Assembly: GCA_049580985.1 (NCBI GenBank) | Contig: JBAURA010000444.1 | Span: 1-47,768 of the forward strand | Reading direction: 5' to 3' | Origin: Chloroflexia bacterium | Lineage (GTDB): Bacteria > Chloroflexota > Chloroflexia > QHBQ01 > JADMIH01 | Length of the DNA stretch: 47,768 nucleotides | Shown here: piece after piece, positions 1-47,768 of the stretch | How positions within the stretch are numbered: position 1 is the stretch's first letter | How the letters are laid out: each line of letters opens with the position of its first letter | Translations under genes and position numbers: made by a program | The notes under the pieces: generated by a model | What the model saw: the letters and a program-made list of their open reading frames with translations, nothing else | Database searches by the model: none | Told to the model about the DNA's origin: nothing

Positions 1-521
1 GCTCAGGAGCATGACCCACCACATCCTTAGCCTGATTGAAGAACCGCCTGGCCGCAACCAAATCTCCCCTCTTTGAGAGCATCGAGTCCACCAGGTTGCC
101 ATCCCTATCCACAGCACGATACAGGTAGCACCATTTGCCGTTCACCTTGATATAGGTTTCGTCGACATACCACGACCGACCAGCCTTGCCCTTGCCTCGG
201 GCCCGCAATTGCTCAGTAATGAGTGGGGCAAAGCTAGTTTCCCACTCCCTGACTGCATAGATTGCATAGAACTTCTTTGTTGAACTCAAACCCTCGAGAC
301 AGGAACATTTCTGCTAAGTCTCGTAAGCTCAACTTGTATCTTAATCTCCACAGGATGACTAAGAGCACGATGTCAGTAGGGAACTGAAGATGGTTGTATG
401 GAGTGCCAGTGCGCTCGTTGAAAACCCGTACACAGTCAGAACAACGGAAAGTCTTGTAGCGGAGAGAGGTTTTCCTGGAAAGCTGGGTGGTTGTCGGGGA
501 TGAGCAGTGAGGGCATTTCAT
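1..521 (-). pseudogene. IS6-family DDE transposase, frameshifted and truncated by the window edge
   Basis: ORF 234..521 encodes the N-terminal Zn-finger/HTH part (MKCPHCSS..CSDC..FNERTGTPYNHLQFPTDIVLLVILWRLRYKLSLRDLAEMFL). After ~nt 270 the homologous reading continues in another frame down to nt 1: IYAVREWETSFAPLITEQLRARGKGKAGRSWYVDETYIKVNGKWCYLYRAVDRDGNLVDSMLSKRGDLVAARRFFNQAKDVVGHAPE. This is typical of the start of an IS6 DDE domain. One frame break therefore lies around 255-275. Confidence 0.7.
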
Positions 522-677
522 CGGTTATCCTTGACAAGATGGTTCGGCCTCAGTAAGGATAACGGATGTACAACGCTGTCGCCAGCGTTGTACCGATTTC
601 TGACACAACCCCAGTTGATAGCTATGATGGCCACTAGACTCACTCTATCAGACTTATTCAATTGTTGCAACACAGCC
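1..677 (-). mobile_element. IS6-family insertion sequence, partial (continues past window start)
   Basis: Contains an IS6-type transposase reading frame (see the pseudogene entry). On the minus strand, 677->664 reads GGCTGTGTTGCAAC. This matches the IS26-type terminal inverted repeat GGCACTGTTGCAAA at 11 of 14 positions. It lies ~140 nt upstream of the transposase start, as expected for a left end. An 11-bp perfect hairpin (568-593) lies in the leader. Confidence 0.7.
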
Positions 678-690
678 GGTAAGTGATACT

Positions 691-2400
691 CTAGCAGACC
701 TGATCAGTTGCTGCAACAGAGTCGATGCCAGCACAAGAAGTGGAAAACGCGTAAACCATGGTGTCACAAGCCGGCACGACTACCTGCTCGCCATATACCC
801 CAGGTGTGGTCCTAAGAGGTCGCCCCGTCTTGTACCGGCGCAACACCTCGCCACTCGCGGCATCTACATAGAATAAATGCCAGTTGCCGCACCCCAGGCA
901 TACGACGTCTTCTCCTACTTGCACTATCCCGCCCAGGATACGACCACCCAGGTTGGTGCTCCAGCGCACCTTCCCGGTAATTCGATCCAGCGCCGTCAGG
1001 AGCCCGGTAAAGCCACCGGCTATCACGTAATCGTTCCAAACAAGGGGGGTCATGTACAGATAGTTGGATATGCGCCTCTGCCAGATCAACTCGCCGCCGG
1101 TGGCAGCCAGGCAGTAGAGGTAACCGTCGAAGGAGCCGAAGTACACCCGTCCCACTTCATCCACCACCGGGTTCCCTTTGATCTCTCCTCCTGTGAGATA
1201 GCTCCACTTAATCTCGCCACTAGTCGCATCGGCAGCGTACAGGTAGCCATCGTTGCACCCAACAATCACGAGGTTTAGCTCACTGCTAAAGAAGGGGGAC
1301 GAGTGCACATAGCCACCCAACTCGGCCTCCCACACGGTAGCGCCGCTGCTCCCTTCCACCGCTACCAGGCGACCGCCTTTCTTGCCGTACTCGATCCCCA
1401 CAAACACGCGGTCTTGCTCCCGGTCTAGGGCGGGAGACGAGCCGATCCACTCGCCAGGACGTACCTCCCATACTAACTCACCGCTCTTCGCGTCGAGGCA
1501 GTACAGATAGCCATCGTAGGCACCGAAGTAGACCCTGCCGCAATTGTACGCCGGAGTTGAATGAACTCCGCGCTGAGCGTCGCGCACCGGGTAGCGCCAG
1601 CGCTCCTTGCCATCGAACGTCAGGGAGAGGAGGAATCCTCGATCGCTCCCCACGAAGATCCCATCAGGCGAGAAGCACGGCCCCGACTTGGGCGCACCGT
1701 AACGCCCCTTATTGAGGCCCTCCCAGGCCCAAAGGAGGTCGGGCGCGGACACCTCCCCCAACACTATGCGATCTGAGTTTATGCGCAGCCCAAGTTCACG
1801 CAACGTGAAGAGGTACTCGAATGGGATGCCTTGCTCCACCAGCCAGCGACTTCCAACCCGCTCATAGTTCAGCACAGTCGCCACTGCCACTACCTCTACT
1901 GTGACATTCAGCCCTTGCAGTGTTTCCACCGCCTTCTGAATGGTGGTACCCGAGTTGAGAGTGTCGTCAAGGAGCACTACCCTGGCGCCTGTAGGGAGGT
2001 CGGGACCTTCTACCAGCTTGCCGAGGCCATAGGACTTCTGCTCCTTGCGGATAACGAACCCTTTCAAAGGATAGCCCTCTTCCGCCGCTCTACACAACAG
2101 CGCATAGGTGAGTGGATCGGCCGACATGGTCACGCCACCCACGGCGTCGGGTCGATAGCGGCGTAGCTGCTCCCACAGTAGGTCCGCGGTCTGCTTCAGG
2201 CAGCGACTATCCAGCAGCACTTCGCGGCAGTCCAGGGTCCAGAAGAGAGGATAGCCTTTTGTATCCATCCCTTCCCCGAGCTTCAGCGCCCGGTCCATAA
2301 TGGCTCTCCCCAGCGCCTGGCGTGTCTCGTTATCTGCGCGCGTGTCCCGCGCAGCGTCCCTCAACAGTTGCTTAGCCTGTTCTCTGTAGACTATGGTCAT
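691..2400 (-). CDS. Phosphoribosyltransferase (PyrE-like type I PRT) fused to a PQQ-like beta-propeller repeat domain
   Basis: 569-aa ORF. The N-terminal ~200 aa carry the PRPP-binding loop VVLLDDTLNSGTT. The C-terminal ~350 aa consist of repeated propeller blades: YFGAYDGYLYCLDAKSGELVWE, GCNDGYLYAADATSGEIKWS, YFGSFDGYLYCLAATGGELIWQ, LLTALDRITGKVRWS, HLFYVDAASGEVL. Confidence 0.8.
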   Translation of the reverse strand: MTIVYREQAKQLLRDAARDTRADNETRQALGRAIMDRALKLGEGMDTKGYPLFWTLDCREVLLDSRCLKQTADLLWEQLRRYRPDAVGGVTMSADPLTYALLCRAAEEGYPLKGFVIRKEQKSYGLGKLVEGPDLPTGARVVLLDDTLNSGTTIQKAVETLQGLNVTVEVVAVATVLNYERVGSRWLVEQGIPFEYLFTLRELGLRINSDRIVLGEVSAPDLLWAWEGLNKGRYGAPKSGPCFSPDGIFVGSDRGFLLSLTFDGKERWRYPVRDAQRGVHSTPAYNCGRVYFGAYDGYLYCLDAKSGELVWEVRPGEWIGSSPALDREQDRVFVGIEYGKKGGRLVAVEGSSGATVWEAELGGYVHSSPFFSSELNLVIVGCNDGYLYAADATSGEIKWSYLTGGEIKGNPVVDEVGRVYFGSFDGYLYCLAATGGELIWQRRISNYLYMTPLVWNDYVIAGGFTGLLTALDRITGKVRWSTNLGGRILGGIVQVGEDVVCLGCGNWHLFYVDAASGEVLRRYKTGRPLRTTPGVYGEQVVVPACDTMVYAFSTSCAGIDSVAATDQVC

Positions 2401-2469
2401 TCTATATTAGCCTCTTCCAGTTGTTTGACATTTTCGCACTTGTGCATCGTCCTAACCACGCTTCTCCCT

Positions 2470-5424
2470 CTAGGTATGGGCGGTATAGAAACCTGGTTCA
2501 CCATAGTCTTTACCACCATCCGAATCGCCGACGACCGGCTTAATGCCAAACGCGGATGCGCATGCCTCCTCCAGGGACATCCACCAACCTGCCTCCCATA
2601 TGGCTTCGGCTGCGGGTCCCAACGTTTCGCGTGTCGACTGCAATAAAGGCTCTAGCCAGGCGCGGACGCGGGCGGAAAGGGGGGCCCCTATACTCTCCCT
2701 GAGAGAGGCGGCTGCCGCCGCCAGCCGCAATGCCGATTCAAGACTCTGCCAGGTAGCGGCCAGACGAGCAAATACTTCGAGAGAGGCGGCTATACCCTCT
2801 TTGTCATTGAGCTCATGCTTGAGGCGCAAGCTCTCCTCCCAATGCTCATAGGCCTCGTTGTACCGCTCTTCGGCGAACAGTAGATTCCCCAGGTCATGTA
2901 GAGCGTGGGCAATGCCTTGTGTATCGTTCAGATCGCGCCTGATCAGCAAACATTCATCCAGGTAGGTGCGGGCCTGGCCGAAGTCTCCCGCTTCGAAGGT
3001 CAACACTCCCAGCCCCTCCAGCGAGGCCGAAGTGCCATGTCTGTCTTTCAGTTGGCGCCTGATCTGTAGGCTTTCCTGGTAGAACTGGCGCGCCTCGGCA
3101 TCGTCGCCGGTCTCCTGAGCAATAATGCCGAGGTTGTTGAGCGTAGAGGCGATAGACCGTTTTTCCCCGAGCCGCCGCTTGATATCTAAACTCTCCTGGT
3201 AGAGAGCACGCGCCCCCTTGTAGTCACCCTGGCGATAAGTCACACTCGCCAGATTGTTGAAGGAGGCGGCGATCCCCTGGAGGTCTCCAAGCTGTTGCCT
3301 GATCGCCAGGCTCTCCAGGTAGAGCTTGCGGGCTTCGTTATAATCGCCCTGGCGATGGCTCAAGTTGCCGGCACCGTTCAGAGCTTTGGCTCTTGCTGCC
3401 AGCGCCGCGTTGGTCAGCTTACCGGGGTCGGCGTGTTGAAGTACCCTGTTAAGCTCCAGTAGGCCCTCCTGTATATACCCCCTTACCTCGTCATCAGACC
3501 CGCCCACCCCAACAAGATCGAGCATGAAGCCGTTTCCATTGGTATGTAGCTCGGTGACGGCCAGGGCCTCGGCAAGCCTGCGCCGACCTTCGGTGAGGTA
3601 ACTGCGAACCACCCAGAAGCGGGCAAGCGCCCCCGCGATCCTCAGGGCTTGCTCAATGCAGTTGTTTGCCAGCGCCCAGGTCAGTGCCACTCTCATATTA
3701 TCGTGCTCAAGCTCCAGGCGATTCAGCCAGGTAGCCTGTGCCGCGCCAGCCAATTGGGGCTCGGCTTCCTCAGCAAGGGCCATATAGTGTGCCAGGTGCT
3801 GCTCGTGAACCATCTGTTCCTCTCCACTTTCGAGCAACCTTTCGTGAGCATACTCGCGCACCGTTTCGAGCATCGTAAAGCGAGGCTCGCCATCGTCCTG
3901 AACATCCTGGCGCAACAGGCTCTTACTAACTAACGACTCCGTCTCGTTCAGCACGTCAATCTCGGTGGAGTCTTCTATTATGCAAACGCTTTCCATTGCC
4001 TCCAGGGTGCACCCGCTCACGAATACCGCCAGCCTGCGGAATAGGGCCCTGTCCTCCGCGCTGAGCAGGTCGTAGCTCCAATCTATGGCCGCGCGCAGAG
4101 TCTGTTGCCTGGCAGGTAGATCCTTGGCCCCTCCCGTCAAGATCTTGAGCCGGCTCTCAAGGCGCGCCAGCATTGTCTGGGGTGGGAGCAACCTGATACG
4201 GGCAGCCGCAAGCTCCAGCGCCAGGGGCAAGCCGTCGAGTTTATTGCATATCGCTACGACGGCGGCTGCGTTCTCTGTGGTCAATTCGAAATCAGGCTTG
4301 ACCGCCTGAGCTCTGTTCAGGAAGAGTTGGATCGTCTCGTTCTCCAGGAGCGTCTCGAGCGATACTTTACGCCGAGGGTCCGGCAAAGCCATCGGTGGCA
4401 CCGCATGTTCCTTCTCACCATAGATGCGGAGGGCGGACCTGCTGGTCACCAGGAGTTTCAGGTTGGCGCAGCCTGACACGAAAGTTGAGATCAGCATGGT
4501 CGCTCCCAGAACCTGCTCGAAATTATCCAGGATCAGCAGCATCTGCTTCTCTTTGAGGTGATCCTTCAAACTGTCGACCAATGAGCGCCCATCGACTTCC
4601 GCCACGCTCAGCGCCCCGGCAATCGCCGAGGCGACCGAACTAGGATCGAGTTCATTGGCCAGAGCTACAAAGAAAACTCCATCGTTGAAGTTGTCGATCA
4701 TCTCCGCGCCTACTTGCAAGCTCAGGCGGGTCTTGCCTGTGCCGCCCAGGCCGGTCAGGGTCATCAAGCGCATATCGTCCCGTTGTAGCTGCTTCTTTAG
4801 GAACTCTACCTCGCGCGCGCGCCCGATAAAGGGGGTGCTTTGCAGAGGCAGATTGTGAGGCCGGTAGTTGAGGGTTTTGAGAGGCGTCGCATTTTGAGGG
4901 AGAGACTCAATGCGTAGTTGGTATATATGCTCGGGGCGTTGCAGATCCTTCAGGCAATGCTCGCCCATGTCCTCCAGCCGCGTGCCCGGAGGGAGCACGC
5001 TGTTCACCAACTCCTCAGTTGTAAGCGATAGGAGGACCTGGCCGCCATGTCCGGCTGATAGGAGACGCGCCACCCTGTTCACTGCGGGGCCGAAGTAGTC
5101 GCCGTCCCGCTCCTCTGTCATGCCGGTGTGGAGGGCCATACGCACCTTGATGCCCCCAACCACTTCCCACTGCCCCTTGTGGAGCGCTTGCTGCGCCTCC
5201 ACGGTAGCCACTATAGCGTCGCTGGCGCGGGCAAAGGCCACGCAGAAAGCATCGCCTATTGTCTTGAAGACATAGCCTTCGTGAGCAGTAAAGATCTCCT
5301 TTAGGAGGGCATCGTGCCTGGCCAGGTCCCCACGCATGGCACCAGGCTGCTCTTCCCAACGCTTGGTGCTCCCCTCTATGTCGGTGAAGAGGAATGTGAC
5401 GGTACCACTAGGTAGCTTTTCCAC
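2470..5424 (-). CDS. Class III adenylate/guanylate cyclase domain + STAND (NB-ARC-like) P-loop ATPase + TPR repeats
   Basis: 984-aa ORF.
- Cyclase motifs: GTVTFLFTDIEGSTKRWE, GDAFCVAFA, VRMALHTG..GDYFGPAVNRVARL.
- Walker A: LTGLGGTGKTRLS.
- Walker B-like: MLLILDNFEQV.
- STAND core: LDGLPLALELAAAR.
- C-terminal region: a run of 40-aa TPR units (NNLASVTYRQGDYKGARALYQESLDIKRRLGE and similar). Confidence 0.88.
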   Translation of the reverse strand: MEKLPSGTVTFLFTDIEGSTKRWEEQPGAMRGDLARHDALLKEIFTAHEGYVFKTIGDAFCVAFARASDAIVATVEAQQALHKGQWEVVGGIKVRMALHTGMTEERDGDYFGPAVNRVARLLSAGHGGQVLLSLTTEELVNSVLPPGTRLEDMGEHCLKDLQRPEHIYQLRIESLPQNATPLKTLNYRPHNLPLQSTPFIGRAREVEFLKKQLQRDDMRLMTLTGLGGTGKTRLSLQVGAEMIDNFNDGVFFVALANELDPSSVASAIAGALSVAEVDGRSLVDSLKDHLKEKQMLLILDNFEQVLGATMLISTFVSGCANLKLLVTSRSALRIYGEKEHAVPPMALPDPRRKVSLETLLENETIQLFLNRAQAVKPDFELTTENAAAVVAICNKLDGLPLALELAAARIRLLPPQTMLARLESRLKILTGGAKDLPARQQTLRAAIDWSYDLLSAEDRALFRRLAVFVSGCTLEAMESVCIIEDSTEIDVLNETESLVSKSLLRQDVQDDGEPRFTMLETVREYAHERLLESGEEQMVHEQHLAHYMALAEEAEPQLAGAAQATWLNRLELEHDNMRVALTWALANNCIEQALRIAGALARFWVVRSYLTEGRRRLAEALAVTELHTNGNGFMLDLVGVGGSDDEVRGYIQEGLLELNRVLQHADPGKLTNAALAARAKALNGAGNLSHRQGDYNEARKLYLESLAIRQQLGDLQGIAASFNNLASVTYRQGDYKGARALYQESLDIKRRLGEKRSIASTLNNLGIIAQETGDDAEARQFYQESLQIRRQLKDRHGTSASLEGLGVLTFEAGDFGQARTYLDECLLIRRDLNDTQGIAHALHDLGNLLFAEERYNEAYEHWEESLRLKHELNDKEGIAASLEVFARLAATWQSLESALRLAAAAASLRESIGAPLSARVRAWLEPLLQSTRETLGPAAEAIWEAGWWMSLEEACASAFGIKPVVGDSDGGKDYGEPGFYTAHT

Positions 5425-5472
5425 CGACGCCTCCCTGGATCTGCTGTCTCAAACGGATGCTTCTATTGCTGA

Positions 5473-6351
5473 TCAGGATATCACATCTAATTTCTCAGAG
5501 GCTGTAGCCTCTATAGGGCCAGCGGCGAATTCCGCCTGCGGCGCTACGTTAGCGGAGGTAGCCCGCAGGATTGTTTTCAACTGGAAGAGAGTCAGGCCGG
5601 GGTGCTTACCCAGGATGCGAGTTACTATGCCTGTCATATGCGGCGCGGCAAAGCTATTGCCGGTAGCGGTGATGTAACCCCTGTTCAGCCAGGCCAACCT
5701 CACGTCTATGCCAAACGCCCCGAACTCCACGGGCGGACTGGGGTTGTAGTAGTAGAGGTAGGGATCCGGGGTGTCGTGGGAAGCCACAGAGATAACCGAG
5801 GAGTAGACCGAAGGGAAACTGGGCACAGGCATATTATTGGCTGCGGTAACTAATATCGTATTCTGAAAGTATGCCTGGTCGGCAATCTCGTGAAAGAGCG
5901 CATAGAAGTCTTTCTTAGTGGTGCCGAGACTGAGGTTGCACACATGTATGCCGTTCTCAACGCACCAGCGGAGGCCGGCAGCGAATACGGCGCCCCGTCC
6001 GATCAGCCCCGCCCCCAGCACTCTCACACTGTACAGTTCGCATTCAGGCGCTAGCGAGCGGATGATTGCGGCGCAGGCCGTGCCATGTCCATAGAGGTCC
6101 TCATGCGGCTCCTCGTTGTATGTGATGTTACCTGCCCGCTCGCTTATTGCCACGTAGCCGTTTACCGGCCCGGCCACTGCGGGGTGGTCGGCATCTATAC
6201 CACTGTCAATCACCCCTACCTTGACGCCCTGGCCTGTGCTGTTCCTCCACGCCCACTCGCTATTGATGGCTTCAAGTGGCTGCAATGGAGCAAGCTGTTG
6301 GAGCGCTTCGGACGTGAACTGCCACCCCCATGCAGGTCTACGGGTTGTCAT
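5473..6351 (-). CDS. S8 (subtilisin-family) serine peptidase, no signal peptide or propeptide apparent
   Basis: 292-aa ORF. The catalytic triad contexts are present: VGVIDSGIDADHP (Asp), YGHGTACAAII (His) and TGNSFAAPHMTG (Ser). The N-terminus is not hydrophobic. It lies 9 nt downstream of the GAF gene and 48 nt upstream of the cyclase gene. Confidence 0.85.
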   Translation of the reverse strand: MTTRRPAWGWQFTSEALQQLAPLQPLEAINSEWAWRNSTGQGVKVGVIDSGIDADHPAVAGPVNGYVAISERAGNITYNEEPHEDLYGHGTACAAIIRSLAPECELYSVRVLGAGLIGRGAVFAAGLRWCVENGIHVCNLSLGTTKKDFYALFHEIADQAYFQNTILVTAANNMPVPSFPSVYSSVISVASHDTPDPYLYYYNPSPPVEFGAFGIDVRLAWLNRGYITATGNSFAAPHMTGIVTRILGKHPGLTLFQLKTILRATSANVAPQAEFAAGPIEATASEKLDVIS

Positions 6352-6360
6352 ATGCTGTCC

Positions 6361-7257
6361 CTATTCTGCCAACACCTGGGGACGTCCACGCAGGTATTCC
6401 AGGAACCCTGCCAGCACGGTTCTGCATAAAGCAATCCCTTCCTCGCCATACCCGGCGATCTGCTGGATCAACCCGGCCAATTCCAGGGCGCCTCTCAGCG
6501 CCGGCATCTCTCCGATAGCCTCTGAGATCAGGCGTGCCTCCTCCTCAGCACCCGAGGCCCCTCTTAGCAATTGCAAAATCAAAGCGTTCAAGTCTGTGTT
6601 TACGCGCGACATCTCCAGGGCCGCGGAGGCCTGGTTGGCGAATAAACCAAGTAGTTCTATGTCGGCTGCATTGAAGGCTGCCCCGCCCTCTTTGTCGAGC
6701 AATTCTAGGACGCCGATCACTTCCCCCTCGTAGAATAGCGGCATACAAAGTATCGTCTTGGGCACATAATCCACGGCACGCTGTATATCCTCGGCTCTAC
6801 GTATATCTTGATCGGCATTTGAGACAGCCATCGGCTGTCCCGTAACCGCCACCAGGCCTGCTATTCCATGTCCCACCGGCACTCTGAACTTCTTGACCTC
6901 CTCGGCTTTGCCTCCGATAGCTACCTCGAATATCAATTCCTCTGTGTCACGATCCAGCAAGAAGAGAGCCCCCGCCCCCGCGCGAATCACCTGAGCCGCC
7001 GTTTCCACGATCGACTCCAGCACCCTGGTGTGCCTGGTGGTAGAGGCCATGGTACCCGCTGAAGAGGCAAGGACCAGCGCGCGGTACAGGCCATCAGCGG
7101 CCTTATCGCCCTCTATCAGGCGTCTCAACCGTCGGATCTCCTCCTGGTCCCTTGAGACGCTGCCATCATCCTCGCCCCTGTCGCCCCTGCGCGCGGCATT
7201 TTCGGACCAATCTCCAACCATCAAGCGTCTCCCTCCTCTACTTCCCGGCTTGCCCAC
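6361..7257 (-). CDS. GAF domain-containing protein
   Basis: 298-aa ORF. An Arg/Gly-rich N-terminus is followed by a GAF-like core (LESIVETAAQVIRAGAGALFLLDRDTEELIFEVAIG ... GIAGLVAVTGQPMAVSNA ... ILCMPLFYEGEVIGVLELLDK). The annotated start is GTG. An in-frame ATG 12 codons downstream is an alternative start. Confidence 0.7.
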   Translation of the reverse strand: MGKPGSRGGRRLMVGDWSENAARRGDRGEDDGSVSRDQEEIRRLRRLIEGDKAADGLYRALVLASSAGTMASTTRHTRVLESIVETAAQVIRAGAGALFLLDRDTEELIFEVAIGGKAEEVKKFRVPVGHGIAGLVAVTGQPMAVSNADQDIRRAEDIQRAVDYVPKTILCMPLFYEGEVIGVLELLDKEGGAAFNAADIELLGLFANQASAALEMSRVNTDLNALILQLLRGASGAEEEARLISEAIGEMPALRGALELAGLIQQIAGYGEEGIALCRTVLAGFLEYLRGRPQVLAE

Positions 7258-7262
7258 GGTGA

Positions 7263-8180
7263 TCAGATTACCTGTATTGCGCGCCGTCCTTCTTTACCCT
7301 TCCCTTCTGTGGCGGGCCTGCGCGCCAGCACCTCACCAAAGATTATTGGCAGGTGCGAATAGTTGTATGCATGGAGCTTGCCGAACTCGGTGAGATTGGC
7401 CTTCTCACCAACTGTTTCAATCATACCTTTATAAAACCGATTTCCCACGGCCACCTGCCCCGCGTCCTCGTAGCTACCGTCGTGCCTGCCAAGATCACCT
7501 GTACGGATGTCGGTGAAGCCGGTTGTAGCCAGTACCGTAGCAAGCTGGCTCATAGTAGTTGTTCTGTAGACGTAAATGCGGTCAAACCGCGCCAGATCAG
7601 CCCGTTCTGCTAGGGTAAGTTCTCCCTCTCTGCAGAAGACGTCCTTGATGTAAAGAGTGCCCCCTGGCCTGAGTACGTTGAACACGCCGGAGAAGAGCCG
7701 TTCCATGTTATACGAATAGCCTGCGGTCTCCAAGAAGAGCACAACATCGTACGTCCCATCGGCGAAAGGCAGGTAGTGGTAATCCCCAATGTACACATTT
7801 ATCGCACCTGCTAGCCCCGCCTCCTGTACGAGTCCTGTGCCTATCTTGGCTTGCACAAAAGATAGGGTAATGCCGTCGATGCGAACCCTATCTATGGCCG
7901 AGGCGATGTCTATACTCGGGCCGCACACGCCACAGCCTGCGTCCAACACCCGATCGCCGGGCTTGATGCCGGCCATCGATGCACAATACAGGTTCGATTC
8001 TCTGGCTGCCTCGGCATTGGGGGCTGACTCGACCACCCCTTTTTCGACTAATCCCGACTGGATAGTGGTACCGACGCTCTTCAGATATGCGGGCGTGGAG
8101 AGGTCATAGTAAGCTCTGATCTCTTGGATGTACCCCAGGTCCGCCTCAATCTCAACAGCTCTACCCATAGACCTATCCAC
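7263..8180 (-). CDS. Class I SAM-dependent methyltransferase
   Basis: 305-aa ORF. Motif I is DRVLDAGCGVCGP. Post-I and motif II/III-like segments are YDVVLFLET and LRPGGTLYIKD. The start is GTG and the gene is first in the minus-strand operon. Confidence 0.8.
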   Translation of the reverse strand: MDRSMGRAVEIEADLGYIQEIRAYYDLSTPAYLKSVGTTIQSGLVEKGVVESAPNAEAARESNLYCASMAGIKPGDRVLDAGCGVCGPSIDIASAIDRVRIDGITLSFVQAKIGTGLVQEAGLAGAINVYIGDYHYLPFADGTYDVVLFLETAGYSYNMERLFSGVFNVLRPGGTLYIKDVFCREGELTLAERADLARFDRIYVYRTTTMSQLATVLATTGFTDIRTGDLGRHDGSYEDAGQVAVGNRFYKGMIETVGEKANLTEFGKLHAYNYSHLPIIFGEVLARRPATEGKGKEGRRAIQVI

Positions 8181-8395
8181 TATCTTTCTCTGCTACGTCT
8201 CATGTCGATCCTCACGGGCTATTTAGAGCAGCTAGCAAAACCTGTTCTAGGGGCGGGTTTGCAACCCGCCTCTACCCGCCTGCCACCCGGTTTAGTATGC
8301 ATTCTTAATGGGTGAGGGAAAGTTGAGAGACATCGCTAAATGCCCGGCAGGAAATTTCACCTACATCCCCTCCAGGCAAGGCAATCTTAGGAAGG

Positions 8396-8427
8396 ATATA
8401 ACATGTCATGGTGACAAAGAGGTGACA
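8396..8427 (-). promoter_or_regulatory. Two TGTCACC heptamers at 11-bp phasing followed by CATGTTATAT (putative SARP operator plus -10 region) upstream of the methyltransferase operon
   Basis: The minus strand reads TGTCACC tctt TGTCACC atga CATGTTATAT. The heptamers are at 8427-8421 and 8416-8410. The lanA1 promoter has the same geometry: TGTCACT acgg CATGTTATGA. Confidence 0.5.
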
Positions 8428-8498
8428 GAGAGGTCTGCAATCGCGGATGCCCTACGCCTCTTTTCGCTCCGAATACGTCCCTTACTCTCCCCTACCAC

Positions 8499-11400
8499 CT
8501 ACCCTTTTGACATCTGCAGGTACAGATCGACCAAGTCCTGGCGAGGATCTATATCCAGGTCGTCGCGCAGGCGGCGCTGCAACTTCTGATAGGCACGTAG
8601 GCCCGCCGTACGGTCACCTCGGGCCTGACACGCCTTCATCAACCAGAGGGTGCCGTCCTCGCTCCAAGGCTCCTGCTCGATCAACTGACGCATTACATGG
8701 GCGCAATCGTCCGGTCTGCCAACCTCGAAGTAGATGATACCGAGGCGCAGCAGGATATCCCGGTAACGAGTGCTCAATTGCTCTCGCTTCGGCATCGCCC
8801 ATTCAGCGTAGGGGTTATCGGCAAGGAAGTCACCCGTATAGAGAGCTACCGCCTTTTCGAGATCAGAGACGGAGTCTAACTGCGAGGATTGCTGAGTGAA
8901 CATCACGTTATCTACGGTGGAGCCACGGGGTAACACTAACTGGTAAGCGCCATACGCAGGCTGTACGTAGCGAGAAGGGAACCCGGAAGGTATCTCAGGC
9001 TCAAGGGCATGGCGCAGACCCGCTACGGCCTGGTGCAGGTTCTTACGGGCGGCTGCGAGCACACCGCCCGGCCACAACACTTCTATTAGCTCCTCCACCG
9101 GCACGGGACGCGCCTGGTGAAGGAGATACTGGAACACGGTTTTGGAGCTTGCCCTGGGCCAGGAGACGGCTATCTTTCGGTGTAACACGGTGAAGCGTCC
9201 AAAGGTCTGGATGGAGAGTGGCTCCGGCGGAGATTCGGCCCAGGCCTTAATCGCCGCTTCCCGCGTCCGCTTCACGGCCAGGTTGGGGTGATCAACCAGT
9301 TCATTGATTGCTGCCAACACTTTCGGGTCTCCGGCTGCGCACAGTTTGCACAAGATGCTTGTCGCGTAGTCTCCTTCAAGCCCGGCGACTATCGCCTCAG
9401 TAAGCACTGGCACAGCTCGCACACCCAATCCTATGATCAACTGGCCGTGCCCGCCTGCCCGACACATTTTCAGCGCCTGAGAAGTGTGATGCTGCATTTG
9501 GAGTTTGTCGCCATTGCTCGATACCGAAATGACTGAGGCAAGATAAACGTGCGCCTGTGCCTGTGCGTATTGCGCGTTGGCTTGATAGAAGATGTCGAGC
9601 GCGGTGTTCAGGTGCATACGTGCTTCTTCCAGTTTACCAGCATCGGCAGCCGCCCCACCAAACACCAGGTGTGATAACCCTACTTCGTAGGGCACGCCCA
9701 GGGCGCGGCGTATGGCCATGCCCCTCTCGGCAGCCCGGAACGCCTCTTCATGGCGTCCTTCACGCCGTGCAAGCGCGCAGAGCCAATCAAGTGCCAGGGC
9801 GGTCTTGGGTCCGTTGTTCCGAGATTGCAGCACATCGAGCGCCTGGCTGAGGTGCAGATGCGCCTCGTTGAGCTGGCCATCGAGGAGATGGACGACACCC
9901 AGGATGAGGGTTGCCATCGCGGATTCCTCCCGGTGATCGCCGGTGTCGGCCAGGTGAAGTGCGGATTCCGCTAGCGCCCGCGCTTCTAAGCAGTCGCCGC
10001 GCAGCAAATGGATATATGCCACTGAGTTGAGCATTTCAGCTCTCTCCTCGTGCAAGCCCTGGCTCTCGCCCAGTTTCAGCAGCATCGCATACCCTGCCAG
10101 TGCCCCCTCGAAGTCGCCCAGCCTGTAACGCAGGTCTGCATTGTGACGATGCACCCTTAGCAGGGTGGTGACCAAGTTGCTACGTTCCGCAAGCTCCAAC
10201 GCCTCTTTTATCCCCGCCTGCACTTCCTCGATTGGACCTTCTACCATGTAGACGGATAAAGCCAGGGTCGAGAGCACCAGCGCTTTGTCGGAGTCATTCT
10301 CCGCGAACAGAAGGGCTTTCTTCAAGCTGATAGTGGACTCTGTGTAACGGCCTTGCTTGCTTAGCCAGTTGCCGAAGCCGTACAGGCTGAGAAAGATGGC
10401 ACCGCGATCTTCGGCCGTTCTCGAGGAAATTTCTGCCTGCCGGTAAAGGGTTTCGGCGCCAAGCAGCAGGTTATCGAACAATTGCGAGCGAGCCTGGATC
10501 AGGAGCAACCAGGGGTGGCTGGCAGCGATAACTTTCGGAAACTCCTTGACCCAACGCTCCAAACGCATGTACTGGCCGGCGGATAGGGTCACCTGGCACA
10601 TCTTGCCGAGCAAGGTTGCCGCCTCATCGTACTCACCAGCCGCCAACAGGTGGCTCATTGCCAGATCAGTCTCCTCTTTCGAGATATGGTGGGCAGCCAG
10701 TTGCCTGTGCAGAGCATGCACGGCGGCAGGCTCCAGCAGGTGCATTTGCTGGCGCAGGTACTCTCGAAAAAAGGTGAGATAGCGATAGGAAGGTTGCGTT
10801 GTGCTACCATCGTCCCCTTCTACGGAGTAAACTTCGGTGTACACACGATGCCGCTCGATTTGGAACAGGGCGCTCTCGGTACCCTTGATCCTGAGGGCGC
10901 GGCAGAGGGCCGGGTCCACCTGGTCCAGGATGGAGGTGTGCGTCAGGAACACCACAGCAGGAGTAGGGAGATGCCTCTCCATCTCCTCCCGCAGGTAGGT
11001 AGCGACAATATGCTGGATGGACCCCAGTCCCGCAATAGCACGCTCCTCATTTACCTCCGTTAGCTCAGGCCGTCCTGGATCGAGCGCACCGGCAAGAATT
11101 ACCAGGCCCGTGATCCACCCTTCCATGTAGACATCGATGATGTTGAGCGCCTTGCCATCGACCTTGCAACCGGCCGTCGACAGAAGAAAAGCCGAAGTCT
11201 CCTCCGGGCTTAGCCTTAGATCACGAGCGGCTAACATACCCACCATGCCCTGCGCCCACAGTTTTGCCAGGCTCAGCAACCGGGGAGAGCCCCACGACCC
11301 GGCTATCATGCGTAGGGCGGGAGGCGAGTAATCGATGAGTCTCACCAGCAAGGCTTGAGCCGTGCGGTCCACCAACAGATGCAGGTTGTCGACAAAGAGA

Positions 11401-12071
11401 TAATAGTAGGGATGGGGAAGCGGTAATATGGTCAGCTCGTTGAGGAGGTGGGCGAGCGCTTTCTCCGGGTCGATGGTATCGAGTGGCTCTCCCAGTCCTG
11501 GGACAGAACGGCGTAGCGATGCGTGGAGATGCAGTACAAACAGCAAGGGGTTATTGTGCTCACGCCCGATGGTAAGCCAGGCAGCTGGTATATTCGCGGC
11601 AAAGCCGGCAAGCAACATCGACTTGCCGTAACCAGGTGGGGCTGACACTAGTGTCAGTTTATGCTTTTGTACAGAGTCGGCCAGTTGCCGATAGAGATGC
11701 GGACGCTGGAACAAACCGGCAGAGGGCGTAGGAGGCGTACACTGTGAGGCCAAAACCCACACCGGGTCTGGGGTACTTACGACGCTAATCTCTGGCACGG
11801 GCGCTACAGATGGACTAGGCGTGGGAGGAGGATAAACCAGTCCGTAATTGTCAAACTCCTGGGTGCTTGGGTCTGCAAACATTGGCTGTGATTCCTCTGT
11901 TGGGGCGCTAGATAGCTTTGTAATTATTGCATGGTGTCTTATGTACCGGGCATCGTAAACCTCCACAATCCTCTTAGGGCCACTCCACCAAGCCTGTATG
12001 CGAAGGGAATGCCACGTTGCAGGATCGTAACACACGATCCTAGAGTGTCTTTCAGGTTGGCCTCGTGACAA
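8499..12071 (-). CDS. Large transcriptional regulator: P-loop ATPase (MalT/LAL-like) + TPR region + C-terminal SARP module (OmpR-type winged helix + BTAD)
   Basis: The longest ORF is 1190 aa with a TTG start. A better-supported start is the ATG at 11882 (MFADPST), preceded by GAGGA.
- Walker A: LVSAPPGYGKSMLL.
- Long TPR-like helical middle region.
- C-terminal winged helix: LSIQTFGRFTVLHRKIAVSW..KTVFQYLL..PVPVEELIEVLWP..ARKNLHQAVAGLRHALEP.
- BTAD: LEKAVALYTGDFLADNPYAEWAMPKREQLSTRYRDILLRLG...GLRAYQKLQRRLRDDLDIDPRQDLVDLY. Confidence 0.8.
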   Translation of the reverse strand: MSRGQPERHSRIVCYDPATWHSLRIQAWWSGPKRIVEVYDARYIRHHAIITKLSSAPTEESQPMFADPSTQEFDNYGLVYPPPTPSPSVAPVPEISVVSTPDPVWVLASQCTPPTPSAGLFQRPHLYRQLADSVQKHKLTLVSAPPGYGKSMLLAGFAANIPAAWLTIGREHNNPLLFVLHLHASLRRSVPGLGEPLDTIDPEKALAHLLNELTILPLPHPYYYLFVDNLHLLVDRTAQALLVRLIDYSPPALRMIAGSWGSPRLLSLAKLWAQGMVGMLAARDLRLSPEETSAFLLSTAGCKVDGKALNIIDVYMEGWITGLVILAGALDPGRPELTEVNEERAIAGLGSIQHIVATYLREEMERHLPTPAVVFLTHTSILDQVDPALCRALRIKGTESALFQIERHRVYTEVYSVEGDDGSTTQPSYRYLTFFREYLRQQMHLLEPAAVHALHRQLAAHHISKEETDLAMSHLLAAGEYDEAATLLGKMCQVTLSAGQYMRLERWVKEFPKVIAASHPWLLLIQARSQLFDNLLLGAETLYRQAEISSRTAEDRGAIFLSLYGFGNWLSKQGRYTESTISLKKALLFAENDSDKALVLSTLALSVYMVEGPIEEVQAGIKEALELAERSNLVTTLLRVHRHNADLRYRLGDFEGALAGYAMLLKLGESQGLHEERAEMLNSVAYIHLLRGDCLEARALAESALHLADTGDHREESAMATLILGVVHLLDGQLNEAHLHLSQALDVLQSRNNGPKTALALDWLCALARREGRHEEAFRAAERGMAIRRALGVPYEVGLSHLVFGGAAADAGKLEEARMHLNTALDIFYQANAQYAQAQAHVYLASVISVSSNGDKLQMQHHTSQALKMCRAGGHGQLIIGLGVRAVPVLTEAIVAGLEGDYATSILCKLCAAGDPKVLAAINELVDHPNLAVKRTREAAIKAWAESPPEPLSIQTFGRFTVLHRKIAVSWPRASSKTVFQYLLHQARPVPVEELIEVLWPGGVLAAARKNLHQAVAGLRHALEPEIPSGFPSRYVQPAYGAYQLVLPRGSTVDNVMFTQQSSQLDSVSDLEKAVALYTGDFLADNPYAEWAMPKREQLSTRYRDILLRLGIIYFEVGRPDDCAHVMRQLIEQEPWSEDGTLWLMKACQARGDRTAGLRAYQKLQRRLRDDLDIDPRQDLVDLYLQMSKG

Positions 12072-12395
12072 CAGGTAACGAGCTCAAACCATAGACTAAA
12101 CCCATGGCTCACTACGCATGCGCCCTCATTATCGGGTATGGTAATAGCCGTGAAGTATAGTATTGTGTGCTGGGAAGTATCGAAGTATACCAACTGGCTT
12201 CGGAAAAAGCAAGAGGTTAATGCCCGTAGCTGCCAGCCTTTTCTTCCTAAGACCATTGACGAGCTAGGGGAACTGGTGATATTCTATGCCACTACAATCT
12301 GGTACCTTGTGCCTGGGAGTCTGCACGGCGCCTCTGGGGCAAAGCGGTTAGCGATGCCTGCACGAACATGAATATCGACTTCGAAGGAGTCCTCT

Positions 12396-13529
12396 ATGTC
12401 CGAGATAGATTTGGGTACTTTCGCCGAATATCTGCGTCCAATTGGCCCCCACATGCCACCACAGTTGATCTCGCCATCGTCTTTCGCCAACATATCACGC
12501 ACTGCTCACGTTTTACCGGGTGCGCTTGCGATGGGCCTGTTCGGTTTCGAGTGCCGGTTGGCCGAAGAGGCGCCTGTCGCTGACTTCCAGTTATGCGCCG
12601 ATGCGGCGTTCAACGCGAAGAACAGTCTCGCCCGTACCATAGCCTCCGGCAATGTGCTCTTGAACAACCACCGGGTGTGGCAGCGTATCAACGATTTCGT
12701 AGAGGCTTGGTCAGCATCAGAATCGCTGCTCAATAAGCATCTGCGCAACATCTGGCTTGAGTTCGATATAAGCGACGCGCCACGTGAAGTCCCGGTACCC
12801 AGCATCTTTTTAGGCCTCTATACCTCCGAAGAGAGACGGAGCACCCCAGCTGAAAACAACAACGGTACAGCGAACGAAAGAGCCGACCCCTCAACCATAC
12901 AGGTAGTGTGCTTAAACGCGCTAACACTGCTGATGGGTAACCCCGTGCTGGAGCCGGTAGCGCAGAAGTTCAGGGAAGCCATCCAGAAGATACCAGCTCC
13001 CGGTGAGGTAGGTTTTGTGGGCACTATGCTGGCCCGCAACGTGAATGCTTTCAGAATGATCGTAAGAGGTTTGGACCGGATGCGGATAATCGAGTATCTC
13101 TCCCATCTTCATTGGCCGGGGCAGCTCTCTGAGGTAGAAGCGGCGCTCGACTCCACATCACGCTTTAGCGATTATCTCTGGCTCAACATAGACGTTGGTG
13201 AGCACATATATCCAAAGATATCGTGGGAATGCTACTTCAATAAACGAGCGCAACCCCAGGATGACGGACGGTGGCAGGAATTCCTCGACTATCTAGTGGA
13301 GAGCGAGATGTGTCTCCCTGCCAAGCGGGAAGGGTTGCTGGCCTACCCGGCGGTTATAGGGCAGAGCACCGCCGGCGCTCTATGGCCCGATAGCCTGCGC
13401 CTGTTGTCTCGCGCACTTGGCCCTCTGGCTCTACGCAGGTGTGTGACCGCCTTGCACCACATCAAGATAGTGTATCAGCCTGGCCGGCCTCTCGAGGCCA
13501 AAGCATATCTGTGTGCTCATTATGAATAG
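12396..13529 (+). CDS. Hypothetical protein (possible ABBA/PT-barrel fold; unverified)
   Basis: 377-aa ORF with an ATG start. An AGGAG lies 6 nt upstream (12385-12389). I see no catalytic motif I can name. There are five spaced strand-turn-strand-like segments: LFGFECRLAEEAPVADFQLCA, IWLEFDISDAPREVPVPSIFLGLY, VGFVGTMLARNVNAFRMIVRGL, YLWLNIDVGEHIYPKISWECYF, LHHIKIVYQPGRPLEAKAYLCAHY. Confidence 0.6.
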   Translation: MSEIDLGTFAEYLRPIGPHMPPQLISPSSFANISRTAHVLPGALAMGLFGFECRLAEEAPVADFQLCADAAFNAKNSLARTIASGNVLLNNHRVWQRINDFVEAWSASESLLNKHLRNIWLEFDISDAPREVPVPSIFLGLYTSEERRSTPAENNNGTANERADPSTIQVVCLNALTLLMGNPVLEPVAQKFREAIQKIPAPGEVGFVGTMLARNVNAFRMIVRGLDRMRIIEYLSHLHWPGQLSEVEAALDSTSRFSDYLWLNIDVGEHIYPKISWECYFNKRAQPQDDGRWQEFLDYLVESEMCLPAKREGLLAYPAVIGQSTAGALWPDSLRLLSRALGPLALRRCVTALHHIKIVYQPGRPLEAKAYLCAHYE

Positions 13530-13546
13530 ACGAATGGGGGTAGCCC

Positions 13547-15157
13547 ATGAGTGGCCTAGACGAAGCGCTGGAGGCGTGGCGTGCTGCTATCGGAGAGGAT
13601 TACGTACGCACCGATCAAGTTACCTTGCGGCAGGTTGAGACGGCCACGTTTGCCACCTATCAGGAGGTGCCGGCCCTGCTTCTTCCCGGCAACCGCGACG
13701 AGGTGCAGCGCTGCGTTCGCATCGCCAATGCTTACAAGACGCCTCTCTACCCGGTGAGCACAGGCAAGAACTGGGGTTATGGCTCCAGGGTGCCCACCTA
13801 CAACGGTTGCGTGGTGATGAGCCTGGAGCGGCTGAACCGAATCGTTGATTTCAGCGAGGAGCTAGCTTACATCACGGTAGAGCCTGGGGTGACCTTCCTG
13901 GATGTGAACAGATTCTTGGCCGAACGAGGCTCCACCCTCAAGGTCAACCTCACCGGCAGTACTTACGAGTCGAGTCTGATCGGAAACGCGCTTGAGCGAG
14001 GCCTGGGCAGCGGTATCTATGGTGATCGCGCGGCACATGTATGCGATATGGAGGTGGTGCTGCCTACGGGTGAGCACCTGCGAACGGGTTTCGGGCGCTT
14101 TGAGGGGGCGGCGGCAAGCGTCAACCGCTGGGGTGTTGGACCATCCCTCGATAGCCTCTTTACCCAATCCAATCTCGGGATTGTGACCAGGATGACCTTC
14201 TGGTTGATGCCGATCTCCAAGCACAGATTTTCCTGCTACTTCGCAACAGACCCGGATGGACTGGAGAGTCTGATCGACGCTTTACATCATCTTCGCTCTT
14301 CCGGAATATGCAACGAGCCAATCCGCTTGTACAACGACTATAGGGCGCTGTCTGGAATCGTGCAGTTCCCCTGGCAGGCGATTGGGGCCGGAGATTTCTT
14401 AACGCCTGAGGTGATGTCAAGCATCCGGGAGGCGCTTGGGATCGGTGCATGGTTGGGCGAGTTGCATATTGATGCTCACAGTCCGGCTCAGGCCCGAGCC
14501 AGCCAGGAATTGGTATACAGCTCTCTGAAGGGCGTGACAAATACTCTCTACTTCGTGGACACGGGTGGGGCGCAATGGGTACCCATGACTGGGAACGCAA
14601 CAGAGGAGAATGGAGAACCGTTCACCCTCCAGCCCAGGCCGGCAGCAGAACAGGGACGAAGCCTTGAGACTCCAGGCGGAATCAGAAACACTTACTGGCG
14701 CAAGAGGACCCCGGTGCCGGAGAAAATGGACCCCGACCGCGACCGTTGCGGGGTGCTATGGTGCGCCCCGGCAGTACCGTTCATAGGGCGACACGTCGTC
14801 CGAGTTGTGCGCTGTATGGAGAAAGTGATCCTATCAGATCGATTCGAGCCTAACATCTCATTGGTTCTCCTTACGGAAAGATGCGCAATAGTGAACGCGG
14901 CGCTGCTGTACGACCGGGATGTGCCGGGGGAGGACGACCGCGCCATGCGTTGCTACCACACGCTCCTGCAGGAACTGATCGGGATGAGGTATCTACCCTA
15001 CCGGCTCGGTATTCAGTCGATGGACTCGCTCCCGGCCTCGTCCGGCGACTATGACGCCCTTCTTGCGCGGTTAAAAAAGTCCCTGGACCCAAACGACATC
15101 CTGGCACCAAGACGATACGATTTTCGAGCAACCTGGCCGCACGATATGACCGATTAA
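13547..15157 (+). CDS. FAD-linked oxidoreductase, VAO/PCMH (4-cresol dehydrogenase / vanillyl-alcohol oxidase-like) family
   Basis: 536-aa ORF. The N-terminal PCMH-type FAD-binding segment reads PALLLPGNRDEVQRCVRIANAYKTPLYPVSTGKNWGYGSRVP ... VVMSLERLNRIVDFSEELAYITVEPGVTF. It lies 17 nt downstream of the preceding gene. Confidence 0.75.
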   Translation: MSGLDEALEAWRAAIGEDYVRTDQVTLRQVETATFATYQEVPALLLPGNRDEVQRCVRIANAYKTPLYPVSTGKNWGYGSRVPTYNGCVVMSLERLNRIVDFSEELAYITVEPGVTFLDVNRFLAERGSTLKVNLTGSTYESSLIGNALERGLGSGIYGDRAAHVCDMEVVLPTGEHLRTGFGRFEGAAASVNRWGVGPSLDSLFTQSNLGIVTRMTFWLMPISKHRFSCYFATDPDGLESLIDALHHLRSSGICNEPIRLYNDYRALSGIVQFPWQAIGAGDFLTPEVMSSIREALGIGAWLGELHIDAHSPAQARASQELVYSSLKGVTNTLYFVDTGGAQWVPMTGNATEENGEPFTLQPRPAAEQGRSLETPGGIRNTYWRKRTPVPEKMDPDRDRCGVLWCAPAVPFIGRHVVRVVRCMEKVILSDRFEPNISLVLLTERCAIVNAALLYDRDVPGEDDRAMRCYHTLLQELIGMRYLPYRLGIQSMDSLPASSGDYDALLARLKKSLDPNDILAPRRYDFRATWPHDMTD

Positions 15158-15166
15158 CGCGTGCTA

Positions 15167-15220
15167 TGTCACCTAATTGTCACCTTGCTGTCACCTTTTT
15201 GTCACTACGGCATGTTATGA
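15167..15220 (+). promoter_or_regulatory. Four TGTCAC[C/T] heptamers at exact 11-bp spacing plus an extended -10-like element upstream of precursor gene 1
   Basis: TGTCACC at 15167, 15178 and 15189, and TGTCACT at 15200, each separated by 4 nt. These are followed by acgg CATGTTATGAC, which contains TG-n-TATGAC. Heptamer direct repeats with 11-bp periodicity are the known SARP binding-site architecture. Confidence 0.55.
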
Positions 15221-15341
15221 CTCCGTCTGCAGAGGACTGACCATAACGTTTAGGAGTCCCCGATATTGAACCCTCCTGAACAGCAGGCCAAATGGATCTG
15301 CCGAGTGACAAACATACCAACCAGCAAAAAAGGAGACTAAA

Positions 15342-15605
15342 GTGAGCGAGCATACATTTAACGATGAGAAACGTGAACTGGCTGCTAAGGTCGTGGATCG
15401 CATCCTGAGTGATGCCTCTTTCCGTGAGGCGCTCAAGAACGACCCGGATGCCGCTATGAACAGCACCTTCCCCGAGGAGTGGCAGGGCATATTTGAGTCC
15501 TTGGGCGATCCCGAGGTCGCTGGCTATCTGGATCAGGAGCCCATCGCAGGTGATGGCGATACCAACTGTTGCCAGGGCGGCACGGTCTGCAACCAGAGCT
15601 ACTAG
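15342..15605 (+). CDS. Lanthipeptide precursor 1 (NHLP-like leader, Cys/Ser/Thr-rich C-terminal core)
   Basis: 87 aa with a GTG start. AGGAG at 15331-15335 lies 6 nt upstream. The leader segment ELAAKVVDRILSDASFREALKNDPDAAMN resembles nitrile-hydratase-like leader peptides. A PEVAGY motif precedes the C-terminal region. The C-terminus is DTNCCQGGTVCNQSY. The gene is immediately upstream of a LanL gene. Confidence 0.8.
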   Translation: MSEHTFNDEKRELAAKVVDRILSDASFREALKNDPDAAMNSTFPEEWQGIFESLGDPEVAGYLDQEPIAGDGDTNCCQGGTVCNQSY

Positions 15606-15644
15606 TCCATGCGCCGGAACCTACCTACCTCGGCGTAGCGTAGC

Positions 15645-15691
15645 GGTACCCTCAGTTTGCAGGCGGAAGAGCCATGCAAACTGAGGGTACC
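15645..15691 (+). terminator. 17-bp perfect stem-loop between the precursor and synthetase genes (probable attenuator or partial terminator)
   Basis: GGTACCCTCAGTTTGCA (15645-15661), a 13-nt loop, then TGCAAACTGAGGGTACC (15675-15691), followed by only TTT. Confidence 0.55.
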
Positions 15692-15806
15692 TTTGCAACT
15701 ACAACTCATTAACTGTGCGTTTTTCAATGCACGCAGTTCAGGCCCTCTCCACCTCGCCTGCGTTTATCCATTACCTTTCGCCCCAGCACAGACCCAGGAG
15801 TCGCTA

Positions 15807-18623
15807 ATGACCGTCGATATAGAGCGACAAGCTATCCCCTCGGAAAACATCAAGATCACAATGGTGAATATTGAGGTGGATGGAGCGGTGATCGCCCTGC
15901 GCGACGGGATGGAGCCGGAGTGGTACCAGCCATTCCTCCTGGAGGCGCTCGCGGCAAAGGTCGCCCAGGGTGAGGACGTTTCCGCCTGGGGAATTGAGCG
16001 AATCACCAGGCCAAAGCAGCTTTGGCTATACATGAGGAACGGGCGAGCCGATACACCCACGCACGGTTGGAAGCTTCACGTGTCTGCGTCGCTCCTGTCA
16101 GCGCGAGCGGTCCTGGAGCGAACGCTCCCAATCCTCCTTTCCGAAGACGCCACTTTCAAACTGTGCGCATCCTCTGCCGCGCTCCTATTCTTGAACCAGG
16201 GGTTCGGGGGCATCTCCCAGGTCGGCAAGTTCATAACTATATACCCCAACAACGACGAACAGGCAGTGCGATTGGCAGTAGCGTTGGATGCAGCGACTCG
16301 CGGCGTGCGCGCGCCCTCTGTTCTCTCCGACCGACCCCTCTCTCCCGGCAGCCTGGTGCATTACAGGTACGGCAGCTTCCGCAAGCAGCATATGCACACA
16401 AAGCTTGGCCTGATCGTGTCGGCGTTCGAAGGGCCGGACGGCAAATTGGTAAAAGACCACCGCGTGCATTTCTACGTGCCGCCGGATGGGGCGCAGGATC
16501 CGTTTGAGGCGGCGGGGGTGGCGGCTCCGCCGAAGCGCCCGGTGCGCATCGTGGGTGGTCGCTATTTTATATTGGCCCCGCATCGTGAGGCGGCACGCGG
16601 AGTTATCTACGATGCTATCGACACCGAAGTACCCCGCCAGTGCATCATCAAACATGCCAGACGGAACGCCGCTATCACGATAGACGGACGAGACGCCCGT
16701 GACCGGCTGCGCAACGAGGCTGAGGTGTTGAAGCGATTGGCTCCCCACCCGGCCTTCCCCGAGTTCTACGGTCTGTTTGAGGAGGACGATGAGCCATACC
16801 TGGTGATGGAGCGCATCGAGGGTACCACGCTTGAGCGTAAGGTCCGGCACCTCACCGTCGAGCATGGCTCCGTGCCCGGTCCCCAGTTCCTGACCTGGAG
16901 CCGCCAACTAGCCTCAGCATTGGGCGCGATCCACGCGGCAGGCCTTATTTACAGGGATTTCAAGTCGAACAACGTGCTGGTAACGCCCGAAGGGCGGTTG
17001 CGTGTCATCGACTTTGAGTTGGCCTACGACCCTGATGGACCGCTCCCGCAGTACAACTTCGGCACGAGGGGATATATGTCGCCGCAGCACAAAGCCTGGG
17101 AGCATGCAGACGTCAGGGACGACGTCTACAGCTACGGTGCTCTCCTCTACTATCTGGCGACCGGAGCCGAGGCATCGAATGCGCCCGACGACTCAAACCT
17201 GTTGAGCCGTCCAATCGAGCTGCTGAATCCTGCCGTCGCCTCGGACCTGAGCGCTCTCATAGCGCGTTGCGTGCACCCTGAGCGTGAGCAGCGCTTCGGC
17301 AGTATATTCGAAATTGAGGAAGCGCTTGCCGGCATAGAGACGGCCACGGTGCCCCCGCCTGCATGGGGAGCTGAAACGCCTGTTGAACCGGATGAGGTTG
17401 CCGCCGGCAGGTACAGGACATGGGCACGGCGCATCGGCGATACACTGTGCCGCACTGCGCAACCGGCAGACAATGGGCAAGGACTGGTGTGGCCCGGCGC
17501 GAAATCGTCGGACGATGCGATCACTTCGAACGACATAATCCAGTCCAGGCACATCAACGTGGGGGTGGCCGGGCAGGTGCTCGCACTGGCCGAGTTGGTC
17601 CGGGAGTTCAATGACCCCGAACATCGCCGCGTGTTAGAGGGCGGGGTTCGGTGGCTCCTCTCTGAGCAACGACTTAGTGGAGAACCCATCTCGGGCTTGT
17701 ACGTGGGCGAGGCAGGCGTGGCTATAGCCCTCCTGCGTGCGGGGCAGGTGCTGAACGACCCCGACGTCATCCGGGCCGCCTCCAGCCTGGGCAAGTGGGT
17801 GGGCGGATTGCCCGACTCGTCCCCATGCATGTTCGTAGGCACTGCTGGTCGGCTTCGCCACCACCTGCTGCTGTGGGACGAAACAGAAGATCCTGAGCAC
17901 CTGGGGTTCGCGGAGGCGGCCGGCGAGCAATTGCTGGACCTGGCAGAGCCTGGCGCGGACAACGGCCTGAGCTGGCAGGCCCCGAATGACTTTGGGGTGA
18001 GTGCCGCTAACCTGGGATACGCGCATGGGGCCGCCGGGATCGGAGATGCCCTTATCGACTTGTACGAGGCCACAGGGGACTCGAAGTACCTGGAGGCGGC
18101 GGCGGGAGCCGCGCGTTGGATCGCCGCATTGGCCGTACCCACCACCGACGAGGGATCGACAGGTCTCAACTGGGCGCGCTCCGAGCGTACGCCTCTTACA
18201 GAAGGGTTCTGGTGCCACGGAGCGGTAGGCATCGGCATATTCCTGCTGCGTGCTTCGCAGTTCGGAATCCTGGAAGGGGCCTTCGAGTTGGCGCACCGCG
18301 CGGCGGTGACGGTAGGGAGGAACATGCGTTGGGCAATGCCCATCTACTGTCACGGCCTGGCAGGCAATATCGGCTTTCTGCTGGATATGTACCAGGCCAC
18401 AGGTGACTCTCGCTACTGGTCCGAGGCCCGCTCGCTAGGGCGAATTCTAGGTACGTTCGCCACAGAGATCAACGGCCTGTTCGTGTGGGGCTCAGAGACC
18501 CCTACCAAATTCACGTCTGTGTATACGGTCGGTTTCTCCGGCATAGCCATGTGCCTGCTCCGACTCAGCAATCCTGGACAGATGCCACAACAGTTGAGTA
18601 GAGCCGGTTTCCGATACCGCTAG
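15807..18623 (+). CDS. Class IV lanthipeptide synthetase (LanL-type: N-terminal pSer/pThr lyase, Ser/Thr kinase, Zn-ligand LanC cyclase)
   Basis: The ORF track starts at 15657, but that extension overlaps the hairpin. The ATG at 15807 has AGGAG 6 nt upstream.
- Lyase motif: HGWKLHVSAS.
- Kinase motifs: LIYRDFKSNNVLV, VIDFELA, GTRGYMSPQ.
- LanC motifs with Zn ligands: GYAHGAAGIGDAL, FWCHGAVGIG, IYCHGLAGNIGFL. Confidence 0.9.
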   Translation: MTVDIERQAIPSENIKITMVNIEVDGAVIALRDGMEPEWYQPFLLEALAAKVAQGEDVSAWGIERITRPKQLWLYMRNGRADTPTHGWKLHVSASLLSARAVLERTLPILLSEDATFKLCASSAALLFLNQGFGGISQVGKFITIYPNNDEQAVRLAVALDAATRGVRAPSVLSDRPLSPGSLVHYRYGSFRKQHMHTKLGLIVSAFEGPDGKLVKDHRVHFYVPPDGAQDPFEAAGVAAPPKRPVRIVGGRYFILAPHREAARGVIYDAIDTEVPRQCIIKHARRNAAITIDGRDARDRLRNEAEVLKRLAPHPAFPEFYGLFEEDDEPYLVMERIEGTTLERKVRHLTVEHGSVPGPQFLTWSRQLASALGAIHAAGLIYRDFKSNNVLVTPEGRLRVIDFELAYDPDGPLPQYNFGTRGYMSPQHKAWEHADVRDDVYSYGALLYYLATGAEASNAPDDSNLLSRPIELLNPAVASDLSALIARCVHPEREQRFGSIFEIEEALAGIETATVPPPAWGAETPVEPDEVAAGRYRTWARRIGDTLCRTAQPADNGQGLVWPGAKSSDDAITSNDIIQSRHINVGVAGQVLALAELVREFNDPEHRRVLEGGVRWLLSEQRLSGEPISGLYVGEAGVAIALLRAGQVLNDPDVIRAASSLGKWVGGLPDSSPCMFVGTAGRLRHHLLLWDETEDPEHLGFAEAAGEQLLDLAEPGADNGLSWQAPNDFGVSAANLGYAHGAAGIGDALIDLYEATGDSKYLEAAAGAARWIAALAVPTTDEGSTGLNWARSERTPLTEGFWCHGAVGIGIFLLRASQFGILEGAFELAHRAAVTVGRNMRWAMPIYCHGLAGNIGFLLDMYQATGDSRYWSEARSLGRILGTFATEINGLFVWGSETPTKFTSVYTVGFSGIAMCLLRLSNPGQMPQQLSRAGFRYR

Positions 18624-18689
18624 CAGGGGGTTTCTTAGCACGGTCGAGTGAGTAGACGGACACGATTGGAAGAGAAGGGTAGAGGCAGC

Positions 18690-19754
18690 ATGATCACTTC
18701 TACAAGTAACATCCTGGCTGAACACCTGCATAGGGCCGCCGGTGCTTACCGGCACGGCAAACGCCACCGTGTCTCTGCCGGTACTTCCACTGCCGTCGGC
18801 TTCGACCAGCTCCTGGGGGCTGCCATATTGAAGCATGCCTCCCCCAGGGAGCAGATGCTCATGAGTGCCGCCCTGGTCGCCCGCACCAGGGGTCTCGCGG
18901 CCGTGCGCAAGGGCGACATGGAGGTAGCCGAGGCGAACCTGCGCACCAGTCGTGACATTCTGGAAGTGCCCTGGCTTTCAACCGAGAGCCATGCTCTGCT
19001 TGCCTCATTCCAGGAGGCAGCCGAGGCCTTCATTGACTTTCGGTGCGGCCGGCATGACCTCGCCAGAAAGCGCGTTTTTCGCGCCATGTCGGCAGATGGC
19101 ACCCTCCTTTCGAGAGATGGATACCATGTCCTCGAATTGCACCGGGTACAGCTTGGACACAACCTGGCACGCGTCGATGCGAACGCGGGCGAGCCGGAGC
19201 GAGCTGCCCGCATACTAGCGGGCCTGCTCACCTATCTTGAAGGGGAGAGCGTAGCATGGCCTTTCCCCGATTACACCTACACTGGCAAAGCAACGGTGGA
19301 CGACTTGCCCGAGGAACAAGTGGCCGACCTGTTCATTCAGCTGACGAGCGAACTGGCGTTGTTGCTGGACGGCCAGGGGCGAGAGGAGGGGCTGGCACTG
19401 TTCGCCCCGGTCGTGGCGCATGCAGAATTGAAAGCAACTCGGCGCTGCGGACGGCACCCATCCGCGCACGCATGGCTCAGCCTGAAACTGGCCTACCTGG
19501 AGCGGAACGTGGTGGGCTTCCTGGAAGGCGCTCAGGAGGTACTGGCAGATGGCCCCAGGGAAGGCTCCCTTCTCTGGTATGCGACTGCTACCGATCTATA
19601 CAGGGAATGCGCCCGGCTGCTTGAGGACTGCCCAGCCGAGGCGAGCTCGCTAAGGAGCGAACTCGCCGAAGACGCTGTATCGTGGATCAGGGTACCGGCA
19701 GGACTCAAGGCCGGTGCCGGAGTAGCCGTGATGAAGCAACCGGCTCCCGCCTAA
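18690..19754 (+). CDS. Hypothetical helical (TPR-like?) protein inside the lanthipeptide locus
   Basis: The ORF track gives 18648..19754. The ATG at 18690 is preceded by AGAGG. The sequence is Ala/Leu/Arg-rich and predicted helical by eye. I find no motif I can assign. Confidence 0.55.
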   Translation: MITSTSNILAEHLHRAAGAYRHGKRHRVSAGTSTAVGFDQLLGAAILKHASPREQMLMSAALVARTRGLAAVRKGDMEVAEANLRTSRDILEVPWLSTESHALLASFQEAAEAFIDFRCGRHDLARKRVFRAMSADGTLLSRDGYHVLELHRVQLGHNLARVDANAGEPERAARILAGLLTYLEGESVAWPFPDYTYTGKATVDDLPEEQVADLFIQLTSELALLLDGQGREEGLALFAPVVAHAELKATRRCGRHPSAHAWLSLKLAYLERNVVGFLEGAQEVLADGPREGSLLWYATATDLYRECARLLEDCPAEASSLRSELAEDAVSWIRVPAGLKAGAGVAVMKQPAPA

Positions 19755-19830
19755 GACCCGGCACGGCGTAATGTAATAGCCGGTAAAGCCGGTAAAGAAT
19801 GTGGCAAGCTTGGAGGCAGAGGAGGCCGCT

Positions 19831-22800
19831 ATGCGCGGAGAAATGGGGCCCGGTATAAGCACCAGTTTGAGTCCAGGCGGCACCGTTGGCCCGGACTGGC
19901 ATAATCTACAGGGCAAATGGGTGGCGGTGCACGCGCCACAGGGCACCTACGCCGCCAAGCGCGCACCCTTGCTGCTACGCGAGGCCGAGCAAGTGGCCGA
20001 TGCCGTGGAACGGCTCCTCAAGCCCGACAAGCACCCGGATGGGAAAGCCGACATATTCTTGCTGGATCCCACCGCCGGTCTTGTCGAAGTGGGAGAAGAA
20101 GGCGAGGGAGAGGAACCCGAGGTGCAAGGCTACGCGGCCTCCTTTATGACGCCGGCGGCGGACACCGGCAGGTCTATTGTGCGGGTTGTGCGCCCCGAAG
20201 CTCCCGGCGAGGCGATAGCTCACTCCCTTTCGCACCTCCTTATCACCAAGTGGCTTGGCACGTCAGCCGGGTCCAGCCTTTTGTTTACGAGCGGTATCGC
20301 AGGCGTGGCGAACGCCCGCGCCGGCTTGGGAGAGTCTATCCAGGCATGTGACGAGTGGGTGCGGGCCGAGTTGGCGGCGGGCAGGCCGGTATCGGTGTTG
20401 AGAGCGGCGCGGCAGGAAGACCGCGACGGAGGAAGCATCGCAGCAAGTGAGGCGGATAAGCGCATCTCTACCTCCTTTGTAAACTACCTCATCGAAACCT
20501 TCGGGATAGTATCTCTCCGGCAATTCCTGGCCGGTTACGACCCGGACCGCCGCGATCAAGCCGCCATCAACGCCTACCAGAAGCCGATAGGCGCACTTGA
20601 GGAGGCATGGGTCAACACCCTCCGGCGCTCCTCCAGTAGCACCTCTATTTGGGGCTCGTTCCTGCGCCACATCATACCTCTGCTTAAGCCCTACCGGCTC
20701 CGCCAGTTGGAGGTGCTCCTCTACATGTTCCTGGGGCTGTCGTACGGTATTGTACTGCCCCTGTCGGGCAAGTACCTGATCGATACCGTAATCCCCAGCA
20801 ACGACCTCGGCCAGTTAGGTCTGTTCGTGCTTGGGCTGCTGGTGTTATACGTTGTGAACGCCCTGGTGGGTATGCGGCGCGGATATCTGACCAGCTGGAT
20901 CAACCAGGAGCTTATAAAGCGTCTCGACGAGCGGCTCTTCGCCCACCTGCAACGGCTGCCCCACACCTTCTTCGCCCAGATAAAGGTGGGCGATATCATG
21001 ACCCGCTTTACCAGCGATATGGCGATGGTGCAAACTGCGATACAGCAGGTGACCAGTACGGGGCCATTCATGGTGCTTACCGGACTGCTGGCTGCAACTA
21101 CCGTGATTATTCTCAGCCCTATCCTGGGAAGCCTTGTGCTACTTATCGTGCCGCTTTTCCTTCTCACCTATGTAACACTAGGCTCGCGCCTGCAAAAAGC
21201 CAGCACCCAGCGCCAGAAAATCCTGGGCGAAGTGATCAGTTCGTTGCAGGAGAACGTCTCGGCGCACGCCGTAGTGAAGGCATATGGGCTTGAGAAGAAG
21301 TCCCTTTCAATGTTCCGAACAGGCCTGGAGGCGCTCCAAAAGGCTTCGTTGCGCACGACCAAGATCGCTGTGCTCTTTGAAACAAGCACAAGCCTGGCGG
21401 TCACGCTGGGCCAGCTGATGGTACTGGGAGTGGGCGGCTACCTGGTGATGCAGAACCAACTCACTATAGGCACGCTGCTGGCTTTCGTGGGCCTCCTGCC
21501 GTCCCTGATCCAGCCTATCATGTCCCTCTCCAGCATAGGACAGACTGTCAAGACAGCCTCGGGAGCGATCAATCGTGTGACCGACCTGCTTGAGGAACCG
21601 GTGACCGTGGACGACAAGCCTGCTGCTGTGGACCTGCCCACGTTGAGCCGAGAGATCCGTCTTGAGGAGGTGGGCTTCTCATATGGCTCGGGCAACCCTA
21701 TCTTGAACGGCTTGAGCCTGACGATCCCTGCCGGAGCAAACGTGGCTATCGTAGGGCCATCCGGTTCCGGCAAGAGCACTATCGTAAGCCTGCTGATGCG
21801 CTTCTACGACCCTGAAGAAGGGAGTGTCCTATTCGACGGCCATGACCTGCGGGACGTGAAGCTAGCTTCACTGCGCAGCCAGATCGGATTGGTATTTCAG
21901 GATACATTCATATACGACACCACCGTCAGAGAGAACATCGCGCATGGCAGGTCAGGAGCTACCGATGTGGAGATTGTGGCTGCCGCTAAGGCCTCCCAAT
22001 TGCACGAGTTTATAGAGGCGCTACCGTCCGGCTACGACACCGTGCTGGGCGAGCGGGGCGTGCGTATGAGCGGGGGCCAGCGACAGCGCCTGGCGATTGC
22101 CAGGGCGTTGATTCGCGACCCACGAATCCTGGTACTCGATGAAGCTACTAGCGCCCTCGACTCGCATACCGAGCGAGAGATCCTGGACACGCTTGACGAC
22201 GTGGCCAGGGGGCGAACGGTGATCAGCATCACCCACCGGCTCGCTATCGCCGCCGCCGCCGACTATATCTTTGTGCTGGAGCGTGGGCGGCTGGTGGAGG
22301 AGGGAAACCATGCTACTCTCGTAAAGGCGGGCGGGTTGTACTCCAGGTTGTATGCAGAGCAGACCAGCGGAGTTGCTCTCCCGGATGGCTCGAGCGTCGG
22401 TCTCGATCAACTGAGGACTGTGCCTCTCTTCGGCGGCTTCTCGGATCCCCTCCTCACCTCCCTAGCCCGTAAGATGGTGCGTGAGCGTTTCTTCGTTGAC
22501 GAAGACGTGGTGCGTGAGGGTGAGCCGGGGGACAAACTGTACGTCGTGCAACGGGGTAGCCTGGAGGTGCTGGTGGGAGCGCAGGGCGAAGAGCGCAAGG
22601 TAAACTCGCTCCATCCCGGCGAGTACTTTGGTGAAATGGCGCTGCTGACAGGTGAGCCACGCGGTGCTACGGTGCGTGCCACCGAACCCACCGAGGTGTT
22701 CAGCCTTTCGAGGCTGGACTTCCTCAACCTGGTGGAACAGGAGGAGGCCCTACGAACATCGGTGCGGAATACCCTGGAGAGCAGGCGCAAGGCGCTGGAT

Positions 22801-22848
22801 CTGGTACGTGCGGGCAGTGCGCAGCCGCAAGCGCAGCGGCTCAAGTAG
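19831..22848 (+). CDS. ABC exporter (TMD+NBD) with an N-terminal peptidase-MA-like (degenerate HExxH) domain and a C-terminal cyclic-nucleotide-binding domain
   Basis: The ORF track starts at GTG 19801. The ATG at 19831 has GGAGG 5 nt upstream.
- ~290-aa N-domain containing AIAHSLSHLLITKW.
- Six-helix ABC membrane region: LLYMFLGLSYGIV..., IKVGDIMTRFTSDM.
- Walker A: GPSGSGKST.
- Signature: LSGGQRQRLAIARAL.
- Walker B: ILVLDEATSALD.
- CAP/cNMP domain: LRTVPLFGGFSD...GEYFGEMALLTGEPRGATVRA. Confidence 0.88.
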   Translation: MRGEMGPGISTSLSPGGTVGPDWHNLQGKWVAVHAPQGTYAAKRAPLLLREAEQVADAVERLLKPDKHPDGKADIFLLDPTAGLVEVGEEGEGEEPEVQGYAASFMTPAADTGRSIVRVVRPEAPGEAIAHSLSHLLITKWLGTSAGSSLLFTSGIAGVANARAGLGESIQACDEWVRAELAAGRPVSVLRAARQEDRDGGSIAASEADKRISTSFVNYLIETFGIVSLRQFLAGYDPDRRDQAAINAYQKPIGALEEAWVNTLRRSSSSTSIWGSFLRHIIPLLKPYRLRQLEVLLYMFLGLSYGIVLPLSGKYLIDTVIPSNDLGQLGLFVLGLLVLYVVNALVGMRRGYLTSWINQELIKRLDERLFAHLQRLPHTFFAQIKVGDIMTRFTSDMAMVQTAIQQVTSTGPFMVLTGLLAATTVIILSPILGSLVLLIVPLFLLTYVTLGSRLQKASTQRQKILGEVISSLQENVSAHAVVKAYGLEKKSLSMFRTGLEALQKASLRTTKIAVLFETSTSLAVTLGQLMVLGVGGYLVMQNQLTIGTLLAFVGLLPSLIQPIMSLSSIGQTVKTASGAINRVTDLLEEPVTVDDKPAAVDLPTLSREIRLEEVGFSYGSGNPILNGLSLTIPAGANVAIVGPSGSGKSTIVSLLMRFYDPEEGSVLFDGHDLRDVKLASLRSQIGLVFQDTFIYDTTVRENIAHGRSGATDVEIVAAAKASQLHEFIEALPSGYDTVLGERGVRMSGGQRQRLAIARALIRDPRILVLDEATSALDSHTEREILDTLDDVARGRTVISITHRLAIAAAADYIFVLERGRLVEEGNHATLVKAGGLYSRLYAEQTSGVALPDGSSVGLDQLRTVPLFGGFSDPLLTSLARKMVRERFFVDEDVVREGEPGDKLYVVQRGSLEVLVGAQGEERKVNSLHPGEYFGEMALLTGEPRGATVRATEPTEVFSLSRLDFLNLVEQEEALRTSVRNTLESRRKALDLVRAGSAQPQAQRLK

Positions 22849-22934
22849 GTGGCTGCGTGCAGCTTTCTCACTTGCCCGTTTCGCGCGTGAGGAATTAGTG
22901 TTCTATAGAAAGTTACGATAGGAGGTAAACAGCG

Positions 22935-23195
22935 ATGGTTAAGCCAAGTGTAGATGAGATCAGGGCCGTAGCGGCGCAGATAGTAGAACGCGCAAACCGC
23001 GACCCGCAGTTTATGGAGCAGCTTAGGAACGATCCGGAGACGGTGCTCCTTGATGCAGGCCTCCATGAAAGCGCCGTAGGAGACTTTATGCGGTCAGCAG
23101 GCCTCATGCCTGAGGTGCAAGGCTATATCCTGGAGGACCTGGATGTGCCGTGCCAGTACTCGTGTCTGCCTAACACGCATGGGGGAATAGGCTAA
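22935..23195 (+). CDS. Lanthipeptide precursor 2 (NHLP-like leader)
   Basis: 86 aa with an ATG start. AGGAGG lies ~9 nt upstream. The leader reads EIRAVAAQIVERANRDPQFMEQLRNDPETVLLDAGL, followed by a PEVQGY motif. The C-terminal region is ILEDLDVPCQYSCLPNTHGGIG. Confidence 0.75.
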   Translation: MVKPSVDEIRAVAAQIVERANRDPQFMEQLRNDPETVLLDAGLHESAVGDFMRSAGLMPEVQGYILEDLDVPCQYSCLPNTHGGIG

Positions 23196-23333
23196 GGGCG
23201 AATAACCAGTAAGCCGGCATGCACACCGGCCTCACCGAGCGATGTGCACCTTAGCGGGCCTACGCGAGTCAGCATTGGCCGACTCGTGCAAGCATTTATT
23301 GTCCCAATCTAGACGAACAAGGAGGTCTAAAAG

Positions 23334-23645
23334 ATGAGTTCGGATTCCAACAACCAGCAAAGCAACGAAATCAGAGAAGTAGCCCACAGAATTCTCGAAC
23401 GTGCCAAGAGCGACCCAAATTACCTGGAGCAACTCAAGAGCGATCCGGAAGCCACGCTCGCGCGGGAGGGTCTAAGCGGCCCGGTAGTCACGCAGCTAAT
23501 AGGCGAGTTTGGGCTGGTAGAGGTAGAGGGGTATTGCGATTTCACTTGTGACTATAGTTGCAACACTGGCACCTGCCAGCTCACTTATTGCGCCCATATT
23601 CCTCAAACCGGAGGGCCGATGGAGACGCAAGTAGTTGGGGGTTGA
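23334..23645 (+). CDS. Lanthipeptide precursor 3 (NHLP-like leader, five-Cys core)
   Basis: 103 aa with an ATG start and a GGAGG RBS. The leader reads EIREVAHRILERAKSDPNYLEQLKSDPEATLAREGL, followed by a VEVEGY motif. The core is CDFTCDYSCNTGTCQLTYCAHIPQTGGPMETQVVGG. The stop codon is 3 nt before the second LanL start. Confidence 0.8.
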   Translation: MSSDSNNQQSNEIREVAHRILERAKSDPNYLEQLKSDPEATLAREGLSGPVVTQLIGEFGLVEVEGYCDFTCDYSCNTGTCQLTYCAHIPQTGGPMETQVVGG

Positions 23646-23648
23646 TGA

Positions 23649-26480
23649 TTGAGCCACCAGGACTTCTTGGCATCACCACACTCTCCGGGTGGAGGATCTG
23701 ATACGAAATACTTGTTGGAGCAAGGCCTGCTCGACGCGCGCCCGGCGGATCTCGCCATAGCAGAGCTTCCTCTAGATCTCGAGAGCGGCCCGTATTGGGC
23801 AATAGCGCGGGAGGCCTGCGAGCAGGCGGGCGACGAATCCACCTGGAGCGTGGAACTAACCTTCGGAGCGGGTGGCGACTGGATCCGGGTCGCCCATGTT
23901 GCGGCGACCGTTCCGAGCCAGGGGTGGAAGCTGCACGTTTCGGCCACCCTCACTTCGGCGGAGGACGTGCTGCGGCATGCCCTCCCAGTGCTCTTGTCCG
24001 AACCGATCTCGTTCAAGCTGGCGTCTACCCCCGCCGCTCTGCTCAACCTGAACCAGGGTGGCGGGGGCATGAGCCAGATTGGCAAGTTCATCACCGTCTA
24101 CCCCGCCACAGATGACCAGGCCGTACGCCTCGCATCGTTACTTGATCAAGCTCTTGATGGTATGCTGGGTCCCGCTATACCGTCAGATCGCCCGCTGAGG
24201 ACAGGCAGCCTTGTGCACTATCGCTACGGCGGCTTCAACAGCACCTTCACCCAGTTACCGGTCGGCGAGATAGTGCCCACTATCAGCACCCCGGAAGGAA
24301 TCCTCACGCCCGACCGCCGTCTCACCCTGTATAAAGCACCCGAATGGGCAACGGATCCATTCGTGGAAGCAGAAATCGCGATAGATATTCCCAGGAAGCG
24401 ATGGATCGCAGGTCGCTATCTCATACTCAATACCGTGCACGCTTCGCCTCGCGGGGCCGTTTATCTCGCTCTCAACTTCGAAAACTCCCGATGTTGTGTG
24501 CTCAAGAGCGCGCCGCACCAGGCCGCGCAAGGGTTCGATGGGTATGGCGCTCAGGACCGTCTGCGTAATGAAGCACACATCCTCACACAACTCTCGCCTC
24601 ACCCGGCCTTCCCCGCCTTTTATGACCTGATCGAGCAGGATGGCGATCTTTACCTCGTGATGGAGGATATCGAAGGGGAGACGCTCATGAGGCACGTGGG
24701 GCGATTGGCGGCACAAGGAGTGCGCGTGCCCAACGAGCAAGTGATCGAGTGGGGGCGGCAGCTCGCAAGCATCCTCGGAGAGCTACACGAAAGAGGCTTA
24801 GCGTACAGAGACGTCAAGCCAACGAACGTGATCGTCACCGCCTTTGAGCGCCTGCGTCTGATCGACCTTGAGCTATGTTGCGCCCTGGACGGCAGTAGTA
24901 CCCATGGGGCGGGGATCGGTACGAGAGGATACATGTCCCGGCAACAGGCCTCAGGTGAGCAACCCGGCGTTCTGGATGATGTATACGGCCTGGGGGCTCT
25001 CCTCTACTTCCTGTCCACAGGCGCCGAACCCTCGACAGCGCCCGATGGCGTCAATCTGCTGGCGCGCCCAATCCAATGGCTGAATCCCCTTTGTGATCCC
25101 ACACTGGCGTCTGTAATACAGCGATGCCTCGATCCTGAGCCTGCCGGTAGATATAGCACGATGCAGGAACTCGACACGGCGCTTTCCACCATTCTGGAAA
25201 TCCGATCCAAAACTCCTCTCACCGTGGCTACAGAGGCTTCATTCGAGCCTGACCGCGAGGAGAAACTTGCTGAGCACTATCGAGACCTGGCGCGGCGTCT
25301 CGCCGATTCCATCTGCCGAGAAGCGGTAGTCGTGAAGAACGACACAGGGGAGGGCCTTACCTGGGCCACCAAACACCCAAGTGGCTATGGGATGCAACTG
25401 CGTGACCTGAACATAGGCGCAGGTGGGGTGGTGCTCGCCCTCGCTGAGTTGGTGGGGGAGTTAGGCGACCCCTGGCACCGAGAGGTATTGGAACAGGCTG
25501 CGCATCACCTTGCGCGCACGCAGCCGCTGGCGCGAACGCCCCTCCCAGGGCTTTACGTGGGCGAGGCGGGCGTCGGGGTAGCCCTATTACGCGCCGGACA
25601 GGTATTGGGGAGCAACCGGTTGGTCGAGGCCGCTGCCGCCAAGGGCCGCATGATCTCGGCGTTACCACATACTTCACAGGACCTGTTCAACGGCTCGGCA
25701 GGCCGCTTACGTTTTCATCTGTGGTTGCTACACGCCACAGGTGAGCGAGAGCACCTCGATAACGCGCTCCAGGCAGGCGAATACTTGCTAACCTCCGGCA
25801 CCGCGCCCGCGCCAGACGAGCTACTCTGGGAGATACCAGCGGGCTACGAGGGTCTCAGCGGCAACAGTTACCTCGGGTACGCGCACGGGGCGGCCGGGAT
25901 CGGGGACGCATTGCTAGATCTTTTCGATTGTACGGGCCAGCAGCGATTCCTGGAGGCGGCGGTGGCGGCGGGACGCTGGCTTGTGCGGCATGCGATACCC
26001 GCACTTGATGGAGACACGGGGTTAGCCTGGCCGAGCGTCCCTGGCGGGGCGGCATTTTCACCCTTCTGGTGCCACGGCGCCACCGGGGTCGGGCGCTTCT
26101 TTCTTCACCTGGTTAGCCTCGATGCTCTTCCAGGAGCAGATGCGGTCCTGGAACGAGCATCTCGGAGCGCGGCATGGGGGGCTACATGGGCGGGTCCAAC
26201 GCTATGCCACGGGCTGGCAGGCAATATTGAATTACTGGTCGATGTATACGTTGCCACAGGCAGCAAGAGATTTTTGAAAGACGCGCATGAGTTGGCTCGT
26301 TTACTCGAAACCATGGGCAGAGAGCACAATGGGATGCTCCAATGGCCTTCCGACTCCAGCAGCGTGATCACGCCCGACTATATGGTGGGATACTCTGGGG
26401 TGGCGGCCTGCCTTCTAAGGCTGAGCGCGCCTGACCGCTTGCCCCATCTATTAAGCTATCGCCGATTCTCAACTCAATAG
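23649..26480 (+). CDS. Class IV lanthipeptide synthetase (LanL-type), second copy
   Basis: 943 aa with a TTG start, tightly coupled to precursor 3.
- Lyase motif: QGWKLHVSAT.
- Kinase motifs: LAYRDVKPTNVIV, LIDLELC, GTRGYMSRQ.
- LanC motifs: GYAHGAAGIGDAL, FWCHGATGVG, LCHGLAGNIELL.
The distance from the N-terminus to the GWKLHVS motif matches copy 1. Confidence 0.9.
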   Translation: MSHQDFLASPHSPGGGSDTKYLLEQGLLDARPADLAIAELPLDLESGPYWAIAREACEQAGDESTWSVELTFGAGGDWIRVAHVAATVPSQGWKLHVSATLTSAEDVLRHALPVLLSEPISFKLASTPAALLNLNQGGGGMSQIGKFITVYPATDDQAVRLASLLDQALDGMLGPAIPSDRPLRTGSLVHYRYGGFNSTFTQLPVGEIVPTISTPEGILTPDRRLTLYKAPEWATDPFVEAEIAIDIPRKRWIAGRYLILNTVHASPRGAVYLALNFENSRCCVLKSAPHQAAQGFDGYGAQDRLRNEAHILTQLSPHPAFPAFYDLIEQDGDLYLVMEDIEGETLMRHVGRLAAQGVRVPNEQVIEWGRQLASILGELHERGLAYRDVKPTNVIVTAFERLRLIDLELCCALDGSSTHGAGIGTRGYMSRQQASGEQPGVLDDVYGLGALLYFLSTGAEPSTAPDGVNLLARPIQWLNPLCDPTLASVIQRCLDPEPAGRYSTMQELDTALSTILEIRSKTPLTVATEASFEPDREEKLAEHYRDLARRLADSICREAVVVKNDTGEGLTWATKHPSGYGMQLRDLNIGAGGVVLALAELVGELGDPWHREVLEQAAHHLARTQPLARTPLPGLYVGEAGVGVALLRAGQVLGSNRLVEAAAAKGRMISALPHTSQDLFNGSAGRLRFHLWLLHATGEREHLDNALQAGEYLLTSGTAPAPDELLWEIPAGYEGLSGNSYLGYAHGAAGIGDALLDLFDCTGQQRFLEAAVAAGRWLVRHAIPALDGDTGLAWPSVPGGAAFSPFWCHGATGVGRFFLHLVSLDALPGADAVLERASRSAAWGATWAGPTLCHGLAGNIELLVDVYVATGSKRFLKDAHELARLLETMGREHNGMLQWPSDSSSVITPDYMVGYSGVAACLLRLSAPDRLPHLLSYRRFSTQ

Positions 26481-26568
26481 ACCGTACATATCCATGCCCT
26501 CGACAGCAGAGTTAAAGGTTGGGAGCCATTTGGACGCCTAATGATCGCGCCATGTATGAGGTGGTATA

Positions 26569-26697
26569 GTGGCTGCTCGGGACCAACTGGATGAAGAGGC
26601 ATTCGGAAGAGCATTTGCGGAGGGACGTGCCTTGAGCATAGCTCAGGGTTTGGCTTGCGCTATGGACTCAGAACGCCTACTTGCTCCCATGAGCTGA
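26569..26697 (+). pseudogene. Remnant of the C-terminal end of a STAND/TPR-type regulator
   Basis: Translates as VAARDQLDEEAFGRAFAEGRALSIAQGLACAMDSERLLAPMS*. This resembles the C-terminal tails of the intact regulators in this window (for example LDDDHFTMAWNVGRAMSADEAITFAL). No upstream coding continuation is visible. Confidence 0.35.
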
Positions 26698-26933
26698 TTT
26701 ACGAATGGTCTTTAACACATAGATGACAGCCAACCTGACAGGCAGCGTCAGAATTGGGAGTACACGGCCTGACTCAGAAGTACCCAAGCGCTCCAGCCTA
26801 ACCTCCGGCCAAACCCTGGCTAGAGTTATGCCGCTATCAGCCAGAATTGCAGGGCATCAAATTGCTGCTGGAATATACAGCGTTGTTCGGCTAACGGTAT
26901 CGTTTCTTTCGGCGTGGGGCAAAACGAGTTTCC

Positions 26934-26977
26934 AATCAGTATGAGCCGTCCAAGCGCTTGGACGGCTCATACTGATT
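26934..26977. terminator. 44-bp perfect palindrome (bidirectional terminator hairpin) downstream of the SLH-protein gene
   Basis: AATCAGTATGAGCCGTCCAAGC | GCTTGGACGGCTCATACTGATT. It lies 46 nt beyond the stop of the minus-strand gene that ends at 27023. Confidence 0.7.
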
Positions 26978-27022
26978 CTCTATTCTATCAGTCTGGCTTT
27001 TGCCTCTTCACCATTATCGATC

Positions 27023-29020
27023 TCATCGAATCTGGCAATTGGGGAAGAACGTATTGGCGACGATCTTGGCCGACTGCCCTCTGGTAACATAGGCATTGGA
27101 CCTGAAGTACGGGCGATTCTGTGGCGGTACGCACTCCTCTCCAGGACCTCCACACGGATAGCCACCTATCGCGCCGCTACTTGCGAGGCCCTCTACCCAT
27201 GTCCAGAAGGTGGAGCCCGGAGGCACATCCTCGAACGTATGCTGCTCGCTCGGCGGCACGGGTAGATTAGCTGCGATAGCTGCGATCTTAGAGGTCTGAA
27301 CCCTTGTTACATAGGCATTGGGCCGGAAGTACGGGCGATTCTGTGGCGGTACGCACTCCTCTCCCGGCGCGCCGCAAGGATAACCGCTGATGATGTTCCG
27401 TGAGGATAGGCGCTCTACAAACTGGTGGAAAGTGGAGCCTGGAGGCACATCCTGGAACGTCTGGTTCGCATGGCTCTCTGAGTAACCTGCGGCATTGGAG
27501 ACGATCTTTGATAATTGGCCACGTGTCACCTGGTTGTTCGGCCTGAAGGTGCCGTCTGTGTAGCCCGATATGATGCTTCGGCACGCCAGGCACATCACAA
27601 ACGGGTGGAATGTGCTTCCCGAAGGTACATCGCTGAAATGGAGGACGCACGCTTCACTGACGCGGTCGCGAAGGAATACGTCGCGGGTATCGTTGTTATC
27701 GCCCGGCACCAGATTACTGGCATAAGAGCCAAAGACCACGTACCGCCCATCTGAACTGACCTGGGGCTTATGGCTGTAGCCGAGGCCTGGTTGGCCGCTA
27801 GATGTGAGGCTGATCTGCTCGGTTGTGTTCGCCTGTAAATCGCGCGAGTAAATGTCGGTCACGATATTGGGGTCGGTGGGCGCGAGGCGTGCGTTCGACT
27901 GGAAAACTACATAGCGCCCGTTCCCGCTGATGTTGGGGTCGGTGCTGTGACCTGTGCCCTGGACACCCGCAGAGTCGACGCTAACACGCATGGTGCTGTC
28001 CGTCAAGTCTCGCACGAAGATATCAAGGCTATCATTGGTATCATTGACAACCAGGTTGGAAGCGAGAGACTCAAATGCCACATAGCGACCATCGTCACTC
28101 ACCGAGGCTTCAACGCTGCGGTTGTTACCCTGGACACCTCCAGAACCGGTACTCGCAAGCACGATGGTGTTCTCAGTACGATCGCGTACAAACACATCAA
28201 AGTTCATATTGCCGTCGCCGGGGACCAGGTTGTCCGCTAATGAGTGGAAGGCGACGTAGCGGCCATCAAAGCTGATGTATGGGTCAAAAGAATGGTTGCT
28301 GCCCACCTGATTAAGAGCATTCTTGCTGATAAGCTCGAATCCGCCCGACACCAGGTCGGTCACATAGACGTCCCGCGCACCCTGCGTGTCCTCCGGGACC
28401 AGGGAGGCATAGGTATGAAACACCACGAAGCGCCCATTTCCACTGATGAACGGGGCCTCGGTACCGAAGCTATCCTGCCCGATGATACTGTTCTGGCCCG
28501 TCAGCCTGTTATAAACGAACGCGTCGGCACTGCCATCGCCATCCCCCTGCACGATGTTTTCAGCATCCGACAGATAGGCGATGTAATTTCCATCGGCGCT
28601 GATACTCGGATCGAGGCTCAGGCCATTTGCGGGGCTACCATCATACCCACGGCTGATAAGCGTGGTTGTGCCCTCTTGCCGGTCGCGTAGGAATACATCG
28701 GGGTGGCCGTTAGTGTCCCCCGGTACCAGGTTGGACGCGAACGAGTAGAAGGCGACGAACCGCCCATCGGCACTCACTCCCGTGCGTATCCCCTCGATGC
28801 CACTTGCATTATTACCCTGGGCCTCATTGTCGGCCAGGCTCACCATCTCGGTGACGGCTAACGGCACAGTAGGGACGCTTCCACCTGAAGACCCCTTGCT
28901 CTCTTGAGCCGGTTGCTCCGCACCTACAGGGGTCAGAAGCAAGCCAAACATAGCGAGGCCGCTCGCTGCGGCTACCAGAGCCTGTCGGATTCGCCCTCTC
29001 TTGATATGTGATGAAAACAA
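27023..29020 (-). CDS. Secreted beta-propeller (TolB/PD40-like repeats) protein with three C-terminal SLH domains
   Basis: 665 aa with a TTG start. AGGAG lies 7 nt upstream. The signal peptide is RQALVAAASGLAMFGLLLTPVGA. There are about nine repeats of the type DGRFVAFYSFASNLVPGDTNGHPDVFLRD. The C-terminal SLH units read FSDVPSGSTFHPFVMCLACRSIISGYTDGTFRPNNQVTRGQLSKIV and two similar copies. Confidence 0.85.
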   Translation of the reverse strand: MFSSHIKRGRIRQALVAAASGLAMFGLLLTPVGAEQPAQESKGSSGGSVPTVPLAVTEMVSLADNEAQGNNASGIEGIRTGVSADGRFVAFYSFASNLVPGDTNGHPDVFLRDRQEGTTTLISRGYDGSPANGLSLDPSISADGNYIAYLSDAENIVQGDGDGSADAFVYNRLTGQNSIIGQDSFGTEAPFISGNGRFVVFHTYASLVPEDTQGARDVYVTDLVSGGFELISKNALNQVGSNHSFDPYISFDGRYVAFHSLADNLVPGDGNMNFDVFVRDRTENTIVLASTGSGGVQGNNRSVEASVSDDGRYVAFESLASNLVVNDTNDSLDIFVRDLTDSTMRVSVDSAGVQGTGHSTDPNISGNGRYVVFQSNARLAPTDPNIVTDIYSRDLQANTTEQISLTSSGQPGLGYSHKPQVSSDGRYVVFGSYASNLVPGDNNDTRDVFLRDRVSEACVLHFSDVPSGSTFHPFVMCLACRSIISGYTDGTFRPNNQVTRGQLSKIVSNAAGYSESHANQTFQDVPPGSTFHQFVERLSSRNIISGYPCGAPGEECVPPQNRPYFRPNAYVTRVQTSKIAAIAANLPVPPSEQHTFEDVPPGSTFWTWVEGLASSGAIGGYPCGGPGEECVPPQNRPYFRSNAYVTRGQSAKIVANTFFPNCQIR

Positions 29021-29098
29021 CTCTTTACTCCTTTCCTTCTACTTGACTAATCACCGTTGGTGCATGGTAATTTGGCCCTCGCACTTGCGTCTGCTACG

Positions 29099-29317
29099 CT
29101 AGTAGCCATGGGCCTCTTTGGCTTGCCCTCTCTCCTCACCACCCGAAAGCTTCAGTAGCACGTCCACGATCTGTGGACATGCCTGGAAGGTGTGTGTCTC
29201 ACCACTGAAGACGTGCTGAATTCGAGCGCTCCACTCGCCCTGAAGATTGTTCTCGTCTTCACTCCAGAGCCGAAGCAGATACAGGTGCGAGCGGCTTTGC
29301 TCTTTGTTTACTTCCAT
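29099..29317 (-). CDS. Small hypothetical protein (LYLLRLW-type)
   Basis: 72-aa ORF, MEVNKEQSRSHLYLLRLWSEDENNLQGEWSARIQHVFSGETHTFQACPQIVDVLLKL. It is divergent from the XRE-STAND regulator. Coding status rests only on ORF length and a protein-like composition. Confidence 0.45.
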   Translation of the reverse strand: MEVNKEQSRSHLYLLRLWSEDENNLQGEWSARIQHVFSGETHTFQACPQIVDVLLKLSGGEERGQAKEAHGY

Positions 29318-29378
29318 CTATACATCCTTCCTTACCCTCCCTTACTCTCAGCTGACATACGCGCATGGTTGCCTGCCC

Positions 29379-29407
29379 TTACATTAAATCCGAAGATTGG
29401 CTATAAT
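29379..29407 (+). promoter_or_regulatory. Sigma70-like promoter for the XRE-STAND regulator gene
   Basis: TTACAT (29379-29384), a 17-nt spacer, then TATAAT (29402-29407). It lies ~90 nt upstream of the ATG at 29496. Confidence 0.5.
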
Positions 29408-29495
29408 GGCCCACACAATAACCCTCACAGAATCCGGCGCTTTTTGCAGACCTGCTCAAGCACTCCATTACCACAAGCTAGAAAGCTGAGCACTC

Positions 29496-32123
29496 ATGAA
29501 CGGCGGCACCTTACCTTTTGGACAGTGGCTCAAGCAGCGCCGTAAAACGCTCGATCTCACCCAGGAAGACCTTGCCCAGCGCGTAGATTGTTCGCTCTCT
29601 TCGATAGAGAAGATCGAGTCGGGCGAGCGACGACCTTCCCGGCAAGTGGCCGATTTGCTGGCCGAGTGCCTCGGGATACCACCCGGTGAGCGTGTTGCCT
29701 TCGCACGCTTCGCCAGATCAGAACCTCGACAAGATGTAACCACTCAGCCGGGTGAGATTGCAACAGCCTCGCCCTGGCGTGTGGCTCACCGCGAGCGCAC
29801 CAATCTGCCCCTTCCTCTCACTTCTCTGGTAGGACGCAATCGCCAGGTGGAAGAGGTCAAGAACCTCCTCATGCGCGAACGAACGCGCCTTGTCACCCTT
29901 ACAGGGGCACCCGGCATCGGCAAGTCCCGCCTCTCCCTGGAAGCAGCCGCCGAAATGGCAGGCGAGTTCGAGGACGGGGTCTTCTTCGTGCCGTTGGCTT
30001 CCATAAACGACCCGGGCCTCGTACTGCCCGCGATCGCGCGCGTTATGCATATACCGGAGGCTGCCAGCGCCTCTCTGGCTGACAGCGTAAAGAAGTACCT
30101 GGGAGACAAATCCGCGCTGCTGGTCCTCGACAACTTCGAGCAGGTGATAGATGCGGCGGCGAGCGTGGTCGACCTCCTGAACTCCAGCCCCTGGCTCAAG
30201 GTAATTGTGACCAGCCGGGAACCTCTGCGCGTGCGCGGCGAGCGCCGTTATATCGTTCCACCCCTCGATGTGCCCAACCTGGCGCAATTGCCCGGTACCA
30301 CGGCTTTACTTGAATGCTCATCCGTCGCCCTCTTCGTGGAGCGCGCCCAGGAGACTAACCCCGATTTCGAGCTTACCGATGAAAGTGGGAAAGTTGTGGC
30401 TGCCCTGTGCTCCCGCCTGGATGGATTACCCCTGGCGATAGAACTGGTCGCCACCAGCCAAAACGTCTTCTCCCCTGAAACCCTGCTCAAGGGGCTGGAG
30501 GACCGGCTTACCATGCAGAGCGAGCTGCAAGATGTGCCCTCCAGACACCAGACGCTGCGCGACGCAACCCGTTGGAGTTACGACCTCCTTGATTCCGGAG
30601 AACAAAAACTGTTCGTCAGACTCGGCGTATTCGCTGGGGGCTGCACGCGCTCCGCCGCCGAGGCGGTGTGCAACGCTCAGGGCGATTTACCTCTAAAGGT
30701 AAGCAAGGGTCTAACTTCCCTGGTCACGAAGAGCTTGTTGAATGAGCAACACCCAGAACCCGAAGAGAGGCAAAGCGCGCAACAAGACGAGCCACGATAT
30801 ACGATGCTGCAGACCATCCACGAATTCGCCCTGGAGCGTTTACATGAGATCGGCGAATCGGGCACCATCTGCCGGCTGCACGCCGAATATTACCTGGCGC
30901 TGGCCGAAGCTGCAGAGTCGGAGTTGGACGGACCACAGCAAGCAGAGCTAATGGGCTGGCTCGAGAACGAGCACGATAACCTTCGGGCCGTGCTTGATTG
31001 GGCACTTGCCAGTGGTGAAGGCCATCTAGCCCTGCAGCTAAGCGGGGCCCTGGCGCGGTTCTGGAGCGCACTGGGCTATCTGAGCGAGGGCCGCACATGG
31101 CTGGAGATGGCTTTAGCCGAACCAGGCAGCCGCAAGTCGCCACACCGTGCTAAAGCTCTGGTCGGCGCGGGCATACTGGCGTCCAGGCAGGGCGACTATA
31201 AGCAGGCCAGGGCCTTCTACGAAGAGGCCCTGGCTATCTACCGGGCGAAAGAGGATAAGATGGGCAGGGCACTAGTGCTAAGCAGGTTGGGTGCTGTGGC
31301 CAACGAGCAAGGAGACCTGGATCGGGCGGACGTTTTCTATCAAGAGGGTCTTACCCTCTCCCGTGAGCTCGGCAACAAAGCCGGCATAGCTGGCATCCTG
31401 AACAACCTGGGCAATCAGGAGGTAATACGAGGCAACGTAGATCAGGCAGGCGCGTACTATCTCGACAGTTTGCAGATGGCACGCGACCTGGGCAACAAGC
31501 AAAAAGCCAGCACGGCGCTCCTCAATCTGGGGAGGCTGGCCTTTAGCTATCAAGGAGATTATGAGCTCGCTGCCTCCTATCTCGAGGAGTGCTTGAGTCT
31601 GTGCCGCGAGCTTGGCAGTAAAGGCGGCATCGCGGCAACGCTATACCAGTTCGGGCTAGCTATGTTTTACCAGCGGAGTTACTCTCGGGCTCAGGCGTTC
31701 TTCGAGGAAAGTCTGCAGTTGTGCGAGGAGTTGAGAGAAAAGCCGGGAATTGCAGCCACACGCCTGGGTCTAGGACGCACCATCTTGCTACAGGGGGGTT
31801 ACAAGCAGGCAAAGGCCTTGTTGATCGAGAGTCTGACTTTATACCAGGAGCAAGGTATAAAAGGCGGCGTGCTAGAGTGCCTTGAAGGGTTGGCAGGTTT
31901 AGCCGCAGTGGAAGGGGGAGCTACGGACGCTGCTCGCCTGTTAGGAGTTGTGGAGGCTCTGCGAGAGGATTCTGGTCTGCGGATGTCGGTAGTCCACGGC
32001 ACGCTCTTCGCCCACTGGATGGAGCAAGCTCGTGCCCGGCTCGATGATGACCACTTTACAATGGCCTGGAATGTGGGGCGCGCTATGAGTGCAGACGAGG
32101 CGATCACATTCGCCTTGCGTTAG
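29496..32123 (+). CDS. XRE-family HTH + STAND (NB-ARC-like) ATPase + TPR regulator
   Basis: 875 aa.
- HTH: FGQWLKQRRKTLDLTQEDLAQRVDCSLSSIEKIESGERRPS.
- Walker A: LTGAPGIGKSRLS.
- Walker B-like: LLVLDNFEQV.
- STAND core: LDGLPLAIELVA.
- Multiple TPR units: LNNLGNQEVIRGNVDQAGAYYLDSLQMARDLGN and similar. Confidence 0.88.
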   Translation: MNGGTLPFGQWLKQRRKTLDLTQEDLAQRVDCSLSSIEKIESGERRPSRQVADLLAECLGIPPGERVAFARFARSEPRQDVTTQPGEIATASPWRVAHRERTNLPLPLTSLVGRNRQVEEVKNLLMRERTRLVTLTGAPGIGKSRLSLEAAAEMAGEFEDGVFFVPLASINDPGLVLPAIARVMHIPEAASASLADSVKKYLGDKSALLVLDNFEQVIDAAASVVDLLNSSPWLKVIVTSREPLRVRGERRYIVPPLDVPNLAQLPGTTALLECSSVALFVERAQETNPDFELTDESGKVVAALCSRLDGLPLAIELVATSQNVFSPETLLKGLEDRLTMQSELQDVPSRHQTLRDATRWSYDLLDSGEQKLFVRLGVFAGGCTRSAAEAVCNAQGDLPLKVSKGLTSLVTKSLLNEQHPEPEERQSAQQDEPRYTMLQTIHEFALERLHEIGESGTICRLHAEYYLALAEAAESELDGPQQAELMGWLENEHDNLRAVLDWALASGEGHLALQLSGALARFWSALGYLSEGRTWLEMALAEPGSRKSPHRAKALVGAGILASRQGDYKQARAFYEEALAIYRAKEDKMGRALVLSRLGAVANEQGDLDRADVFYQEGLTLSRELGNKAGIAGILNNLGNQEVIRGNVDQAGAYYLDSLQMARDLGNKQKASTALLNLGRLAFSYQGDYELAASYLEECLSLCRELGSKGGIAATLYQFGLAMFYQRSYSRAQAFFEESLQLCEELREKPGIAATRLGLGRTILLQGGYKQAKALLIESLTLYQEQGIKGGVLECLEGLAGLAAVEGGATDAARLLGVVEALREDSGLRMSVVHGTLFAHWMEQARARLDDDHFTMAWNVGRAMSADEAITFALR

Positions 32124-32361
32124 AATCAACTCGCGCATTATCGAGTCAGAGTTTGGCACATTTTGGCACGAAGTACACGGCGAAGGACGGTGTTCGACGG
32201 CGAAAGATGGCGTTCCGAGCGTACTATCAGACGTCAAGCGGCTATGAACGGCGATAGACGGTTGCCAAACGCATAATCCCACCTTCGGCACAATCAGCAG
32301 GGTTCATGTGTTATAATTGCGGCGGGTTTGCTCACCGATCAGCAAGTCGCAATGCTTCTTG

Positions 32362-32518
32362 ACAGCCAAGGCGTTGGACAATCCTAGAAGTCTATGGACG
32401 AAAGTTGTCGAATAGAGTCGCATTTACGTACGCAACGGACGTCTTTGGACACCCCTGGAGAGTGATCTCGCCAACTCTGGATCAGTAAGTTGAGGTTCGG
32501 ATCCTTGCGCCCCAGCCA
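32362..32518 (+). repeat. Noncoding element copy 1 with a tRNA-like 3' end (paralog of 46019-46175)
   Basis: It ends in TGAGGTTCGGATCCTTGCGCCCCAGCCA, a T-arm-like GGTTCGnATCC plus a terminal CCA. By manual alignment, 32471-32541 matches 46128-46198 at 64 of 71 positions. Weaker similarity extends ~110 nt upstream (ACAGCCAAgGCGTTGGACAA...). It is followed directly by a strong terminator hairpin. Confidence 0.5.
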
Positions 32519-32533
32519 ATAAGTTACGCACGA

Positions 32534-32567
32534 AAATGGCCTGGTGCAAATCTGCACCAGGCCATTT
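32534..32567 (+). terminator. Intrinsic terminator hairpin after element copy 1
   Basis: AAATGGCCTGGTGCA (32534-32548), an AATC loop, then TGCACCAGGCCATTT (32553-32567). This is a 15-bp perfect stem whose 3' arm ends in TTT. Confidence 0.65.
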
Positions 32568-32892
32568 GCTCAATGAGTCTAGCCAATAATGTAGGCTAAT
32601 GTCTATCAGTGGCTCTATTGTGAGAAGTAGAGCTGGCCCAAACATGAGCGCGCCGACGTGGGACATGCAGGAAATGTAGTAACAACTGCTTTGGGGTAGG
32701 AAGGAGTTGTGCTCCACGTGATCACGCGTGGAGGAGTTGCATGCTGGGCACGTAGCGCCTTGCGGGAGAAGCGTTTATCTGAAACGGCATCTCGCTTTCG
32801 GCTGAGCATGAACTCCAGGATGTTACCCTGTGGACTATATCAGGGTAAGCCCACAATTCGATAACCGTGAACGAGGCTAGACGAGGCTCAGC

Positions 32893-35484
32893 TTGCAAGC
32901 CCATCCGAACAGAGGCATACCTTTTCCTGTGACCGCCTTTATAGGTAGGTTCAAGGAGCTTGCGTCCGTCGTGGCCTTGTTACGCGATCCGGAGGTGCGA
33001 TTGCTCACGCTCACAGGGCCGCCGGGTACGGGCAAAACCCGTCTGGCTATGAAAGCATCGCAAGCTCTACAAAGCGCTTTCCGTGACGGCATTTATTTCG
33101 TGCCTCTTGCTATTACGAGAGAGGCTATTGGCGTTCTCAATGCTGTTGCGCAACGGCTTGACCTCAAGCAAATTGATGAGCAATCAGCCCCCAAGCAGGT
33201 TATTGAATATCTTAGAGAGCGTGAGACTATGTTGCTGCTGGACAACTTCGAGCAGGTACTGTCCGCGGGCCCACATCTGGTTGACTTGCTCGAACAGTGC
33301 CCAGGGCTGAAGATACTTGTCACAAGCAGAGCGGCTCTCAAGGTGTATGGGGAGCAAGAGTTCCCTGTACCGCCGCTTGCCCTCCCAGACGAGGAGCAGA
33401 CAAGGTCGTTGACCGCGGACACCGCCCTGGAATACGAAGCGGTCGCACTCTTTGCTCACAGAGCCAGGTTGGTCAATCCGTATTTCGAGGTAACCGACAG
33501 CGACGCTCCGATCGTGGGACAGATTTGCCGGGAGCTTGACGGTCTGCCTCTATGTATAGAGTTGGCGGCTGCACGCTGTAAAACGATCCCTCCTGCCTCG
33601 CTGCTTGCGCTTCTAGACAACAAGTTCGACCTTCTCACCTCGGAAGCACGCAACCTGCCACTCAGGCAGCGCACTCTGGTCGCCGCAATCACCTGGAGCT
33701 ACGAACTGCTTGATCCCAGTGAAAGGACTTTGTTCAACAGGCTCTCCATATTTGTAGGCGGCTGCACCCTGGCGGCTGCTGAATATGTTTGCACTCTGCC
33801 CGGTGAGCCTCAGCATGGCATGCTTGATCCTGTCACATCGCTAATGGATAAAAGCCTGGTTGACAGAGAGGACCGGGCAGGACAGCCACGCTTCAAGATG
33901 CTGGCTACCCTACGTGAATACGCACTGGATAGGCTTAAACGATCGGGCGAAATGCACTCCGTGCACAAACAACACGCGCGTTATTTCGGACTGGTTGTGG
34001 ACAAGGCTGAGCCGTATTTGCATAGTCCCCACAGAGACCAGTGGCTAAAAAGCCTGGACTCTGAAGTCGAGAATGTGCGAGCGGCGTTAGCCTGGTGCCT
34101 ATCGGACGCGGGCGACCCTCTCGCAGCTTTGCGTATCGCCGGGGCGTTGCACTGGTTCTGGTACTTCCGCGGTTATCTGTCCGAGGGGCGGGATTGGCTC
34201 GAAAGAGCATTCGCGCGTGTAGGCAACGACTTGCCCACCACGGTCGAGACGGCCAAGGCGCTGGATGCGGCGGGCCACCTCGCTCTGCTACAGGACGACT
34301 ACGAGGCCGTGCAGTCTCATCTGACGCGCGCCCTTGCCATGTGGCGGGAGTTGGGCGACGACAAGGGCTTGGCTTACTCACTTAGTCATGCGGGAATTGC
34401 ACGCGTGTACAGGCACGCAGACATAACGGGGCTTGCTCTGCTGAAGGAGTCGCTGAATCTATTCCAGGGCACCGACGACACATGGGGATTGGCGACAGCT
34501 TATGACCTGTGCGCCGAAGCTCACATTTTGCTCGGCGATTCTGCGGCTGCGGCAGGTTGTTACAATGAAAGTCTGCGCCTTTTCCGCGAGATGGGAGATA
34601 TGTGGGGGATCGCCGCCGAACTAGGAGAGATCAGTCGGGTTGAAATTAGGCAGGGCAACTATGTTGCAGCAAAATCGAAGCTTGACGAAGCCCTATCCAC
34701 TGAGAGGCTGGTGGAAGATCGCTGGAACAGGGCGCATACGCTCCGCAGCCTGGGCGATGTCGCTTATTGCCTGAACGACTATCAAGAGGCGCACCTATGC
34801 TACGAAAGCGCTGCCGAATTATACCGCGACCTGGGGGATCGCATGCGAATGGGGGCATGCTTGCGCTGCCTGGGCCACGTCGCACTTAGGACCAACCAGC
34901 CTGAAAACGCGAAAGCTCTCTACCTGCATAGTCTCGGCATCGCAGCGAGTCTAGGGGCGACTCCCAGCCTGGCATGGTGTCTGGCTGCTATGGCCGGATG
35001 GGCAGTCCGGATGGGCGAGGCAATACGCGCCGCCGAACTCCTGGGTGCTGCCGATAGACTGGGCAAGGCTAATCATGCAATACTGCCTGTCGTCGATGCG
35101 CACGAACGGGCCCGGACCTACGAATTGATCAAGTCGAGCCTCGGTAAGCAAGAGTTCGCCTTAGCCACAGTTCGAGGCGCTTCATTGGGGACCGAGGATG
35201 CGATAACGGTCGCGCAAAGGGTAGCCGAGCTCGGTTTGAAACAAGAGTCAGACGATATTCCCACATATGGCGGCAGACGCTCGCCGACCGTACCCAAGTT
35301 GAGCGCCCGCGAAATAGAGGTAGTCAAATTAGTGGAGCAAGGCTTGAGCAATGCCGAGATAGCTGATGCTCTCATTCTCAGCACGAATACTGTGCGCGCC
35401 CACCTCTACTCGGTCTTCGACAAGTTCGGTGTACCATCACGTACAGCCGCGGTCAGATACGCTAGAGAGAACGGCCTGATTTAG
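32893..35484 (+). CDS. STAND (NB-ARC-like) ATPase + TPR + C-terminal LuxR-type HTH regulator
   Basis: 863 aa with a TTG start (start uncertain).
- Walker A: LTGPPGTGKTRLA.
- Walker B-like: MLLLDNFEQV.
- STAND core: LDGLPLCIELAAAR.
- TPR units.
- C-terminal LuxR HTH: LSAREIEVVKLVEQGLSNAEIADALILSTNTVRAHLYSVFDKFGV. Confidence 0.88.
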   Translation: MQAHPNRGIPFPVTAFIGRFKELASVVALLRDPEVRLLTLTGPPGTGKTRLAMKASQALQSAFRDGIYFVPLAITREAIGVLNAVAQRLDLKQIDEQSAPKQVIEYLRERETMLLLDNFEQVLSAGPHLVDLLEQCPGLKILVTSRAALKVYGEQEFPVPPLALPDEEQTRSLTADTALEYEAVALFAHRARLVNPYFEVTDSDAPIVGQICRELDGLPLCIELAAARCKTIPPASLLALLDNKFDLLTSEARNLPLRQRTLVAAITWSYELLDPSERTLFNRLSIFVGGCTLAAAEYVCTLPGEPQHGMLDPVTSLMDKSLVDREDRAGQPRFKMLATLREYALDRLKRSGEMHSVHKQHARYFGLVVDKAEPYLHSPHRDQWLKSLDSEVENVRAALAWCLSDAGDPLAALRIAGALHWFWYFRGYLSEGRDWLERAFARVGNDLPTTVETAKALDAAGHLALLQDDYEAVQSHLTRALAMWRELGDDKGLAYSLSHAGIARVYRHADITGLALLKESLNLFQGTDDTWGLATAYDLCAEAHILLGDSAAAAGCYNESLRLFREMGDMWGIAAELGEISRVEIRQGNYVAAKSKLDEALSTERLVEDRWNRAHTLRSLGDVAYCLNDYQEAHLCYESAAELYRDLGDRMRMGACLRCLGHVALRTNQPENAKALYLHSLGIAASLGATPSLAWCLAAMAGWAVRMGEAIRAAELLGAADRLGKANHAILPVVDAHERARTYELIKSSLGKQEFALATVRGASLGTEDAITVAQRVAELGLKQESDDIPTYGGRRSPTVPKLSAREIEVVKLVEQGLSNAEIADALILSTNTVRAHLYSVFDKFGVPSRTAAVRYARENGLI

Positions 35485-35747
35485 CTACTACATAGACCTT
35501 TCTCAACCACTCACCTGTGAAGCCGGCACCTTCTGTGAGATGCCTTTCTTGAGCGCTTCTCGTTCGCGCTCAACTGCTTTTCGATCCGGTAGTCCTGGAT
35601 GCGCGTCTTCAGGTTGGGCTGGTTCAAGAGGGTAACGGCGATTCAATCCCTGCCCTTATGCATCACTCGGTATTGTTCTACACATAGTACTATTCCCGGC
35701 CAACGAGAGACCGTACACCATTAATCAAGCGAAATAACGTAAAATCA

Positions 35748-35776
35748 TTGACTTACTTGTGTATCTATGATACATT
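35748..35776 (+). promoter_or_regulatory. Sigma70-like promoter upstream of the repeat-core precursor gene
   Basis: TTGACT (35748-35753), a 17-nt spacer, then TACATT (35771-35776). It sits in an AT-rich stretch ~85 nt upstream of the ATG at 35862. Confidence 0.5.
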
Positions 35777-35861
35777 TTGTATAACTTGACCGCCGCCAAG
35801 TACTCTGATGCCTGTTGCAAGGCGTCGACTTGTCGTACCATTACTGGTCAGGAGGCAAACT

Positions 35862-36470
35862 ATGTCCGTAATCGATCCCAACAATGATACCGATTTCATA
35901 GCGAAATCAATCGCCCACAACCTGCGCTACCCACCGCCGAACGTTGTGCCCTATTGGGGCTACCTTACGGCGGCCCTGAAGAGAGTACCCAATAACGGCA
36001 ACCCGAGCGCTGGCCATGAAAACGATCTTGAGCCGCCTAATGCGACTGATATCTATTGGAGGCTCTACAGAACGCTAGAGTTGCGGGAATACATCGAGTT
36101 TAGCGACGACGATGTAGTGTTCTTCAGAAAATTGGCGCTTCCACTAGCGGGGCAGGCGCAGTTACATGGTGGTTTGGTCTGGCTTAGAGTCGGAGCAAAA
36201 CTCGACCACGTAGTTGTCAATCATATGGAGGTGGAAGCCAACTACCTTCAAGGGCCCATTACGTCCACCGCCGGACCGCCCCAAGCTGGCCCCATCCATC
36301 CTGAGGGCTACTCGCCGTCAAACGTCTCATGGACCTGCGGAGGGCATTCATTCGCCTGTGGAGGGCAGTCTTTTGCATGTGGTGGGCATTCATTCGCGTG
36401 CGGAGGACAGTCTTTTGCATGTGGTGGGCACTCATTCGCCTGCGGAGGACAGTCATTCAACTGTGGGTGA
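35862..36470 (+). CDS. Precursor-like protein: 158-aa N-terminal domain plus six tandem CGG[H/Q]SF[A/N] heptads
   Basis: The ORF track starts at 35808. The ATG at 35862 (MSVIDPNN) has GGAGG 6 nt upstream. The C-terminus is TCGGHSFACGGQSFACGGHSFACGGQSFACGGHSFACGGQSFNCG. The gene lies immediately upstream of the kinase and lyase-cyclase genes. Confidence 0.75.
   Translation: MSVIDPNNDTDFIAKSIAHNLRYPPPNVVPYWGYLTAALKRVPNNGNPSAGHENDLEPPNATDIYWRLYRTLELREYIEFSDDDVVFFRKLALPLAGQAQLHGGLVWLRVGAKLDHVVVNHMEVEANYLQGPITSTAGPPQAGPIHPEGYSPSNVSWTCGGHSFACGGQSFACGGHSFACGGQSFACGGHSFACGGQSFNCG
36336..36467 (+). repeat. Tandem 21-bp coding repeat organised as three 42-bp (His-unit + Gln-unit) super-repeats
   Basis: tgc gga ggg cat tca ttc gcc / tgt gga ggg cag tct ttt gca / tgt ggt ggg cat tca ttc gcg / tgc gga gga cag tct ttt gca / tgt ggt ggg cac tca ttc gcc / tgc gga gga cag tca ttc aac / tgt ggg. 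In the first two Gln-units, the codon choices (tct ttt gca) differ consistently from those in the His-units (tca ttc gcN). Confidence 0.9.
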
Positions 36471-36570
36471 CAGATATTCAACTGCGACCGTTGGTGACTA
36501 GTTCGTCGCTCCACGCTGGTTTTCTGCGCCGAAAGCGAAAGCGATTGGGCGACTACCTCAAGATACCGCG

Positions 36571-37689
36571 ATGCTAACTAAAGAAGCGGTCGCTCCCTAC
36601 TTGATGCGCCAGGGTTTGCTCGACCCCGAAGCTCTGGTAGAGAGCGGCCTCTCGATACGCCGCATCGCAGGTCGTAACTCCAATTTCATAATTGAACTAG
36701 CTAATGGCTCTGGTTACTTGCTCAAACAGGCTGTGGATGCCGAGAAGGCCTCGTTTCTTGATAACGAAGCCAGAGTCTACACCTACCTCTCAGGGTATAA
36801 CGATCAATTCACTCGTTACATACCTCCTTTGCAATCCTATAACGAGGACGAGCACATACTCGTGCTGGGGCTGCTGCCGAGTGCTCGGCAGCTAGGAGAA
36901 CATCTCGTCCGGACCGGACGCTTCTCGACTATGATAGCCAGACAGCTTGGCCGAATGCTGGCGGCTCTGCATAGGCGTGGATCTCACGATAGAGCCAACA
37001 ATCCTGTAACGCTGGCTACCAGACCAGTGCCCTGGGTTCTTTCTATCCACCGTCCGCATATTGAATTGTACCGCCTCGCCAGTCAGGCTAATCTCAACTT
37101 GATAGCTAAGATACAGATGTTCCCTGACCTTTGCGACCACATCGAGGCACTCAAGCAAACCTGGCAGCCACTAGCTCTGATACACTACGACCTAAAGCTG
37201 GAAAACATGCTGGTGGTTCCGGCCACAAAAGCCGGCCAATCGCGTTTGACCGTCCGGCTGGTTGACTGGGAGATGGCGGGCATCGGTGATCCTTGCTGGG
37301 ACATTGGATCGGTATTCGGTGCGGTATTGAGCTTTTGGCTTCACTCCATGCCCTTTTCTGGAGATGGCGCTCAAGGTTTGTCACCAGAGTTCGCGCGCTT
37401 CCCCTTGCAGAGAGCGAGGTCCGCTTTATTGAACTTCTGGATCTCGTACGAGCGAGGCATGCAGTTCGCTCCAAGTATATCGAACGATTGCCTACTGCGG
37501 TCCACCAGTTTCGCCGCCGCACGGTTGGTGCAATCGGTGTTCGAGCAATGCCAGGTAATGACGCAGCTTCCAGGCACAGCATTGAATGCACTGCAACTCA
37601 GCTCAAATATACTACACAAACCGCTGGAAGCCGCAGTCCACTTGCTAGGGCTACAGCCACGAGTCGAGTGGAACGAGGCGCAACTTTGA
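36571..37689 (+). CDS. Aminoglycoside-phosphotransferase/choline-kinase-family kinase (LanK / TvaC-like candidate)
   Basis: 372 aa. The catalytic loop is LIHYDLKLENMLV and the metal-binding segment is LVDWEMAGIGDPCWDIG. The N-lobe reads GRNSNFIIELANGSGYLLKQ. The stop codon overlaps the start of the next gene (TTGA). Confidence 0.8.
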   Translation: MLTKEAVAPYLMRQGLLDPEALVESGLSIRRIAGRNSNFIIELANGSGYLLKQAVDAEKASFLDNEARVYTYLSGYNDQFTRYIPPLQSYNEDEHILVLGLLPSARQLGEHLVRTGRFSTMIARQLGRMLAALHRRGSHDRANNPVTLATRPVPWVLSIHRPHIELYRLASQANLNLIAKIQMFPDLCDHIEALKQTWQPLALIHYDLKLENMLVVPATKAGQSRLTVRLVDWEMAGIGDPCWDIGSVFGAVLSFWLHSMPFSGDGAQGLSPEFARFPLQRARSALLNFWISYERGMQFAPSISNDCLLRSTSFAAARLVQSVFEQCQVMTQLPGTALNALQLSSNILHKPLEAAVHLLGLQPRVEWNEAQL

Positions 37690-39968
37690 TAGAGATCGAT
37701 TACAAGGCTCAGCTATTGGCTGCTGTGAGGGCTGTACGAATAGTGTCGTTGAACCGATACTCGTGGTTTGGAGCCGACACAATCGTACTGCCCGGCCGGG
37801 TCAGGCGCGCAGTCAGTCCAGACCTAGCCCGGCGCTACCTCGGGTCGAGCTTGCAGCACAGGCTCTACAACGATTTCTACTGCAAGGGAAATCCAATGCG
37901 GGGGTCAGCAGGCACGTACGGACCGCTCCAACAGAACGCGATACCCTTCCTTCAGCAGCTTGAAAGAGCAAACAGAGGCGTGGGAGGCTGGGAGACCGGT
38001 TGGCGCGTGGTGGCCAGGGGCAACCCTGCCGTCGTGCTTGAGGATGGTCGCCTTGCGCTCTGGCCGCGCCCAGATGAAATGTGGCTGGTGAACCAGGAAG
38101 CAGAGTTGGGGCACGAAGGGGCATTGCGCTATCCGAAGGGCCTTCCTTCGATCTCGCCGGGCTTCTATTTGGTGCTTGGGGACACGCCCCCGCCAGCCAA
38201 TGGCAGTGGGCCGCTTGTTCGGCTCTACTGGAACGTGTCTGCCCAAGGTGCGGCAGTTCTGGTCGGCCTGGTCACAGAGGCTCTCAACAGGTTACAGGCT
38301 CCGTTCCGCCTGAAGGTGGTTAGCAACCCTGAGCAGTTCGATAGGTGCGACACGGCGATACTCTACATAGAGGTATCACGCTACGCAACTGTCGCGGCCA
38401 CGCTGGTGGGGATCTATGCGCAGGTGCGCGACACCCTGCGCGGAGACGTGCCAGCGCTGACTGGTAAGCTTGCGCCGGGGCTTGGATTAGCCGAGGACCC
38501 AGGTGGCGGAGAGAGTTACGGCCTCCACATGTGCGGGCTACTCGCTGAAGGTCTGCTCAGAGCTTTTGAGCTTGGTCTTTCGGGTGATGCGAGATTGGGA
38601 AGTGTGCTTGCGTTACTACAAGAGAGAGGCATCTCGCCGGAGCGGCCCTATTTGCGGCCAGGTTCCCAGGATATATACAACTTCGACGTTCACCACTCAT
38701 CCGGAGCTGGGAAGGGCACCCTTGTTTGGATCGAAAACGCAACGGATTCAGACAGGGCGGATTATTTGGAAACGGCGGCGTTTATAGGGTGGCAGTTATG
38801 CCGCACGGCCATATGGTACAACAGGCGCTGCACGTGGATAGGCGCAACTGCTCCAGGCACGGTGCCCGGTGACCGATACGGGCAAGCGCTAGCTACGTTA
38901 GGACCTGATCTGTACGCTGGGACCGCGGGGGTAGGGCTATTTCTGGCCTGCCTGGCGGAGGTCACCGGCGACCCAACGGTTGAAAGGACGGCGCTCGGAG
39001 CGATGGAGCAGGCTTTCGCAACGGCAGACAGGATCGCGCCGGCCGATAGGCAGGGATTGTACACTGGCTGGATCGGGATTGCGCTTGCAGGTTGCTACCT
39101 TGACCGTTGTATGGGCCAGGGCTGGTCCAGCAGGGCAGCTAACTTGCTCGACACACTACTTGAAGCCGGCGACGCGCCCGGCGGGTTTGACTACCTGGGG
39201 GGCAGCGCTGGCGCTATCATGGGGCTGCTCGCGCTGAAACGGTTGCTGGGCTGTGGCTACCTTTATGACAGGGCGCGCTCTATGGGCGATCAATTAGCAC
39301 TGGCCGGTGCAACCGGAGAATATGCGCCGGAAGCGCATCGAACGAACGCTGGAAGGAAGTGGGGGAGAAGACCGCTAACGGGCCTTGCTCACGGAGCAGC
39401 AGGAGTGGGAGCTGCTCTTATGGAGCTGTACGCGACATCTCAGGAAGTCCGGTACAGGCACGCTTCCGAAGCGGCTTTCGCATATGAGCGTGCATACTTC
39501 GATATTCTAGAGGCTAACTGGCCAGATTTCAGGGCCGGGATTCGCAGGCCATACGCCTACTCAACACACTGGTGTCACGGCGCGCCCGGCATAGCTTTGA
39601 CCAGGCGGCGCGCATACAGCCTAACGGGAGATGTCAAATACCTGGAGGAAACGCAAGCCGGTATACAAACTACAGAACAATGGCTTGAGAGCGCGCTGCG
39701 CGCGGACCGTGAAAACTTCTCCCTGTGTCATGGGCTAGGTGGCAACGCCTGGATCGCTTTTGAAGCTGCTACACCAGGGGGTGTAGGTCGGTATTACGCC
39801 CATGCAGTGGCCAGGCGGGGCATAGAAGCTCACAAGAGATACGGAGTGTGGTTGTGTGGAACGCCTGGAGGAGAGGCCCAGGGATTGATGCTAGGTCTCT
39901 CAGGCATAGGCCTTTTCTACTTGCGTCTCGCCGGGGTAAGCTCCTTTTCACCTCTGTACATAATCTAG
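37686..39968 (+). CDS. Fusion protein: HopA1-like domain (candidate pSer/pThr lyase) + LanC-like cyclase with Zn ligands
   Basis: The ORF is open from 37293, but that part overlaps the kinase gene out of frame. Likely starts are TTG 37686 (4-nt overlap with the kinase stop) or GTG 37668.
- N-terminal half: GPLVRLYWNVSAQGAAVLV...FRLKVVSNPEQFDRCDTAILYIEVSRY (HopA1-type pattern as I recall it).
- C-terminal half: GTAGVGLFLA, GLAHGAAGVGAAL, THWCHGAPGIAL, SLCHGLGGNAWI, GLSGIGLFYLRL. Confidence 0.75.
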   Translation: MIEIDYKAQLLAAVRAVRIVSLNRYSWFGADTIVLPGRVRRAVSPDLARRYLGSSLQHRLYNDFYCKGNPMRGSAGTYGPLQQNAIPFLQQLERANRGVGGWETGWRVVARGNPAVVLEDGRLALWPRPDEMWLVNQEAELGHEGALRYPKGLPSISPGFYLVLGDTPPPANGSGPLVRLYWNVSAQGAAVLVGLVTEALNRLQAPFRLKVVSNPEQFDRCDTAILYIEVSRYATVAATLVGIYAQVRDTLRGDVPALTGKLAPGLGLAEDPGGGESYGLHMCGLLAEGLLRAFELGLSGDARLGSVLALLQERGISPERPYLRPGSQDIYNFDVHHSSGAGKGTLVWIENATDSDRADYLETAAFIGWQLCRTAIWYNRRCTWIGATAPGTVPGDRYGQALATLGPDLYAGTAGVGLFLACLAEVTGDPTVERTALGAMEQAFATADRIAPADRQGLYTGWIGIALAGCYLDRCMGQGWSSRAANLLDTLLEAGDAPGGFDYLGGSAGAIMGLLALKRLLGCGYLYDRARSMGDQLALAGATGEYAPEAHRTNAGRKWGRRPLTGLAHGAAGVGAALMELYATSQEVRYRHASEAAFAYERAYFDILEANWPDFRAGIRRPYAYSTHWCHGAPGIALTRRRAYSLTGDVKYLEETQAGIQTTEQWLESALRADRENFSLCHGLGGNAWIAFEAATPGGVGRYYAHAVARRGIEAHKRYGVWLCGTPGGEAQGLMLGLSGIGLFYLRLAGVSSFSPLYII

Positions 39969-39978
39969 CGAAAGGCAG

Positions 39979-40037
39979 CAGCTAAGAGCTGACGCTGTCG
40001 AGACCTACGAGACCTCAATAGCGTCAGCTCTTAGCTG
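39979..40037. terminator. Bidirectional terminator hairpin between convergent genes
   Basis: CAGCTAAGAGCTGACGCT (39979-39996), a 23-nt loop, then AGCGTCAGCTCTTAGCTG (40020-40037), followed by TTT. It lies between the stop at 39968 (+) and the stop at 40040 (-). Confidence 0.7.
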
Positions 40038-40039
40038 TT

Positions 40040-42844
40040 TCATGCGGTGTCCATCGTAGTTATGGCGATGTTGTTGTCGAAGGGGACGAGCCGCCAGACA
40101 AGGGTAGGTCCGCTGGCGCAAGGGAGTGCAAGGGCGGCTGCCGGGTCAATGTTGCTCAGGTCTCCATACGCACTCACGTCAACAAGCAGGAGCACCTGCG
40201 GCCTGTCGGGGACTGTCCATTCCAGTGGCCCTATGATCTCTACGCCGCCCGCACCGACGGGCGGTCCGGATATGGAGCCTATTGAACCCGCCGACCAATC
40301 GTTAGGCCACACCGCGCCGGGAGTGCCATTGCTGTGGTAAGCTCGCATCGTCACAAGTGTGGCTGACTGGTAACCCCGATTCCACACCCGTACATACAGA
40401 TAGTTGACCGCTTTACGCACGGGTGGCTGGTGTTCGGTTAGAGGGTTTACAGTCGCAGGGTTGGGCGGCGTCGCGTAGCTCGCGCGCCGGTTCCATATCT
40501 CCGTGGTGCCATGAAAGTTCTCCAGGTACGGGGCATAGGAGCCTCGGCGGGAGTCATCTATGTACAAATCCACAGGCTGCTTGCCTGGCGCGACGACAGG
40601 TGCTGATGAGCCAGGCGGCTGATAGAGACCTTGCTGCTCGAAGCTCCATTTGATCACCTTTCCCACCGCACCGCCCGCCAGAGAGTGAGGTGTAGGCAAG
40701 TTGGGTATCTCGAGGGCCGGGTCCGGAAATGCCACAGTTGCCTTGTCAGCCTCCAACATAGCCGTCACGTAAGCGTCGGGCGTGCTTGTGGGTGTGGAGG
40801 AAGCAGGCGGCAGGCCACCAATAGCTCTGATGATCAGGTAACTCATGTACCGTGCCGCTAACTCTTTGACCGCCCGCGCAGCGGGTATCTCGTCGTGAGC
40901 AGACATGGTAGCATCGCCCCCCAGCGCGCAATACGCCCTGAATAAGGATGTAGAGAGTATCTGCTCTTGTTGGTAGCCCCAGTAGGGCTTCATGCCCTGC
41001 TTATCCTCATTGTCTATCTGGCCGCCCCATGCGTAATTCAGGTAGGTGCGTAACGAACCGCCGTGATACCTCCATCGCCCACTCAAAGCCGGATTCTGGC
41101 TCATCAGCCAGGGGTACGTGCCAAAACGCTCCGGTTCATTCACCAGCATGGTAGCAGGGTCGCTCAGTATGGCGGCGAGGCTGTCGCCAGCGCTGTGCGC
41201 GAAGGGGAAGTTGGGCGCGTGGAGGCGCGACCAGAGCAGAGCGTGGCAAAACTCATGCATCGTGATACGTGGGTCCAGCGCGTTGCCCCAGAATACCAGA
41301 GGTTCTGAGTTTAGTCGCCCGTAGTAAACGCTATCGAGGCGGGTAAAGTCTTCGTAACCCATCGTGCGCGCATCTACAGCGCCTTCCGTGCCAAGCGGGT
41401 CAACTCGAATAGGCACTTGAAGGTTGGGCGGGAAGAAGTCGTTCAACAACCCAAGATACTCCAGCAGGCCAAACATCGAGTCAAGATGGTAGTACGCGCT
41501 CACTGCGGTAAACTTCGAGGATTCGGTAATGATTTCATAGTTGAAGTTGAAGCTTAAGCTGCCAGACGGGTTTTCTGCTTGATCTTCGCCAACCGAGGGG
41601 TTCCACAGATCTGTTATATAAAGCCATTTGCCACTAAGCTTGACAGGTTTCCCCACTTCGCGGCTCACCTCGAACGACACAGGCACTCGCAGATTACGGA
41701 CATGGCTATCGCTCACAGAGGTGGGCGGAAAGAACAGGTCGTTGCCCCGGGACGTAACAGGATCAGCGTTCAGCACAAGGCCATTAGCAGTCACCATCTG
41801 CATGGCAGCAGCGACAACCGGCATATCGCCTCCTGCTGCACCCCCTGTGCCCGTTTTGCCCGTTTCGTCTATAGCTCCAACATCCTCATCATCGAAACCG
41901 TCGAGCGAGGCCGAGGCAGCATTGGGTGAGAGCAAGCTTGGCTGCTCATAATCCAAGAAACTGTCAGGGTCGTCCAGGGAGGGACTTACGAGGTTACTGT
42001 CAAGCGCTGGAGAAGGGTCTGCGAAGCAAGATACCAGCGACGTTTCCACAGAGAGCGCAAATCCAGTTTCGGTATGCACGAACGCTCGCCAATTTACGTA
42101 GCTGGGTCGCATATCGCTTCCGGTCACGCTCACGGTGAAGAGAACCTCCGTCACCAGGTAGTGTAAGCCGCCCACAAATATACCCGGCGGGAGCGGGGGC
42201 AAAGGAAGGGTTGTCAGCCTATCCAAGAAGGCGTCGGCCGACGCGGCTGTTTCTGTCATCACATCACGAGGCGACGCTTGATAGCGATAGTAAAGGAGCC
42301 TTGTGGCCTTGAACTGGACCACTTTCCTGTCCAGGGCAGGGTTATACAGTCCCAACAACGTCTCCAACATAGGTAGCGATATGCGACCGGGCAGATAAGG
42401 CGCGGTTGCCGGGTCTGTCCCTTCCCACACAGGCGAGAGATGGAGAGAGCTTTGGGAGCTTGTGATACGCAAGTTCTTGTTGTGTGGGCTAACCACAACC
42501 GATACGCCCGCTTCCCACACAGGCAGCCCGTTGATGGTCTGCGTGTAGCAAACTACGTGAGTCTTGTCGGGATTGCCTACCGATACGACGGTATTGAAGC
42601 GCAACTGAGACCCGTCCTTCGGTATAAAGTCTGAGCCTATGGGCGTACTTAAGTCGAGCTTAACCGTGTGATCGGGGTCGTAGTGGGTAGGCAGGTTTTC
42701 CACCAGGTAGCTCTGCGCCAGCAAGGCCGGGTATGACCCTTCTATATACTGGCCGAATTCCCTGATGTGTTCTATGTGCACGAGGCGACCTCGGTCGTCT
42801 CGCACACTATGGATGTTGGGCGACAGCAAATTGATACTTACCAC
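40040..42844 (-). CDS. Large putative zinc metallopeptidase (HExxH)
   Basis: 934 aa with a GTG start. AGGAGG lies 8 nt upstream. There is a single HExxH motif in the context RITMHEFCHALLWSRLH. No obvious signal peptide is present. I cannot assign a family by eye. Confidence 0.6.
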   Translation of the reverse strand: MVSINLLSPNIHSVRDDRGRLVHIEHIREFGQYIEGSYPALLAQSYLVENLPTHYDPDHTVKLDLSTPIGSDFIPKDGSQLRFNTVVSVGNPDKTHVVCYTQTINGLPVWEAGVSVVVSPHNKNLRITSSQSSLHLSPVWEGTDPATAPYLPGRISLPMLETLLGLYNPALDRKVVQFKATRLLYYRYQASPRDVMTETAASADAFLDRLTTLPLPPLPPGIFVGGLHYLVTEVLFTVSVTGSDMRPSYVNWRAFVHTETGFALSVETSLVSCFADPSPALDSNLVSPSLDDPDSFLDYEQPSLLSPNAASASLDGFDDEDVGAIDETGKTGTGGAAGGDMPVVAAAMQMVTANGLVLNADPVTSRGNDLFFPPTSVSDSHVRNLRVPVSFEVSREVGKPVKLSGKWLYITDLWNPSVGEDQAENPSGSLSFNFNYEIITESSKFTAVSAYYHLDSMFGLLEYLGLLNDFFPPNLQVPIRVDPLGTEGAVDARTMGYEDFTRLDSVYYGRLNSEPLVFWGNALDPRITMHEFCHALLWSRLHAPNFPFAHSAGDSLAAILSDPATMLVNEPERFGTYPWLMSQNPALSGRWRYHGGSLRTYLNYAWGGQIDNEDKQGMKPYWGYQQEQILSTSLFRAYCALGGDATMSAHDEIPAARAVKELAARYMSYLIIRAIGGLPPASSTPTSTPDAYVTAMLEADKATVAFPDPALEIPNLPTPHSLAGGAVGKVIKWSFEQQGLYQPPGSSAPVVAPGKQPVDLYIDDSRRGSYAPYLENFHGTTEIWNRRASYATPPNPATVNPLTEHQPPVRKAVNYLYVRVWNRGYQSATLVTMRAYHSNGTPGAVWPNDWSAGSIGSISGPPVGAGGVEIIGPLEWTVPDRPQVLLLVDVSAYGDLSNIDPAAALALPCASGPTLVWRLVPFDNNIAITTMDTA

Positions 42845-43536
42845 GGATGTTACCTCCTGTTATAAGCGTGCATCTAAGCAGATGGGTACGCTGGAAAGGG
42901 CGCGTTCCTTGGAGAACAGCCCTGTGTCCACATCGTGGCGAGTTGTTGAGTTAGGGTCGGGCGGAGTATGCCCTTATTATAGCAGAAAGCTTGCGTATAG
43001 TGTGTATATTTTTACTCACTATTCTGCTGAATCTAGAAGTTCTGGATGTCGATAGACATTGTATGTATCTGGATAGCCCGCTAATGGATGTGAGTACGCC
43101 ATGCTTGAGTCGATCACATGCGACTCCTCTATTCGATTTAGTTGTGCGCGTTTACAGATTAATACAAAAGATTAATCTTTTTGTCTGATGTGCGTACGGC
43201 AGGACCACGGTACTATCCGTTATGTGGCAGGTTGCCGAGCGGGTTGCGGCGGAGTAGACCCAGGATCGCCGATATTGCCACTTCTAGATATTCAGCGACT
43301 GGTATTAACAGCTACAGACAAAAAGGAGCAAGACCTATCAGGAGACCATATACTCAGTTCTGCGGTTACAGGTTCTCGCTAACCGGGATGCGGGTGAGAT
43401 AAGGAATGCCGCGGACGAGTCGCACGAGGGACATCTGGCGTCCAATGAAGACGTCGAACCGCTCACCGGCTGGTAGAATACCTGCAAGACATCCAAATTA
43501 TAGGATGAAATATGACCAAAGCGGAGGTATGCAGCT

Positions 43537-43868
43537 GTGAGAGTGGTACTAGATGTATTCAGCGGATGCCCGAATCCGTCCTGGGAGTCGTCTGAGGAAG
43601 AAATTGTGCACGCAACACGCCACAGACACGGTCGAGGCACCCGCGGAGTCCCCCCTCGGCTACAGGGGATTTTCGCCTCACGGCCGGTTAAGCGGATATC
43701 GGTTTACCCGACCAAATCTACGTCGGTAGCGGGGCTGTGACGATTCGAGACAGAAATGCCCACCGGGCAGCCCGATACCTGGATGTACACAACCTGGAGA
43801 AGTGGCTTGCACAGAAGGCCGAAGCACAAGGATACGGAAACCTTGTGAGCCACCTGCTAGACGATTAG
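43537..43868 (+). pseudogene. Possible frameshifted small gene (three frame segments)
   Basis: - Frame A (43537-43740) starts MRVVLDVFSGCPNPSWESSEEEIVH.
- A second frame gives PLGYRGFSPHG.
- A third frame (43692-43868) gives IYVGSGAVTIRDRNAHRAARYLDVHNLEKWLAQKAEAQGYGNLVSHLLDD*.
The pieces look protein-like and collinear, but none is a complete gene. Confidence 0.3.
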
Positions 43869-43938
43869 AACCATCTCGCAAACACAAAGATGCAACCGGG
43901 CGCGATCTGCGCTCAGATGCGAACAAAAGGAGCAGAAA

Positions 43939-45414
43939 ATGACACGTGAAGATAGATCGCGCAAGAACGCCGCGCGAAGAGACAATGGCCAGAATAACGC
44001 CGGCTTTGGCTTCAACATAACCGACGGCATCGGCGACACAGGCGGAGTCGCTGGCAACGGCAACGGTAACGGCAACGGTGCGAACAACATCGTTCCGGGC
44101 ACCACCGGCCGCTACCTCGTTCTCCTCAAAGAGAATACCGTAGCTGAAGGCGTATCTCTCTTGAGGGAGTCTACCGGCCTGAGAGTAACCTCAACTCAGG
44201 ACTCTGCTGATGGAGTTCTGGATGAAGAACAACTTCAAAACACCGATGTGATCGTGTTTGACCAGCTTGCAGTAGCCGTGGTTGACGCGCTGCCCGAGCA
44301 CATCAATGCGATCAGTGGAGTTATGGGCAACGAAAGCAGCCCCATCCTCGCTATAGAGCCTGAGCGCATCGTGTTCGCGTTCGAGGATAACGCGCCCGGC
44401 TTTTCAACCGGGGTTGGACTACAGGTACGCGAAGCAGAGGCAACTGTGCCCGCGGACTATCTCTACGGCTACAAAGACGCTGTTGACCATCTGATCGAGA
44501 AGTTACTTGGCAACGGGCAACTCTCAGAGGAATACGGTAGTGAAGAAACAGCTTCCTACGTCGAGAGCGAGTACACCTGGGGCTTGCAAGCGACTAAAGT
44601 AGTATCCACACGCTACACAGGCCGGGGCATCAAAGTAGCCGTACTCGATACTGGATTCGACTTGCGACACCCTGACTTCGTAGGGCGCACCGTGGTCACC
44701 AAGTCGTTCATAGCGGGCGAGCCGGTAGAGGACGGACATGGGCATGGAACGCATTGCATCGGCACTGCCTGCGGTCCCAAGCGACCGACTCAGCTGCCTC
44801 GTTATGGCATTGCCTACCAGGCGGAGATCTACGCCGGCAAGGTGTTGAACAATCGGGGCAGCGGCACCGATAGCGGCATCCTGGCCGGAATCAACTGGGC
44901 CGTCGCCAACAAATGCCAGGTAGTCTCTATGTCGCTTGGTGCGCCCGTGATGCCCGGTCAATCGCATTCGCAGATCTTTGAGCAAGTGGCAAATCGGGCA
45001 TTGGCGGCTGGCACGCTCATTATCGCTGCGGCAGGCAATTCCAGTCGCCGCCCTGGCTCGATCAATCCAGTGGGCCACCCCGCCAACTGCCCATCGATCA
45101 TGGCCGTGGGCGCGCTTGACTCGGCTTTGCGAATAGCATTCTTTTCCGAGGGCGGTTTGCAACCCAACGGCGGCCAGGTGGACATTGCCGGGCCGGGCGT
45201 GGATGTCAGGTCCAGTTGGCCGAGGCCGATGCTCTACCGCACCATCAGCGGCACAAGCATGGCTACCCCGCACGTAGCAGGCATCGCTGCCCTCTTCGCC
45301 GAGTCGAACGCACGCGCCAGAGGACGGGTGCTCGCTCAATTGGTGATGCAACACGCTCGCAGGCTGGCCCTTCCAGCCCGCGACGTGGGGACAGGCCTGG
45401 TACAGGCTCCCTAA
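43939..45414 (+). CDS. S8 (subtilisin-family) serine peptidase with an N-terminal propeptide-like region
   Basis: 491 aa. The triad contexts are VAVLDTGFDLRHPDF (Asp), GHGHGTHCIGTA (His) and SGTSMATPHVAG (Ser). The N-terminus has a GNGNGNGNG low-complexity tract and an I9-like segment (RYLVLLKENTVAEG...VIVFDQLAVAVVDA). No hydrophobic signal peptide is present. Confidence 0.88.
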   Translation: MTREDRSRKNAARRDNGQNNAGFGFNITDGIGDTGGVAGNGNGNGNGANNIVPGTTGRYLVLLKENTVAEGVSLLRESTGLRVTSTQDSADGVLDEEQLQNTDVIVFDQLAVAVVDALPEHINAISGVMGNESSPILAIEPERIVFAFEDNAPGFSTGVGLQVREAEATVPADYLYGYKDAVDHLIEKLLGNGQLSEEYGSEETASYVESEYTWGLQATKVVSTRYTGRGIKVAVLDTGFDLRHPDFVGRTVVTKSFIAGEPVEDGHGHGTHCIGTACGPKRPTQLPRYGIAYQAEIYAGKVLNNRGSGTDSGILAGINWAVANKCQVVSMSLGAPVMPGQSHSQIFEQVANRALAAGTLIIAAAGNSSRRPGSINPVGHPANCPSIMAVGALDSALRIAFFSEGGLQPNGGQVDIAGPGVDVRSSWPRPMLYRTISGTSMATPHVAGIAALFAESNARARGRVLAQLVMQHARRLALPARDVGTGLVQAP

Positions 45415-45433
45415 TAACCTTCGCACATATAGA

Positions 45434-45469
45434 GCGAGGTGGAGCACGACTTGCTGTGCTCCACCTCGC
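45434..45469 (+). terminator. 14-bp perfect stem-loop after the S8 peptidase gene (no T-tract)
   Basis: GCGAGGTGGAGCAC (45434-45447), an 8-nt loop, then GTGCTCCACCTCGC (45456-45469). Confidence 0.45.
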
Positions 45470-45521
45470 CGCTATCATATTGCAGCACAATGCAATTACC
45501 GCTTTGTAAAGGAGGCCACAC

Positions 45522-45821
45522 ATGCCGGCACGCAAAAAGAAAGGTAGCCCAAGGAAGTCCGACCACGGTGACAACCAGAACGATACATATGTACCGGTGT
45601 CGGTTTCTATTGACGACAGCTATCAGCAGCGTTTTGAAGAGGTGCTTCGAAGCTGTGCTGACGTTGGGATGCAAGTTGAACAGAAGATGCCGTCGGTTGG
45701 CGTAATATCAGGCAAAATAAGGCCGACGCAAGTGGCTGCCCTACGCGCGGTCAAAGGAGTATCCTTCGTAGAGAGGGACCAGTCTATCTCGCTTCCATCT
45801 CCCGACGACGACGTGCAGTAG
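45522..45821 (+). CDS. Small protein resembling a stand-alone subtilisin propeptide/inhibitor I9 domain
   Basis: 99 aa with an ATG start and an AAAGGAGG RBS. After a basic N-terminus: YVPVSVSIDDSYQQRFEEVLRSCADVGMQVEQKMPSVGVISGKIRPTQVAALRAVKGVSFVERDQSISL. This has the beta-alpha-beta-beta-alpha-beta pattern and the GV.FVE.D ending typical of I9-type propeptides. Confidence 0.55.
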   Translation: MPARKKKGSPRKSDHGDNQNDTYVPVSVSIDDSYQQRFEEVLRSCADVGMQVEQKMPSVGVISGKIRPTQVAALRAVKGVSFVERDQSISLPSPDDDVQ

Positions 45822-46018
45822 GCAGCACCAGCGCCTATGTACCCGCTAATTGGCAGGGAACTGGAACGCAAATAGGTGAAGGCTTTGTTGCCGCAAATGA
45901 TTATGACTGCTAAAGTAGGGCTTGCTGCCTCTTCATGCTAGTGCGCGGACTCGCCTAAGCACGCTTTCCTCACCCTTTTTCCGTAAACGAGTGTTTGCCG
46001 CTCGTGGCAGCCAAACTC

Positions 46019-46175
46019 ACAGCCAACGCGTTGGACAACCGTAGAGTTCTCTGGACATAGTTACCACGAGGTCATCGTAATTCATGCAGACAAGGGGCCC
46101 TACAGACGTCTCTGGACGACTATCTCTCCAACTCTAGATCAGTTAGTTGAGGTTCGAATCCTTGCGCTCCAGCCA
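46019..46175 (+). repeat. Noncoding element copy 2 with a tRNA-like 3' end (paralog of 32362-32518)
   Basis: It ends in TGAGGTTCGAATCCTTGCGCTCCAGCCA, with a canonical T-loop (GGTTCGAATCC). The upstream part, ACAGCCAAcGCGTTGGACAAcc..., is shared with copy 1. It is followed by a terminator hairpin. Confidence 0.5.
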
Positions 46176-46188
46176 ATAAAATACGCAC

Positions 46189-46224
46189 GAAAACGGCCCA
46201 ATTATATAATTTGAGGCCGTTTTC
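46189..46224 (+). terminator. Terminator-like hairpin after element copy 2
   Basis: GAAAACGGCC (46189-46198), a 16-nt AT-rich loop, then GGCCGTTTTC (46215-46224). Confidence 0.5.
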
Positions 46225-46644
46225 CTTGGGCTTGTGTAGCCAATTATATACTGCCTGTCGCCTGACTACCAACTAGCAATAACAGGCTTAGTGGATCGCC
46301 CCCGGAGCCGCAAGCATCCTTTCGCCATAACTCTTGATTGGACACTTATTGAGCACCTTTCGGGCGGGACAATGAGCACCCCCACGCCGCATAATGCGTT
46401 CAGAGAGTAATCGCTACTATTGCCTCGTTACCTCCTTGAGTGATATACTGGCACATATCATCGTCGTCCCCCTATCTCTTGTAGAGATGGCGGGGCGGCT
46501 GTCTGCATGTAAATATCTGTGCGGACGGAAGCCCGAGGGCTGTACCTCGCAAGGTAACACGCATGGCATTGGGCGCTCATAGGCCGTCCCTCTCTATGAC
46601 GGGTTCTGTGGCGCTGCCGTTTGTTGCCGAAGGAGTGCTTTTGC

Positions 46645-47768
46645 ATGAATTGCCCTGATTGCCAGACCTATAACCCGGAAGGTGCCAAGTTCTGCTTCAA
46701 CTGCGGAACCTCGCTCTCTATTAGCTGCCGCGGTTGTGGCACCCAGCTTATGCCCGGGGCCAGATTCTGCGTCAATTGCGGCCACCCGGTAGCTGCCTCC
46801 GGCCCTCCAGCGCTCGAACCTACCCAGGTAGCCACCCCCATAGTAACACCCTCTCACTCCTCCCCGGCCAGGCCCGCGACCGACCAGTCGCTTGGCCGTC
46901 TGCAACAGTACATCCCAAAGGAACTCCTCAACAAGCTAGAGGCAGCCAGGGCAAACCGCGGCATGGCGGGCGAGCGGCGCATCGTGACCGTCCTCTTCTG
47001 CGACATAAAAGGCTCCACCACCCTCGCCGAGATGCTCGACCCCGAGGAGTGGGCCGACATCATGAACGGCGCCTTCAAATACCTGATCGAGCCTATTTAC
47101 AGGTACGAAGGCACCCTTGCCCGGCTCATGGGTGACGCCATCCTCGCCTTCTTCGGCGCGCCCATCGCCCACGAGGATGACCCCCAGCGGGCTGTGCTGG
47201 CGGGACTTGACATCATCGAGGGCATGAAAGAGTATCGCCAGCAGATCAAGAGCCAACACGGCTTCGACCTGAACGTTCGCGTCGGGATCAACACCGGCCT
47301 GGTGGTAGTGGGCGAAGTGGGGTCGGACCTGCGAGTTGAATACACCGCTATGGGAGATGCCGTCAACCTGGCGTCCCGCATGGAGCAGGCCGCCGAACCC
47401 GGCACCGTGCGCATCTCCGGCAACACCTACAAATCGGTGTCCAACCTTTTCTACTTCAACGCGTTAGGCGAGATCGAAGTACGAGGCAAGGCTGAGCCGG
47501 TGCCAGCCTACGAGGTGCTCAGCGCGCGCGAAGGCGCTATCCCCACGCGAGGCATCGAGGGCCTTGCCTCCCCCCTGGTCGGCAGGGCACGAGAACTCTC
47601 CGCACTACAGGCAGCCATCGAGGATGTAACCGCCGGCCTGGGCCGCGTCGTATCCATCATGGGCGAAGCGGGTCTCGGCAAGTCCCGCCTCGTGGCCGAG
47701 CTAAGACAGTGGACGAAGGACGAAGGACTAAAGACGGATGAAGCGCCTTCGTCGTCCGTCCTTCGTCC
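46645..47768 (+). CDS. Double zinc-ribbon + class III adenylate/guanylate cyclase + STAND ATPase (partial, runs off window end)
   Basis: This ORF is not in the ORF track because no stop codon is reached. Reading from the ATG at 46645:
- Zn-ribbon: MNCPDCQTYNPEGAKFCFNCGTSLSISCRGCGTQLMPGARFCVNCGHPV.
- Cyclase motifs: RRIVTVLFCDIKGSTTLAE, GDAILAFFGAP, VRVGINTGLVVVGEVG...EYTAMGDAVNLASRME.
- Walker A: IMGEAGLGKSRLV. Confidence 0.85.
   Translation, partial: MNCPDCQTYNPEGAKFCFNCGTSLSISCRGCGTQLMPGARFCVNCGHPVAASGPPALEPTQVATPIVTPSHSSPARPATDQSLGRLQQYIPKELLNKLEAARANRGMAGERRIVTVLFCDIKGSTTLAEMLDPEEWADIMNGAFKYLIEPIYRYEGTLARLMGDAILAFFGAPIAHEDDPQRAVLAGLDIIEGMKEYRQQIKSQHGFDLNVRVGINTGLVVVGEVGSDLRVEYTAMGDAVNLASRMEQAAEPGTVRISGNTYKSVSNLFYFNALGEIEVRGKAEPVPAYEVLSAREGAIPTRGIEGLASPLVGRARELSALQAAIEDVTAGLGRVVSIMGEAGLGKSRLVAELRQWTKDEGLKTDEAPSSSVLR

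Follow-up and report, generated by a model that had tools for sequence, protein, structure and literature searches.

A pair of heptamer direct repeats on the minus strand of the window (the whole 47,768-nucleotide stretch of Chloroflexia DNA that was analysed) very probably forms an activator-dependent promoter of the SARP-box type, as judged from its sequence. This site, called site A here, resembles the promoter of a lanthipeptide precursor gene, lanA1 (site B), which lies 6.8 kb away, and the likely binder of both is encoded between them. The comparisons below support placing both transcription units in one regulon, one of them headed by the precursor gene and the other by a methyltransferase gene that is followed by genes for a GAF-domain protein, an S8 peptidase and a nucleotide cyclase.

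Anatomy and rarity of sites A and B

The elements of the two sites are as follows.

8421–8427, minus strand: distal heptamer of site A, TGTCACC, spanning roughly −39 to −33 when counted from the predicted start; invariant in the relatives L233 and L234
8410–8416, minus strand: proximal heptamer of site A, TGTCACC, 4 nt after the distal heptamer (11-bp period)
8395–8403, minus strand: extended −10 of site A, TGt-TATATC, 9 nt past the proximal heptamer; formerly described as a "CATGTTAT box"
15167–15221, plus strand: site B, with three copies of TGTCACC and one of TGTCACT, a 9-nt gap ending in TGt, and the −10 TATGAC; conserved in L233

On the minus strand from 8427 to 8395 site A reads TGTCACC-tctt-TGTCACC-atgacaTGt-TATATC (to 8396, TGTCACC tctt TGTCACC atga CATGTTATAT). 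Site B, on the plus strand from 15167 to 15218, reads TGTCACC taat TGTCACC ttgc TGTCACC tttt TGTCACT acgg CATGTTATGA, and from its last heptamer onward TGTCACT acggcatgt TATGAC; it begins 10 nt past the stop codon of a flavoenzyme gene and lies about 120 nt before lanA1. Both sites are built from the same heptamer with 4-nt spacers, in both the octamer CATGTTAT stands 4 nt past the last heptamer, and the sole difference between them in this layout is the number of heptamers, two (both perfect) at site A and four at site B. A sequence-only reading of this DNA had reported the match in heptamer, spacers, octamer and spacing, and the sequence of both strands confirms it.

The repeat pair is rare. 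In the window TGTCACCN4TGTCACC with up to two mismatches has 4 matches where 0.34 are expected, and none of 100 shuffles reached 4. In the whole assembly (5.0 Mb in 820 contigs, 60% G+C, 90% complete) the heptamer pair with no or one mismatch is present at sites A and B only, as is the combination of heptamer, 4 nt and CATGTTAT with at most one mismatch; with two mismatches the pair has 24 further matches, against about 30 by chance. That same reading had named occurrence of the pair at many unrelated genomic sites as the observation that would speak against it, and in these 5.0 Mb the pair is confined to the two promoters. A third site could exist in the genome, the assembly being 90% complete. 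The looser pattern TGTCACY finds one extra pair (C508:64), a TGTCACT pair with irregular additional copies and no −10 at the right distance, which was rejected as a regulon site. A scan for triple heptamers over all genomes was likewise set aside as evidence on the regulator; it gave more than 120 matches in every phylum, many of them 11-bp tandem arrays with identical or nearly identical spacers.

At characterised SARP sites, direct repeats of a heptamer are separated by 4-nt spacers and overlap a poor −35, with 8 bp between the proximal repeat and the −10 (PMC10972967, PMC11301090, PMC5930380); one protomer binds each repeat, and two repeats are the minimum (PMC5930380). Site A with its two repeats and site B with its four have this arrangement, and a cognate SARP (OmpR-type winged helix plus BTAD) is encoded in the cluster. 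In all 11 of the TGTCACC-type boxes examined, the TA of the −10 falls 9 nt past the last heptamer, a gap that exceeds the textbook 8 by 1 and varies with where the heptamer register is set. No sigma-70 −35/−10 pair was called at site A, which lacks a −35 hexamer; at both sites the −10 hexamer ends in C in place of the usual T. The octamer CATGTTAT is the extended −10 (a TGn-TAT element), not a second protein site. Two earlier labels thus need revision: what had been called an operator reads, from its heptamer repeats, its missing −35 and the fixed distance to the extended −10, as an activator-dependent promoter, and the separate "CATGTTAT box" corresponds to that −10.

The label "operator" would be apt if the adjacent protein were a repressor that blocks RNA polymerase until a signal arrives. 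The sites do overlap the −35 region, which is a common position for repressors (PMC11301090), but with no recognisable −35 they offer little to an unaided polymerase. The BTAD/SARP proteins described in PMC10972967, PMC11301090 and PMC5408092 are, moreover, activators, and the fixed distance to the −10 in the 11 boxes is what contact between an activator and polymerase would require. Repression is accordingly a most improbable explanation of these sites, and activation is the reading followed below.

The likely regulator encoded beside site A

One gene in the window has the properties that a cognate regulator should have.

8499–12071, minus strand: putative activator of 1190 residues with a MalT-like STAND ATPase, TPR and a C-terminal SARP module (about 8502–9260)

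Its stop codon lies 71 nt upstream of the first heptamer of site A, on the same strand. Pfam finds a BTAD domain at residues 1067–1184 (5.6e-18), TPR repeats and a weak AAA_16 match; residues 108–543 match the N-terminal ATPase half of the NCBIfam MalT model (2.3e-42, below the cut-off for the whole protein), and residues 977–1184 match the NCBIfam AfsR/SARP model. As a single query the last 250 residues give weak matches to AfsR and EmbR, and a profile of eleven homologous C-termini matches the AfsR SARP chain 8hvr over its full length (2.9e-26) and EmbR (8.6e-18), with the winged helix and the BTAD covered in both. A GerE (LuxR-type) domain, as would stand at the C-terminus of MalT and LAL proteins, is absent from the regulator by Pfam. 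The predicted protein is then a STAND ATPase-TPR sensor with a complete C-terminal SARP module as its output. Among the window's open reading frames scanned with Pfam there is no second winged-helix regulator, the others being of XRE or LuxR type, and this protein is the likely binder of the TGTCACC heptamers at both sites. Its domain order of ATPase (about 108–543), TPR and SARP (about 950–1190) is not that of AfsR, and since it reverses that of every characterised large SARP, the activating function is an assumption: the regulator is presumed to act like a large SARP though it is built otherwise.

The heptamer and the regulator travel together. The best ortholog of the regulator (41% identity) is in a Chloroflexia metagenome-assembled genome of the same order and a different family, and downstream of it, starting 39 nt after the stop codon, is TGTCACC gatt TGTCACC aggctatgc TATAAA. 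Five further regulator loci, in Anaerolineae, Caldilineae and unclassified Chloroflexota, were found by a pattern search built from the alignment of two TGTCACC regulators (30–36% identity). In four of these five, TGTCACY-N4-TGTCACC follows the regulator gene on its own strand, with a TAnnnT-like hexamer 9 nt later, and the contig of the fifth ends about 0.5 kb past the gene; chance alone would give about 0.001 such pairs in the 53 kb of these loci. These loci were retrieved partly by the helix peptide ARKNLHQA, so that the invariance of the helix among them is by selection, and the presence of the box is independent of it. In this family the box seems as a rule to sit just past the regulator stop codon.

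Paralogues of the same architecture (26–29% identity) have other heptamers at the equivalent position. TGTAACT pairs lie beside paralogues in two genomes, in both ahead of a FabH-like gene, and TGTAAGT pairs lie beside paralogues in two genomes, in both ahead of a gene for a 38-codon peptide. The predicted recognition helices pair with the heptamers as follows, and the helix is constant inside each heptamer group and different between groups.

Predicted helix ARKNLHQAVA: heptamer TGTCACC
Predicted helix RDFKVALNAL: heptamer TGTAACT
Predicted helix NNTFHxSLxRL: heptamer TGTAAGT

This covariation bears on the question of whether the repeats might be a Pho box, or the site of another OmpR/PhoB-family regulator, with both operons induced by phosphate limitation. 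The anatomy of sites A and B is compatible with such a site. Pho boxes, too, consist of direct repeats of 7 bp, set 4 bp apart in place of the −35, the Escherichia coli Pho consensus CTGTCAT and the Streptomyces unit GTTCACC both resemble TGTCACC, and AfsR and PhoP share sites. A heptamer that varies with the recognition helix of the adjacent regulator is, however, not explained by a global regulator, and a Pho regulon would have several sites, whereas the 5.0 Mb hold no other TGTCACC pair. In addition, the genome's own pstS promoter carries TGTTAAC repeats, and the window encodes no response regulator. Phosphate control is very unlikely on these grounds, and the SARP module of the neighbouring gene remains the preferred candidate for the heptamers.

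Genes of the site A unit and their boxes in relatives

Downstream of site A is a run of five genes with the same direction, and site B precedes the first gene of the lanthipeptide operon.

7263–8180, minus strand: class I SAM methyltransferase, CMAS/UbiE-like, the first gene past site A; start probably the ATG at 8168
6361–7257, minus strand: protein with a GAF domain, a conserved companion of the S8 peptidase
5473–6351, minus strand: cytoplasmic S8 (subtilisin-like) peptidase, candidate leader peptidase
2470–5424, minus strand: class III nucleotide cyclase-NB-ARC-TPR fusion (the cyclase-STAND protein), 48 nt after S8 and probably co-transcribed
691–2400, minus strand: phosphoribosyltransferase-beta-propeller fusion (PRT-propeller), last gene of the co-directional run; syntenic in L233 only
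15342–15605, plus strand: lanA1 precursor, leader ending in EVAGY, the first gene past site B
8248–8274, no strand assigned: palindromic sequence of the 5′ leader, one of several copies of a dispersed REP-like element, with no part in the switch

The gaps between the genes from the methyltransferase to the PRT-propeller are 5, 9, 48 and 69 nt, and simple scans called no convincing internal terminator or promoter in the run. Read-through from the regulator gene could also feed this operon. The PRT-propeller is absent from the other GAF-S8 loci. On the other side, lanA1 is the first gene of a class IV lanthipeptide operon, whose products include an ABC exporter that carries a cyclic-nucleotide-binding domain.

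The leader between site A and the methyltransferase was searched for further control elements. The hairpin at 8248–8274 was rejected as an attenuator, having at least 7 copies in the genome and being missing from the L233 and L234 spacers. A 22-codon mini-ORF (8360–8292, with GGAGG upstream) was rejected as well; neither L233 nor L234 retains its start codon, and L234 has an indel besides. An Rfam search of the leader (8100–8520) gave no match, and the folding of the 206-nt leader is unremarkable (z = −1.2).

Relatives of the methyltransferase on metagenome contigs were found by a protein search; a DNA-pattern search of metagenome contigs for them gave distant matches only. An identical methyltransferase is encoded on a 1.6-Mb contig (P0006) found by the protein search. 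The closest, L233 (88% identity), has full synteny and both boxes, with LanL, lanA, the flavoenzyme and a gene of no assigned product on one side and the regulator, methyltransferase, GAF, S8, cyclase-STAND and PRT-propeller genes on the other. L234 (86% identity) holds the end of the regulator gene, the box, and the methyltransferase, GAF and S8 genes. The three regulator-methyltransferase spacers, when aligned, have a mean column identity of 72%, and the longest stretch in them without variation is TCTCTGTCACCTCTTTGTCACCATG, of 25 nt, with ATGTTATA two positions further on. In the more distant L235 (66% identity) the methyltransferase and GAF-S8 are divergent units with a box each, TGTCACC gcat TGTCACT ctcatctgc TATATA before the methyltransferase and TGTCACT aatt TGTCACC cctgcatgc TATAAA before GAF-S8. 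The box thus follows both the methyltransferase and GAF-S8 through a changed gene order, and no other observation argues as strongly that these genes are true targets. No box is present ahead of GAF-S8 in G035, so the GAF-S8 pair is not always in the regulon. A second TGTCACC pair in G035 (C240:411) has no −10 at the right distance and is probably due to chance; it sits about 340 nt before a gene whose product has a pyruvate:ferredoxin oxidoreductase-like N-terminus.

These relatives also weigh on the idea that site A is a dead or chance copy of the lanA1 site, with its genes transcribed by read-through or from another promoter and not co-regulated with the precursor operon. Site A has only two heptamers to the four at lanA1, its −10 is imperfect, there is a weak sigma-70-like match at 8208–8179, and no terminator is present between the regulator gene and the operon, all of which would fit a decayed site. 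A dead copy would nonetheless hardly keep both heptamers perfect, form the best conserved part of the spacer in relatives, occupy the place past the regulator stop codon that is standard for the box in the family, and accompany the methyltransferase and GAF-S8 in the different gene order of L235; two repeats, for their part, suffice as a minimum for characterised SARPs (PMC5930380). We give a non-functional site A little credence, and a working SARP-box promoter is the better account.

The proposal of the sequence-only reading that both operons belong to one regulon is supported by sequence within the genome, where the pair is unique to two promoters and its likely binder is encoded between the sites, and by the comparative data, namely the box downstream of orthologous regulators, the retention of both sites in the syntenic relative and the boxes of L235.

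The mechanism that these observations suggest seems, taken as a whole, quite likely to be correct. Two protomers of the regulator's SARP module would bind the two heptamers of site A, which are spaced by one helical turn and lie on the same face of the DNA. Filling the place of the missing −35, the regulator would recruit RNA polymerase to the extended −10 (TGtTATATC) 9 nt downstream. Transcription would start near 8388, a predicted position, and cover the methyltransferase, GAF, S8 and cyclase-STAND genes, with the PRT-propeller gene probably included. The regulator would also bind the four heptamers ahead of lanA1, and in this way the precursor/synthetase/exporter operon and the processing/signalling operon would be switched on jointly. 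On the model of MalT and AfsR, ATP together with a ligand sensed by the ATPase-TPR part presumably controls activation. The GAF-S8 pair would then most likely cut leaders at (E/D)V-x-GY. The sequence itself shows the anatomy of the sites, their uniqueness in the assembly, the domains of the regulator and the conserved pairing of the box with regulator and with target genes; from these we infer that the regulator binds and activates, where transcription starts, how far the operon extends and what the protease cuts.

Proposed link to peptide maturation and comparison with known systems

The earlier reading had also suggested that the methyltransferase, the S8 peptidase and the cyclase downstream of site A may be functional parts of the lanthipeptide pathway, and for the S8 peptidase and its GAF partner the relatives give this strong support. 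Orthologs of the S8 (46–69% identity) are present in 45 of 401 sampled Chloroflexota genomes (the window's own counted), nearly always one per genome. GAF adjoins S8 in 19 of 20 fetched neighbourhoods, and it is directly upstream on the same strand in 18; the exceptions are L204, where GAF comes after S8, and L200, which has no GAF match that passes the filter. The GAF protein would be an obligate partner of the S8. A cyclic-nucleotide ABC exporter is adjacent in five S8 neighbourhoods and a LanL synthetase in five, and G220 and G211 have LanL, four lanA, ABC(cNMP), GAF and S8 genes on one strand, so that the conserved GAF-S8 pair lies inside class IV operons. Precursor-like ORFs with EV.GY number 14 in the S8 loci against 0 in eight controls (one reversed-sequence and seven permuted-motif), and of the 13 loci with an S8 of 57% identity or more, 12 have a precursor-like ORF with (E/D)V.GY. 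The cores of these precursors are diverse, either rich in Cys, Ser and Thr or rich in aromatic residues and without Cys. In G035 the gene driven by the box encodes a 143-residue precursor with VEVRGY and a Cys-rich tail; the next genes encode a B12-radical-SAM enzyme and two ABC proteins, and GAF-S8 and cyclase-STAND lie close by.

The S8 itself has an intact Asp-His-Ser triad (IDSG, HGT, GNSFAAP) and no signal peptide. Of the features to be expected of a leader peptidase, the window's enzyme thus has the triad and a cytoplasmic location, and its orthologs in G220, G211 and other loci have the position beside precursor and exporter genes. Its best NCBIfam match is QhpE (2.4e-34, 118.6 bits against a cut-off of 165), which is a small cytoplasmic S8 enzyme that cuts the QhpC leader before export by an ABC transporter (PMC7876137). 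Unlike QhpE, the S8 of the window scores below the family cut-off, is paired with GAF, and is tied to the (E/D)VxGY leaders of lanthipeptides and other peptides. On these sequence grounds its most likely role is that of a leader peptidase acting at the (E/D)VxGY junction.

For the cyclase-STAND protein and the methyltransferase, neighbourhoods in relatives give moderate support to membership in the pathway. The cyclase-STAND gene is syntenic in L233 and probably in L234, and it lies beside GAF-S8 in G035; a link to the nucleotide-binding domain of the exporter is plausible. The methyltransferase is absent from distant S8 loci. In L236 it lies between a flavoenzyme and GAF-S8, and in L237 beside NHLP-type precursor and C39-ABC genes, and because of these neighbourhoods tailoring by the methyltransferase is favoured over lipid methylation for self-protection, for which there is a precedent in the cinnamycin cluster (PMC5408092).

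Several known systems share parts of this arrangement. At the afsS promoter of Streptomyces coelicolor (cryo-EM structures 8hvr, 8jke and 8k60), two AfsR protomers occupy adjacent direct repeats; these overlap a −35 of poor quality, and about 8 bp separate the proximal one from the −10 (PMC11301090). Winged helix plus BTAD, STAND ATPase and TPR are common to AfsR and the window regulator, but AfsR has the order SARP-ATPase-TPR and the window regulator ATPase-TPR-SARP, the latter's ATPase is MalT-like and not AfsR-like, and the host is a member of the Chloroflexota, not the Actinomycetota. In comparison with the AfsR site, those of the window have the heptamer TGTCACC, a 9-nt gap and an extended-type −10. 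PimR, the SARP-LAL of the pimaricin cluster, resembles the window regulator in having a SARP fused to a large ATP-binding part, and its operators are two or three heptamers with 4-nt spacers, bound by cooperative protomers that need at least two repeats (PMC5930380). PimR differs in that its SARP is N-terminal, its operator does not overlap the −35 and it has a single target gene, whereas two promoters, of two and four repeats, are predicted here. Also related is CinR1 of the class II lanthipeptide cinnamycin, a cluster-encoded SARP that activates the precursor/synthetase operon through repeats spaced by a helical turn upstream of the −10 (PMC5408092); it is a small actinomycete SARP without a sensor part, and it acts through three hexamer repeats on one biosynthetic operon. 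The ATPase region of the window regulator is in turn like that of Escherichia coli MalT, which ends in a LuxR-type helix-turn-helix where the window regulator ends in a SARP module. MalT activates several promoters through repeated asymmetric boxes.

What appears to be new, on the sequence comparisons made here, is the identification of site A as a probable second site of the regulator, the standard position of the box and the 9-nt rule, together with the apparent link between recognition helix and heptamer and that between the box and the methyltransferase and GAF-S8 genes. The box can be defined as TGTCACY-N4-TGTCACC, 9 nt and then the −10, and it gives a rule for finding targets, which is to look for the heptamer pair directly behind the regulator stop codon and at other positions in the cluster. 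SARP promoter logic, so far actinomycete, would be extended to the Chloroflexota with a reversed protein architecture. Shared regulation would tie auxiliary genes to the class IV lanthipeptide pathway, chiefly the GAF-partnered S8 as candidate leader peptidase; the other auxiliaries assigned in this way are the methyltransferase and the cyclase, the latter perhaps supplying the exporter that a cyclic nucleotide would gate. The SARP module, expressed alone, could wake such silent clusters in a heterologous host.

A broader reading, offered tentatively and with rather more doubt than confidence, is that the two SARP-box promoters wire an undescribed and portable peptide-maturation chassis, in which an S8 protease that always goes with a GAF partner would cut leaders ending in (E/D)V-x-GY, an ABC transporter gated by a cyclic nucleotide from the cyclase-STAND sensor would export the product, and the STAND-SARP protein of reversed domain order would co-activate the whole along with the precursors. 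If this is true, the chassis serves class IV lanthipeptides in this organism, a B12-radical-SAM peptide in G035, and aromatic-rich cores elsewhere. We know of no dedicated leader peptidase that has been identified for class IV lanthipeptides, and the chassis, if it exists, would supply one.

Leader of the predicted site A transcript

The TGTCACC pair before the methyltransferase-GAF-S8-cyclase operon (site A) is followed by a predicted leader, the first ∼90 nt of which (window 8300-8394, minus strand) are well conserved in L233 and L234, two close relatives that are syntenic with the window in this region. This stretch can fold into a stem (GCCUGGAGGGGAU...AUUUCCUGCCGGGC), a possible RNA regulatory element; Rfam holds no family matching the conserved stretch. 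The leader also carries a dispersed palindromic element, GTAGGGGCGGGTTT(C/G)AAACCCGCCCCTAC, of which the window's genome has at least seven copies, including the following:

Window 8248-8274, copy in the site A leader
Contig C225, 4387
Contig C229, 5551
Contig C436, 8257
Contig C495, 11996
Contig C562, 379

The leader copy is an insertion that close relatives do not have, and the element is present as well in one relative, L146.

Boxes of related regulators

The TGTAAGT boxes of paralogous STAND-SARP regulators, which lie directly 3′ of the regulator genes, precede 38-codon genes (MKFLSRLDWRIVYVLLVISAFAAAGGASTGGGGWSFP, MNKLWSKLDPKVLYMLIALGAFIGAASATVNPCGWSMP) in L142 (G030, contig C3) and L141 (G028, contig C44); the products may be small peptides that are secreted or modified. 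Two loci of Anaerolineae type (L151, 10796-11367; L155, 9005-9298) have small antitoxin-like genes inserted between regulator gene and TGTCACC box, which shifts the box 0.5-0.9 kb from the regulator stop codon.

Similar repeats elsewhere

A cluster of irregularly spaced TGTCAC repeats opens another contig of the window's genome (C508, 64-125; TGTCACT caac TGTCACT agaaa TGTCAC ... TGTCAC), and is followed by an ORF of 148 codons and a STAND gene of XRE type; no −10 hexamer lies at the SARP distance from these repeats. Contig C385 contains, near a tRNA gene, GTCACAAAAAATGTCACAAAA, which resembles this cluster. Upstream of pstS on C385 (about 2620-2700) are TGTTAAC gct TGTTAAC and an additional TGTTAAT, with a tRNA gene and a stretch of GGGATTA repeats alongside; these TGTTAAC-type repeats are a candidate Pho box of this organism. 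TGTCACC arrays with an 11-bp period and at least three copies occur in many phyla, including Bacteroidota, Bacillota, Pseudomonadota and Actinomycetota, and also in archaea (genome contigs, loci L020-L099). They often lie in apparently non-coding DNA and may be iterons, recombinase arm sites or plain tandem repeats.

The GAF-S8 pair and its precursors

Across Chloroflexota, the gene pair for the putative S8 leader peptidase and its GAF partner is accompanied by precursors with (E/D)V-x-GY at the end of the leader:

L186 (G220, contig C27), 1036-10815
L187
L189-L198
L019, 4565-4996

Their cores range from lanthipeptide-like to aromatic-rich without Cys, and one Cys-rich core adjoins a B12-radical-SAM enzyme. 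The GAF-S8 pair looks like a shared leader-removal module for several peptide chemistries.

Follow-up and report, generated by a model that had tools for sequence, protein, structure and literature searches.

SARP-family activators bind heptameric direct repeats separated by 4-nt spacers, as do the small SARPs ActII-ORF4, DnrI and RedD and the SARP-LAL protein PimR. The heptamer of PimR is CGGCAAG, and those of ActII-ORF4 and DnrI are of the TCGAGXX type. The repeats recur every 11 bp, the 3'-most one is about 8 bp away from the -10 element, and the AfsR box extends from -40 to -19 (PMC10936776). Three repeats are present in the published DnrI, ActII-ORF4 and PimR sites, and the review that lists them shows the small, medium and large SARP classes only with an N-terminal SARP domain (PMC10972967). 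Two other types of regulator have to be considered, MalT/LAL proteins, in which WHD_MalT and TPR_MalT domains precede a C-terminal DNA-binding domain, and PhoB/PhoP. MalT-dependent promoters carry several direct-repeat boxes; the Pho box sits 10 bp upstream of the -10 element, and the recognition helix of PhoB is RTVDVHIRRLR. The Pho-box core is CTGTCAT, and PhoB/PhoP proteins bind their half-sites head-to-tail through winged helices in place of a -35 element (PMC4415409).

Here we analyzed a 47,768-nt stretch of DNA from an uncultured Chloroflexia bacterium (the window) that encodes a class IV lanthipeptide cluster. An earlier note had described four heptamers exactly 11 bp apart at the promoter of precursor 1, and the sequence confirms this, with starts at 15167, 15178, 15189 and 15200. 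From 15167 to 15221 (+), three copies of TGTCACC and a final TGTCACT are separated by taat, ttgc and tttt and followed by acggca and the extended -10-like element TG-t-TATGAC (site 1; Table 1). The same note had placed this element 8 nt from the last repeat; the element itself is present, and the distance has to be corrected, since repeat 4 ends at 15206, the TG follows 6 nt on and the TATGAC hexamer 9 nt on (8 nt in a heptamer frame moved by one base). The four-repeat pattern, with up to three mismatches allowed, has a single match in the window and was absent from all 100 dinucleotide-preserving shuffles. The single heptamer TGTCACY shows no overall enrichment in the window (12 copies vs. 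10.3 expected), and six of the 12 copies sit in two arrays. A promoter scan called no canonical sigma-70 -35/-10 pair on the site 1 strand, as expected if the promoter is activator-dependent. Transcription would start at about 15228-15229; with a start near 15229, repeat 1 would lie at about -62 to -56. The 114-nt leader is not a known riboswitch, as an Rfam scan of the whole window gave no match.

Table 1. Positions in the window of the two repeat arrays, the proposed regulator and the surrounding genes.
Feature	Position	Strand	Remarks
Heptamer repeat 1, TGTCACC	15167..15173	+	Unchanged in L121; lost in L256
Heptamer repeat 2, TGTCACC	15178..15184	+	Kept in L121 and, in register, in L256
Heptamer repeat 3, TGTCACC	15189..15195	+	At expected -35 location; kept in L121 and L256
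Heptamer repeat 4, TGTCACT	15200..15206	+	Promoter-proximal; kept in L121; degenerate TGTAAGT in same register in L256
Extended -10-like element, TG-t-TATGAC	15213..15221	+	TG 15213-15214, hexamer 15216-15221; predicted from sequence
Precursor peptide 1, 87 aa	15342..15605	+	First gene downstream of site 1; NHLP-clan-like leader, Cys/Ser/Thr-rich C-terminus
Class IV LanL-type synthetase 1	15657-18623	+	After precursor 1
LanL-type synthetase 1, 368-aa protein, ABC exporter with cNMP-binding domain, precursors 2-3, LanL-type synthetase 2	15657..26480	+	
Precursor 2	22935-23195	+	
Precursor 3	23334-23645	+	
Second operator (candidate), TGTCACC-tctt-TGTCACC	8410..8427	-	72 nt beyond regulator stop codon; kept in L121 and L122
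Extended -10-like element of second promoter, TG-t-TATATC	8395..8403	-	Hexamer starts 9 nt after last heptamer
Methyltransferase, GAF protein, S8 peptidase, cyclase-NB-ARC-TPR, PRTase/PQQ beta-propeller operon	691..8180	-	Downstream of site 2
Proposed cognate activator, 1127 aa	8499..11882	-	MalT-like STAND ATPase, TPR, C-terminal SARP module; AAA_16, TPR_MalT, TPR_12
SARP module (OmpR-type winged helix + BTAD)	8499..9263	-	Recognition helix AARKNLHQAVAGLRHAL; Pfam, AF2, Foldseek
Cyclase/NB-ARC/HTH_77/TPR protein	2470-5424		
XRE-HTH/NB-ARC/TPR protein	29496-32123		
AAA/TPR/LuxR protein	32893-35484		

A second array, absent from the earlier note, was found at 8427-8395 (-) (site 2), where two heptamers are followed by the same atgaCATGTTAT motif as at site 1. 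The composite TGTCACY-N6-TGNTAT matches only sites 1 and 2 in the window (0.18 expected), and two matches were reached in 0 of 100 shuffles. This promoter design is present twice in the window, and both copies flank the regulator gene. In a SARP operator, direct heptamer repeats recur every 11 or 22 bp, about 8 bp separate the 3' repeat from the -10 element, and the repeats overlap or replace the -35 region. There are four such repeats at site 1 and two at site 2, with 9 nt to a predicted -10 element. The geometry of site 1, with its 11-bp period, a 3' repeat abutting the -10 and no -35, agrees with the published rule (PMC10936776), in support of the SARP-type operator proposed in the earlier note. 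No further TGTCACY-N4-TGTCACY site with up to two mismatches was found in the window, and the genes from 15657 to 26480 are without a TGTCAC array of their own; they are probably co-transcribed with precursor 1, an operon extent deduced from the short same-strand gaps. The NHLP-clan matches of precursor 1 are weak and fall under the curated cut-offs. The gene order downstream of site 2 is the same in two relative clusters (L121 and L122). A short ORF in the site 2 leader (GTG at 8360, 22 codons) was rejected on the ground that its start codon is not conserved in L121.

The gene between the two sites had been proposed in the earlier note to encode an ATPase-TPR-SARP protein (8499-12071, minus strand), and this assignment holds. 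The frame is open from a TTG at 12071, and an ATG at 11882 fits the length of the ortholog P0001. A Walker A motif (GYGKS) was read in the translation, and WHD_MalT was detected on orthologs. The SARP module makes up the last 250 residues (about 940-1190 of the 1190-aa ORF). Pfam finds BTAD there with an E-value of 4e-19 and Trans_reg_C below threshold (E = 0.08), so that the winged-helix assignment is based on the AF2 model and on weak phmmer matches to AfsR (1.2e-4) and EmbR (4.6e-4). The AF2 model has a pLDDT of 94.6, and its helices and strands come in the order of a winged helix and then a helical bundle. Against the PDB at E ≤ 0.001, Foldseek matched only AfsR (8k60, 8hvr) and EmbR (2fez), with E-values from 9e-12 to 7e-10 and TM-scores of 0.72-0.74 over about 250 residues. 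The module therefore has the SARP-family build, an OmpR-type winged helix directly followed by an all-helical BTAD, in a C-terminal rather than N-terminal position and in a Chloroflexia bacterium rather than an actinomycete. The rest of the protein resembles the MalT/LAL family, with a Walker A AAA/NOD ATPase, a MalT-type winged helix and a TPR sensor; over its N-terminal 40%, the regulator shares about 30% identity with many LuxR-type MalT/LAL proteins. Unlike in these proteins, no GerE/LuxR-type HTH was matched at the C-terminus, where the SARP module (winged helix plus BTAD) is found instead, and an operator geometry of the SARP/OmpR type follows from this exchange. Of the 150 nearest representative homologues, about 130 likewise have the module at the C-terminus.

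AfsR and the other large Streptomyces SARPs (SARP-NOD-TPR) share the SARP fold of the regulator, with 8k60 and 8hvr as top Foldseek matches, and AfsR likewise combines a STAND/NOD ATPase and TPR in one polypeptide. The afs box of the afsS promoter, like site 1, consists of 11-bp direct repeats without a usable -35, and repeats 3-4 of site 1 would cover the same span as that box (-40 to -19; PMC10936776) if transcription starts at about 15229. However, the domain order of the window regulator is reversed, a MalT-type STAND portion (WHD_MalT, TPR_MalT) preceding the C-terminal SARP module; the host is not an actinomycete but a member of the Chloroflexia; site 1 has four repeats instead of two, with the heptamer TGTCACC; and the regulator is situated beside the lanthipeptide cluster, whereas AfsR is global. 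The small SARPs and PimR are encoded in the cluster that they control, as is proposed here, and the gap of about 8 bp between their 3' repeat and the -10 element (PMC10936776) compares with 9 nt at site 1 in the TGTCACY frame. [quoted passage not shown]

Related clusters were compared at both sites. In L121, with about 90% DNA identity to the window, site 1 and its -10 element carry one substitution in 55 nt, located in a spacer, while the 5'UTR carries 23 in 120 nt (Fisher p = 0.0015). Site 2 has one substitution in 35 nt and its flanks 42 in 201 (p = 0.008). L256 is more distant (64% identity for LanL and only 37% for the regulator), and upstream of the orthologous 87-aa precursor it contains TGTCACC-tttt-TGTCACC-gccc-TGTAAGT-N9-TAAGGT, in register with repeats 2-4 and the -10 element, while the remaining intergenic region has diverged. 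Lack of the repeats upstream of orthologous precursors had been set in the earlier note as a finding that would speak against its reading; the outcome favors that reading, since L121 and, in register, the much more diverged L256 retain the repeats.

Three regulators about 31% identical to that of the window (L243, L244, L247) control unrelated genes. Their loci contain TGTCACC-N4-TGTCAC(T/A), 9 nt and TATNCT immediately adjoining the regulator gene; site 2 and L244 have TGnTAT at the distance seen at site 1, and L243 and L247 have TGc/CGc variants of it. In ten further loci of the regulator family, 9-10 nt separate the repeat from the -10 element, and array and SARP-type regulator are co-located in six lineages. 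Across the loci compared, the heptamer sequence is associated with that of the recognition helix. All regulators with the helix x-x-N-L-(H/R)-(Q/R) have TGTCAC repeats close by, including an N-terminal large SARP with an N-L-(H/R)-(Q/R)-type helix in a Thermomicrobiales MAG (L087). Other helices go with other heptamers: CCGTTAT x2 for P0008 (ARRALNTTF), TGCAAAC x2 followed by 9 nt and TAGGAT for P0011 and P0022 (LTAFHTAL), and TGAAGCC x2 for P0015. TGTCAY-N5-TGTCAY is absent from all loci with other helices (L245-L246, L248-L255). We found no clear repeat in L254 (P0021), which was excluded from the co-variation argument. The correlation compares about five TGTCAC lineages with four others, and it includes some mutually orthologous loci that are not independent.

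These results suggest that the four-heptamer array serves as the operator of a promoter that lacks a -35 element and depends on an activator, and that this activator is the neighboring STAND-SARP protein, a reading we consider likely. The main rival comes from the Pho box, which shares with site 1 the TGTCA(C/T) half-site, the 4-nt spacer and the 11-bp period (PMC4415409). TGTCAC(C/T) plus 4 nt repeated every 11 bp and ending about 10 nt before a -10 element is a Pho box of the E. coli type, and site 1 indeed has tandem 11-bp units with a 7-bp core like CTGTCAT beside the -10. The repeats might then serve a PhoB/OmpR-family response regulator encoded elsewhere, as a switch for phosphate limitation or a two-component signal. 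It is established that phosphate controls secondary metabolism and that PhoP and AfsR compete at shared sites (PMC4415409, PMC10936776). In a scan of 185,579 genomes, TGTCAC-N5 x3 gave at least 120 arrays across many phyla; among the arrays listed, which mix perfect 11-mer tandem arrays with operator-like sites, some precede the genes for ppk1 (L013), a PHO4 phosphate transporter (L026) or an OmpR-type regulator (L052), and arrays in Chloroflexia MAGs (L022, L064) neighbor an OmpR-family regulator and precede Usp and Na/Pi-cotransporter-like genes. TGTCAC arrays thus occur in many phyla without a SARP gene, and the motif alone does not identify its binder. However, the genes downstream are mixed and Pho genes do not dominate: a Pfam tally for 66 listed arrays gives a scatter of many unrelated families that include ppk1, PHO4, an OmpR-type regulator and ABC transporters, a spread that neither establishes nor refutes a Pho regulon. 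Neither a response regulator nor a pst or pho gene is found near site 1, and no pst or pho gene occurs in the window; the box instead tracks a SARP-type regulator across loci. Both sites flank its gene in the window, and the same box adjoins the regulator gene in four further lineages with unrelated targets (L256, L243, L244, L247). Moreover, relatives that differ in the recognition helix also differ in their heptamers but keep the geometry, and a global PhoB would not co-vary with a local regulator. The helix of the window regulator (KNLHQAVAGLR) also has other residues at the base-contacting positions of PhoB. We therefore regard control by such a response regulator as unlikely; a softer version, in which the sites of the two proteins overlap in the manner of AfsR and PhoP in Streptomyces, is possible.

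The XRE, LuxR and cyclase proteins of the window (Table 1) are all STAND-type regulators near RiPP genes, and STAND proteins such as MalT bind direct-repeat arrays. It is nevertheless very unlikely that one of them binds the repeats: XRE and LuxR helix-turn-helix domains typically bind inverted repeats as dimers, the MalT box is a different motif, and L243, L244 and L247 combine a TGTCAC box and a SARP-type regulator, yet no XRE/NB-ARC, LuxR-type or cyclase/NB-ARC gene was called there. The 11-bp head-to-tail geometry abutting the -10 element is a signature of OmpR/SARP winged helices (PMC10936776). The array could also have no dedicated binder and be a neutral 11-bp tandem duplication that arose by replication slippage, or it could consist of overlapping TTGTCA hexamers that resemble a -35. 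Perfect 11-mer tandem arrays with TGTCAC are common in genomes and metagenomes, a metagenome scan with the stricter TGTCACC pattern listed almost only tandem 11-mers without similarity to the window, and TTGTCA equals the -35 consensus TTGACA at five of six positions. At site 1, however, the spacers (taat, ttgc, tttt, acgg) all differ while the heptamers are identical, the sole L121 substitution falls in a spacer, the heptamers survive in L256 despite diverged flanks, and the independent site 2 has equal -10 spacing. None of the TTGTCA hexamers is 16-18 nt away from a -10 element, and the promoter scan calls nothing on this strand. An array without a binder is thus extremely improbable.

Under the preferred reading, binding of the neighboring STAND-SARP protein would activate rather than repress. 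By analogy with AfsR and MalT, ATP, possibly plus a further ligand as the signal, would release or oligomerize the regulator, and its SARP modules would bind head-to-tail on a single helix face with one module per 11-bp unit. The two promoter-proximal units would cover about -40 to -19, and the proximal protomer would hold sigma region 4, replacing -35 recognition. RNA polymerase would then open the extended -10 (TGtTATGAC) and start near 15228. The transcript would span precursor 1 and probably the entire LanL/ABC exporter/precursor 2-3/LanL2 operon, and the two-repeat promoter copy at 8427-8395 (-) may subject the methyltransferase-GAF-S8 protease-cyclase operon to the same regulation.

We tentatively suggest that the site is one instance of a large undescribed "inverted" SARP class with an N-terminal sensor and a C-terminal SARP module. 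Taken together, the parts of this proposal are possible rather than probable. The class may be common in Chloroflexota and metagenomes, with three to four helix residues setting the specificity (N-L-(H/R)-(Q/R) for TGTCAC, others for CCGTTAT or TGCAAAC). Its members might activate RiPP clusters, small-protein/giant-protease operons and peptide transporters. The box of the TGTCAC subclass may be indistinguishable from a Pho box, and the lanthipeptide promoter could merge STAND-sensed and OmpR/PhoB-type signals, as in AfsR/PhoP. For annotation, TGTCAC arrays cannot be labeled as Pho boxes or SARP boxes from sequence alone.

This type of antibiotic-cluster switch is itself well known. [quoted passage not shown] The collected loci suggest a simple helix-to-heptamer correspondence, which could allow operators to be predicted from regulator sequences in metagenomic gene clusters. 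For this uncultured Chloroflexia bacterium, the site is a concrete candidate on-switch for a silent class IV lanthipeptide cluster: in a heterologous host, the 15160-15230 promoter should switch on the precursor operon once the regulator, or its SARP module alone, is co-expressed.

The proposed SARP-type operator at the lanthipeptide promoter is well supported computationally. Upstream of precursor 1 (site 1), the window sequence carries four heptamers at the exact 11-bp start spacing given in the earlier note; the 8 nt that it placed between the last repeat and the -10-like element did not hold, as TG lies 6 nt and TATGAC 9 nt past the last heptamer, and 8 nt is reached only with a one-base frame shift. 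With up to 3 mismatches allowed, the window has a single match to the four-repeat pattern, and 100 dinucleotide-preserving shuffles gave none. The single heptamer is not over-represented in the window (12 copies, 10.3 expected), and half of its copies (6/12) fall within two arrays, site 1 and a two-repeat copy (site 2) absent from the earlier note. Published SARP sites consist of direct repeats with a period of 11 or 22 bp, the 3' one separated from the -10 by 8 bp (PMC10936776). In all features visible in the sequence, site 1 is a standard SARP-type operator. A sigma-70 scan of the relevant strands called no -35/-10 pair at either site, which would fit an activator-dependent promoter. Site 2 is located 72 nt beyond the large regulator's stop codon, ahead of an operon for a methyltransferase, a GAF protein, an S8 peptidase, a cyclase-NB-ARC-TPR protein and a PRTase/beta-propeller protein. 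In the window the composite TGTCACY-N6-TGNTAT matches sites 1 and 2 only (expected 0.18; two matches in 0/100 shuffles), so one promoter design is used twice, flanking the regulator gene.

Features and their coordinates (window positions unless another contig is named)
Feature	Contig	Coordinates	Strand	Details
Site 1	window	15167-15221	+	TGTCACC-taat-TGTCACC-ttgc-TGTCACC-tttt-TGTCACT-acggca-TG-t-TATGAC
Site 2	window	8427-8410 plus -10	-	TGTCACC-tctt-TGTCACC-atgaca-TG-t-TATATC
Regulator ORF	window	8499-12071	-	start probably ATG at 11882 (ortholog length)
Precursor 1	window	15342-15605	+	87-aa peptide, first gene after repeats; weak NHLP-clan leader match
Exporter	window	19801-22848		ends in cNMP-binding domain
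Cyclase-NB-ARC-TPR fusion	window	2470-5424		adenylate/guanylate cyclase; site-2 operon
GAF protein	window	6361-7257
82-bp leader segment	window	8222-8305	-	hairpin arms 8248-8259, 8263-8274
GAAGTAT(A) direct repeats	window	12152, 12174, 12182		within 12147-12189
STAND regulator, XRE domain	window	29496-32123
STAND regulator, LuxR domain	window	32893-35484
APH-type kinase	window	36571-37689
HopA1-LanC fusion, longest ORF	window	37293-39968
Extra A in regulator gene	L122	12704-12763		window about 9167
AAGTAC(ATCC) repeats	L256	1678-1760		downstream of regulator gene
Tandem TACCTGCTAC 11-mers	L256	~1788-1810
63-67-aa protein genes	L244; L243; L247; L245	5597-5791; 7079-7270; 3884-4087; 13642-13845
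TGTCAC x3-4 arrays, 11-bp spacing	L022; L064; L036; L089	105-1271; 1622-4748; 7218-7998; 5-1944		other Chloroflexota MAGs

Both sites are unchanged in L122 (ENA ERZ25039588, contig_283), a contig that shares 99.86% identity with the window, and both are kept in L121, a syntenic contig with ~90% identical DNA and an 89% identical regulator. Relative to L121, site 1 with its -10 has 1 substitution in 55 nt, located in a spacer, versus 23/120 in the 5'UTR (Fisher p = 0.0015), and site 2 has 1 in 35 nt versus 42/201 in its flanks (p = 0.008). The more distant L256 cluster (LanL 64% identical, regulator only 37% across the 500 residues available) carries TGTCACC-tttt-TGTCACC-gccc-TGTAAGT-ggcgggtgc-TAAGGT upstream of its orthologous 87-aa precursor. 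MAFFT places these repeats in register with window repeats 2, 3, 4 and the -10, while the rest of the intergenic region has diverged, the ribosome-binding site excepted. The earlier note had tied its claim to repeat conservation upstream of orthologous precursors, and L256 bears it out. The 82-bp segment in the leader of the methyltransferase operon, which contains a GC-rich hairpin, is present in the window and L122 and missing in L121; it resembles a short insertion or a 5'UTR attenuator.

Precursor 1 is followed by a RamC_N-kinase-LanC enzyme (named class IV LanL by the sources), a 368-aa protein and an ABC exporter with a cNMP-binding domain, and further along the same strand, with short gaps, by precursors 2 and 3 and another LanL. 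Besides sites 1 and 2 no TGTCACY-N4-TGTCACY site was found in the window at up to 2 mismatches, so the downstream precursors probably share a transcript with precursor 1. A cyclic-nucleotide theme is formed by the exporter, the cyclase fusion and the GAF protein; the set also occurs in L121 and L122, and L256 has the cyclase and exporter only. Class V-like lanthipeptide genes (36571-39968), in which the kinase overlaps the HopA1-LanC fusion, lie downstream of STAND regulators with XRE and LuxR DNA-binding domains. The GAAGTAT(A) repeats, which lie where the regulator gene and a 377-aa/FAD-oxidoreductase operon diverge, may be a further operator, used by another regulator; L256 has AAGTAC(ATCC) repeats and tandem 11-mers.

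The ATPase-TPR-SARP description of the regulator in the earlier note is confirmed by domain matches and modeling. The ORF contains a Walker A motif (GYGKS), AAA_16, MalT-type TPRs and a C-terminal BTAD, its orthologs additionally score WHD_MalT, and its N-terminal 40% is ~30% identical to many LuxR-type MalT/LAL proteins. The last 275 residues match AfsR (E = 1.2e-4) and EmbR (4.6e-4) by sequence, and Pfam Trans_reg_C is sub-threshold (E = 0.08). For the C-terminal 254 residues, a confident AlphaFold2 model (18 homologs, pLDDT 94.6) matches at E <= 0.001 solely the SARP domains of AfsR (8k60, 8hvr) and EmbR (2fez) in the PDB (E 9e-12 to 7e-10, TM 0.72-0.74 across ~250 residues). Thus the regulator is in effect a MalT in which a SARP module replaces the C-terminal LuxR helix-turn-helix of MalT/LAL proteins. 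In L122 one extra A breaks it into two ORFs, one for a STAND protein of 946 aa and one for a stand-alone SARP/BTAD module of 201 aa; this could be a homopolymer error of long reads, or the split could be natural and genuine.

Homologous regulators adjoin arrays of their own, and we compared their recognition helices by alignment to AfsR residues 84-92.

Recognition helices of regulator homologs and the repeats at their loci
Locus (protein)	Identity to window regulator	Helix	Repeats and -10
Window		ARKNLHQAV	TGTCAC
L256		ARKNLHQVI	TGTCAC
L244 (P0004)	~31%	ARKNLHQAV	TGTCACC-cgtt-TGTCACT-cagccgtgt-TATTCT
L243 (P0003)	~31%	ASQNLRRAV	TGTCACC-cgta-TGTCACA-cccatctgc-TATACT
L247 (P0006)	~31%	ASQNLRRAV	TGTCACC-catt-TGTCACA-cctgttcgc-TATACT
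L245 (P0008)	28%	ARRALNTTF	CCGTTAT-cctc-CCGTTAT, 10 nt, TACACT
L248, L252 (P0011, P0022)	~25%	LTAFHTAL	TGCAAAC-tttc-TGCAAAC, 9 nt, TAGGAT
L251 (P0015)	23%		TGAAGCC x2, 10 nt, TATATT

P0005 and P0007 also have the helix ASQNLRRAV; of these four regulators, the loci covered were those of P0003 and P0006. In a scan of all regulator loci, TGTCAY-N5-TGTCAY was present at every locus with an N-L-(H/R)-(Q/R) helix and at none of the others. By chance, the genome scan also picked up a large SARP of the N-terminal type, from a Thermomicrobiales MAG; it adjoins TGTCACG x3 and has the helix FTNLRQTL. The target genes vary: downstream of the L243, L244 and L247 sites come a conserved ORF of 63-67 aa and the gene of a giant protease, unrelated to lanthipeptides, and the L248 and L252 sites face a divergent oligopeptide ABC operon. 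After the operator of homologous regulators the first gene always encodes the 63-67-aa protein (M-D/E-x-R-E/D-T-F-V-L-x-L-F-x-D-P-x-R-S-A...), which has no family assignment, and the next one a very large protein of S8, Lon_C or beta-helix type.

The TGTCAC motif by itself is insufficient to name the binder. With 4-nt spacers and an 11-bp period, TGTCA(C/T) is the Pho-box core as well (CTGTCAT; PMC4415409), and among the genome-scan matches listed such arrays occur in many phyla, some upstream of ppk1, a PHO4 transporter or an OmpR-type regulator, with a SARP homolog encoded at only 1 of the 120 loci listed. In other Chloroflexia MAGs they adjoin an OmpR-family response regulator, upstream of Usp and Na/Pi-cotransporter-like genes. 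A PhoB/OmpR-type response regulator acting alone at site 1 is nevertheless unlikely: co-location with the regulator gene and the co-variation of helix and heptamer favour the local protein, and such co-variation is expected of a locally encoded sequence-specific binder and would not arise from a global regulator. On these grounds the local SARP-type regulator is probably the primary binder, much likelier than the response regulator. The two types could also bind together, as PhoP and AfsR both do at afsS, pstS and glnR (PMC10936776, PMC4415409). The arrays of other Chloroflexota MAGs, located upstream of Usp, Na/Pi-cotransporter-like and MgtC genes or of a sulfate-type ABC operon, and in one case adjoining an OmpR-family response regulator with the helix DMLRQLVRRLR, may form a separate TGTCAC regulon, perhaps Pho-like.

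Alongside the observed architecture, conservation and fold, we infer the whole activation mechanism at site 1 by analogy. On the afs box, which spans -40 to -19, two SARP protomers of AfsR sit next to each other, and the promoter-proximal one holds sigma region 4, substituting for the -35 contact (PMC10936776). If transcription starts near 15229, site-1 repeats 3-4 cover exactly the same -40 to -19 and repeats 1-2 cover -62 to -41. SARP modules of the local regulator would line up head-to-tail on the repeats and bring RNA polymerase to the extended -10. On the model of MalT, and of AfsR, whose autoinhibition is relieved by ATP, the STAND part would govern availability or oligomerisation of these modules in response to ATP and perhaps a ligand.

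Unusual here are the host phylum, the reversed domain order (MalT-type STAND first, SARP last) and a heptamer that coincides with the Pho box. A review of SARPs describes N-terminal SARP domains only, in actinomycetes (PMC10972967), unlike the C-terminal module of this Chloroflexia protein; a full-text search, whose incomplete coverage leaves absence unproven, found no literature on C-terminal SARP modules. Among protein sequences the arrangement is common: the module is C-terminal in ~130 of the nearest 150 cluster representatives (P0241-P0389), of which ~45 measure 1030-1180 aa and a large class measures 640-690 aa. In practice, the finding is of use for activating the lanthipeptide cluster and for predicting operators from the sequences of their regulators.

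Follow-up and report, generated by a model that had tools for sequence, protein, structure and literature searches.

Two class IV lanthipeptide synthetases and three precursors with nitrile hydratase alpha-related leaders and a conserved EV-x-GY motif in a Chloroflexia bacterium

The 47,768-nt stretch analysed here (the window; assembly GCA_049580985.1, contig JBAURA010000444.1) probably contains a class IV lanthipeptide system that is complete and conserved and represents a subtype not found described in the literature, with EV-x-GY in its precursors read as a leader-end tag for proteolysis and/or export. Orthologous and related loci are designated by L-numbers. The open reading frames listed in the initial annotation were all present and encode the following synthetases and precursors.

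15342 to 15605, + strand: precursor A, 87 aa, GTG start; NHLP-clan helical leader, EVAGY, core DTNCCQGGTVCNQSY ending in a conserved C-terminal Tyr
15657 to 18623, + strand: LanL1, class IV synthetase (lyase-kinase-LanC); longest open reading frame 988 aa, but 938 aa from the probable start at nt 15807
22935 to 23195, + strand: precursor B, 86 aa; leader, EVQGY, then ILEDLDVPCQYSCLPNTHGGIG
23334 to 23645, + strand: precursor C, 103 aa; leader, EVEGY, five-Cys core, conserved TGGPMET tail
23649 to 26480, + strand: LanL2, class IV synthetase, 943 aa; assigned from Pfam architecture and NF038150

LanL1 likely begins at M51, given that its ortholog in L001, at 93% identity, is 938 aa long. Both synthetases have the RamC_N, Pkinase and LANC_like architecture (Pfam). 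They scored 670 (LanL1) and 666 bits (LanL2) with NF038150 (LanL), above the curated cutoff of 650, and 366 and 387 bits with the LanKC profile, below the cutoff of 575. GWKLHVS was found in both, and the zinc ligands (GYAHG, WCHG and CHG) are kept in both and invariant across nine orthologs. The initial assignment to class IV rather than class III was thus borne out. Each LanL would phosphorylate Ser/Thr, eliminate the phosphate and add Cys thiols via the zinc-dependent cyclase domain.

LanL1 and LanL2 are 47% identical and belong to two orthogroups, with 52-93% identity within the LanL1 group and, for the LanL2 group, 48-57% within and 42-48% against LanL1. Type A precursors (59-84% identical) are encoded immediately before LanL1 in L001, L002, L004 and L006; types B and C always adjoin LanL2 in the syntenic loci. 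LanL1 would most likely modify the type A precursor, and LanL2 types B and C. This pairing is supported by gene adjacency in six loci and by parallel divergence, since the two LanL orthogroups are matched by leaders that are 41% identical between B and C and 28-29% identical between these and A.

The three small open reading frames are real, conserved precursors with 14 homologs among 5.8 billion proteins. The N-terminal helix and the DPxF/Y...L..DP segment described earlier as common to all three are likewise real. An AlphaFold2 model of precursor B (moderate confidence, pLDDT 63) places helices at residues 6-55, with motif and core disordered. Each precursor is predicted to comprise a leader of ∼60 residues with four helices, a disordered stretch bearing the motif and a hypervariable Cys/Ser/Thr-rich core. 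The exact leader/core boundary is uncertain, because conservation in type B runs past GY (ILE[DE]L[DQ]). The TGGPMET tail is kept in 4 of 7 type C peptides. The reported lack of a double-Gly leader end held for the sequence before the Cys-rich part in all three, but GG does occur after the Cys-rich part in B (THGGIG) and C (TGGPMET...VVGG).

By profile comparison, the leaders are related to the nitrile hydratase alpha / NHLP clan in truncated form, through a helical segment of ∼30-40 residues only, and are not members of the NHLP family. A profile of 39 LanL-associated leaders matched PDB nitrile hydratase alpha chains with E = 3e-10 to 1e-6 and NHLP leader entries with E = 3e-5 and 6e-3. An independent 42-sequence profile (A8) reached the same targets, homology ending at around residue 41-51. 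At E < 0.01, NF038399 matched 29 and TIGR03793 15 of the 39 leaders. Precursors A-C scored 15-20 bits with TIGR03793 (cutoff 50.9), matching profile positions ∼2-39 only. The best curated family for all three was NF038399, with 23-26 bits (cutoff 40) and E = 6e-6 to 6.5e-5 (precursor A: 26.3 bits, E = 5.9e-6). The leaders had been called NHLP-type; this stands as clan-level homology, but all three peptides fall below the curated thresholds of TIGR03793 and NF038399, so that matching to the NHLP-family profile, on which that call had been staked, fails at those thresholds.

NF038399 is the Os1348 family of the NHLP clan, and Os1348 (Pseudomonas sp. Os17) was crystallised as a dimer (PMC7726476). 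It might be supposed that the small proteins of the window are likewise folded proteins or regulators, the role proposed for the Os1348 dimer, that their adjacency to LanL is incidental and that they are not LanL substrates. Some family members do have cores without Cys (L035, L091). We consider this very improbable: the peptides adjoin LanL in more than 20 loci of several phyla, and hypervariable Cys/Ser/Thr-rich C-termini after a conserved leader, in multiple tandem copies (seven in L019), are a hallmark of RiPP precursors.

The motif [ED]V.GY occurs five times in the six frames of the 47.8 kb window, each time in a gene of the cluster, against ∼0.3 occurrences expected (probability of at least five = 0.0005, by shuffling).

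15513 to 15527, + strand: EVAGY, precursor A; E/D, V, G and Y kept in all type A orthologs
20119 to 20133, + strand: EVQGY, in a disordered loop of the exporter N-terminal domain (pLDDT < 50 in the AlphaFold2 model)
23112 to 23126, + strand: EVQGY, precursor B (motif search)
23520 to 23534, + strand: EVEGY, precursor C (motif search)
3489 to 3475, - strand: EVRGY, cyclase-NB-ARC-TPR regulator; kept in L002 and L006

V, G and Y do not vary among the 14 homologs or among the 18 precursors of six syntenic loci, so the motif is kept in orthologous loci. The junction motif of the initial annotation, (P)EV-x-GY, is accordingly real, but the proline before EV is not general. In most leader-bearing loci of the LanL subclade the leader ends in (E/D)V-x-G-(Y/F/H), and family-wide precursor similarity ends at the motif. 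In the precursor B model the motif directly follows helix 4. It would replace the Gly-Gly that ends canonical NHLP leaders and would serve as a leader-end tag for proteolysis and/or export, with cleavage presumably at the motif.

The ABC exporter bearing one of the copies is encoded between LanL1 and precursor B.

19801 to 22848, + strand: ABC exporter, 1015-aa open reading frame (source assembly: 1005 aa from nt 19831); Pfam ABC_membrane, ABC_tran and cNMP_binding (aa 901-980)
19882 to 20670, + strand: exporter N-terminal domain, MA-clan (gluzincin) peptidase-like fold without HExxH (AlphaFold2 and Foldseek)

The exporter consists, in order, of N-terminal pseudo-metallopeptidase, transmembrane, nucleotide-binding and C-terminal cyclic-nucleotide-binding domains, and its position is kept in all syntenic loci. 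No C39 domain was found in it, TIGR03796 and TIGR03797 scoring far below cutoff, and no HlyD was found at the locus. The N-terminal domain was modelled with a pLDDT of 86 and a pTM of 0.83. The top 50 PDB matches listed by Foldseek were all zinc metallopeptidases (M9, M61, M30, M1 and others), with probabilities of 0.87-1.00 and modest TMq of 0.34-0.56; Pfam Peptidase_MA_2 gave a weak match (E = 0.22). Where HExxH would be expected, the helix has the sequence AHSLSH, which is not conserved in other exporters, and no HExxH is conserved among homologs of the domain. The domain is rare (116 representative clusters in 1.84 billion). Its immediate upstream neighbour is a gene, or part of one, with LanL-type domains in 4 of 4 independent homologs examined, and likewise in L008, L010, L011, L020 and L035. 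This catalytically dead zinc-peptidase-like domain is likely a peptide-docking module.

The loop copy, EV(Q/E)GY, is present in all six orthologous exporters, with E, V, G and Y 100% conserved; the loop itself is 30-42 residues long and has flanks of 36% identity. It may act as a built-in pseudo-substrate or docking site for whatever reads the motif. It is absent from 116 more distant homologs and from the exporters of L010 and L020, whose precursors carry the motif. Being confined to this clade, the loop copy is not essential to the general mechanism.

The copies could also be explained without any signalling role, the motif being a remnant of nitrile hydratase alpha (the strand before the metal-binding Cys cluster) or a helix-capping linker, and the exporter and regulator copies coincidental. 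One profile alignment places the motif region on the DEVHHVVVC strand and CTLCSC cluster of cobalt nitrile hydratase, and the L010 and L020 exporters have no loop copy despite the motif in their precursors; however, the alignment extension is absent with the independent profile A8, and the motif is modelled as disordered and not as a strand. Conservation of four of five positions in six exporters, within a length-variable loop, indicates selection, and the chance of [ED]V.GY arising in a 1015-aa exporter is ∼0.02. This explanation was judged rather improbable.

A further explanation is that EV-x-GY is a recognition or docking motif for LanL, the exporter copy recruiting LanL to the membrane in a synthetase-exporter complex. 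The initial annotation had allowed for recognition or cleavage. Invariance of the motif over three leader types served by two LanLs, its presence on the exporter and its co-occurrence with the LanL subclade in Chloroflexota and Abditibacteriota are consistent with docking. However, the leaders served by LanL relatives of 43-50% identity in L007, L009, L016 and L027 have no such motif, so LanL binding does not depend on it in this subclade. The first Cys of precursor C comes immediately after the motif, and a binding site there would have no spacer before the residues to be modified. In known class IV recognition, the kinase domain binds a helix in the N-terminal to central part of the leader (PMC8341899), and by analogy with SgbL the amphipathic N-terminal helices, not the junction motif, are probably bound by the LanL kinase domain. 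Because known recognition uses the leader helix, the motif lies in a disordered stretch after the helices and a copy is found on the exporter, we think that LanL recognition is an unlikely role for EV-x-GY and that leader removal or export is the likelier one.

For the leader-end tag reading, a candidate protease is encoded upstream, together with regulatory and putative tailoring genes.

2470 to 5424, - strand: guanylate/adenylate cyclase - NB-ARC - TPR (STAND-type) regulator (Pfam); orthologs in L001, L002, L004, L006, L012, L019 and L022
5473 to 6351, - strand: small cytoplasmic subtilase, 292 aa, candidate leader peptidase (Pfam Peptidase_S8)
6361 to 7257, - strand: GAF-domain protein, 298 aa (Pfam GAF), 9 nt upstream of the subtilase on the same strand
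7263 to 8180, - strand: SAM-dependent methyltransferase (Pfam); only here and in L001 (tblastn)
8499 to 12071, - strand: AAA/TPR/BTAD (SARP-like) regulator (Pfam BTAD, TPR, AAA_16); kept in L001, L002 and L004
12396 to 13529, + strand: protein, 377 aa, no Pfam/NCBIfam match; always accompanies the flavoprotein, adjoining it in L001, L002 and L004
13547 to 15157, + strand: VAO/PCMH-family flavoprotein, 536 aa, candidate tailoring oxidase (Pfam FAD_binding_4); present in L001, L002 and L004
18648 to 19754, + strand: accessory protein, 368 aa, no Pfam/NCBIfam match; only here and in L001 (tblastn)

Within 15342-26480, the 368-aa open reading frame and the 1015-aa exporter had gone unmentioned in the initial annotation. 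PDB matches of the flavoprotein were p-cresol methylhydroxylase (3.5e-55) and eugenol/vanillyl-alcohol oxidases (∼5e-47).

The subtilase has the D-H-S triad motifs, and no hydrophobic N-terminus was seen in its sequence. Its best NCBIfam match was QhpE (118.6 bits, cutoff 165; E = 2.4e-34). Copies 54-68% identical stand beside LanL/NHLP-like loci at nine other loci in several phyla, LanL identity there being 41-51%, and copies of the GAF protein (36-60% identical) were found in L008, L010, L011, L019, L020, L022, L035, L090 and L091. Of 16 motif-bearing loci, 9 have the subtilase, as do 2 of 9 loci lacking the motif (Fisher p = 0.21), a co-occurrence that is only suggestive; in L002, L004 and L006 there is no subtilase within 10 kb. 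As the best-conserved protein of the system, with which it travels, it is the candidate protease for reading the motif. The exporter N-terminal domain, like the C39-like domain of HlyB, is likelier to bind than to cleave, because its catalytic residues are missing. The cyclase-STAND regulator, the GAF protein and the cyclic-nucleotide-binding domain of the exporter suggest that processing and export may be under cyclic-nucleotide control.

The leader adjoins 16 of 18 GTDB LanL relatives at least 39% identical to those of the window, and 1 of 62 below 39%. The closest LanL relatives with the leader come from Chloroflexota, Abditibacteriota, Actinomycetota, Acidobacteriota and Cyanobacteria. Judged from sequence, the pairing is that of an old, multi-phylum LanL subclade and not a local event. 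The suggestion that LanL enzymes were recruited here to NHLP-type leaders is right as to the pairing, but "here" understates it. NHLP leaders were correctly described as classical partners of LanM or cyclodehydratases, the only partners given in Haft 2010 (PMC2887384) and Walker 2020 (PMC7268733). No report of NHLP leaders paired with LanL was found in the literature, and we could not find a description there of this multi-phylum pairing of class IV LanL with NHLP-related leaders ending in EV-x-GY.

Like VenL/VenA (venezuelin), SgbL/SgbA and SflL/SflA, the system combines a trifunctional lyase-kinase-LanC enzyme with zinc ligands and a helical-leader-dependent precursor with a Cys/Ser/Thr core. 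The LanLs of the window are only 28-37% identical to Streptomyces-type enzymes, and two paralogous LanLs with three precursor types are present, unlike in known class IV systems. In actinobacterial class IV systems the leader is short, whereas here it has ∼60 residues, is related to nitrile hydratase alpha/NHLP and ends in (E/D)VxG(Y/F/H). Most class III/IV clusters are without a dedicated protease (PMC8341899), in contrast to the dedicated subtilase, GAF protein and unusual exporter found here.

With the NHLP/Nif11 systems that use LanM or cyclodehydratase (TIGR03793; prochlorosin-type; PMC2887384), the locus shares a long conserved leader derived from nitrile hydratase alpha, a short hypervariable core, several precursors per enzyme and an ABC exporter alongside. 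It differs in that only the N-terminal 30-40 profile residues are matched, Gly-Gly, C39 exporter and HlyD are absent, and the partner is LanL and not LanM or YcaO. The NF038399 Os1348 family (Pseudomonas sp. Os17; PDB 6lk7) is similar in that its members are short, small proteins of the NHLP clan and belong to a putative bacteriocin-like cluster, but the window peptides score below its cutoff, and no lanthipeptide synthetase is described among Os1349-1351 (PMC7726476).

QhpE (NF049966), by which the cross-linked peptide QhpC loses its leader, is also a small intracellular subtilisin-like protease beside a peptide-modification system; the subtilase here falls below its curated cutoff and belongs to a different substrate system. 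PCATs and HlyB-type exporters carry an N-terminal peptidase-fold domain, and the C39-like domain of HlyB is degenerate, with catalytic residues missing. The exporter of the window shares this arrangement, including the missing catalytic residues as in HlyB, but its N-terminal domain has an MA-clan zinc metallopeptidase fold instead of a C39 cysteine peptidase fold, and it carries a C-terminal cyclic-nucleotide-binding domain.

Biosynthetic genes on the + strand spanned 12.4 to 26.5 kb of the window, with further genes lying divergently upstream on the - strand.

Genes of the LanL locus, with coordinates and strand
2470-5424 (-), cyclase-NB-ARC-TPR regulator, divergently upstream
5473-6351 (-), subtilase, 292 aa, divergently upstream
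6361-7257 (-), GAF protein, divergently upstream
7263-8180 (-), methyltransferase, divergently upstream
8499-12071 (-), AAA/TPR/BTAD regulator, divergently upstream
12396-13529 (+), 377-aa protein, no family match
13547-15157 (+), flavoprotein, 536 aa, FAD_binding_4
15342-15605 (+), precursor A
15657-18623 (+), LanL1
18648-19754 (+), 368-aa protein, no family match
19801-22848 (+), ABC exporter, 1015 aa
22935-23195 (+), precursor B
23334-23645 (+), precursor C
23649-26480 (+), LanL2

Outside the window, the methyltransferase and the 368-aa protein encoded after LanL1 and before the exporter were found in L001 alone, the closest relative, and appear to be recent accessories. The window also carried a second, different lanthipeptide-like locus at 35808-39968 (+), with 43939-45414 (+) and 32893-35484 (+). 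In this locus an APH-family kinase precedes a fusion of HopA1(lyase) and LanC, and a subtilase and a LuxR-type STAND regulator lie nearby; the best NCBIfam match of the kinase was the class V subunit LxmK, below cutoff. A 220-aa ORF directly upstream, with a C-terminus formed by the tandem repeat SWTCGGHSFACGGQSFACGGHSFACGGQSFACGGHSFACGGQSFNCG, is likely a long-leader precursor.

LanL1 and LanL2 were 47% identical and both contained the Pfam domains RamC_N, Pkinase and LANC_like, in that order, which is the class IV layout of OspF-like lyase, Ser/Thr kinase and LanC-like cyclase on one chain. Both also had the motifs GWKLHVS, GYAHG, WCHG and CHG. Scores against the LanL profile NF038150 were 670 and 666 bits, a small margin over the cutoff of 650, and scores against the LanKC model were 366 and 387 bits, both below the cutoff of 575. 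The cyclase domain of class IV enzymes keeps its zinc ligands (Cys, Cys, His), unlike that of class III, and the zinc-ligand Cys-His pairs were invariant in nine orthologs. A class III assignment was rejected on the HMM scores and the kept zinc ligands. On sequence grounds both proteins are assigned as class IV lanthipeptide synthetases, as the initial annotation had proposed from their lyase, kinase and zinc-ligand motifs, and are predicted to form (methyl)lanthionine in the precursors. The true start of LanL1 is probably M51 (nt 15807), because a 93%-identical ortholog is 938 residues long.

A profile of the three precursor peptides matched only 14 of 5.8 billion proteins, three of them the window's own, and the V, G and Y of the junction motif were invariant among the 14. 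Public sources that name these peptides label them hypothetical proteins. An alignment of all three types offered no conserved stretch for a genome scan, and a scan of 185,579 species genomes with the type A alignment found no relative, so the organism has no close representative among those genomes. The window itself stems from a metagenome assembly (ENA ERZ25039588, contig_283). Contigs encoding homologues yielded five independent syntenic loci (L001, L002, L004, L005 and L006; L003 is a duplicate of L002). Core order was compared in the four that were not cut off and was common to all four: precursor A, LanL1, exporter, precursor B, precursor C, LanL2. Translation of small ORFs in the syntenic loci gave 18 precursors of three types, every one with (E/D)V-x-GY (18/18), so that the motif first noticed as shared by the window's precursors is also conserved in orthologous loci. 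The cores of the three types were as follows.

Core patterns of the three precursor types
Type A: ...CCQGGT.C..(S/T)Y, Tyr always last
Type B: GY(I/M)LE(D/E)L(D/Q)..C...
Type C: C.(F/Y)TC...C..GTC..T.C, tail ...TGGPMET often present

The Cys-free tail P.TGGPMET(Q/R) followed the five-Cys core in 4/7 type C precursors, including precursor C (residues 88-103); it may be a follower sequence, mark a second site of processing or belong to the product. In type B the ILEDLD after GY resembles the class III-type ILELQ recognition motif; this reading was not adopted, as ILEDLD was confined to type B and stands two residues before the first Cys, without a spacer. The flavoprotein directly upstream of precursor A is a member of the vanillyl-alcohol oxidase / p-cresol methylhydroxylase (VAO/PCMH) family, with PDB matches at 3.5e-55 and about 5e-47, and its constant companion is a 366-377 aa protein without a family match. 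Enzymes of this family oxidise para-alkylphenols, and the GYG and PYR segments of the flavoprotein are presumably the phenolate-binding Tyr/Tyr/Arg of the family. By analogy, and given the conserved C-terminal Tyr of type A precursors, the flavoprotein may modify a tyrosine.

A LanL alignment scan of the 185,579 species genomes gave 582 relatives; the best 80 loci were retained, and leaders beside LanL were located in these with an HMM built from the 18 precursors. Among these best 80 of 582, the leader was present in 16/18 loci whose LanL was at least 39% identical to the window's and in 1/62 below 39%. The same leader stood beside LanL in Ktedonobacteria (Ktedonosporobacter rubrisoli, Dictyobacter and, in seven copies, Tengunoibacter tsumagoiensis), in other Chloroflexota, Abditibacteriaceae, Acidobacteriaceae, a Xenococcaceae cyanobacterium and an alphaproteobacterium, and in Rubrobacter, Thermoleophilia, Solirubrobacterales, Saccharopolyspora and Mycobacterium. 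The pairing of leader and LanL is the property of a lineage, not a local event; the proposal that LanL enzymes were recruited to NHLP-type leaders here understates how widespread the pairing is.

The synthetases formed two orthogroups, with identities of 52-93% within the LanL1 type, 48-57% within the LanL2 type and 42-48% between groups. Leaders of type A were 71% identical among themselves, B and C were 41% identical, and A was 28-29% identical to B or C. Gene adjacency and this parallel divergence of LanLs and leaders suggest that LanL1 would act on A, and LanL2 on B and C.

Several members of the wider leader family differed in core or enzyme architecture. Some LanL-associated members had Cys-poor or Cys-free cores very rich in Tyr, Trp and His (L035:5452, L008:53, L091:1745-2062 and L010:4685-5431; examples QYHWRTKWVYRWTWWGGWGWYHWKW and HYYSKYWRWCYYYTSYYGRWHHKWR), from which the usual lanthionine patterns cannot arise. 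The seven precursors of Tengunoibacter tsumagoiensis (L019, NZ_BIFR01000002.1, 3137-5630) lay in tandem upstream of one LanL and included at least two core types; the host is a cultured Ktedonobacterium and would offer an accessible organism for experiments on the system. A LanL-type protein of 1487 aa with an extra N-terminal LanC-like domain was encoded at L090:3550-8013, neighboured by NHLP-like precursors, a GAF/subtilase pair, a Crp-type cyclic-nucleotide regulator and a TPR-cyclase protein.

The description of the leaders as NHLP-type was examined at family and clan level. Against the NHLP leader family TIGR03793 the three peptides scored 15.6, 15.7 and 19.6 bits, below the curated cutoff of 50.9, and the matched part was confined to positions 2-39 of the 77-position profile, short of similarity over the whole leader (about 70-90 residues). 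The best family was NF038399, the Os1348 family of the NHLP clan, with 26.3 bits for A, 25.2 for B and 22.9 for C, also below cutoff (40). In the PDB, a profile of 39 LanL-associated leaders (A5) matched alpha chains of nitrile hydratase (E = 3e-10 to 1e-6) and the NHLP leader entries 8tb1_A (3e-5) and 9cjx_A (6e-3). It also matched 6lk7_A (2.6e-4), which is 85 residues long, carries the deposited name 'nitrile hydratase, alpha chain' and is probably Os1348. Profile A8, built from 42 proteins and largely independent of A5, returned the same targets, with nitrile hydratase alpha chains at E = 7e-6. Matches at E < 0.01 were obtained for 29/39 leaders with NF038399 (best 2.4e-10) and for 15/39 with each of TIGR03793 and TIGR04509. 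The solid homology was a segment of about 30-40 residues, ..VV.RA..DP.F...L..DP...L...G. Homology running through the motif into the CTLCSC cluster of nitrile hydratase appeared with A5, was absent with A8 and was not relied on. From these profile matches the leaders are placed in the nitrile hydratase alpha/NHLP clan and outside the NHLP family, so that the original description holds for the clan only.

Precursor B was modelled with four helices in residues 6-55 and a disordered motif and core (pLDDT 63, moderate overall). As the initial annotation had stated, Gly-Gly was not found before the Cys-rich part of any precursor, and the junction was (E/D)VxGY instead. Most Chloroflexota loci, and Abditibacteriota, had the form (E/D)V-x-G-(Y/F), L008, L090 and L091 had a (E/D)V-x-GH variant, and the leaders most distant within the family lacked the motif. 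In class IV enzymes the kinase domain binds the helical N-terminal to central part of the leader (PMC8341899), a role that the NHLP-like helices would fit. The motif lies at the canonical place of Gly-Gly (PMC2887384), in an exposed stretch where family-wide similarity ends, and is accordingly read as a putative tag for leader removal and/or export.

The six frames of the window contained five [ED]V.GY matches, against about 0.3 expected (P = 0.0005): one in each of the three precursors, one in the exporter and one in the cyclase regulator. The regulator copy, EVRGY at 3489-3475 (-), falls at about residue 645, directly before the TPR region, and EEVRGYIQ is kept in L002 and L006; it could simply belong to the conserved sequence of the regulator or be related to the precursor motif.

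The exporter C-terminus was a cyclic-nucleotide-binding domain (Pfam). A PCAT/C39 exporter, whose N-terminal cysteine peptidase cuts after Gly-Gly, was rejected because the C39 domain is absent: Pfam gave no C39 match in the exporter at E <= 1, nor in its N-terminal fragment at E <= 10, and the exporter scored 350 bits against TIGR03796 (cutoff 853) and 321 against TIGR03797 (cutoff 709). A word-indexed search with the first 290 residues gave one protein and was replaced by an exhaustive search, which showed a rare domain with 116 representative clusters in 1.84 billion proteins. In 4/4 independent homologs looked up, the gene or gene fragment immediately before this domain encoded LanL-type domains, and two of the four also had NHLP-like precursors. 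The domain likewise adjoined LanL in L008, L010, L011, L020 and L035. An AlphaFold2 model of the domain, built with 27 homologs, was confident (pLDDT 86, pTM 0.83). The best 50 Foldseek matches in the PDB were all zinc metallopeptidases, mostly M9, M61, M30 and M1 (probability 0.87-1.00, query TM-scores 0.34-0.56), and Pfam gave a weak match of Peptidase_MA_2 to the C-terminal part (E = 0.22). The modelled domain thus has a thermolysin-like MA-clan (gluzincin) fold. Active peptidases of this clan bind zinc through HExxH and a Glu further downstream. At the position of the HExxH helix the window had AHSLSH and orthologs had TNEVVR, AYSLVR, SLPVTR etc., with no conserved HExxH; HExxH occurred in only 3/116 homologs, at other positions. 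Because the HExxH position is not conserved, the domain is predicted to be a pseudo-peptidase.

The exporter's copy of the motif sits in a loop of this domain that was modelled as disordered (pLDDT < 50), between a strand ending ...LLDP and the strand IVRVV, which precedes the pseudo-active-site helix. EV(Q/E)GY was present in the loop in 6/6 exporters of the clade, with E, V, G and Y 100% conserved, while loop length varied from 30 to 42 residues and flanking columns were 36% identical. The chance of one such match in the exporter was about 0.02, and neither the 116 more distant homologs nor the exporters of L010 and L020 carried the copy. These observations point to a clade-specific addition under selection. 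Gene conversion was considered, since the exporter loop and precursor B share 16/18 nucleotides in the window; in other loci, exporter and precursors disagree both at the x position and in the residue preceding the motif, so gene conversion is not a general explanation.

The 292-aa subtilase contained the catalytic triad motifs, and no hydrophobic N-terminus was seen in its sequence. Its nearest curated family was QhpE, the leader-removing protease of another cross-linked peptide, with a score below the QhpE cutoff. Copies 54-68% identical were found in nine other LanL/NHLP-like loci of several phyla, usually beside a GAF protein; the LanLs of the GTDB loci among these were 41-51% identical. 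Co-occurrence of motif and subtilase (9/16 vs 2/9) was not significant (p = 0.21) and was limited by flank length, and was dropped as a statistical argument. The motif may be read by the subtilase or by the dead-peptidase domain of the exporter, and the copy on the exporter itself may serve as a pseudo-substrate or as a docking site. Cyclic-nucleotide control of processing and export is suggested by the cyclase regulator, the GAF protein and the nucleotide sensor of the exporter. A wider reading is considered unlikely, namely that (E/D)V-x-G-Y is a portable short linear motif with one receptor, the dead-peptidase domain or the subtilase, of which the exporter and possibly the cyclase-STAND regulator carry pseudo-substrate copies. 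Were it true, precursor leaders would compete with the built-in copies, and export, proteolysis and cyclic-nucleotide signalling would be gated directly by the amount of precursor present. To our knowledge, no control circuit based on such substrate mimicry has been reported among ribosomal peptide natural products.

Among lanthipeptides, class IV has been explored least, its leaders have so far been treated as a single short helical type, and leader removal in classes III and IV is an open question in the field. The motif, the candidate protease and the putative docking domain provide a concrete handle on that question. Judged by its genes, the system is a predicted class IV pathway whose leaders belong to the NHLP clan and end in a new motif, and whose module for export and processing is unusual; the observation made in the initial annotation stood, and its interpretation stood in part. 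The locus would define a LanL lineage over at least five phyla with a nitrile-hydratase-derived leader, its own leader-end tag instead of Gly-Gly, a dedicated subtilase, and an exporter combining a dead zinc-peptidase domain with a cyclic-nucleotide sensor. Software that finds precursors by the features of known class IV leaders is likely to overlook these peptides. Three dissimilar cores, two enzymes and a phenol-oxidase-type flavoprotein make the locus an attractive target for discovery and engineering.

A 2022 count gave only four characterised class IV members, from Actinomycetota and one myxobacterium (PMC9576775). In Walker 2020 (PMC7268733) NHLP leaders are listed only in class II families, and the leader motifs reported in a survey of Ktedonobacteria clusters (PMC6497799) are confined to classes I and II. 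The literature search found no paper linking LanL or class IV to NHLP-type leaders, and a search for LanL or class IV with cyclic-nucleotide exporters did not find this exporter type described. NHLP leaders have been described with cyclodehydratases and LanM (Haft 2010, PMC2887384), and the present leaders would extend their use beyond LanM and YcaO chemistry. Leaders of canonical NHLP systems (TIGR03793) end in Gly-Gly (PMC2887384), whereas those of the window end in (E/D)VxGY; and the NHLP leader family clusters with the C39-peptidase exporter set TIGR03794, TIGR03796 and TIGR03797, whereas the exporter of the window is without C39.

Follow-up and report, generated by a model that had tools for sequence, protein, structure and literature searches.

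A conserved ABC exporter family combining a pseudo-peptidase domain and a cyclic-nucleotide-binding domain, found beside class IV lanthipeptide synthetases

What does an ABC exporter carry, and under whose control, when its core is preceded in the same polypeptide by a peptidase-like domain and followed by a domain for cyclic nucleotides? The question is raised by one gene of the window, that is, the whole 47,768-nucleotide stretch of a Chloroflexia metagenome-assembled genome (MAG) analyzed here, whose product (NCBI MGA7731970.1) is listed merely as ‘ABC transporter transmembrane domain-containing protein’. A sequence-only reading of this DNA had described a single protein of some 1005 residues in three parts, and the open reading frame, Pfam and two assemblies bear this out. 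The gene and its parts are as follows.

19831..22848, + strand: tri-domain ABC exporter gene, 1005 aa
19831..20700, + strand: N-terminal cytoplasmic domain (aa 1–290), degenerate gluzincin (clan MA) fold, zinc site absent
20701..21540, + strand: transmembrane domain (TMD; aa ~291–570), elbow helix and TM helices, from Pfam ABC_membrane and a hydropathy scan
21628..22365, + strand: nucleotide-binding domain (NBD; aa ~600–845), with intact Walker A, Walker B, signature and H-loop
22402..22848, + strand: PKA/PKG-type cNMP-binding (CNB) domain (aa ~858–1005), from Pfam and PDB matches

The frame is open without a break on the + strand from 19801 (GTG) or 19831 (ATG) to 22848, the ATG at 19831 being the start chosen by the gene callers in two public assemblies. 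That separate genes were fused here by a frameshift or assembly error, the possibility by which the sequence-only reading would have fallen, has next to no likelihood left, although frameshifts are present in several homologous loci of Nanopore-based MAGs. The same 1005-residue protein, 100% identical, is found on a 1.6-Mb ENA contig and in an independent Logan assembly, so the fusion is not an artifact; a 1003-residue orthologue from the same 90%-identity cluster lies on a syntenic JGI contig, all three parts stand in intact frames of 966–1106 residues at at least 13 other genome loci, and about 30 full-length metagenomic representatives carry them as well. The layout returns in dozens of distant homologues. 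The survey of its distribution that had been proposed thus yields a real family, with 162 representative clusters at 50% identity from Chloroflexota, Actinomycetota and other phyla, all homologues coming from uncultured MAGs. The CNB domain is present in 47 of the 56 members with an NBD, most of the others being incomplete sequences. The tri-domain exporter is, then, a conserved and undescribed family.

Its core (aa ~291–845) is the standard type I exporter pairing of TMD and NBD that had been read from the letters, a type-IV (B-family) ABC half-transporter and therefore presumably a homodimer. Pfam places ABC_membrane (PF00664) at aa 305–562 (E 2e-39, 136 bits) and ABC_tran (PF00005) at aa 625–774 (E 4e-36, 125 bits), and the ATPase motifs are intact: Walker A GPSGSGKST, signature MSGGQRQR, Walker B with the catalytic Glu ILVLDEATSALD and H-loop ITHRL. 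There is no Pfam match to Peptidase_C39 in the exporter; TIGR01193 and TIGR03796 align to the TMD and NBD parts only, and the NCBIfam bacteriocin_ABC model aligns only from its position 177, that is, without its peptidase part. The best NCBIfam matches of the core are generic (MsbA-related 456 bits, HlyB 411, TAP 402), each below its cutoff. Such scores would suit a general exporter of lipids or drugs resembling MsbA, or a pump for self-immunity, its extra domains serving unrelated regulation and its place beside RiPP genes not implying that it carries their leader-bearing peptides. The neighboring genes bear on this reading:

2470..5424, − strand: class III nucleotide cyclase fused to NB-ARC and TPR (STAND), Pfam Guanylate_cyc 1.2e-13, directly downstream of the S8 gene
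5473..6351, − strand: small S8 subtilase, triad D49/H89/S233 intact, without signal peptide
6361..7257, − strand: GAF protein of the cNMP-binding type; PDB matches to the GAF domains of CyaB2 (6e-21), 5w10 PDE, PDE10A, PDE2A, PDE5 and PDE6
15342..15605, + strand: precursor A, 87 aa, NHLP-clan-like leader, junction PEVAGY, Cys/Thr-containing core
15807..18623, + strand: LanL-1, class IV lanthipeptide synthetase (RamC_N lyase, kinase, LanC by Pfam), NF038150 670 bits against a cutoff of 650
22935..23195, + strand: precursor B, 86 aa, junction PEVQGY
23334..23645, + strand: precursor C, 103 aa, junction VEVEGY
23649..26480, + strand: LanL-2, class IV lanthipeptide synthetase, NF038150 665.8 bits against the same cutoff of 650

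The window thus holds a class IV lanthipeptide cluster, with LanL enzymes above the NF038150 cutoff and Ser/Thr/Cys-rich precursors. The RiPP setting assumed for the exporter is confirmed by its place among two LanL synthetases and three precursors, and the three leaders that had been mentioned exist at 15342–15605, 22935–23195 and 23334–23645. The double-Gly background called upon at the time does not apply: a GG, GA or GS leader site is absent, and the leaders of all precursors at all loci share an [ED]VxGY leader/core junction instead. NHLP models match the precursors below threshold (15–26 bits against cutoffs of 34–51; TIGR03793 15.6–19.6 bits, cutoff 50.9; NF038399 23–26 bits, cutoff 40), and by sequence their likeness to NHLP leaders appears to be one of clan level only.

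The neighborhood is conserved. We compared 23 genome loci and one more distant locus, L026, seeking LanL and precursors within 10 kb. At no fewer than 10 loci, spread over several phyla, the exporter is accompanied by LanL and precursors, and even the exporter of L026, at only ~30% identity, adjoins LanL and tandem precursors. The GAF and S8 genes stand together beside the exporter in 16 of the 23 loci and also in L026, the GAF gene standing alone at a contig end in L022, and the cyclase lies near the exporter in six loci including the window, about a quarter (L004, L005, L009, L016 and L025 are the others). This S8 protease and cNMP-type GAF pair had been overlooked by the sequence-only reading. 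The protease is QhpE-like at 118.6 bits, below the cutoff of 165, and is, as a cytoplasmic enzyme, likely the leader peptidase, for which it is our candidate. At about eight loci the search over 10 kb around the exporter–GAF–S8 triad turned up neither LanL nor precursor; this fits the MsbA-like alternative, and the triad may therefore serve further substrates. Against a lipid or drug pump stand the recurring association with LanL and tandem precursors, an accompanying protease that suits peptide maturation and not lipid export, and a LanL cluster that encodes no second transporter in the window. We therefore regard a generic or immunity pump as fairly unlikely, and take modified precursor peptides to be the probable cargo.

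If the cargo is a leader-bearing peptide, the N-terminal domain is where the leader would be expected to dock. Residues 1–290 give nothing above threshold in Pfam and NCBIfam scans, and a PDB profile search with the domain sequence returns nothing relevant. The hydropathy scan finds no hydrophobic segment upstream of TM1 at aa 293, which places the domain in the cytoplasm. Structure prediction, proposed earlier as a check on the claim of a ~290-residue peptidase-MA-like domain, supports the claim: an AF2 model from a 46-sequence alignment (pLDDT 85.6, pTM 0.79) has the thermolysin-like layout of a β-sheet with backing helix, active-site helix and glutamate helix, with modest TM-scores of 0.4–0.5, and shows no plausible catalytic site. 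The best 50 Foldseek matches in the PDB are all metallopeptidases (M9, M30, M61, M1 and one other), with probabilities of 0.75–1.0, TM-scores normalized to query length mostly of 0.35–0.49 and marginal E-values (1e-3); against the viral library BFVD the named matches are enhancin-like, M61 and M1-like. Peptidase_MA_2 (PF13485) matches 10 of the 46 family members weakly and below threshold (best E 2.4e-4), covering only the C-terminal third of the model, and the present domain reaches 11.7 bits (E 0.22) against a gathering threshold of 32.4 bits. Three short stretches of the domain matter for its reading:

20116..20133, + strand: PEVQGY, aa 96–101, in a disordered, non-conserved loop (pLDDT < 50 for aa 95–111)
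20218..20241, + strand: AHSLSHLL, aa 130–137, in predicted helix 129–142, at the place of the gluzincin active-site helix
20290..20307, + strand: S154-G155-I-A-G-V, start of helix 150–163; family consensus (D/E)-G-L-A-G

Helix 129–142 is predicted, from topology and motif spacing, to correspond to the HExxH helix. The earlier interpretation of AHSLSHLL as an HExxH motif with Glu replaced by Ser stands as to the string at aa 130–137 and its inactivity, but not as to its history. The family consensus at 131–135, from 80 homologous N-domains, is R-P-L-T-R, with R, W or Y at 131, P, A or S at 132 and R at 135; His131 occurs in this protein alone and His135 in 5 of the 80, so the His pair is not a conserved remnant. 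HExxH and its downstream Glu ligand are both absent here, HSLSH being followed by Ser154. Across the family, position 154 is acidic in 52 of 80 members (D in 35, E in 17), Gly155 is kept in 77, and the (D/E)-G-L-A-G stretch begins 19 residues past position 135, which is the HExxH-X18-E spacing of M1 peptidases. No conserved set of His, Cys or Glu is seen anywhere in the family alignment; the entire family has lost its zinc ligands and its active site.

These residues also bear on whether the domain could after all cleave leaders in an unconventional way, through H131/H135 or through non-canonical family residues, so that the protein would, like a PCAT, both cleave and export. The modeled gluzincin fold, the H131-x3-H135 pair on the right helix in this protein and the frequent acid at 154 all speak for it, as does the fact that known class III and IV leader peptidases are M1 gluzincins (PMC10885120). 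However, no other member has His131 and just 3 of 80 have Glu132, no His or Cys is conserved in the whole domain, and even this protein, with Ser at 154 in place of Glu or Asp, has neither the third ligand nor the catalytic base; besides, the transporter has a conserved S8 protease beside it whose triad is intact. We judge catalysis by this domain very improbable. A gluzincin-fold pseudo-peptidase without a plausible catalytic site is the reading that the model and alignment support. The loop motif PEVQGY repeats the junction between leader and core in precursor B letter for letter, and copies of [ED]VxGY occur in this loop in a few family members, the present one included. The N-domain and the acidic leaders were compared for complementary net charge, and none was seen. 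Having no Pfam or NCBIfam model, the domain deserves a new family definition.

At the other end of the protein, just ~15 linker residues past the NBD, lies what is by its sequence a genuine cNMP-binding domain whose cassette is intact. Pfam cNMP_binding (PF00027) matches aa 891–970 (E 1.7e-22, 79.6 bits against a cutoff of 27.5; 83.3 bits when the domain is scanned alone), and the closest PDB matches are PKG (1.5e-28) and PKA regulatory subunits (~1e-23 to 1e-26). The phosphate-binding cassette FGEMALLTGEPRGATVRA occupies aa 933–950 (nt 22627–22680); its segment FGEMALLTGEPRGATV aligns with the PKG and PKA cassettes, with the Gly-Glu and Arg-x-Ala elements in place (FGE...PR(G)ATV), and the CAP-type domain and cassette named in the sequence-only reading are thereby upheld. 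Most family members retain FGE and PR(x)AT.

The ligand cannot be assumed, because the cNMP domain of HetC took ppGpp rather than cAMP in vitro (PMC10986499). CNB folds of the CRP/FNR type bind diverse ligands, and in two homologues here the Arg of the cassette is replaced by Cys or His; the exporter domain could likewise sense ppGpp or another small molecule, or be purely structural, transport then not being gated by a cyclic nucleotide. We consider this quite unlikely, given the closeness to true cNMP receptors, the preserved cassette elements in most members and the recurrence of a cNMP-type GAF protein and a class III cyclase in the same neighborhoods. A cyclic nucleotide would thus be the ligand and would gate transport, and the neighborhood as a whole suggests that lanthipeptide processing and export are turned on by a cyclic-nucleotide signal.

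Together these lines lead us to propose, with a probability of about 0.55, a dedicated class IV lanthipeptide exporter with a pseudo-peptidase docking domain and cNMP-licensed cleavage and export. Precursors with long NHLP-like leaders ending in [ED]VxGY would be modified by the LanL enzymes. The dead peptidase domain, in the position that C39 and C39-like domains occupy in PCAT and HlyB transporters, would retain a substrate cleft, dock the leader or its junction and pass the peptide into the transporter. That a peptidase domain can lose catalysis and persist as a docking site for the substrate has a precedent in the C39-like domain (CLD) of HlyB. Leader removal would fall to the conserved S8 protease of the cytoplasm. 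A cyclic nucleotide from the adjoining STAND-controlled class III cyclase would bind both the exporter CNB domain and the GAF partner of the protease, and so license cleavage and export together; on the transporter, the CNB domains would probably govern NBD dimerization, as do the C-terminal regulatory domains of some ABC importers. A more elaborate form, which we offer tentatively as possible, makes this one module: the cyclase's nucleotide would at the same time switch on the S8 protease through GAF and the exporter through CNB, the dead zinc-peptidase fold would be the substrate receptor and a second, independent ‘dead peptidase as docking domain’, and in a few members the [ED]VxGY copy in the loop could act as a pseudo-substrate in cis.

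If true, the proposal means that, for a second time and independently, an ABC exporter has recruited a peptidase fold to receive its substrate without catalysis, and, the receptor fold being from the same clan as known class III and IV leader peptidases, gives a handle on how long NHLP-type leaders are recognized for export. With a textbook cNMP receptor directly on the transporter NBD, second-messenger, post-translational control of RiPP secretion becomes testable. The conserved cassette (LanL, [ED]VxGY precursors, GAF, S8, exporter and sometimes cyclase), which has no cultured representative among the matches, would amount to a widespread undescribed class IV lanthipeptide pathway, and its likely leader protease and cleavage motif may be useful for heterologous production.

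Among known systems, HetC of Nostoc sp. PCC 7120 is the closest described analogue, a PCAT with an extra cNMP-binding domain that is needed for function in vivo (PMC10986499). The earlier remark that the combination was not recognized as a described exporter type therefore fails for peptidase plus cNMP domain as such, and holds for fold and domain order. Both proteins are single-polypeptide ABC peptide exporters with cytoplasmic peptidase-type and cNMP-fold domains, yet HetC reads cNMP, C39, TMD, NBD, whereas the present exporter reads pseudo-gluzincin, TMD, NBD, cNMP; the peptidase of HetC is an active papain-like C39, that of the exporter a dead zinc-peptidase fold; and the HetC cNMP domain bound ppGpp, whereas the exporter's is much nearer PKA and PKG. 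HetC serves heterocyst signaling in cyanobacteria, the exporter sits in class IV lanthipeptide clusters of Chloroflexota, Actinomycetota and other phyla. With its cNMP domain C-terminal and no C39, the exporter is not of the HetC type, and the likeness is functional only.

PCAT/AMS exporters (PMC6363468) and HlyB-type T1SS share with it an N-terminal cytoplasmic peptidase-fold domain before a type-IV core, thought to recognize the substrate, but the folds are unrelated, cysteine-peptidase C39 there and gluzincin here, and, in contrast to PCAT systems, leaders here end in [ED]VxGY without a double-Gly site, no C39 match is found and no HlyD-like partner was seen among the scanned neighbors. In the NHLP/Nif11 bacteriocin systems, too, RiPP precursors bearing long nitrile-hydratase-like leaders have ABC exporters of their own, TIGR03796/TIGR03797 with the HlyD-like TIGR03794 (PMC2887384); the core reaches 350 and 321 bits with the first two, far under their cutoffs of 853 and 709, and the C39 domain and HlyD partner of those systems are absent here.

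The M1 gluzincins AplP and SflL are the enzymes known to remove the leaders of class III and IV lanthipeptides (PMC10885120). Peptidases of this AplP/SflL type (M1/M61) are soluble, far larger and catalytically active (HExxH-X18-E), and their genes usually lie outside the cluster, whereas the N-domain has ~270 residues, is fused to a transporter and lacks the zinc site, and the similarity is undetectable by sequence. By the Foldseek matches to M1 and M61 they nevertheless belong to the same structural clan. The type of pathway is shared as well, gluzincins being what takes the leader off LanKC and LanL products; such enzymes are therefore a plausible evolutionary source for a leader-binding pseudo-peptidase.

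The exporter gene lies in a single open frame (19801/19831 to 22848, forward strand), with ATG 19831 being the start in two public gene calls, which gives a protein of 1005 amino acids. Both strings quoted in the sequence-only reading occur in it, AHSLSHLL at aa 130-137 and FGEMALLTGEPRGATVRA at aa 933-950. Residues 1 to ~290 (the N-domain) are without match in Pfam or NCBIfam, and the Pfam domains of the protein are the following:

aa 305-562, ABC_membrane
aa 625-774, ABC_tran
aa 891-970, cNMP_binding, 79.6 bits against a gathering score of 27.5

Since the nucleotide-binding domain (NBD) has intact Walker A, signature and H-loop motifs and an equally intact Walker B including its catalytic Glu, the ATPase should, on these motifs, be active. 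That a frameshift or misassembly had joined separate genes has practically no probability left and is refuted: the same 1005-aa protein, identical in sequence, is found both on an ENA contig of 1.6 Mb and in a separate, independent Logan assembly, and an orthologue from the same 90%-identity cluster is encoded on a syntenic JGI contig. The three-part fusion is thus genuine. Its NCBI entry, MGA7731970.1 from a Chloroflexia MAG, is labeled only as "ABC transporter transmembrane domain-containing protein".

With the N-domain as query, a word-indexed search returned one relative, and exhaustive HMMER searching across 1.84 billion representatives yielded 162 clusters, 104 of these at E<=1e-10 and about 33 being full-length (930-1130 aa). 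AlphaFold, at pLDDT 35 with a 2-sequence alignment, gave a confident model (pLDDT 85.6, pTM 0.79) with an alignment of 46 sequences (A2), the order of elements being two strands, a long helix (40-63), two strands, helices 129-142 and 150-163, and a closing helical bundle that continues into the elbow helix of the transporter. The top 50 Foldseek matches in the PDB are exclusively metallopeptidases: the peptidase domains of the M9 collagenases ColH, ColG and ColT, M30 lugdulysin, an M61 aminopeptidase, one further metallopeptidase (AM0627) and many M1 enzymes (IRAP, ERAP1/2, LTA4H, PepN, APN), with probability mostly ~1, E only about 1e-3 and TM-scores of 0.35-0.49. A viral structure library, independent of the PDB, returned enhancin-like, M61 and M1-like proteins. 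Pfam Peptidase_MA_2 matches 10 of the 46 N-domains weakly (best E 2.4e-4), covering the C-terminal third of the model every time; the exporter itself (E 0.22) agrees with this family in fold and departs from it in motif and score. Sequence and profile searches of the PDB with the N-domain gave nothing meaningful, the one match being short and due to chance (AvrB, E 0.3). Since the PDB, viral library and Peptidase_MA_2 matches agree, the modeled N-domain is assigned a clan-MA fold of the gluzincin type, bearing out the peptidase-like layout suggested earlier, and we hold architecture and fold with high confidence. With no hydrophobic segment ahead of TM1 (aa 293), a six-helix transmembrane domain and a cytoplasmic NBD, the predicted topology requires that the N-domain must be cytoplasmic.

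The putative active site was then read from an alignment of 80 N-domains.

Residue counts at the H131-S132-x-x-H135 site and beyond (n=80)
Position 131: R 21, W 13, Y 8; His in the window exporter alone
Position 132: P 28, A 20, S 10, Glu 3
Position 135: R 46, E 12, H 5
Position 154: D 35, E 17; Ser in the window exporter
Position 155: G 77

M1 enzymes carry HExxH-X18-E(G). Position 154 lies 19 residues past 135, with G155, nearly invariant, right after it, a spacing that in the alignment reproduces the M1 one. The likeness of helix 129-142 to the gluzincin active-site helix rests, in the model, on topology and spacing. Because the site residues vary and no set of His, Cys or Glu is conserved anywhere in the 80 aligned N-domains, the family as a whole reads as pseudo-peptidase; an active peptidase of unconventional type, lacking as it does any conserved catalytic residues, is very improbable. 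The sequence-only reading was correct in proposing an inactive site, but its description as HExxH with Glu changed to Ser does not stand: by the same alignment the H131/H135 pair is not a conserved remnant, so that "Glu replaced by Ser" would understate the loss.

The C-terminal domain had been called cNMP-binding, and the Pfam score is joined here by matches of the final 148 residues to PKG (1.5e-28), PKA regulatory subunits (about 1e-23 to 1e-26) and bacterial CNG channels (~1e-13), with FGEMALLTGEPRGATV aligning with known cassettes such as FGERALLYDEPRSATI. The linker between NBD and this CNB domain measures only ~15 residues. CNB is present in 47 of the 56 family members that contain an NBD, those without it being mostly truncated ORFs or frameshifted Nanopore assemblies. 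For the most part, the hits of a k-mer search with the C-terminal CNB region were CNB fragments on their own. The cassette Arg is kept in most homologues; it is Cys or His in two, at loci L010 and L021 of other genomes, and these changes may be sequencing errors rather than biology. A ligand other than a cyclic nucleotide, for which ppGpp binding by HetC is a precedent, is unlikely beside these similarities, and we lean slightly toward gating by cAMP or cGMP specifically.

In the window the exporter is flanked by two class IV LanL synthetases (NF038150, 670 and 666 bits, cutoff 650), and three precursors lie nearby, their resemblance to NHLP-clan leaders being sub-threshold only. Scanning one genome per species with an 8-sequence N-domain alignment gave 23 exporter loci, MAGs without exception, from Chloroflexia/Chloroflexota, Thermomicrobiales, Actinomycetota (Gaiellales and others), Abditibacteriaceae and Acidobacteriota, one bin being labeled Alphaproteobacteria; the three-part architecture is spread over several phyla. 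The exporter gene is frameshifted in the long-read MAGs with isolate names starting MFD (L009, L015, L016, L020, L022, L023 and L024). Conservation of the cassette was followed by tblastn of the window proteins against the 23 loci. At 16 of them a GAF gene, directly followed by a small S8 protease gene, adjoins the exporter; at a further locus, L022, the contig stops within the GAF gene. At least 10 loci have LanL with one to five precursors in tandem, and five (L004, L005, L009, L016 and L025) have homologues of the class III cyclase of the window. Even P0058, the family member at L026 with only ~30% identity, adjoins LanL, a precursor, GAF and S8. The corresponding genes of the window form an array ~12.5 kb upstream of the exporter:

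6361-7257, reverse strand, GAF protein, first gene of the array
5473-6351, reverse strand, S8 protease, between the GAF and cyclase genes
2470-5424, reverse strand, class III cyclase-NB-ARC-TPR (STAND) protein, directly downstream of the S8 gene

The best PDB matches of the GAF protein are all cyclic-nucleotide-binding GAFs (CyaB2 at 6e-21, then PDE 5w10, PDE10A, PDE2A, PDE5 and PDE6). The S8 protease has the Asp/His/Ser triad and no signal peptide, and is nearest to the cytoplasmic leader protease QhpE, scoring below the cutoff of the QhpE model. Its conservation with GAF beside the exporter suggests the pair as a candidate cNMP-regulated cytoplasmic leader peptidase. Besides LanL and precursors with a fixed junction motif, the conserved partners of the fusion comprise a protease, another sensor of cNMP type and often a cyclase. 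A generic or immunity pump is contradicted by this cross-phylum synteny and is improbable, and a role of the exporter in RiPP export is likely.

Several further genes lie in or around the cluster. Two LanL-cluster proteins, of 377 aa (12396-13529, forward strand) and 354/368 aa (18690-19754, forward strand), have no Pfam or NCBIfam match, are kept only in the closest orthologous locus, L027, and may be tailoring or immunity proteins. A FAD_binding_4 oxidoreductase gene (13547-15157, forward strand) just upstream of precursor A possibly encodes a tailoring enzyme. A SAM-dependent methyltransferase gene (7263-8180, reverse strand) directly precedes the GAF and S8 genes in the same orientation and is absent from the other loci except for one weak match in L022. 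The TPR part of the cyclase-STAND protein scores 138 bits on HaaT, a cyclophane-RiPP TPR model, far under cutoff. Around the cluster are three large STAND/TPR-type regulators (BTAD-TPR, 8499-12071, reverse strand; HTH-NB-ARC-TPR, 29496-32123, forward strand; NB-ARC-TPR-LuxR, 32893-35484, forward strand); together with the cyclase-STAND protein they amount to an unusual density of signal-transducing ATPases. A 665-aa protein with an SLH domain and PD40 beta-propeller repeats (27023-29020, reverse strand), encoded shortly downstream of LanL-2 in the opposite orientation, belongs to the cell envelope and shows no evident connection with the cluster.

Every precursor beside the exporter family, at all loci and in several phyla, has the motif [ED]-V-x-G-Y (EVAGY, EVSGY, DVSGY, DVTGY, EVEGY and others) directly preceding a Cys/Ser/Thr-rich core.

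Precursors with [ED]VxGY
Window, 15342-15605 (A), 22935-23195 (B) and 23334-23645 (C), forward strand
L007, 6090-7198
L009, 6028-6291 and 9606-9878
L014, 5897-6936
L016, 5522-6824 and 13000-13317
L017 and L018, 4583-9809
L019, 9486-9833

This motif, which is not double-Gly, is probably the leader/core junction, serving as site of leader cleavage/processing or recognition. The exact junction hexapeptide of precursor B, PEVQGY, recurs at exporter aa 96-101 (20116-20133), in a disordered, non-conserved N-domain loop (aa 95-111, pLDDT below 50), and EEVTGY is found in the same loop around aa 89 of the L005 ABC ORF (~41% identity), with a chance expectation for such copies of ~0.16 occurrences over the loops of the family. 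No member besides the window exporter, with its near-identical orthologue, and L005 has a copy, and a family-wide pseudo-substrate is rejected on this confinement; the copy may act in a minority of members as a cis pseudo-substrate or as a protease site, or be coincidence.

What is shown is a conserved fusion of pseudo-gluzincin, ABC exporter and CNB. We propose that LanL products would be exported by this transporter, that the dead peptidase domain would dock the leader or junction, that the S8 enzyme would remove the leader, and that a cyclic nucleotide from the STAND-controlled cyclase would license protease and exporter jointly, via the GAF and CNB domains; to this composite we give a probability of about 0.55. 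The docking step is made plausible by HlyB-type transporters, whose C39-like domain is a precedent for docking by a dead peptidase domain, and by gluzincin leader peptidases, and on this analogy it stands at slightly below even odds. The leader peptidases known for lanthipeptides of classes III and IV are the gluzincins AplP and SflL (PMC10885120). A basic N-domain complementing acidic leaders is unsupported, family N-domains being net acidic (median -4.5); the one hint left is a local patch of Arg residues on what was once the active-site helix.

The N-domain stands where PCAT and HlyB transporters have their C39 or C39-like domain. With no C39, no double-Gly leaders and scores far under cutoffs, the exporter falls outside the PCAT, HetC-type and NHLP-exporter definitions. 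NHLP exporters of the TIGR03797 type may have an N-terminal cNMP-like domain, a point on which we do not rely. The architecture is absent from family models, source annotation and the open-access PMC/bioRxiv literature searched, and the cassette is likewise absent from that literature. That the combination is not recognized as a described exporter type therefore holds, within what was searched, for this architecture, but a peptidase-type and a cNMP domain on one peptide exporter are not unprecedented because HetC already pairs them. HetC of Nostoc PCC 7120, a PCAT whose additional N-terminal cNMP-binding domain is indispensable in vivo and bound ppGpp in vitro (PMC10986499), is the nearest described system. 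It differs in that its peptidase fold is C39, whereas that of the window exporter is gluzincin and predicted inactive, in that its cNMP domain is N-terminal, whereas CNB is C-terminal here, and in its pathway.

Follow-up and report, generated by a model that had tools for sequence, protein, structure and literature searches.

Putative relic attachment sites from a tRNA-Gln(CTG) gene border tandem integrase-less islands in a Chloroflexia genome

The analysed DNA, a stretch of 47,768 nucleotides from the genome of a Chloroflexia bacterium (hereafter the window), contains two similar noncoding repeats with a tRNA-like 3′ end on either side of a 13.7-kb segment. This raises the question of whether the repeats are the borders of an integrated island, the genes of small RNAs, or the product of a local duplication.

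tRNA-Gln cores within attP-like units

The two paralogous copies are real, with direct orientation on the plus strand, and were correctly placed by a first-pass annotation made from the sequence alone. Its count of 64 identical positions in 71 was reproduced, with the best block at 32466-32536 versus 46123-46193, and a BLAST search of the whole 5.0-Mb genome gave 75% identity between the copies over 179 nt (E 4.4e-23). The shared motifs it had listed were all found in the copies, including GGTTCG[G/A]ATCC, TTGCGC[C/T]CCAGCCA, ACGCACGAAAA and TAGCCAAT[A/T]AT, the upstream similarity ACAGCCAA.GCGTTGGACAA..TAGA..TCT.TGGAC, and the T-loops TTCGGAT (copy 1) and TTCGAAT (copy 2). However, the extents it gave were too short, the full units spanning approximately 32346-32601 (f1) and 46005-46245 (f2). 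A profile of the upstream arm (P arm) matched f1 at 32346-32485 (nhmmer, E 1.7e-31) and f2 at 46005-46142 (E 6e-30).

At the centre of each unit is a core equivalent to the 3′-terminal 43 nt (positions 30-72) of tRNA-Gln(CTG); it begins with the last pair of the anticodon stem and ends one base (C) past the discriminator. The search for a parent gene elsewhere in the genome, as had been proposed, returned an intact tRNA-Gln(CTG) gene on contig C563 (ARAGORN), which is matched by the f1 core (32474-32516, plus strand) at 42/43 positions (97.7%) and by the f2 core (46131-46173, plus strand) at 40/43 (93%). The single mismatch in f1 changes A58 of the T-loop to G, while one of the three in f2 is a G to A change in the anticodon loop (CTG to CTA), which presumably falls within the strand-exchange region. 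Likeness to the C563 gene ends one base beyond the discriminator, where the flanks diverge; f1 and f2 encode GCCA and the intact gene does not. The 5′ flank of the latter is a TTGACA/TATAAT promoter with no counterpart of the units’ upstream arms. As each copy comprises tRNA positions 30-72 only, a complete cloverleaf is lacking, which agrees with the earlier failure to fold one, and ARAGORN and Rfam had no match in either copy. The same genome contains 3′ halves of other tRNAs, namely Lys(CTT) (n = 2), Pro(GGG) (n = 2), Gly(GCC) and Arg(TCG), with start points (tRNA positions 29-53) in the anticodon stem or loop or further 3′.

Around each core is an attP-like frame of approximately 250 nt, the anatomy of which is conserved in six aligned units (f0, f1, f2, a unit for tRNA-Lys from this genome termed Lys f1, G020:C259 and G002:C408). 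The P arm contains TGACAGCCAA repeats with a 12-nt period and up to five TGGAC boxes, all on one strand and at 10-nt-phased offsets, and the downstream part holds a tRNA-Gln-type tail, a hairpin and TAGCCAAT repeats. In f1, an attP-like site with P arm, core and P′ arm, the distal repeat TTGACAGCCAAG (32359-32370, plus strand) is single, whilst it is double, with a 12-nt period, in f0, f2 and the G020 and G002 units; this motif also occurs 3′ of the intact tRNA-Gln on C563. Five GGAC/GGAG boxes follow at 32376, 32396, 32437, 32447 and 32457 (32376-32460, plus strand), the proximal three exactly 10 nt apart, and GTCC is absent from the other strand. Box offsets of −91, −71, −30, −20 and −10 are common to f0, f1, G020 and Lys f1, and the layout gave a shuffle P of 0.003 in f1 (<0.001 to 0.09 per unit across the six). 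In f2, distal repeats CAGCCAAACTCA and CAGCCAA with a 12-nt period (46008-46026, plus strand) precede boxes at 46033, 46053 and 46114 (46033-46117, plus strand), and near 46094 and 46104, where two more would be expected, the boxes are degenerate. Spacers between boxes have diverged by 25–35% between units while the boxes were kept. From this layout we infer that the repeats bind protein, the distal P-arm repeat being a candidate integrase arm-type site and the boxes putative sites for a recombination protein, either the integrase or a directionality factor.

Downstream of the f1 core is a tRNA-Gln-type 3′ flank, CAATAAGTTACGCACGAAAA, and then a 14-bp hairpin at 32535-32566 (together 32517-32566, plus strand; −28.6 kcal/mol when folded with its context), followed by the P′-arm repeats TAGCCAATAATG and TAGGCTAAT with a 12-nt period (32580-32600, plus strand). 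The f2 unit has a tail, CAATAAAATACGCACGAAAA, a hairpin at 46189-46224 (−18.1 kcal/mol) and a single P′-arm repeat, TAGCCAATT at 46237-46245 (together 46174-46245, plus strand), and is the most decayed of f0, f1 and f2. Each copy had been credited with its own terminator; a hairpin does follow each, but the T-runs were too short for either to be called in a consensus terminator scan.

A probable array of islands and a link to integrases in relatives

The two copies are not the only ones. A further unit, f0, was located 0.5–0.7 kb left of the window start (approximately −684 to −516 in window coordinates) on contig_283, a 1.63-Mb long-read contig that is 99.8–99.9% identical to the window. It has the same orientation as f1 and lies 33.0 kb from it, giving the order f0, E1 (33 kb), f1, E2 (13.66 kb), f2 and host DNA. 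With f1 and f2 being two of at least three units, the 13.7-kb segment makes up a single cassette within an array, and f1 is read as the junction at which island E1 (left) meets island E2 (right). A dispersed repeat family had been considered beforehand, but copy number is low, as the P-arm profile search of the metagenome-assembled genome (MAG) found three full units (f1, f2 and Lys f1) and one further partial match. Core mismatches number 0, 1 and 3 in f0, f1 and f2, a rise along the array that fits sequential integration. In the available assemblies the array is not adjacent to the intact tRNA-Gln gene. On the long contig, the 14.4 kb leftward of the window start contained no tRNA gene, and contig C18 (19 kb), which lies further out, had none either; the only links between C563 and f0 are an IS end that they share and a weak resemblance of their arms.

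E2 is a 13.7-kb peptide-antibiotic, lanthipeptide-like cluster with a LuxR-STAND regulator and peptidases. Its cargo (32602-46004, Pfam) comprises the LuxR-STAND regulator (32893-35484), a 220-aa repeat-core precursor (35808-36470), an APH-type kinase (36571-37689), a HopA1-LanC fusion (37686-39968), an unknown 934-aa protein (40040-42844, minus strand) and an S8 peptidase (43939-45414). Every E2 gene is single-copy in this genome, and GC content (0.53–0.60) is the same as in the surroundings. Pfam searches of the cargo detected no integrase, excisionase or transfer genes, a search for integrase remnants in it was negative, and neither an integrase nor a remnant was found adjoining f1 or f2. 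Comparison with related genomes, also suggested at the outset, left the cargo DNA unmatched in 25 other genomes of the genus, barring short TPR/AAA stretches. The window’s share of E1, the segment between f0 and f1 (1-32345, Pfam), holds an IS fragment, class IV lanthipeptide genes, an ABC exporter, several STAND regulators and an SLH protein.

To the right of the array is a conserved host flank (46339-47768, plus strand) with a promoter/operator region and the 5′ part of a zinc-ribbon/cyclase/STAND gene, the protein of which shows 70–77% amino acid identity in 6 relatives. The upstream DNA is conserved from 46339, and the relatives have no tRNA piece there. In these relatives the flank is not downstream of tRNA-Gln, hence a rearrangement must be assumed, and no precise empty attB for the array was recovered among them. 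The upstream HTH-STAND gene is not an orthologue of the genes abutting the cyclase in relatives (38–44% identity, versus 54.6% for a gene elsewhere).

Relatives also link the arms to decayed genes of tyrosine integrases. The P′-arm repeats (AGCC double repeat) occur 3′ of intact tRNA-Gln at only 7 of 25 loci of relatives and are therefore element-borne rather than native. At G022:C206, tRNA-Gln(TTG) is followed by a tail, a hairpin, CAGCCAAATGTGTAGCCAAA and a frameshifted integrase, which is convergent with the tRNA and has its stop codon a few nt from the repeats. Integrase C-terminal remnants hold the same position at L013, L018, L067 and L068; overall, a remnant lies just past the tRNA terminator at 5 loci from approximately 3 genomes, adjoining the repeats where these are present. 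None of the genomes examined yielded an intact element that combined both att sites with a full-length cognate integrase.

Relic sites, live sites or RNA genes

Our analysis makes it likely that the units are relic att sites of tyrosine-integrase elements which targeted the anticodon loop of tRNA-Gln(CTG), with tandem accretion of integrase-less islands similar to cis-mobilizable elements (CIMEs). On this reading, the f1 and f2 units are tRNA-Gln half-gene scars bounding islands, a kind of feature that is already known. The first-pass suggestion of duplicated att sites around an integrase-less island is favoured, with the amendments that the parent is tRNA-Gln(CTG) and not a tmRNA, that the units are full attP-like sites, and that there are at least three. 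Full copies of P arm, core and P′ arm, as opposed to a bare repeat, are expected at junctions of tandem elements.

An element of this family would carry an attP of approximately 250 bp, in which a P arm with TGACAGCCAA-type direct repeats (12-nt period) and as many as five TGGAC boxes in helical phase precedes a core copied from the tRNA 3′ 43 nt, and a P′ arm supplies a replacement tRNA tail and hairpin and (T/C)AGCCAA repeats, with the integrase gene just beyond. Integration at the tRNA would restore the gene and leave the displaced 3′ half at the element’s far end, and repeated integration into the same tRNA would move older elements outward. An internal junction would then consist of the P arm of the left element, the core, and the P′ arm of the right element, which is how f1 and f2 look. 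E1 and E2 would have lost their integrases and remained as att-bounded islands. E2 is probably now immobile, since the exchange region in the anticodon loop is not identical in f1 and f2.

Alternatively, the units could be live, integron-like recombination sites at which an integrase encoded elsewhere moves integrase-less cassettes in and out of a tRNA-Gln-derived platform, each cassette carrying one full attP-like unit. The array would then be no fossil but a reservoir of RiPP and defence cassettes still in use. Both arms and the phased boxes are indeed kept in every unit despite the spacer divergence, units with homologous arms serve two tRNAs (Gln and Lys), and no integrase was found in the bracketed segments examined, which were E1, E2 and two from the relative G012 (C92, with AAA_21 and DUF4435, and C85, with CHAT-STAND). 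We consider such activity improbable, however. The G012 bracketing fragments lack the P-arm architecture and thus belong to other element families, the integrases in this genome closest to the G022 type are incomplete (the one on C576 is truncated by an IS, and those on C277 and C733 are fragments), and searches of viral, metagenome and genome collections found no further units. The presumed overlap also differs between f1 (CTCTGGA) and f2 (CTCTAGA), and overlap mismatch normally blocks exchange by tyrosine recombinases of the lambda Int family. Furthermore, the progressive core decay is as expected of unselected scars.

The encoded GCCA, the strong hairpin 3′ of each copy, a TGnTATAAT-like box 5′ of copy 1 (~32311-32319) and the layout kept across six family members might instead point to small-RNA genes with a tRNA-like 3′ module (T-arm and CCA) and their own promoters and terminators, i.e. 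tRNA mimics that might, for example, serve as processing signals or divert CCA-adding or modification enzymes as decoys. This proposal of the first-pass annotation is very unlikely, as no conserved structure, promoter, Rfam or ARAGORN match supports it. ARAGORN and Rfam gave no matches even at E up to 10, the RNAalifold consensus reached just −7.8 kcal/mol and did not recover the T-arm, the anticodon and acceptor stems have no 5′ partners, the conserved T-loop A58 is lost in copy 1, and no promoter conserved between the copies was found. CCA, tail and hairpin are the usual tRNA-Gln 3′ flank in relatives, where an f1-like tail and hairpin follow intact tRNA-Gln at 9 of 25 loci. Upstream of the cores, only short direct repeats are conserved; they lie on one strand with helical spacing, which is the hallmark of DNA that proteins bind and not of helical RNA.

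A local segmental duplication of one tRNA-Gln 3′ region and its flanks, with ordinary chromosome in between, would suit direct-oriented copies on one contig and bracketed DNA of unremarkable GC, but there is very little chance of it, because 75% overall identity with discrete boxes kept fits descent from different related elements rather than duplication and uniform decay, the upstream arms have no counterpart 5′ of the real tRNA gene, arm repeats adjoin integrase remnants in relatives, and the bracketed DNA is absent from the 25 genus genomes.

Comparison with known att sites and islands

As relic att sites, the units can be compared with tyrosine-integrase elements that reportedly have att sites at the tRNA anticodon loop. 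They agree in that the direct repeat covers the tRNA from its anticodon loop to its 3′ end, that the replacement 3′ end and terminator are element-borne, and that the integrase adjoins the tRNA-proximal end in relatives. They differ in that the window copies adjoin neither an intact tRNA nor an integrase, that f1 and f2 both carry full P and P′ arms, and that the arm motifs (the 12-nt-period TGACAGCCAA and the TGGAC offsets) are, as far as we found, undescribed.

The attP sites of lambda and mycobacteriophage L5 are 240–250 bp long, with integrase arm-type sites as tandem pairs in both arms and phased Xis sites in the P arm. The units are similar in overall size (~250 bp), in having paired direct repeats in both arms at ~65–135 nt from the core, and in the phased short boxes between distal repeats and core. 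However, the 12-nt period and box sequences differ, the protein-binding sites here are predicted from their layout, and boxes of the TGGAC type, unlike lambda Xis sites, are also present in some P′ arms (those of f0 and C563). Prochlorococcus islands are said to be bounded by repeated tRNA 3′ fragments; there, too, a hypervariable island has taken up successive insertions, mostly lacking integrases, that are marked by several partial repeats of tRNA 3′ ends, whereas the repeats described here keep extended structured arms and the cargo consists of secondary-metabolite clusters.

The array is also like the accretion of CIMEs, ICEs and IMEs, in which tandem islands with internal att sites occupy the 3′ end of one tRNA gene (PMC5704250). 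CIMEs and accretion are defined in that work, with examples from ICESt1/ICESt3-related islands of Streptococcus thermophilus and tRNA-Lys islands of S. agalactiae (PMC5704250). This likeness is one of layout and need not mean descent from a conjugative element, and a search here for a functional ICE or IME partner found none. In contrast to those examples, the host is an uncultured soil Chloroflexia bacterium, and the cargo is made up of RiPP (lanthipeptide) clusters and STAND regulators.

Derivation of the elements from a tRNA-Gln gene

The two elements, here termed f1 (32346–32601) and f2 (46005–46245), both lie on the + strand and are paralogous, as the first-pass annotation had proposed, with 64 of 71 positions identical in their best block (32466–32536 versus 46123–46193). 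A BLAST search of the whole genome (G000; 5.0 Mb, 820 contigs) aligned the copies over 179 nt at 75% identity (E = 4.4e-23) and also located an intact parent on contig C563, where ARAGORN calls a tRNA-Gln(CTG) gene. Relative to positions 30–72 of this tRNA, the core of f1 is identical at 42 of 43 nucleotides and that of f2 at 40 of 43. The matching stretch opens at the last anticodon-stem pair, takes in the anticodon and variable loops, the T-arm and the 3′ strand of the acceptor stem, and ends with the discriminator base and a C. The repeats therefore show two properties of att sites: they are near-identical to the 3′ part of a tRNA that is intact in the genome, and the identity block begins at a canonical sublocation, the anticodon stem, and reaches the tRNA 3′ end.

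Neither copy had been seen to fold into a complete cloverleaf, because the 5′ half of the tRNA is missing from both. For a tRNA-like module the mismatches are not benign. In f1 the conserved T-loop A58 is altered (TTCGAAT to TTCGGAT); f2 carries substitutions in its acceptor strand and variable loop, and its anticodon reads CTA in place of CTG. This anticodon change, which forms a palindromic TCTAGA, is found both in f2 (window 46131–46145) and in a unit of the genus relative G002 (contig C408, locus L034); the two are independent units, and either common descent or recurrent change would account for it.

Duplicates of the 3′ part of a tRNA are reportedly a classic footprint of tyrosine-integrase elements recombining in tRNA genes (Williams 2002). 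Others were detected in this genome for tRNA-Lys(CTT) on C597 and C609 (5199–5242 on the latter), tRNA-Pro(GGG) twice on C253 (7176–7216 and 4453–4475), tRNA-Gly(GCC) on C765 (5575–5618) and tRNA-Arg(TCG) on C467 (1–27). These begin at tRNA positions 29–53, i.e. in the anticodon stem or loop or later, and end at or near the 3′ end; the Pro, Gly, Arg and C609 Lys duplicates lie 0.5–3 kb from their parent genes or on separate contigs. Integration scars are frequent in this genome.

Unit layout and its link to an integrase family

We aligned six units, namely f1, f2, a third unit left of the window (f0), a unit on C597 and two further tRNA-Gln units in genus relatives (G020:C259 and G002:C408). 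A full unit is about 250 nt long. Its P arm carries one or two direct repeats of TGACAGCCAA with a 12-nt period, about 115–135 nt upstream of the core, and GGAC boxes at fixed offsets of −91, −71, −30, −20 and −10 (in the register used here). The boxes occupy one strand only, and GTCC, sought on the opposite strand of the box array, was absent in all six aligned units; the shuffle P of the box layout ranged per unit from <0.001 to 0.09. Between boxes and core all six units have CTCTCCA. The core is followed in every unit by CCA and AATAAnnTACGCACGAAAA, then by a hairpin (−28.6 and −18.1 kcal/mol in the window copies), after which the P′ arm carries TAGCCAAT repeats, likewise with a 12-nt period. 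On C597 the core is the 3′ half of tRNA-Lys(CTT) (47/47) and the P-arm repeat is TTGACCAC in place of TGACAGCCAA; the tail TTACGCACGAAAA, the hairpin and TAGCCAATAATGTAGCCAAT are as in the tRNA-Gln units. Since AGCCAA repeats with a 12-nt period occur in both arms alongside the phased GGAC boxes, the layout has the arm repeats of an att site, and these repeats and boxes are putative attP-derived arms flanking the core.

Intact tRNA-Gln loci of relatives connect the repeats to a tyrosine integrase. Across 25 distinct loci the tail motif was present in nine and the AGCC double repeat past the hairpin in seven, with neither feature in 13, hence the AGCC repeats are not native to the tRNA-Gln gene. 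On G022:C206 the order is tRNA-Gln(TTG), tail, hairpin, CAGCCAAATGTGTAGCCAAA and the stop codon of a convergent tyrosine-integrase gene, which is frameshifted and 5′-truncated. Integrase C-terminal remnants occupy the equivalent position in loci L013, L018, L067 and L068. This succession of tRNA, P′ arm and integrase is the order expected of attL, and it links the AGCCAA repeats to an integrase family. Adjacent integrases were seen only in relatives, as decayed genes beside P′-arm repeats; beside f1 or f2 and within the 13.7-kb island that they enclose (E2), Pfam searches of ORFs detected no integrase or remnant, and tblastn with integrases returned noise only.

The nearest relatives of the G022:C206 integrase in the present genome are all damaged: that on C576 (52% identical) has its 5′ end cut by an IS, and C277 and C733 carry fragments. 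The C576-type family is large, with over 7,700 proteins at E ≤ 1e-40. It was rejected as the cognate enzyme, as P0124 and P0126, two full-length members encoded on long contigs, lie beside neither tRNAs nor such repeats. A small conserved gene (MARQQVNVRLSSYT...AIDRLARD), ribbon-helix-helix-like, precedes full-length C576-type integrases (L079 9700–10000; L080 9760–10062) and may be an excisionase or regulator candidate. For the integrase-linked loci of G022 and G021, no att site at the far end was found. Pattern searches of viral and metagenome contigs returned no more units or intact elements, and a scan of genome contigs returned only the two units already known.

A probable tandem array of islands and its flanks

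The HopA1-LanC protein encoded in E2 is also encoded on an independent 1.63-Mb long-read contig (ena:ERZ25039588:contig_283), which is 99.8–99.9% identical to the window over 36 kb. On this contig f0 lies left of the window, in the same orientation as f1 and f2. In window coordinates its core spans roughly −558 to −516, and it is identical to tRNA-Gln at 43 of 43 positions. The TGACAGCCAAC repeat is doubled in its P arm, which also carries five TGGAC boxes. The tail represents a second type, in which TGACAGCC and GTGGAC boxes come after the hairpin, and it closely resembles the flank of the intact C563 gene. From left to right, the array thus reads f0, 33.0 kb (island E1), f1, 13.66 kb (E2) and f2, and core mismatches increase with distance (0, 1 and 3). 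Successive integrations at a tRNA would push older elements outward, and such a gradient is predicted by sequential integration because the oldest element would be displaced furthest. An internal unit would then join the P arm of the left-hand element, across the core, to the P′ arm of the right-hand one, and f1 and f2 would resemble whole attP sites because internal junctions combine the arms of both neighbours. Pairing of P′ and P arms by local alignment scored 34 for C563–f0 against 26–27 for other pairs, which weakly supports that pairing.

No intact tRNA-Gln is present within 14.4 kb left of the window on contig_283, nor on C18, a further 19 kb. Just left of f0 are two inverted IS240-like copies (L077 3032–3930 and 12651–13672 on contig_283, some 11.4 to 0.8 kb before the window begins). 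The outer IS end coincides with the end of C563, so the tRNA-Gln gene may have been parted from the array by a rearrangement involving the IS. Resembling a composite transposon, the IS pair encloses an 8.7-kb segment (SnoaL, DUF6875, asparagine synthase, O-methyltransferase, DinB), and its IS end terminates the MAG contigs C428 and C712 as well as C563. The window itself starts inside another transposase fragment (1–540, − strand).

To the right of f2, six relatives retain the cyclase-STAND gene (70–77% amino acid identity) along with the sequence upstream of it, starting at 46339; in them this region abuts other genes and carries no tRNA fragment, placing f2 at a synteny break. The left neighbour, an HTH-STAND gene (29496–32123), is 38–44% identical to the neighbours of the cyclase gene in relatives, versus 54.6% for a gene elsewhere. 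A simple empty site, with HTH-STAND joined to cyclase in five relatives, was therefore withdrawn, as the window gene is not orthologous to those neighbours. The site in relatives lacks the E2 cargo and any tRNA-Gln, keeps the right flank and has a non-orthologous left flank. Upstream of the cyclase-STAND gene (46339–46400) is a conserved motif pair, TGGACACnnAnTGAGCAC...GGACAATGAGCAC, which looks like a putative operator and in relatives sits directly past the stop codon of the preceding gene.

The cargo of E2 (32602–46004) comprises a LuxR-STAND regulator, a 220-aa precursor-like protein, an APH-type kinase, the HopA1-LanC fusion, a 934-aa protein with no Pfam match and an S8 peptidase. Pfam searches of all ORFs of at least 140 aa, plus small ORFs near the arms, detected no integrase, excisionase or transfer genes. 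GC content does not distinguish this cargo. Its genes are single-copy in the genome, and its DNA has no counterpart in 25 other genus genomes beyond short TPR/AAA stretches. Close relatives of the HopA1-LanC gene were not found in genome contigs, and the best protein homologues are only 45% identical, hence the same island has not been seen elsewhere. E1 encodes class IV lanthipeptide synthetases, an ABC exporter with a cNMP domain, several STAND regulators and an SLH protein. Each island thus has STAND-type regulator genes, with peptidase genes additionally in E2.

Pairs of tRNA-Gln fragments also bracket small, integrase-less and defence-like cargo in the relative G012: an AAA_21 ATPase and DUF4435 pair (2.6 kb; L043, G012:C92:49173–51841) and a CHAT-STAND-TPR gene (5.3 kb; L040, G012:C85:58263–63635). 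The arms of these fragments differ from those of the window units, so several element families use tRNA-Gln. On C597 (161–6463) the tRNA-Lys unit flanks a gene cluster whose first member is a probable C5 cytosine methyltransferase, judged by eye on its initial residues; genes of 563, 712 and 247 aa follow. No integrase was seen in this cluster, which looks like a restriction-modification or defence island.

Alternative readings and comparison with known systems

The anticodon loops of f1 and f2 differ (CTCTGGA versus CTCTAGA). Overlap heterology normally blocks exchange by lambda-family integrases, and with this mismatch E2 is probably immobile at present. A functional relative with conjugation or mobilisation genes was sought and not found. 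It is conceivable, but we consider it improbable, that the units serve as active recombination sites in a platform akin to an integron, where a trans-acting tyrosine integrase shuffles integrase-less cassettes that each bear one full tRNA-derived attP-like unit. Were this true, the tRNA-Gln-derived array would let soil Chloroflexia store and swap whole RiPP biosynthetic clusters together with their STAND regulators, as well as defence genes.

We read the two elements as recombination scars and not as a new RNA class. The first-pass annotation had also entertained a family of small RNAs, which we reject: ARAGORN called no tRNA or tmRNA gene in the whole window, Rfam returned no match at gathering scores and, at E values up to 10, no relevant one around either copy, and a structured small RNA is rejected on RNAalifold, which for four members gave −7.8 kcal/mol, no meaningful helices and no T-arm. 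Its suggestion of tRNA- or tmRNA-derived att duplications is favoured for the tRNA, given the tRNA-Gln core; a tmRNA or permuted tmRNA is ruled out by that core and by the negative ARAGORN and Rfam results. A dispersed repeat family is likewise rejected, as a P-arm profile search of the 5.0-Mb genome returned only three full units and one partial match, the latter just 3′ of the intact C563 tRNA-Gln gene. On G000:C218 (3484–3525 and 4846–4887) a different repeat, GGGCTGTnC...ACGCACGAAAATGAATTATGACCATGTCTCA, is present in two copies; it has the word ACGCACGAAAA in common with tRNA tails, is otherwise unrelated and may be a repeated 5′ leader. An assembly artefact is ruled out, since the copies are 25% divergent and the independent long-read contig carries the two of them.

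With the "tRNA-like" elements identified as scars, their pursuit as RNA genes is unnecessary. The units are a Chloroflexia-specific att architecture bounding RiPP islands, so that two lanthipeptide clusters of an uncultured soil Chloroflexia bacterium occupy discrete att-bounded islands, a position which marks them as horizontally acquired units and offers natural cut points for cloning (32474 to 46130 for E2). This is also a first sequence-level account of the attP layout of a Chloroflexia integrase family (TGACAGCCAA repeats, phased TGGAC boxes) which, if matched to a full-length integrase, could seed site-specific integration tools for a phylum that has few genetic tools.

Island accretion at a tRNA gene is a well-known phenomenon. 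The attP sites of lambda and L5 combine paired arm repeats with a phased box array adjoining the core, and the units are alike in sequence layout, with paired direct repeats in both arms and phased short boxes near the core. Nearest in concept are att sites in tRNA genes of the anticodon-loop class, together with cis-mobilizable elements (CIMEs) and their tandem accretion. Of their defining features, the tRNA-derived core, the arm repeats, the retained att sites and the lack of integration or transfer genes are present, and an adjacent integrase is seen only as remnants in relatives. CIMEs are decayed ICEs or IMEs that have kept attL and attR without integration or transfer genes, and can be mobilised in cis by a neighbouring element (PMC5704250). 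The islands described here likewise have no integration or transfer genes inside and retain both att sites, with f0 and f1 bounding E1 and f1 and f2 bounding E2.
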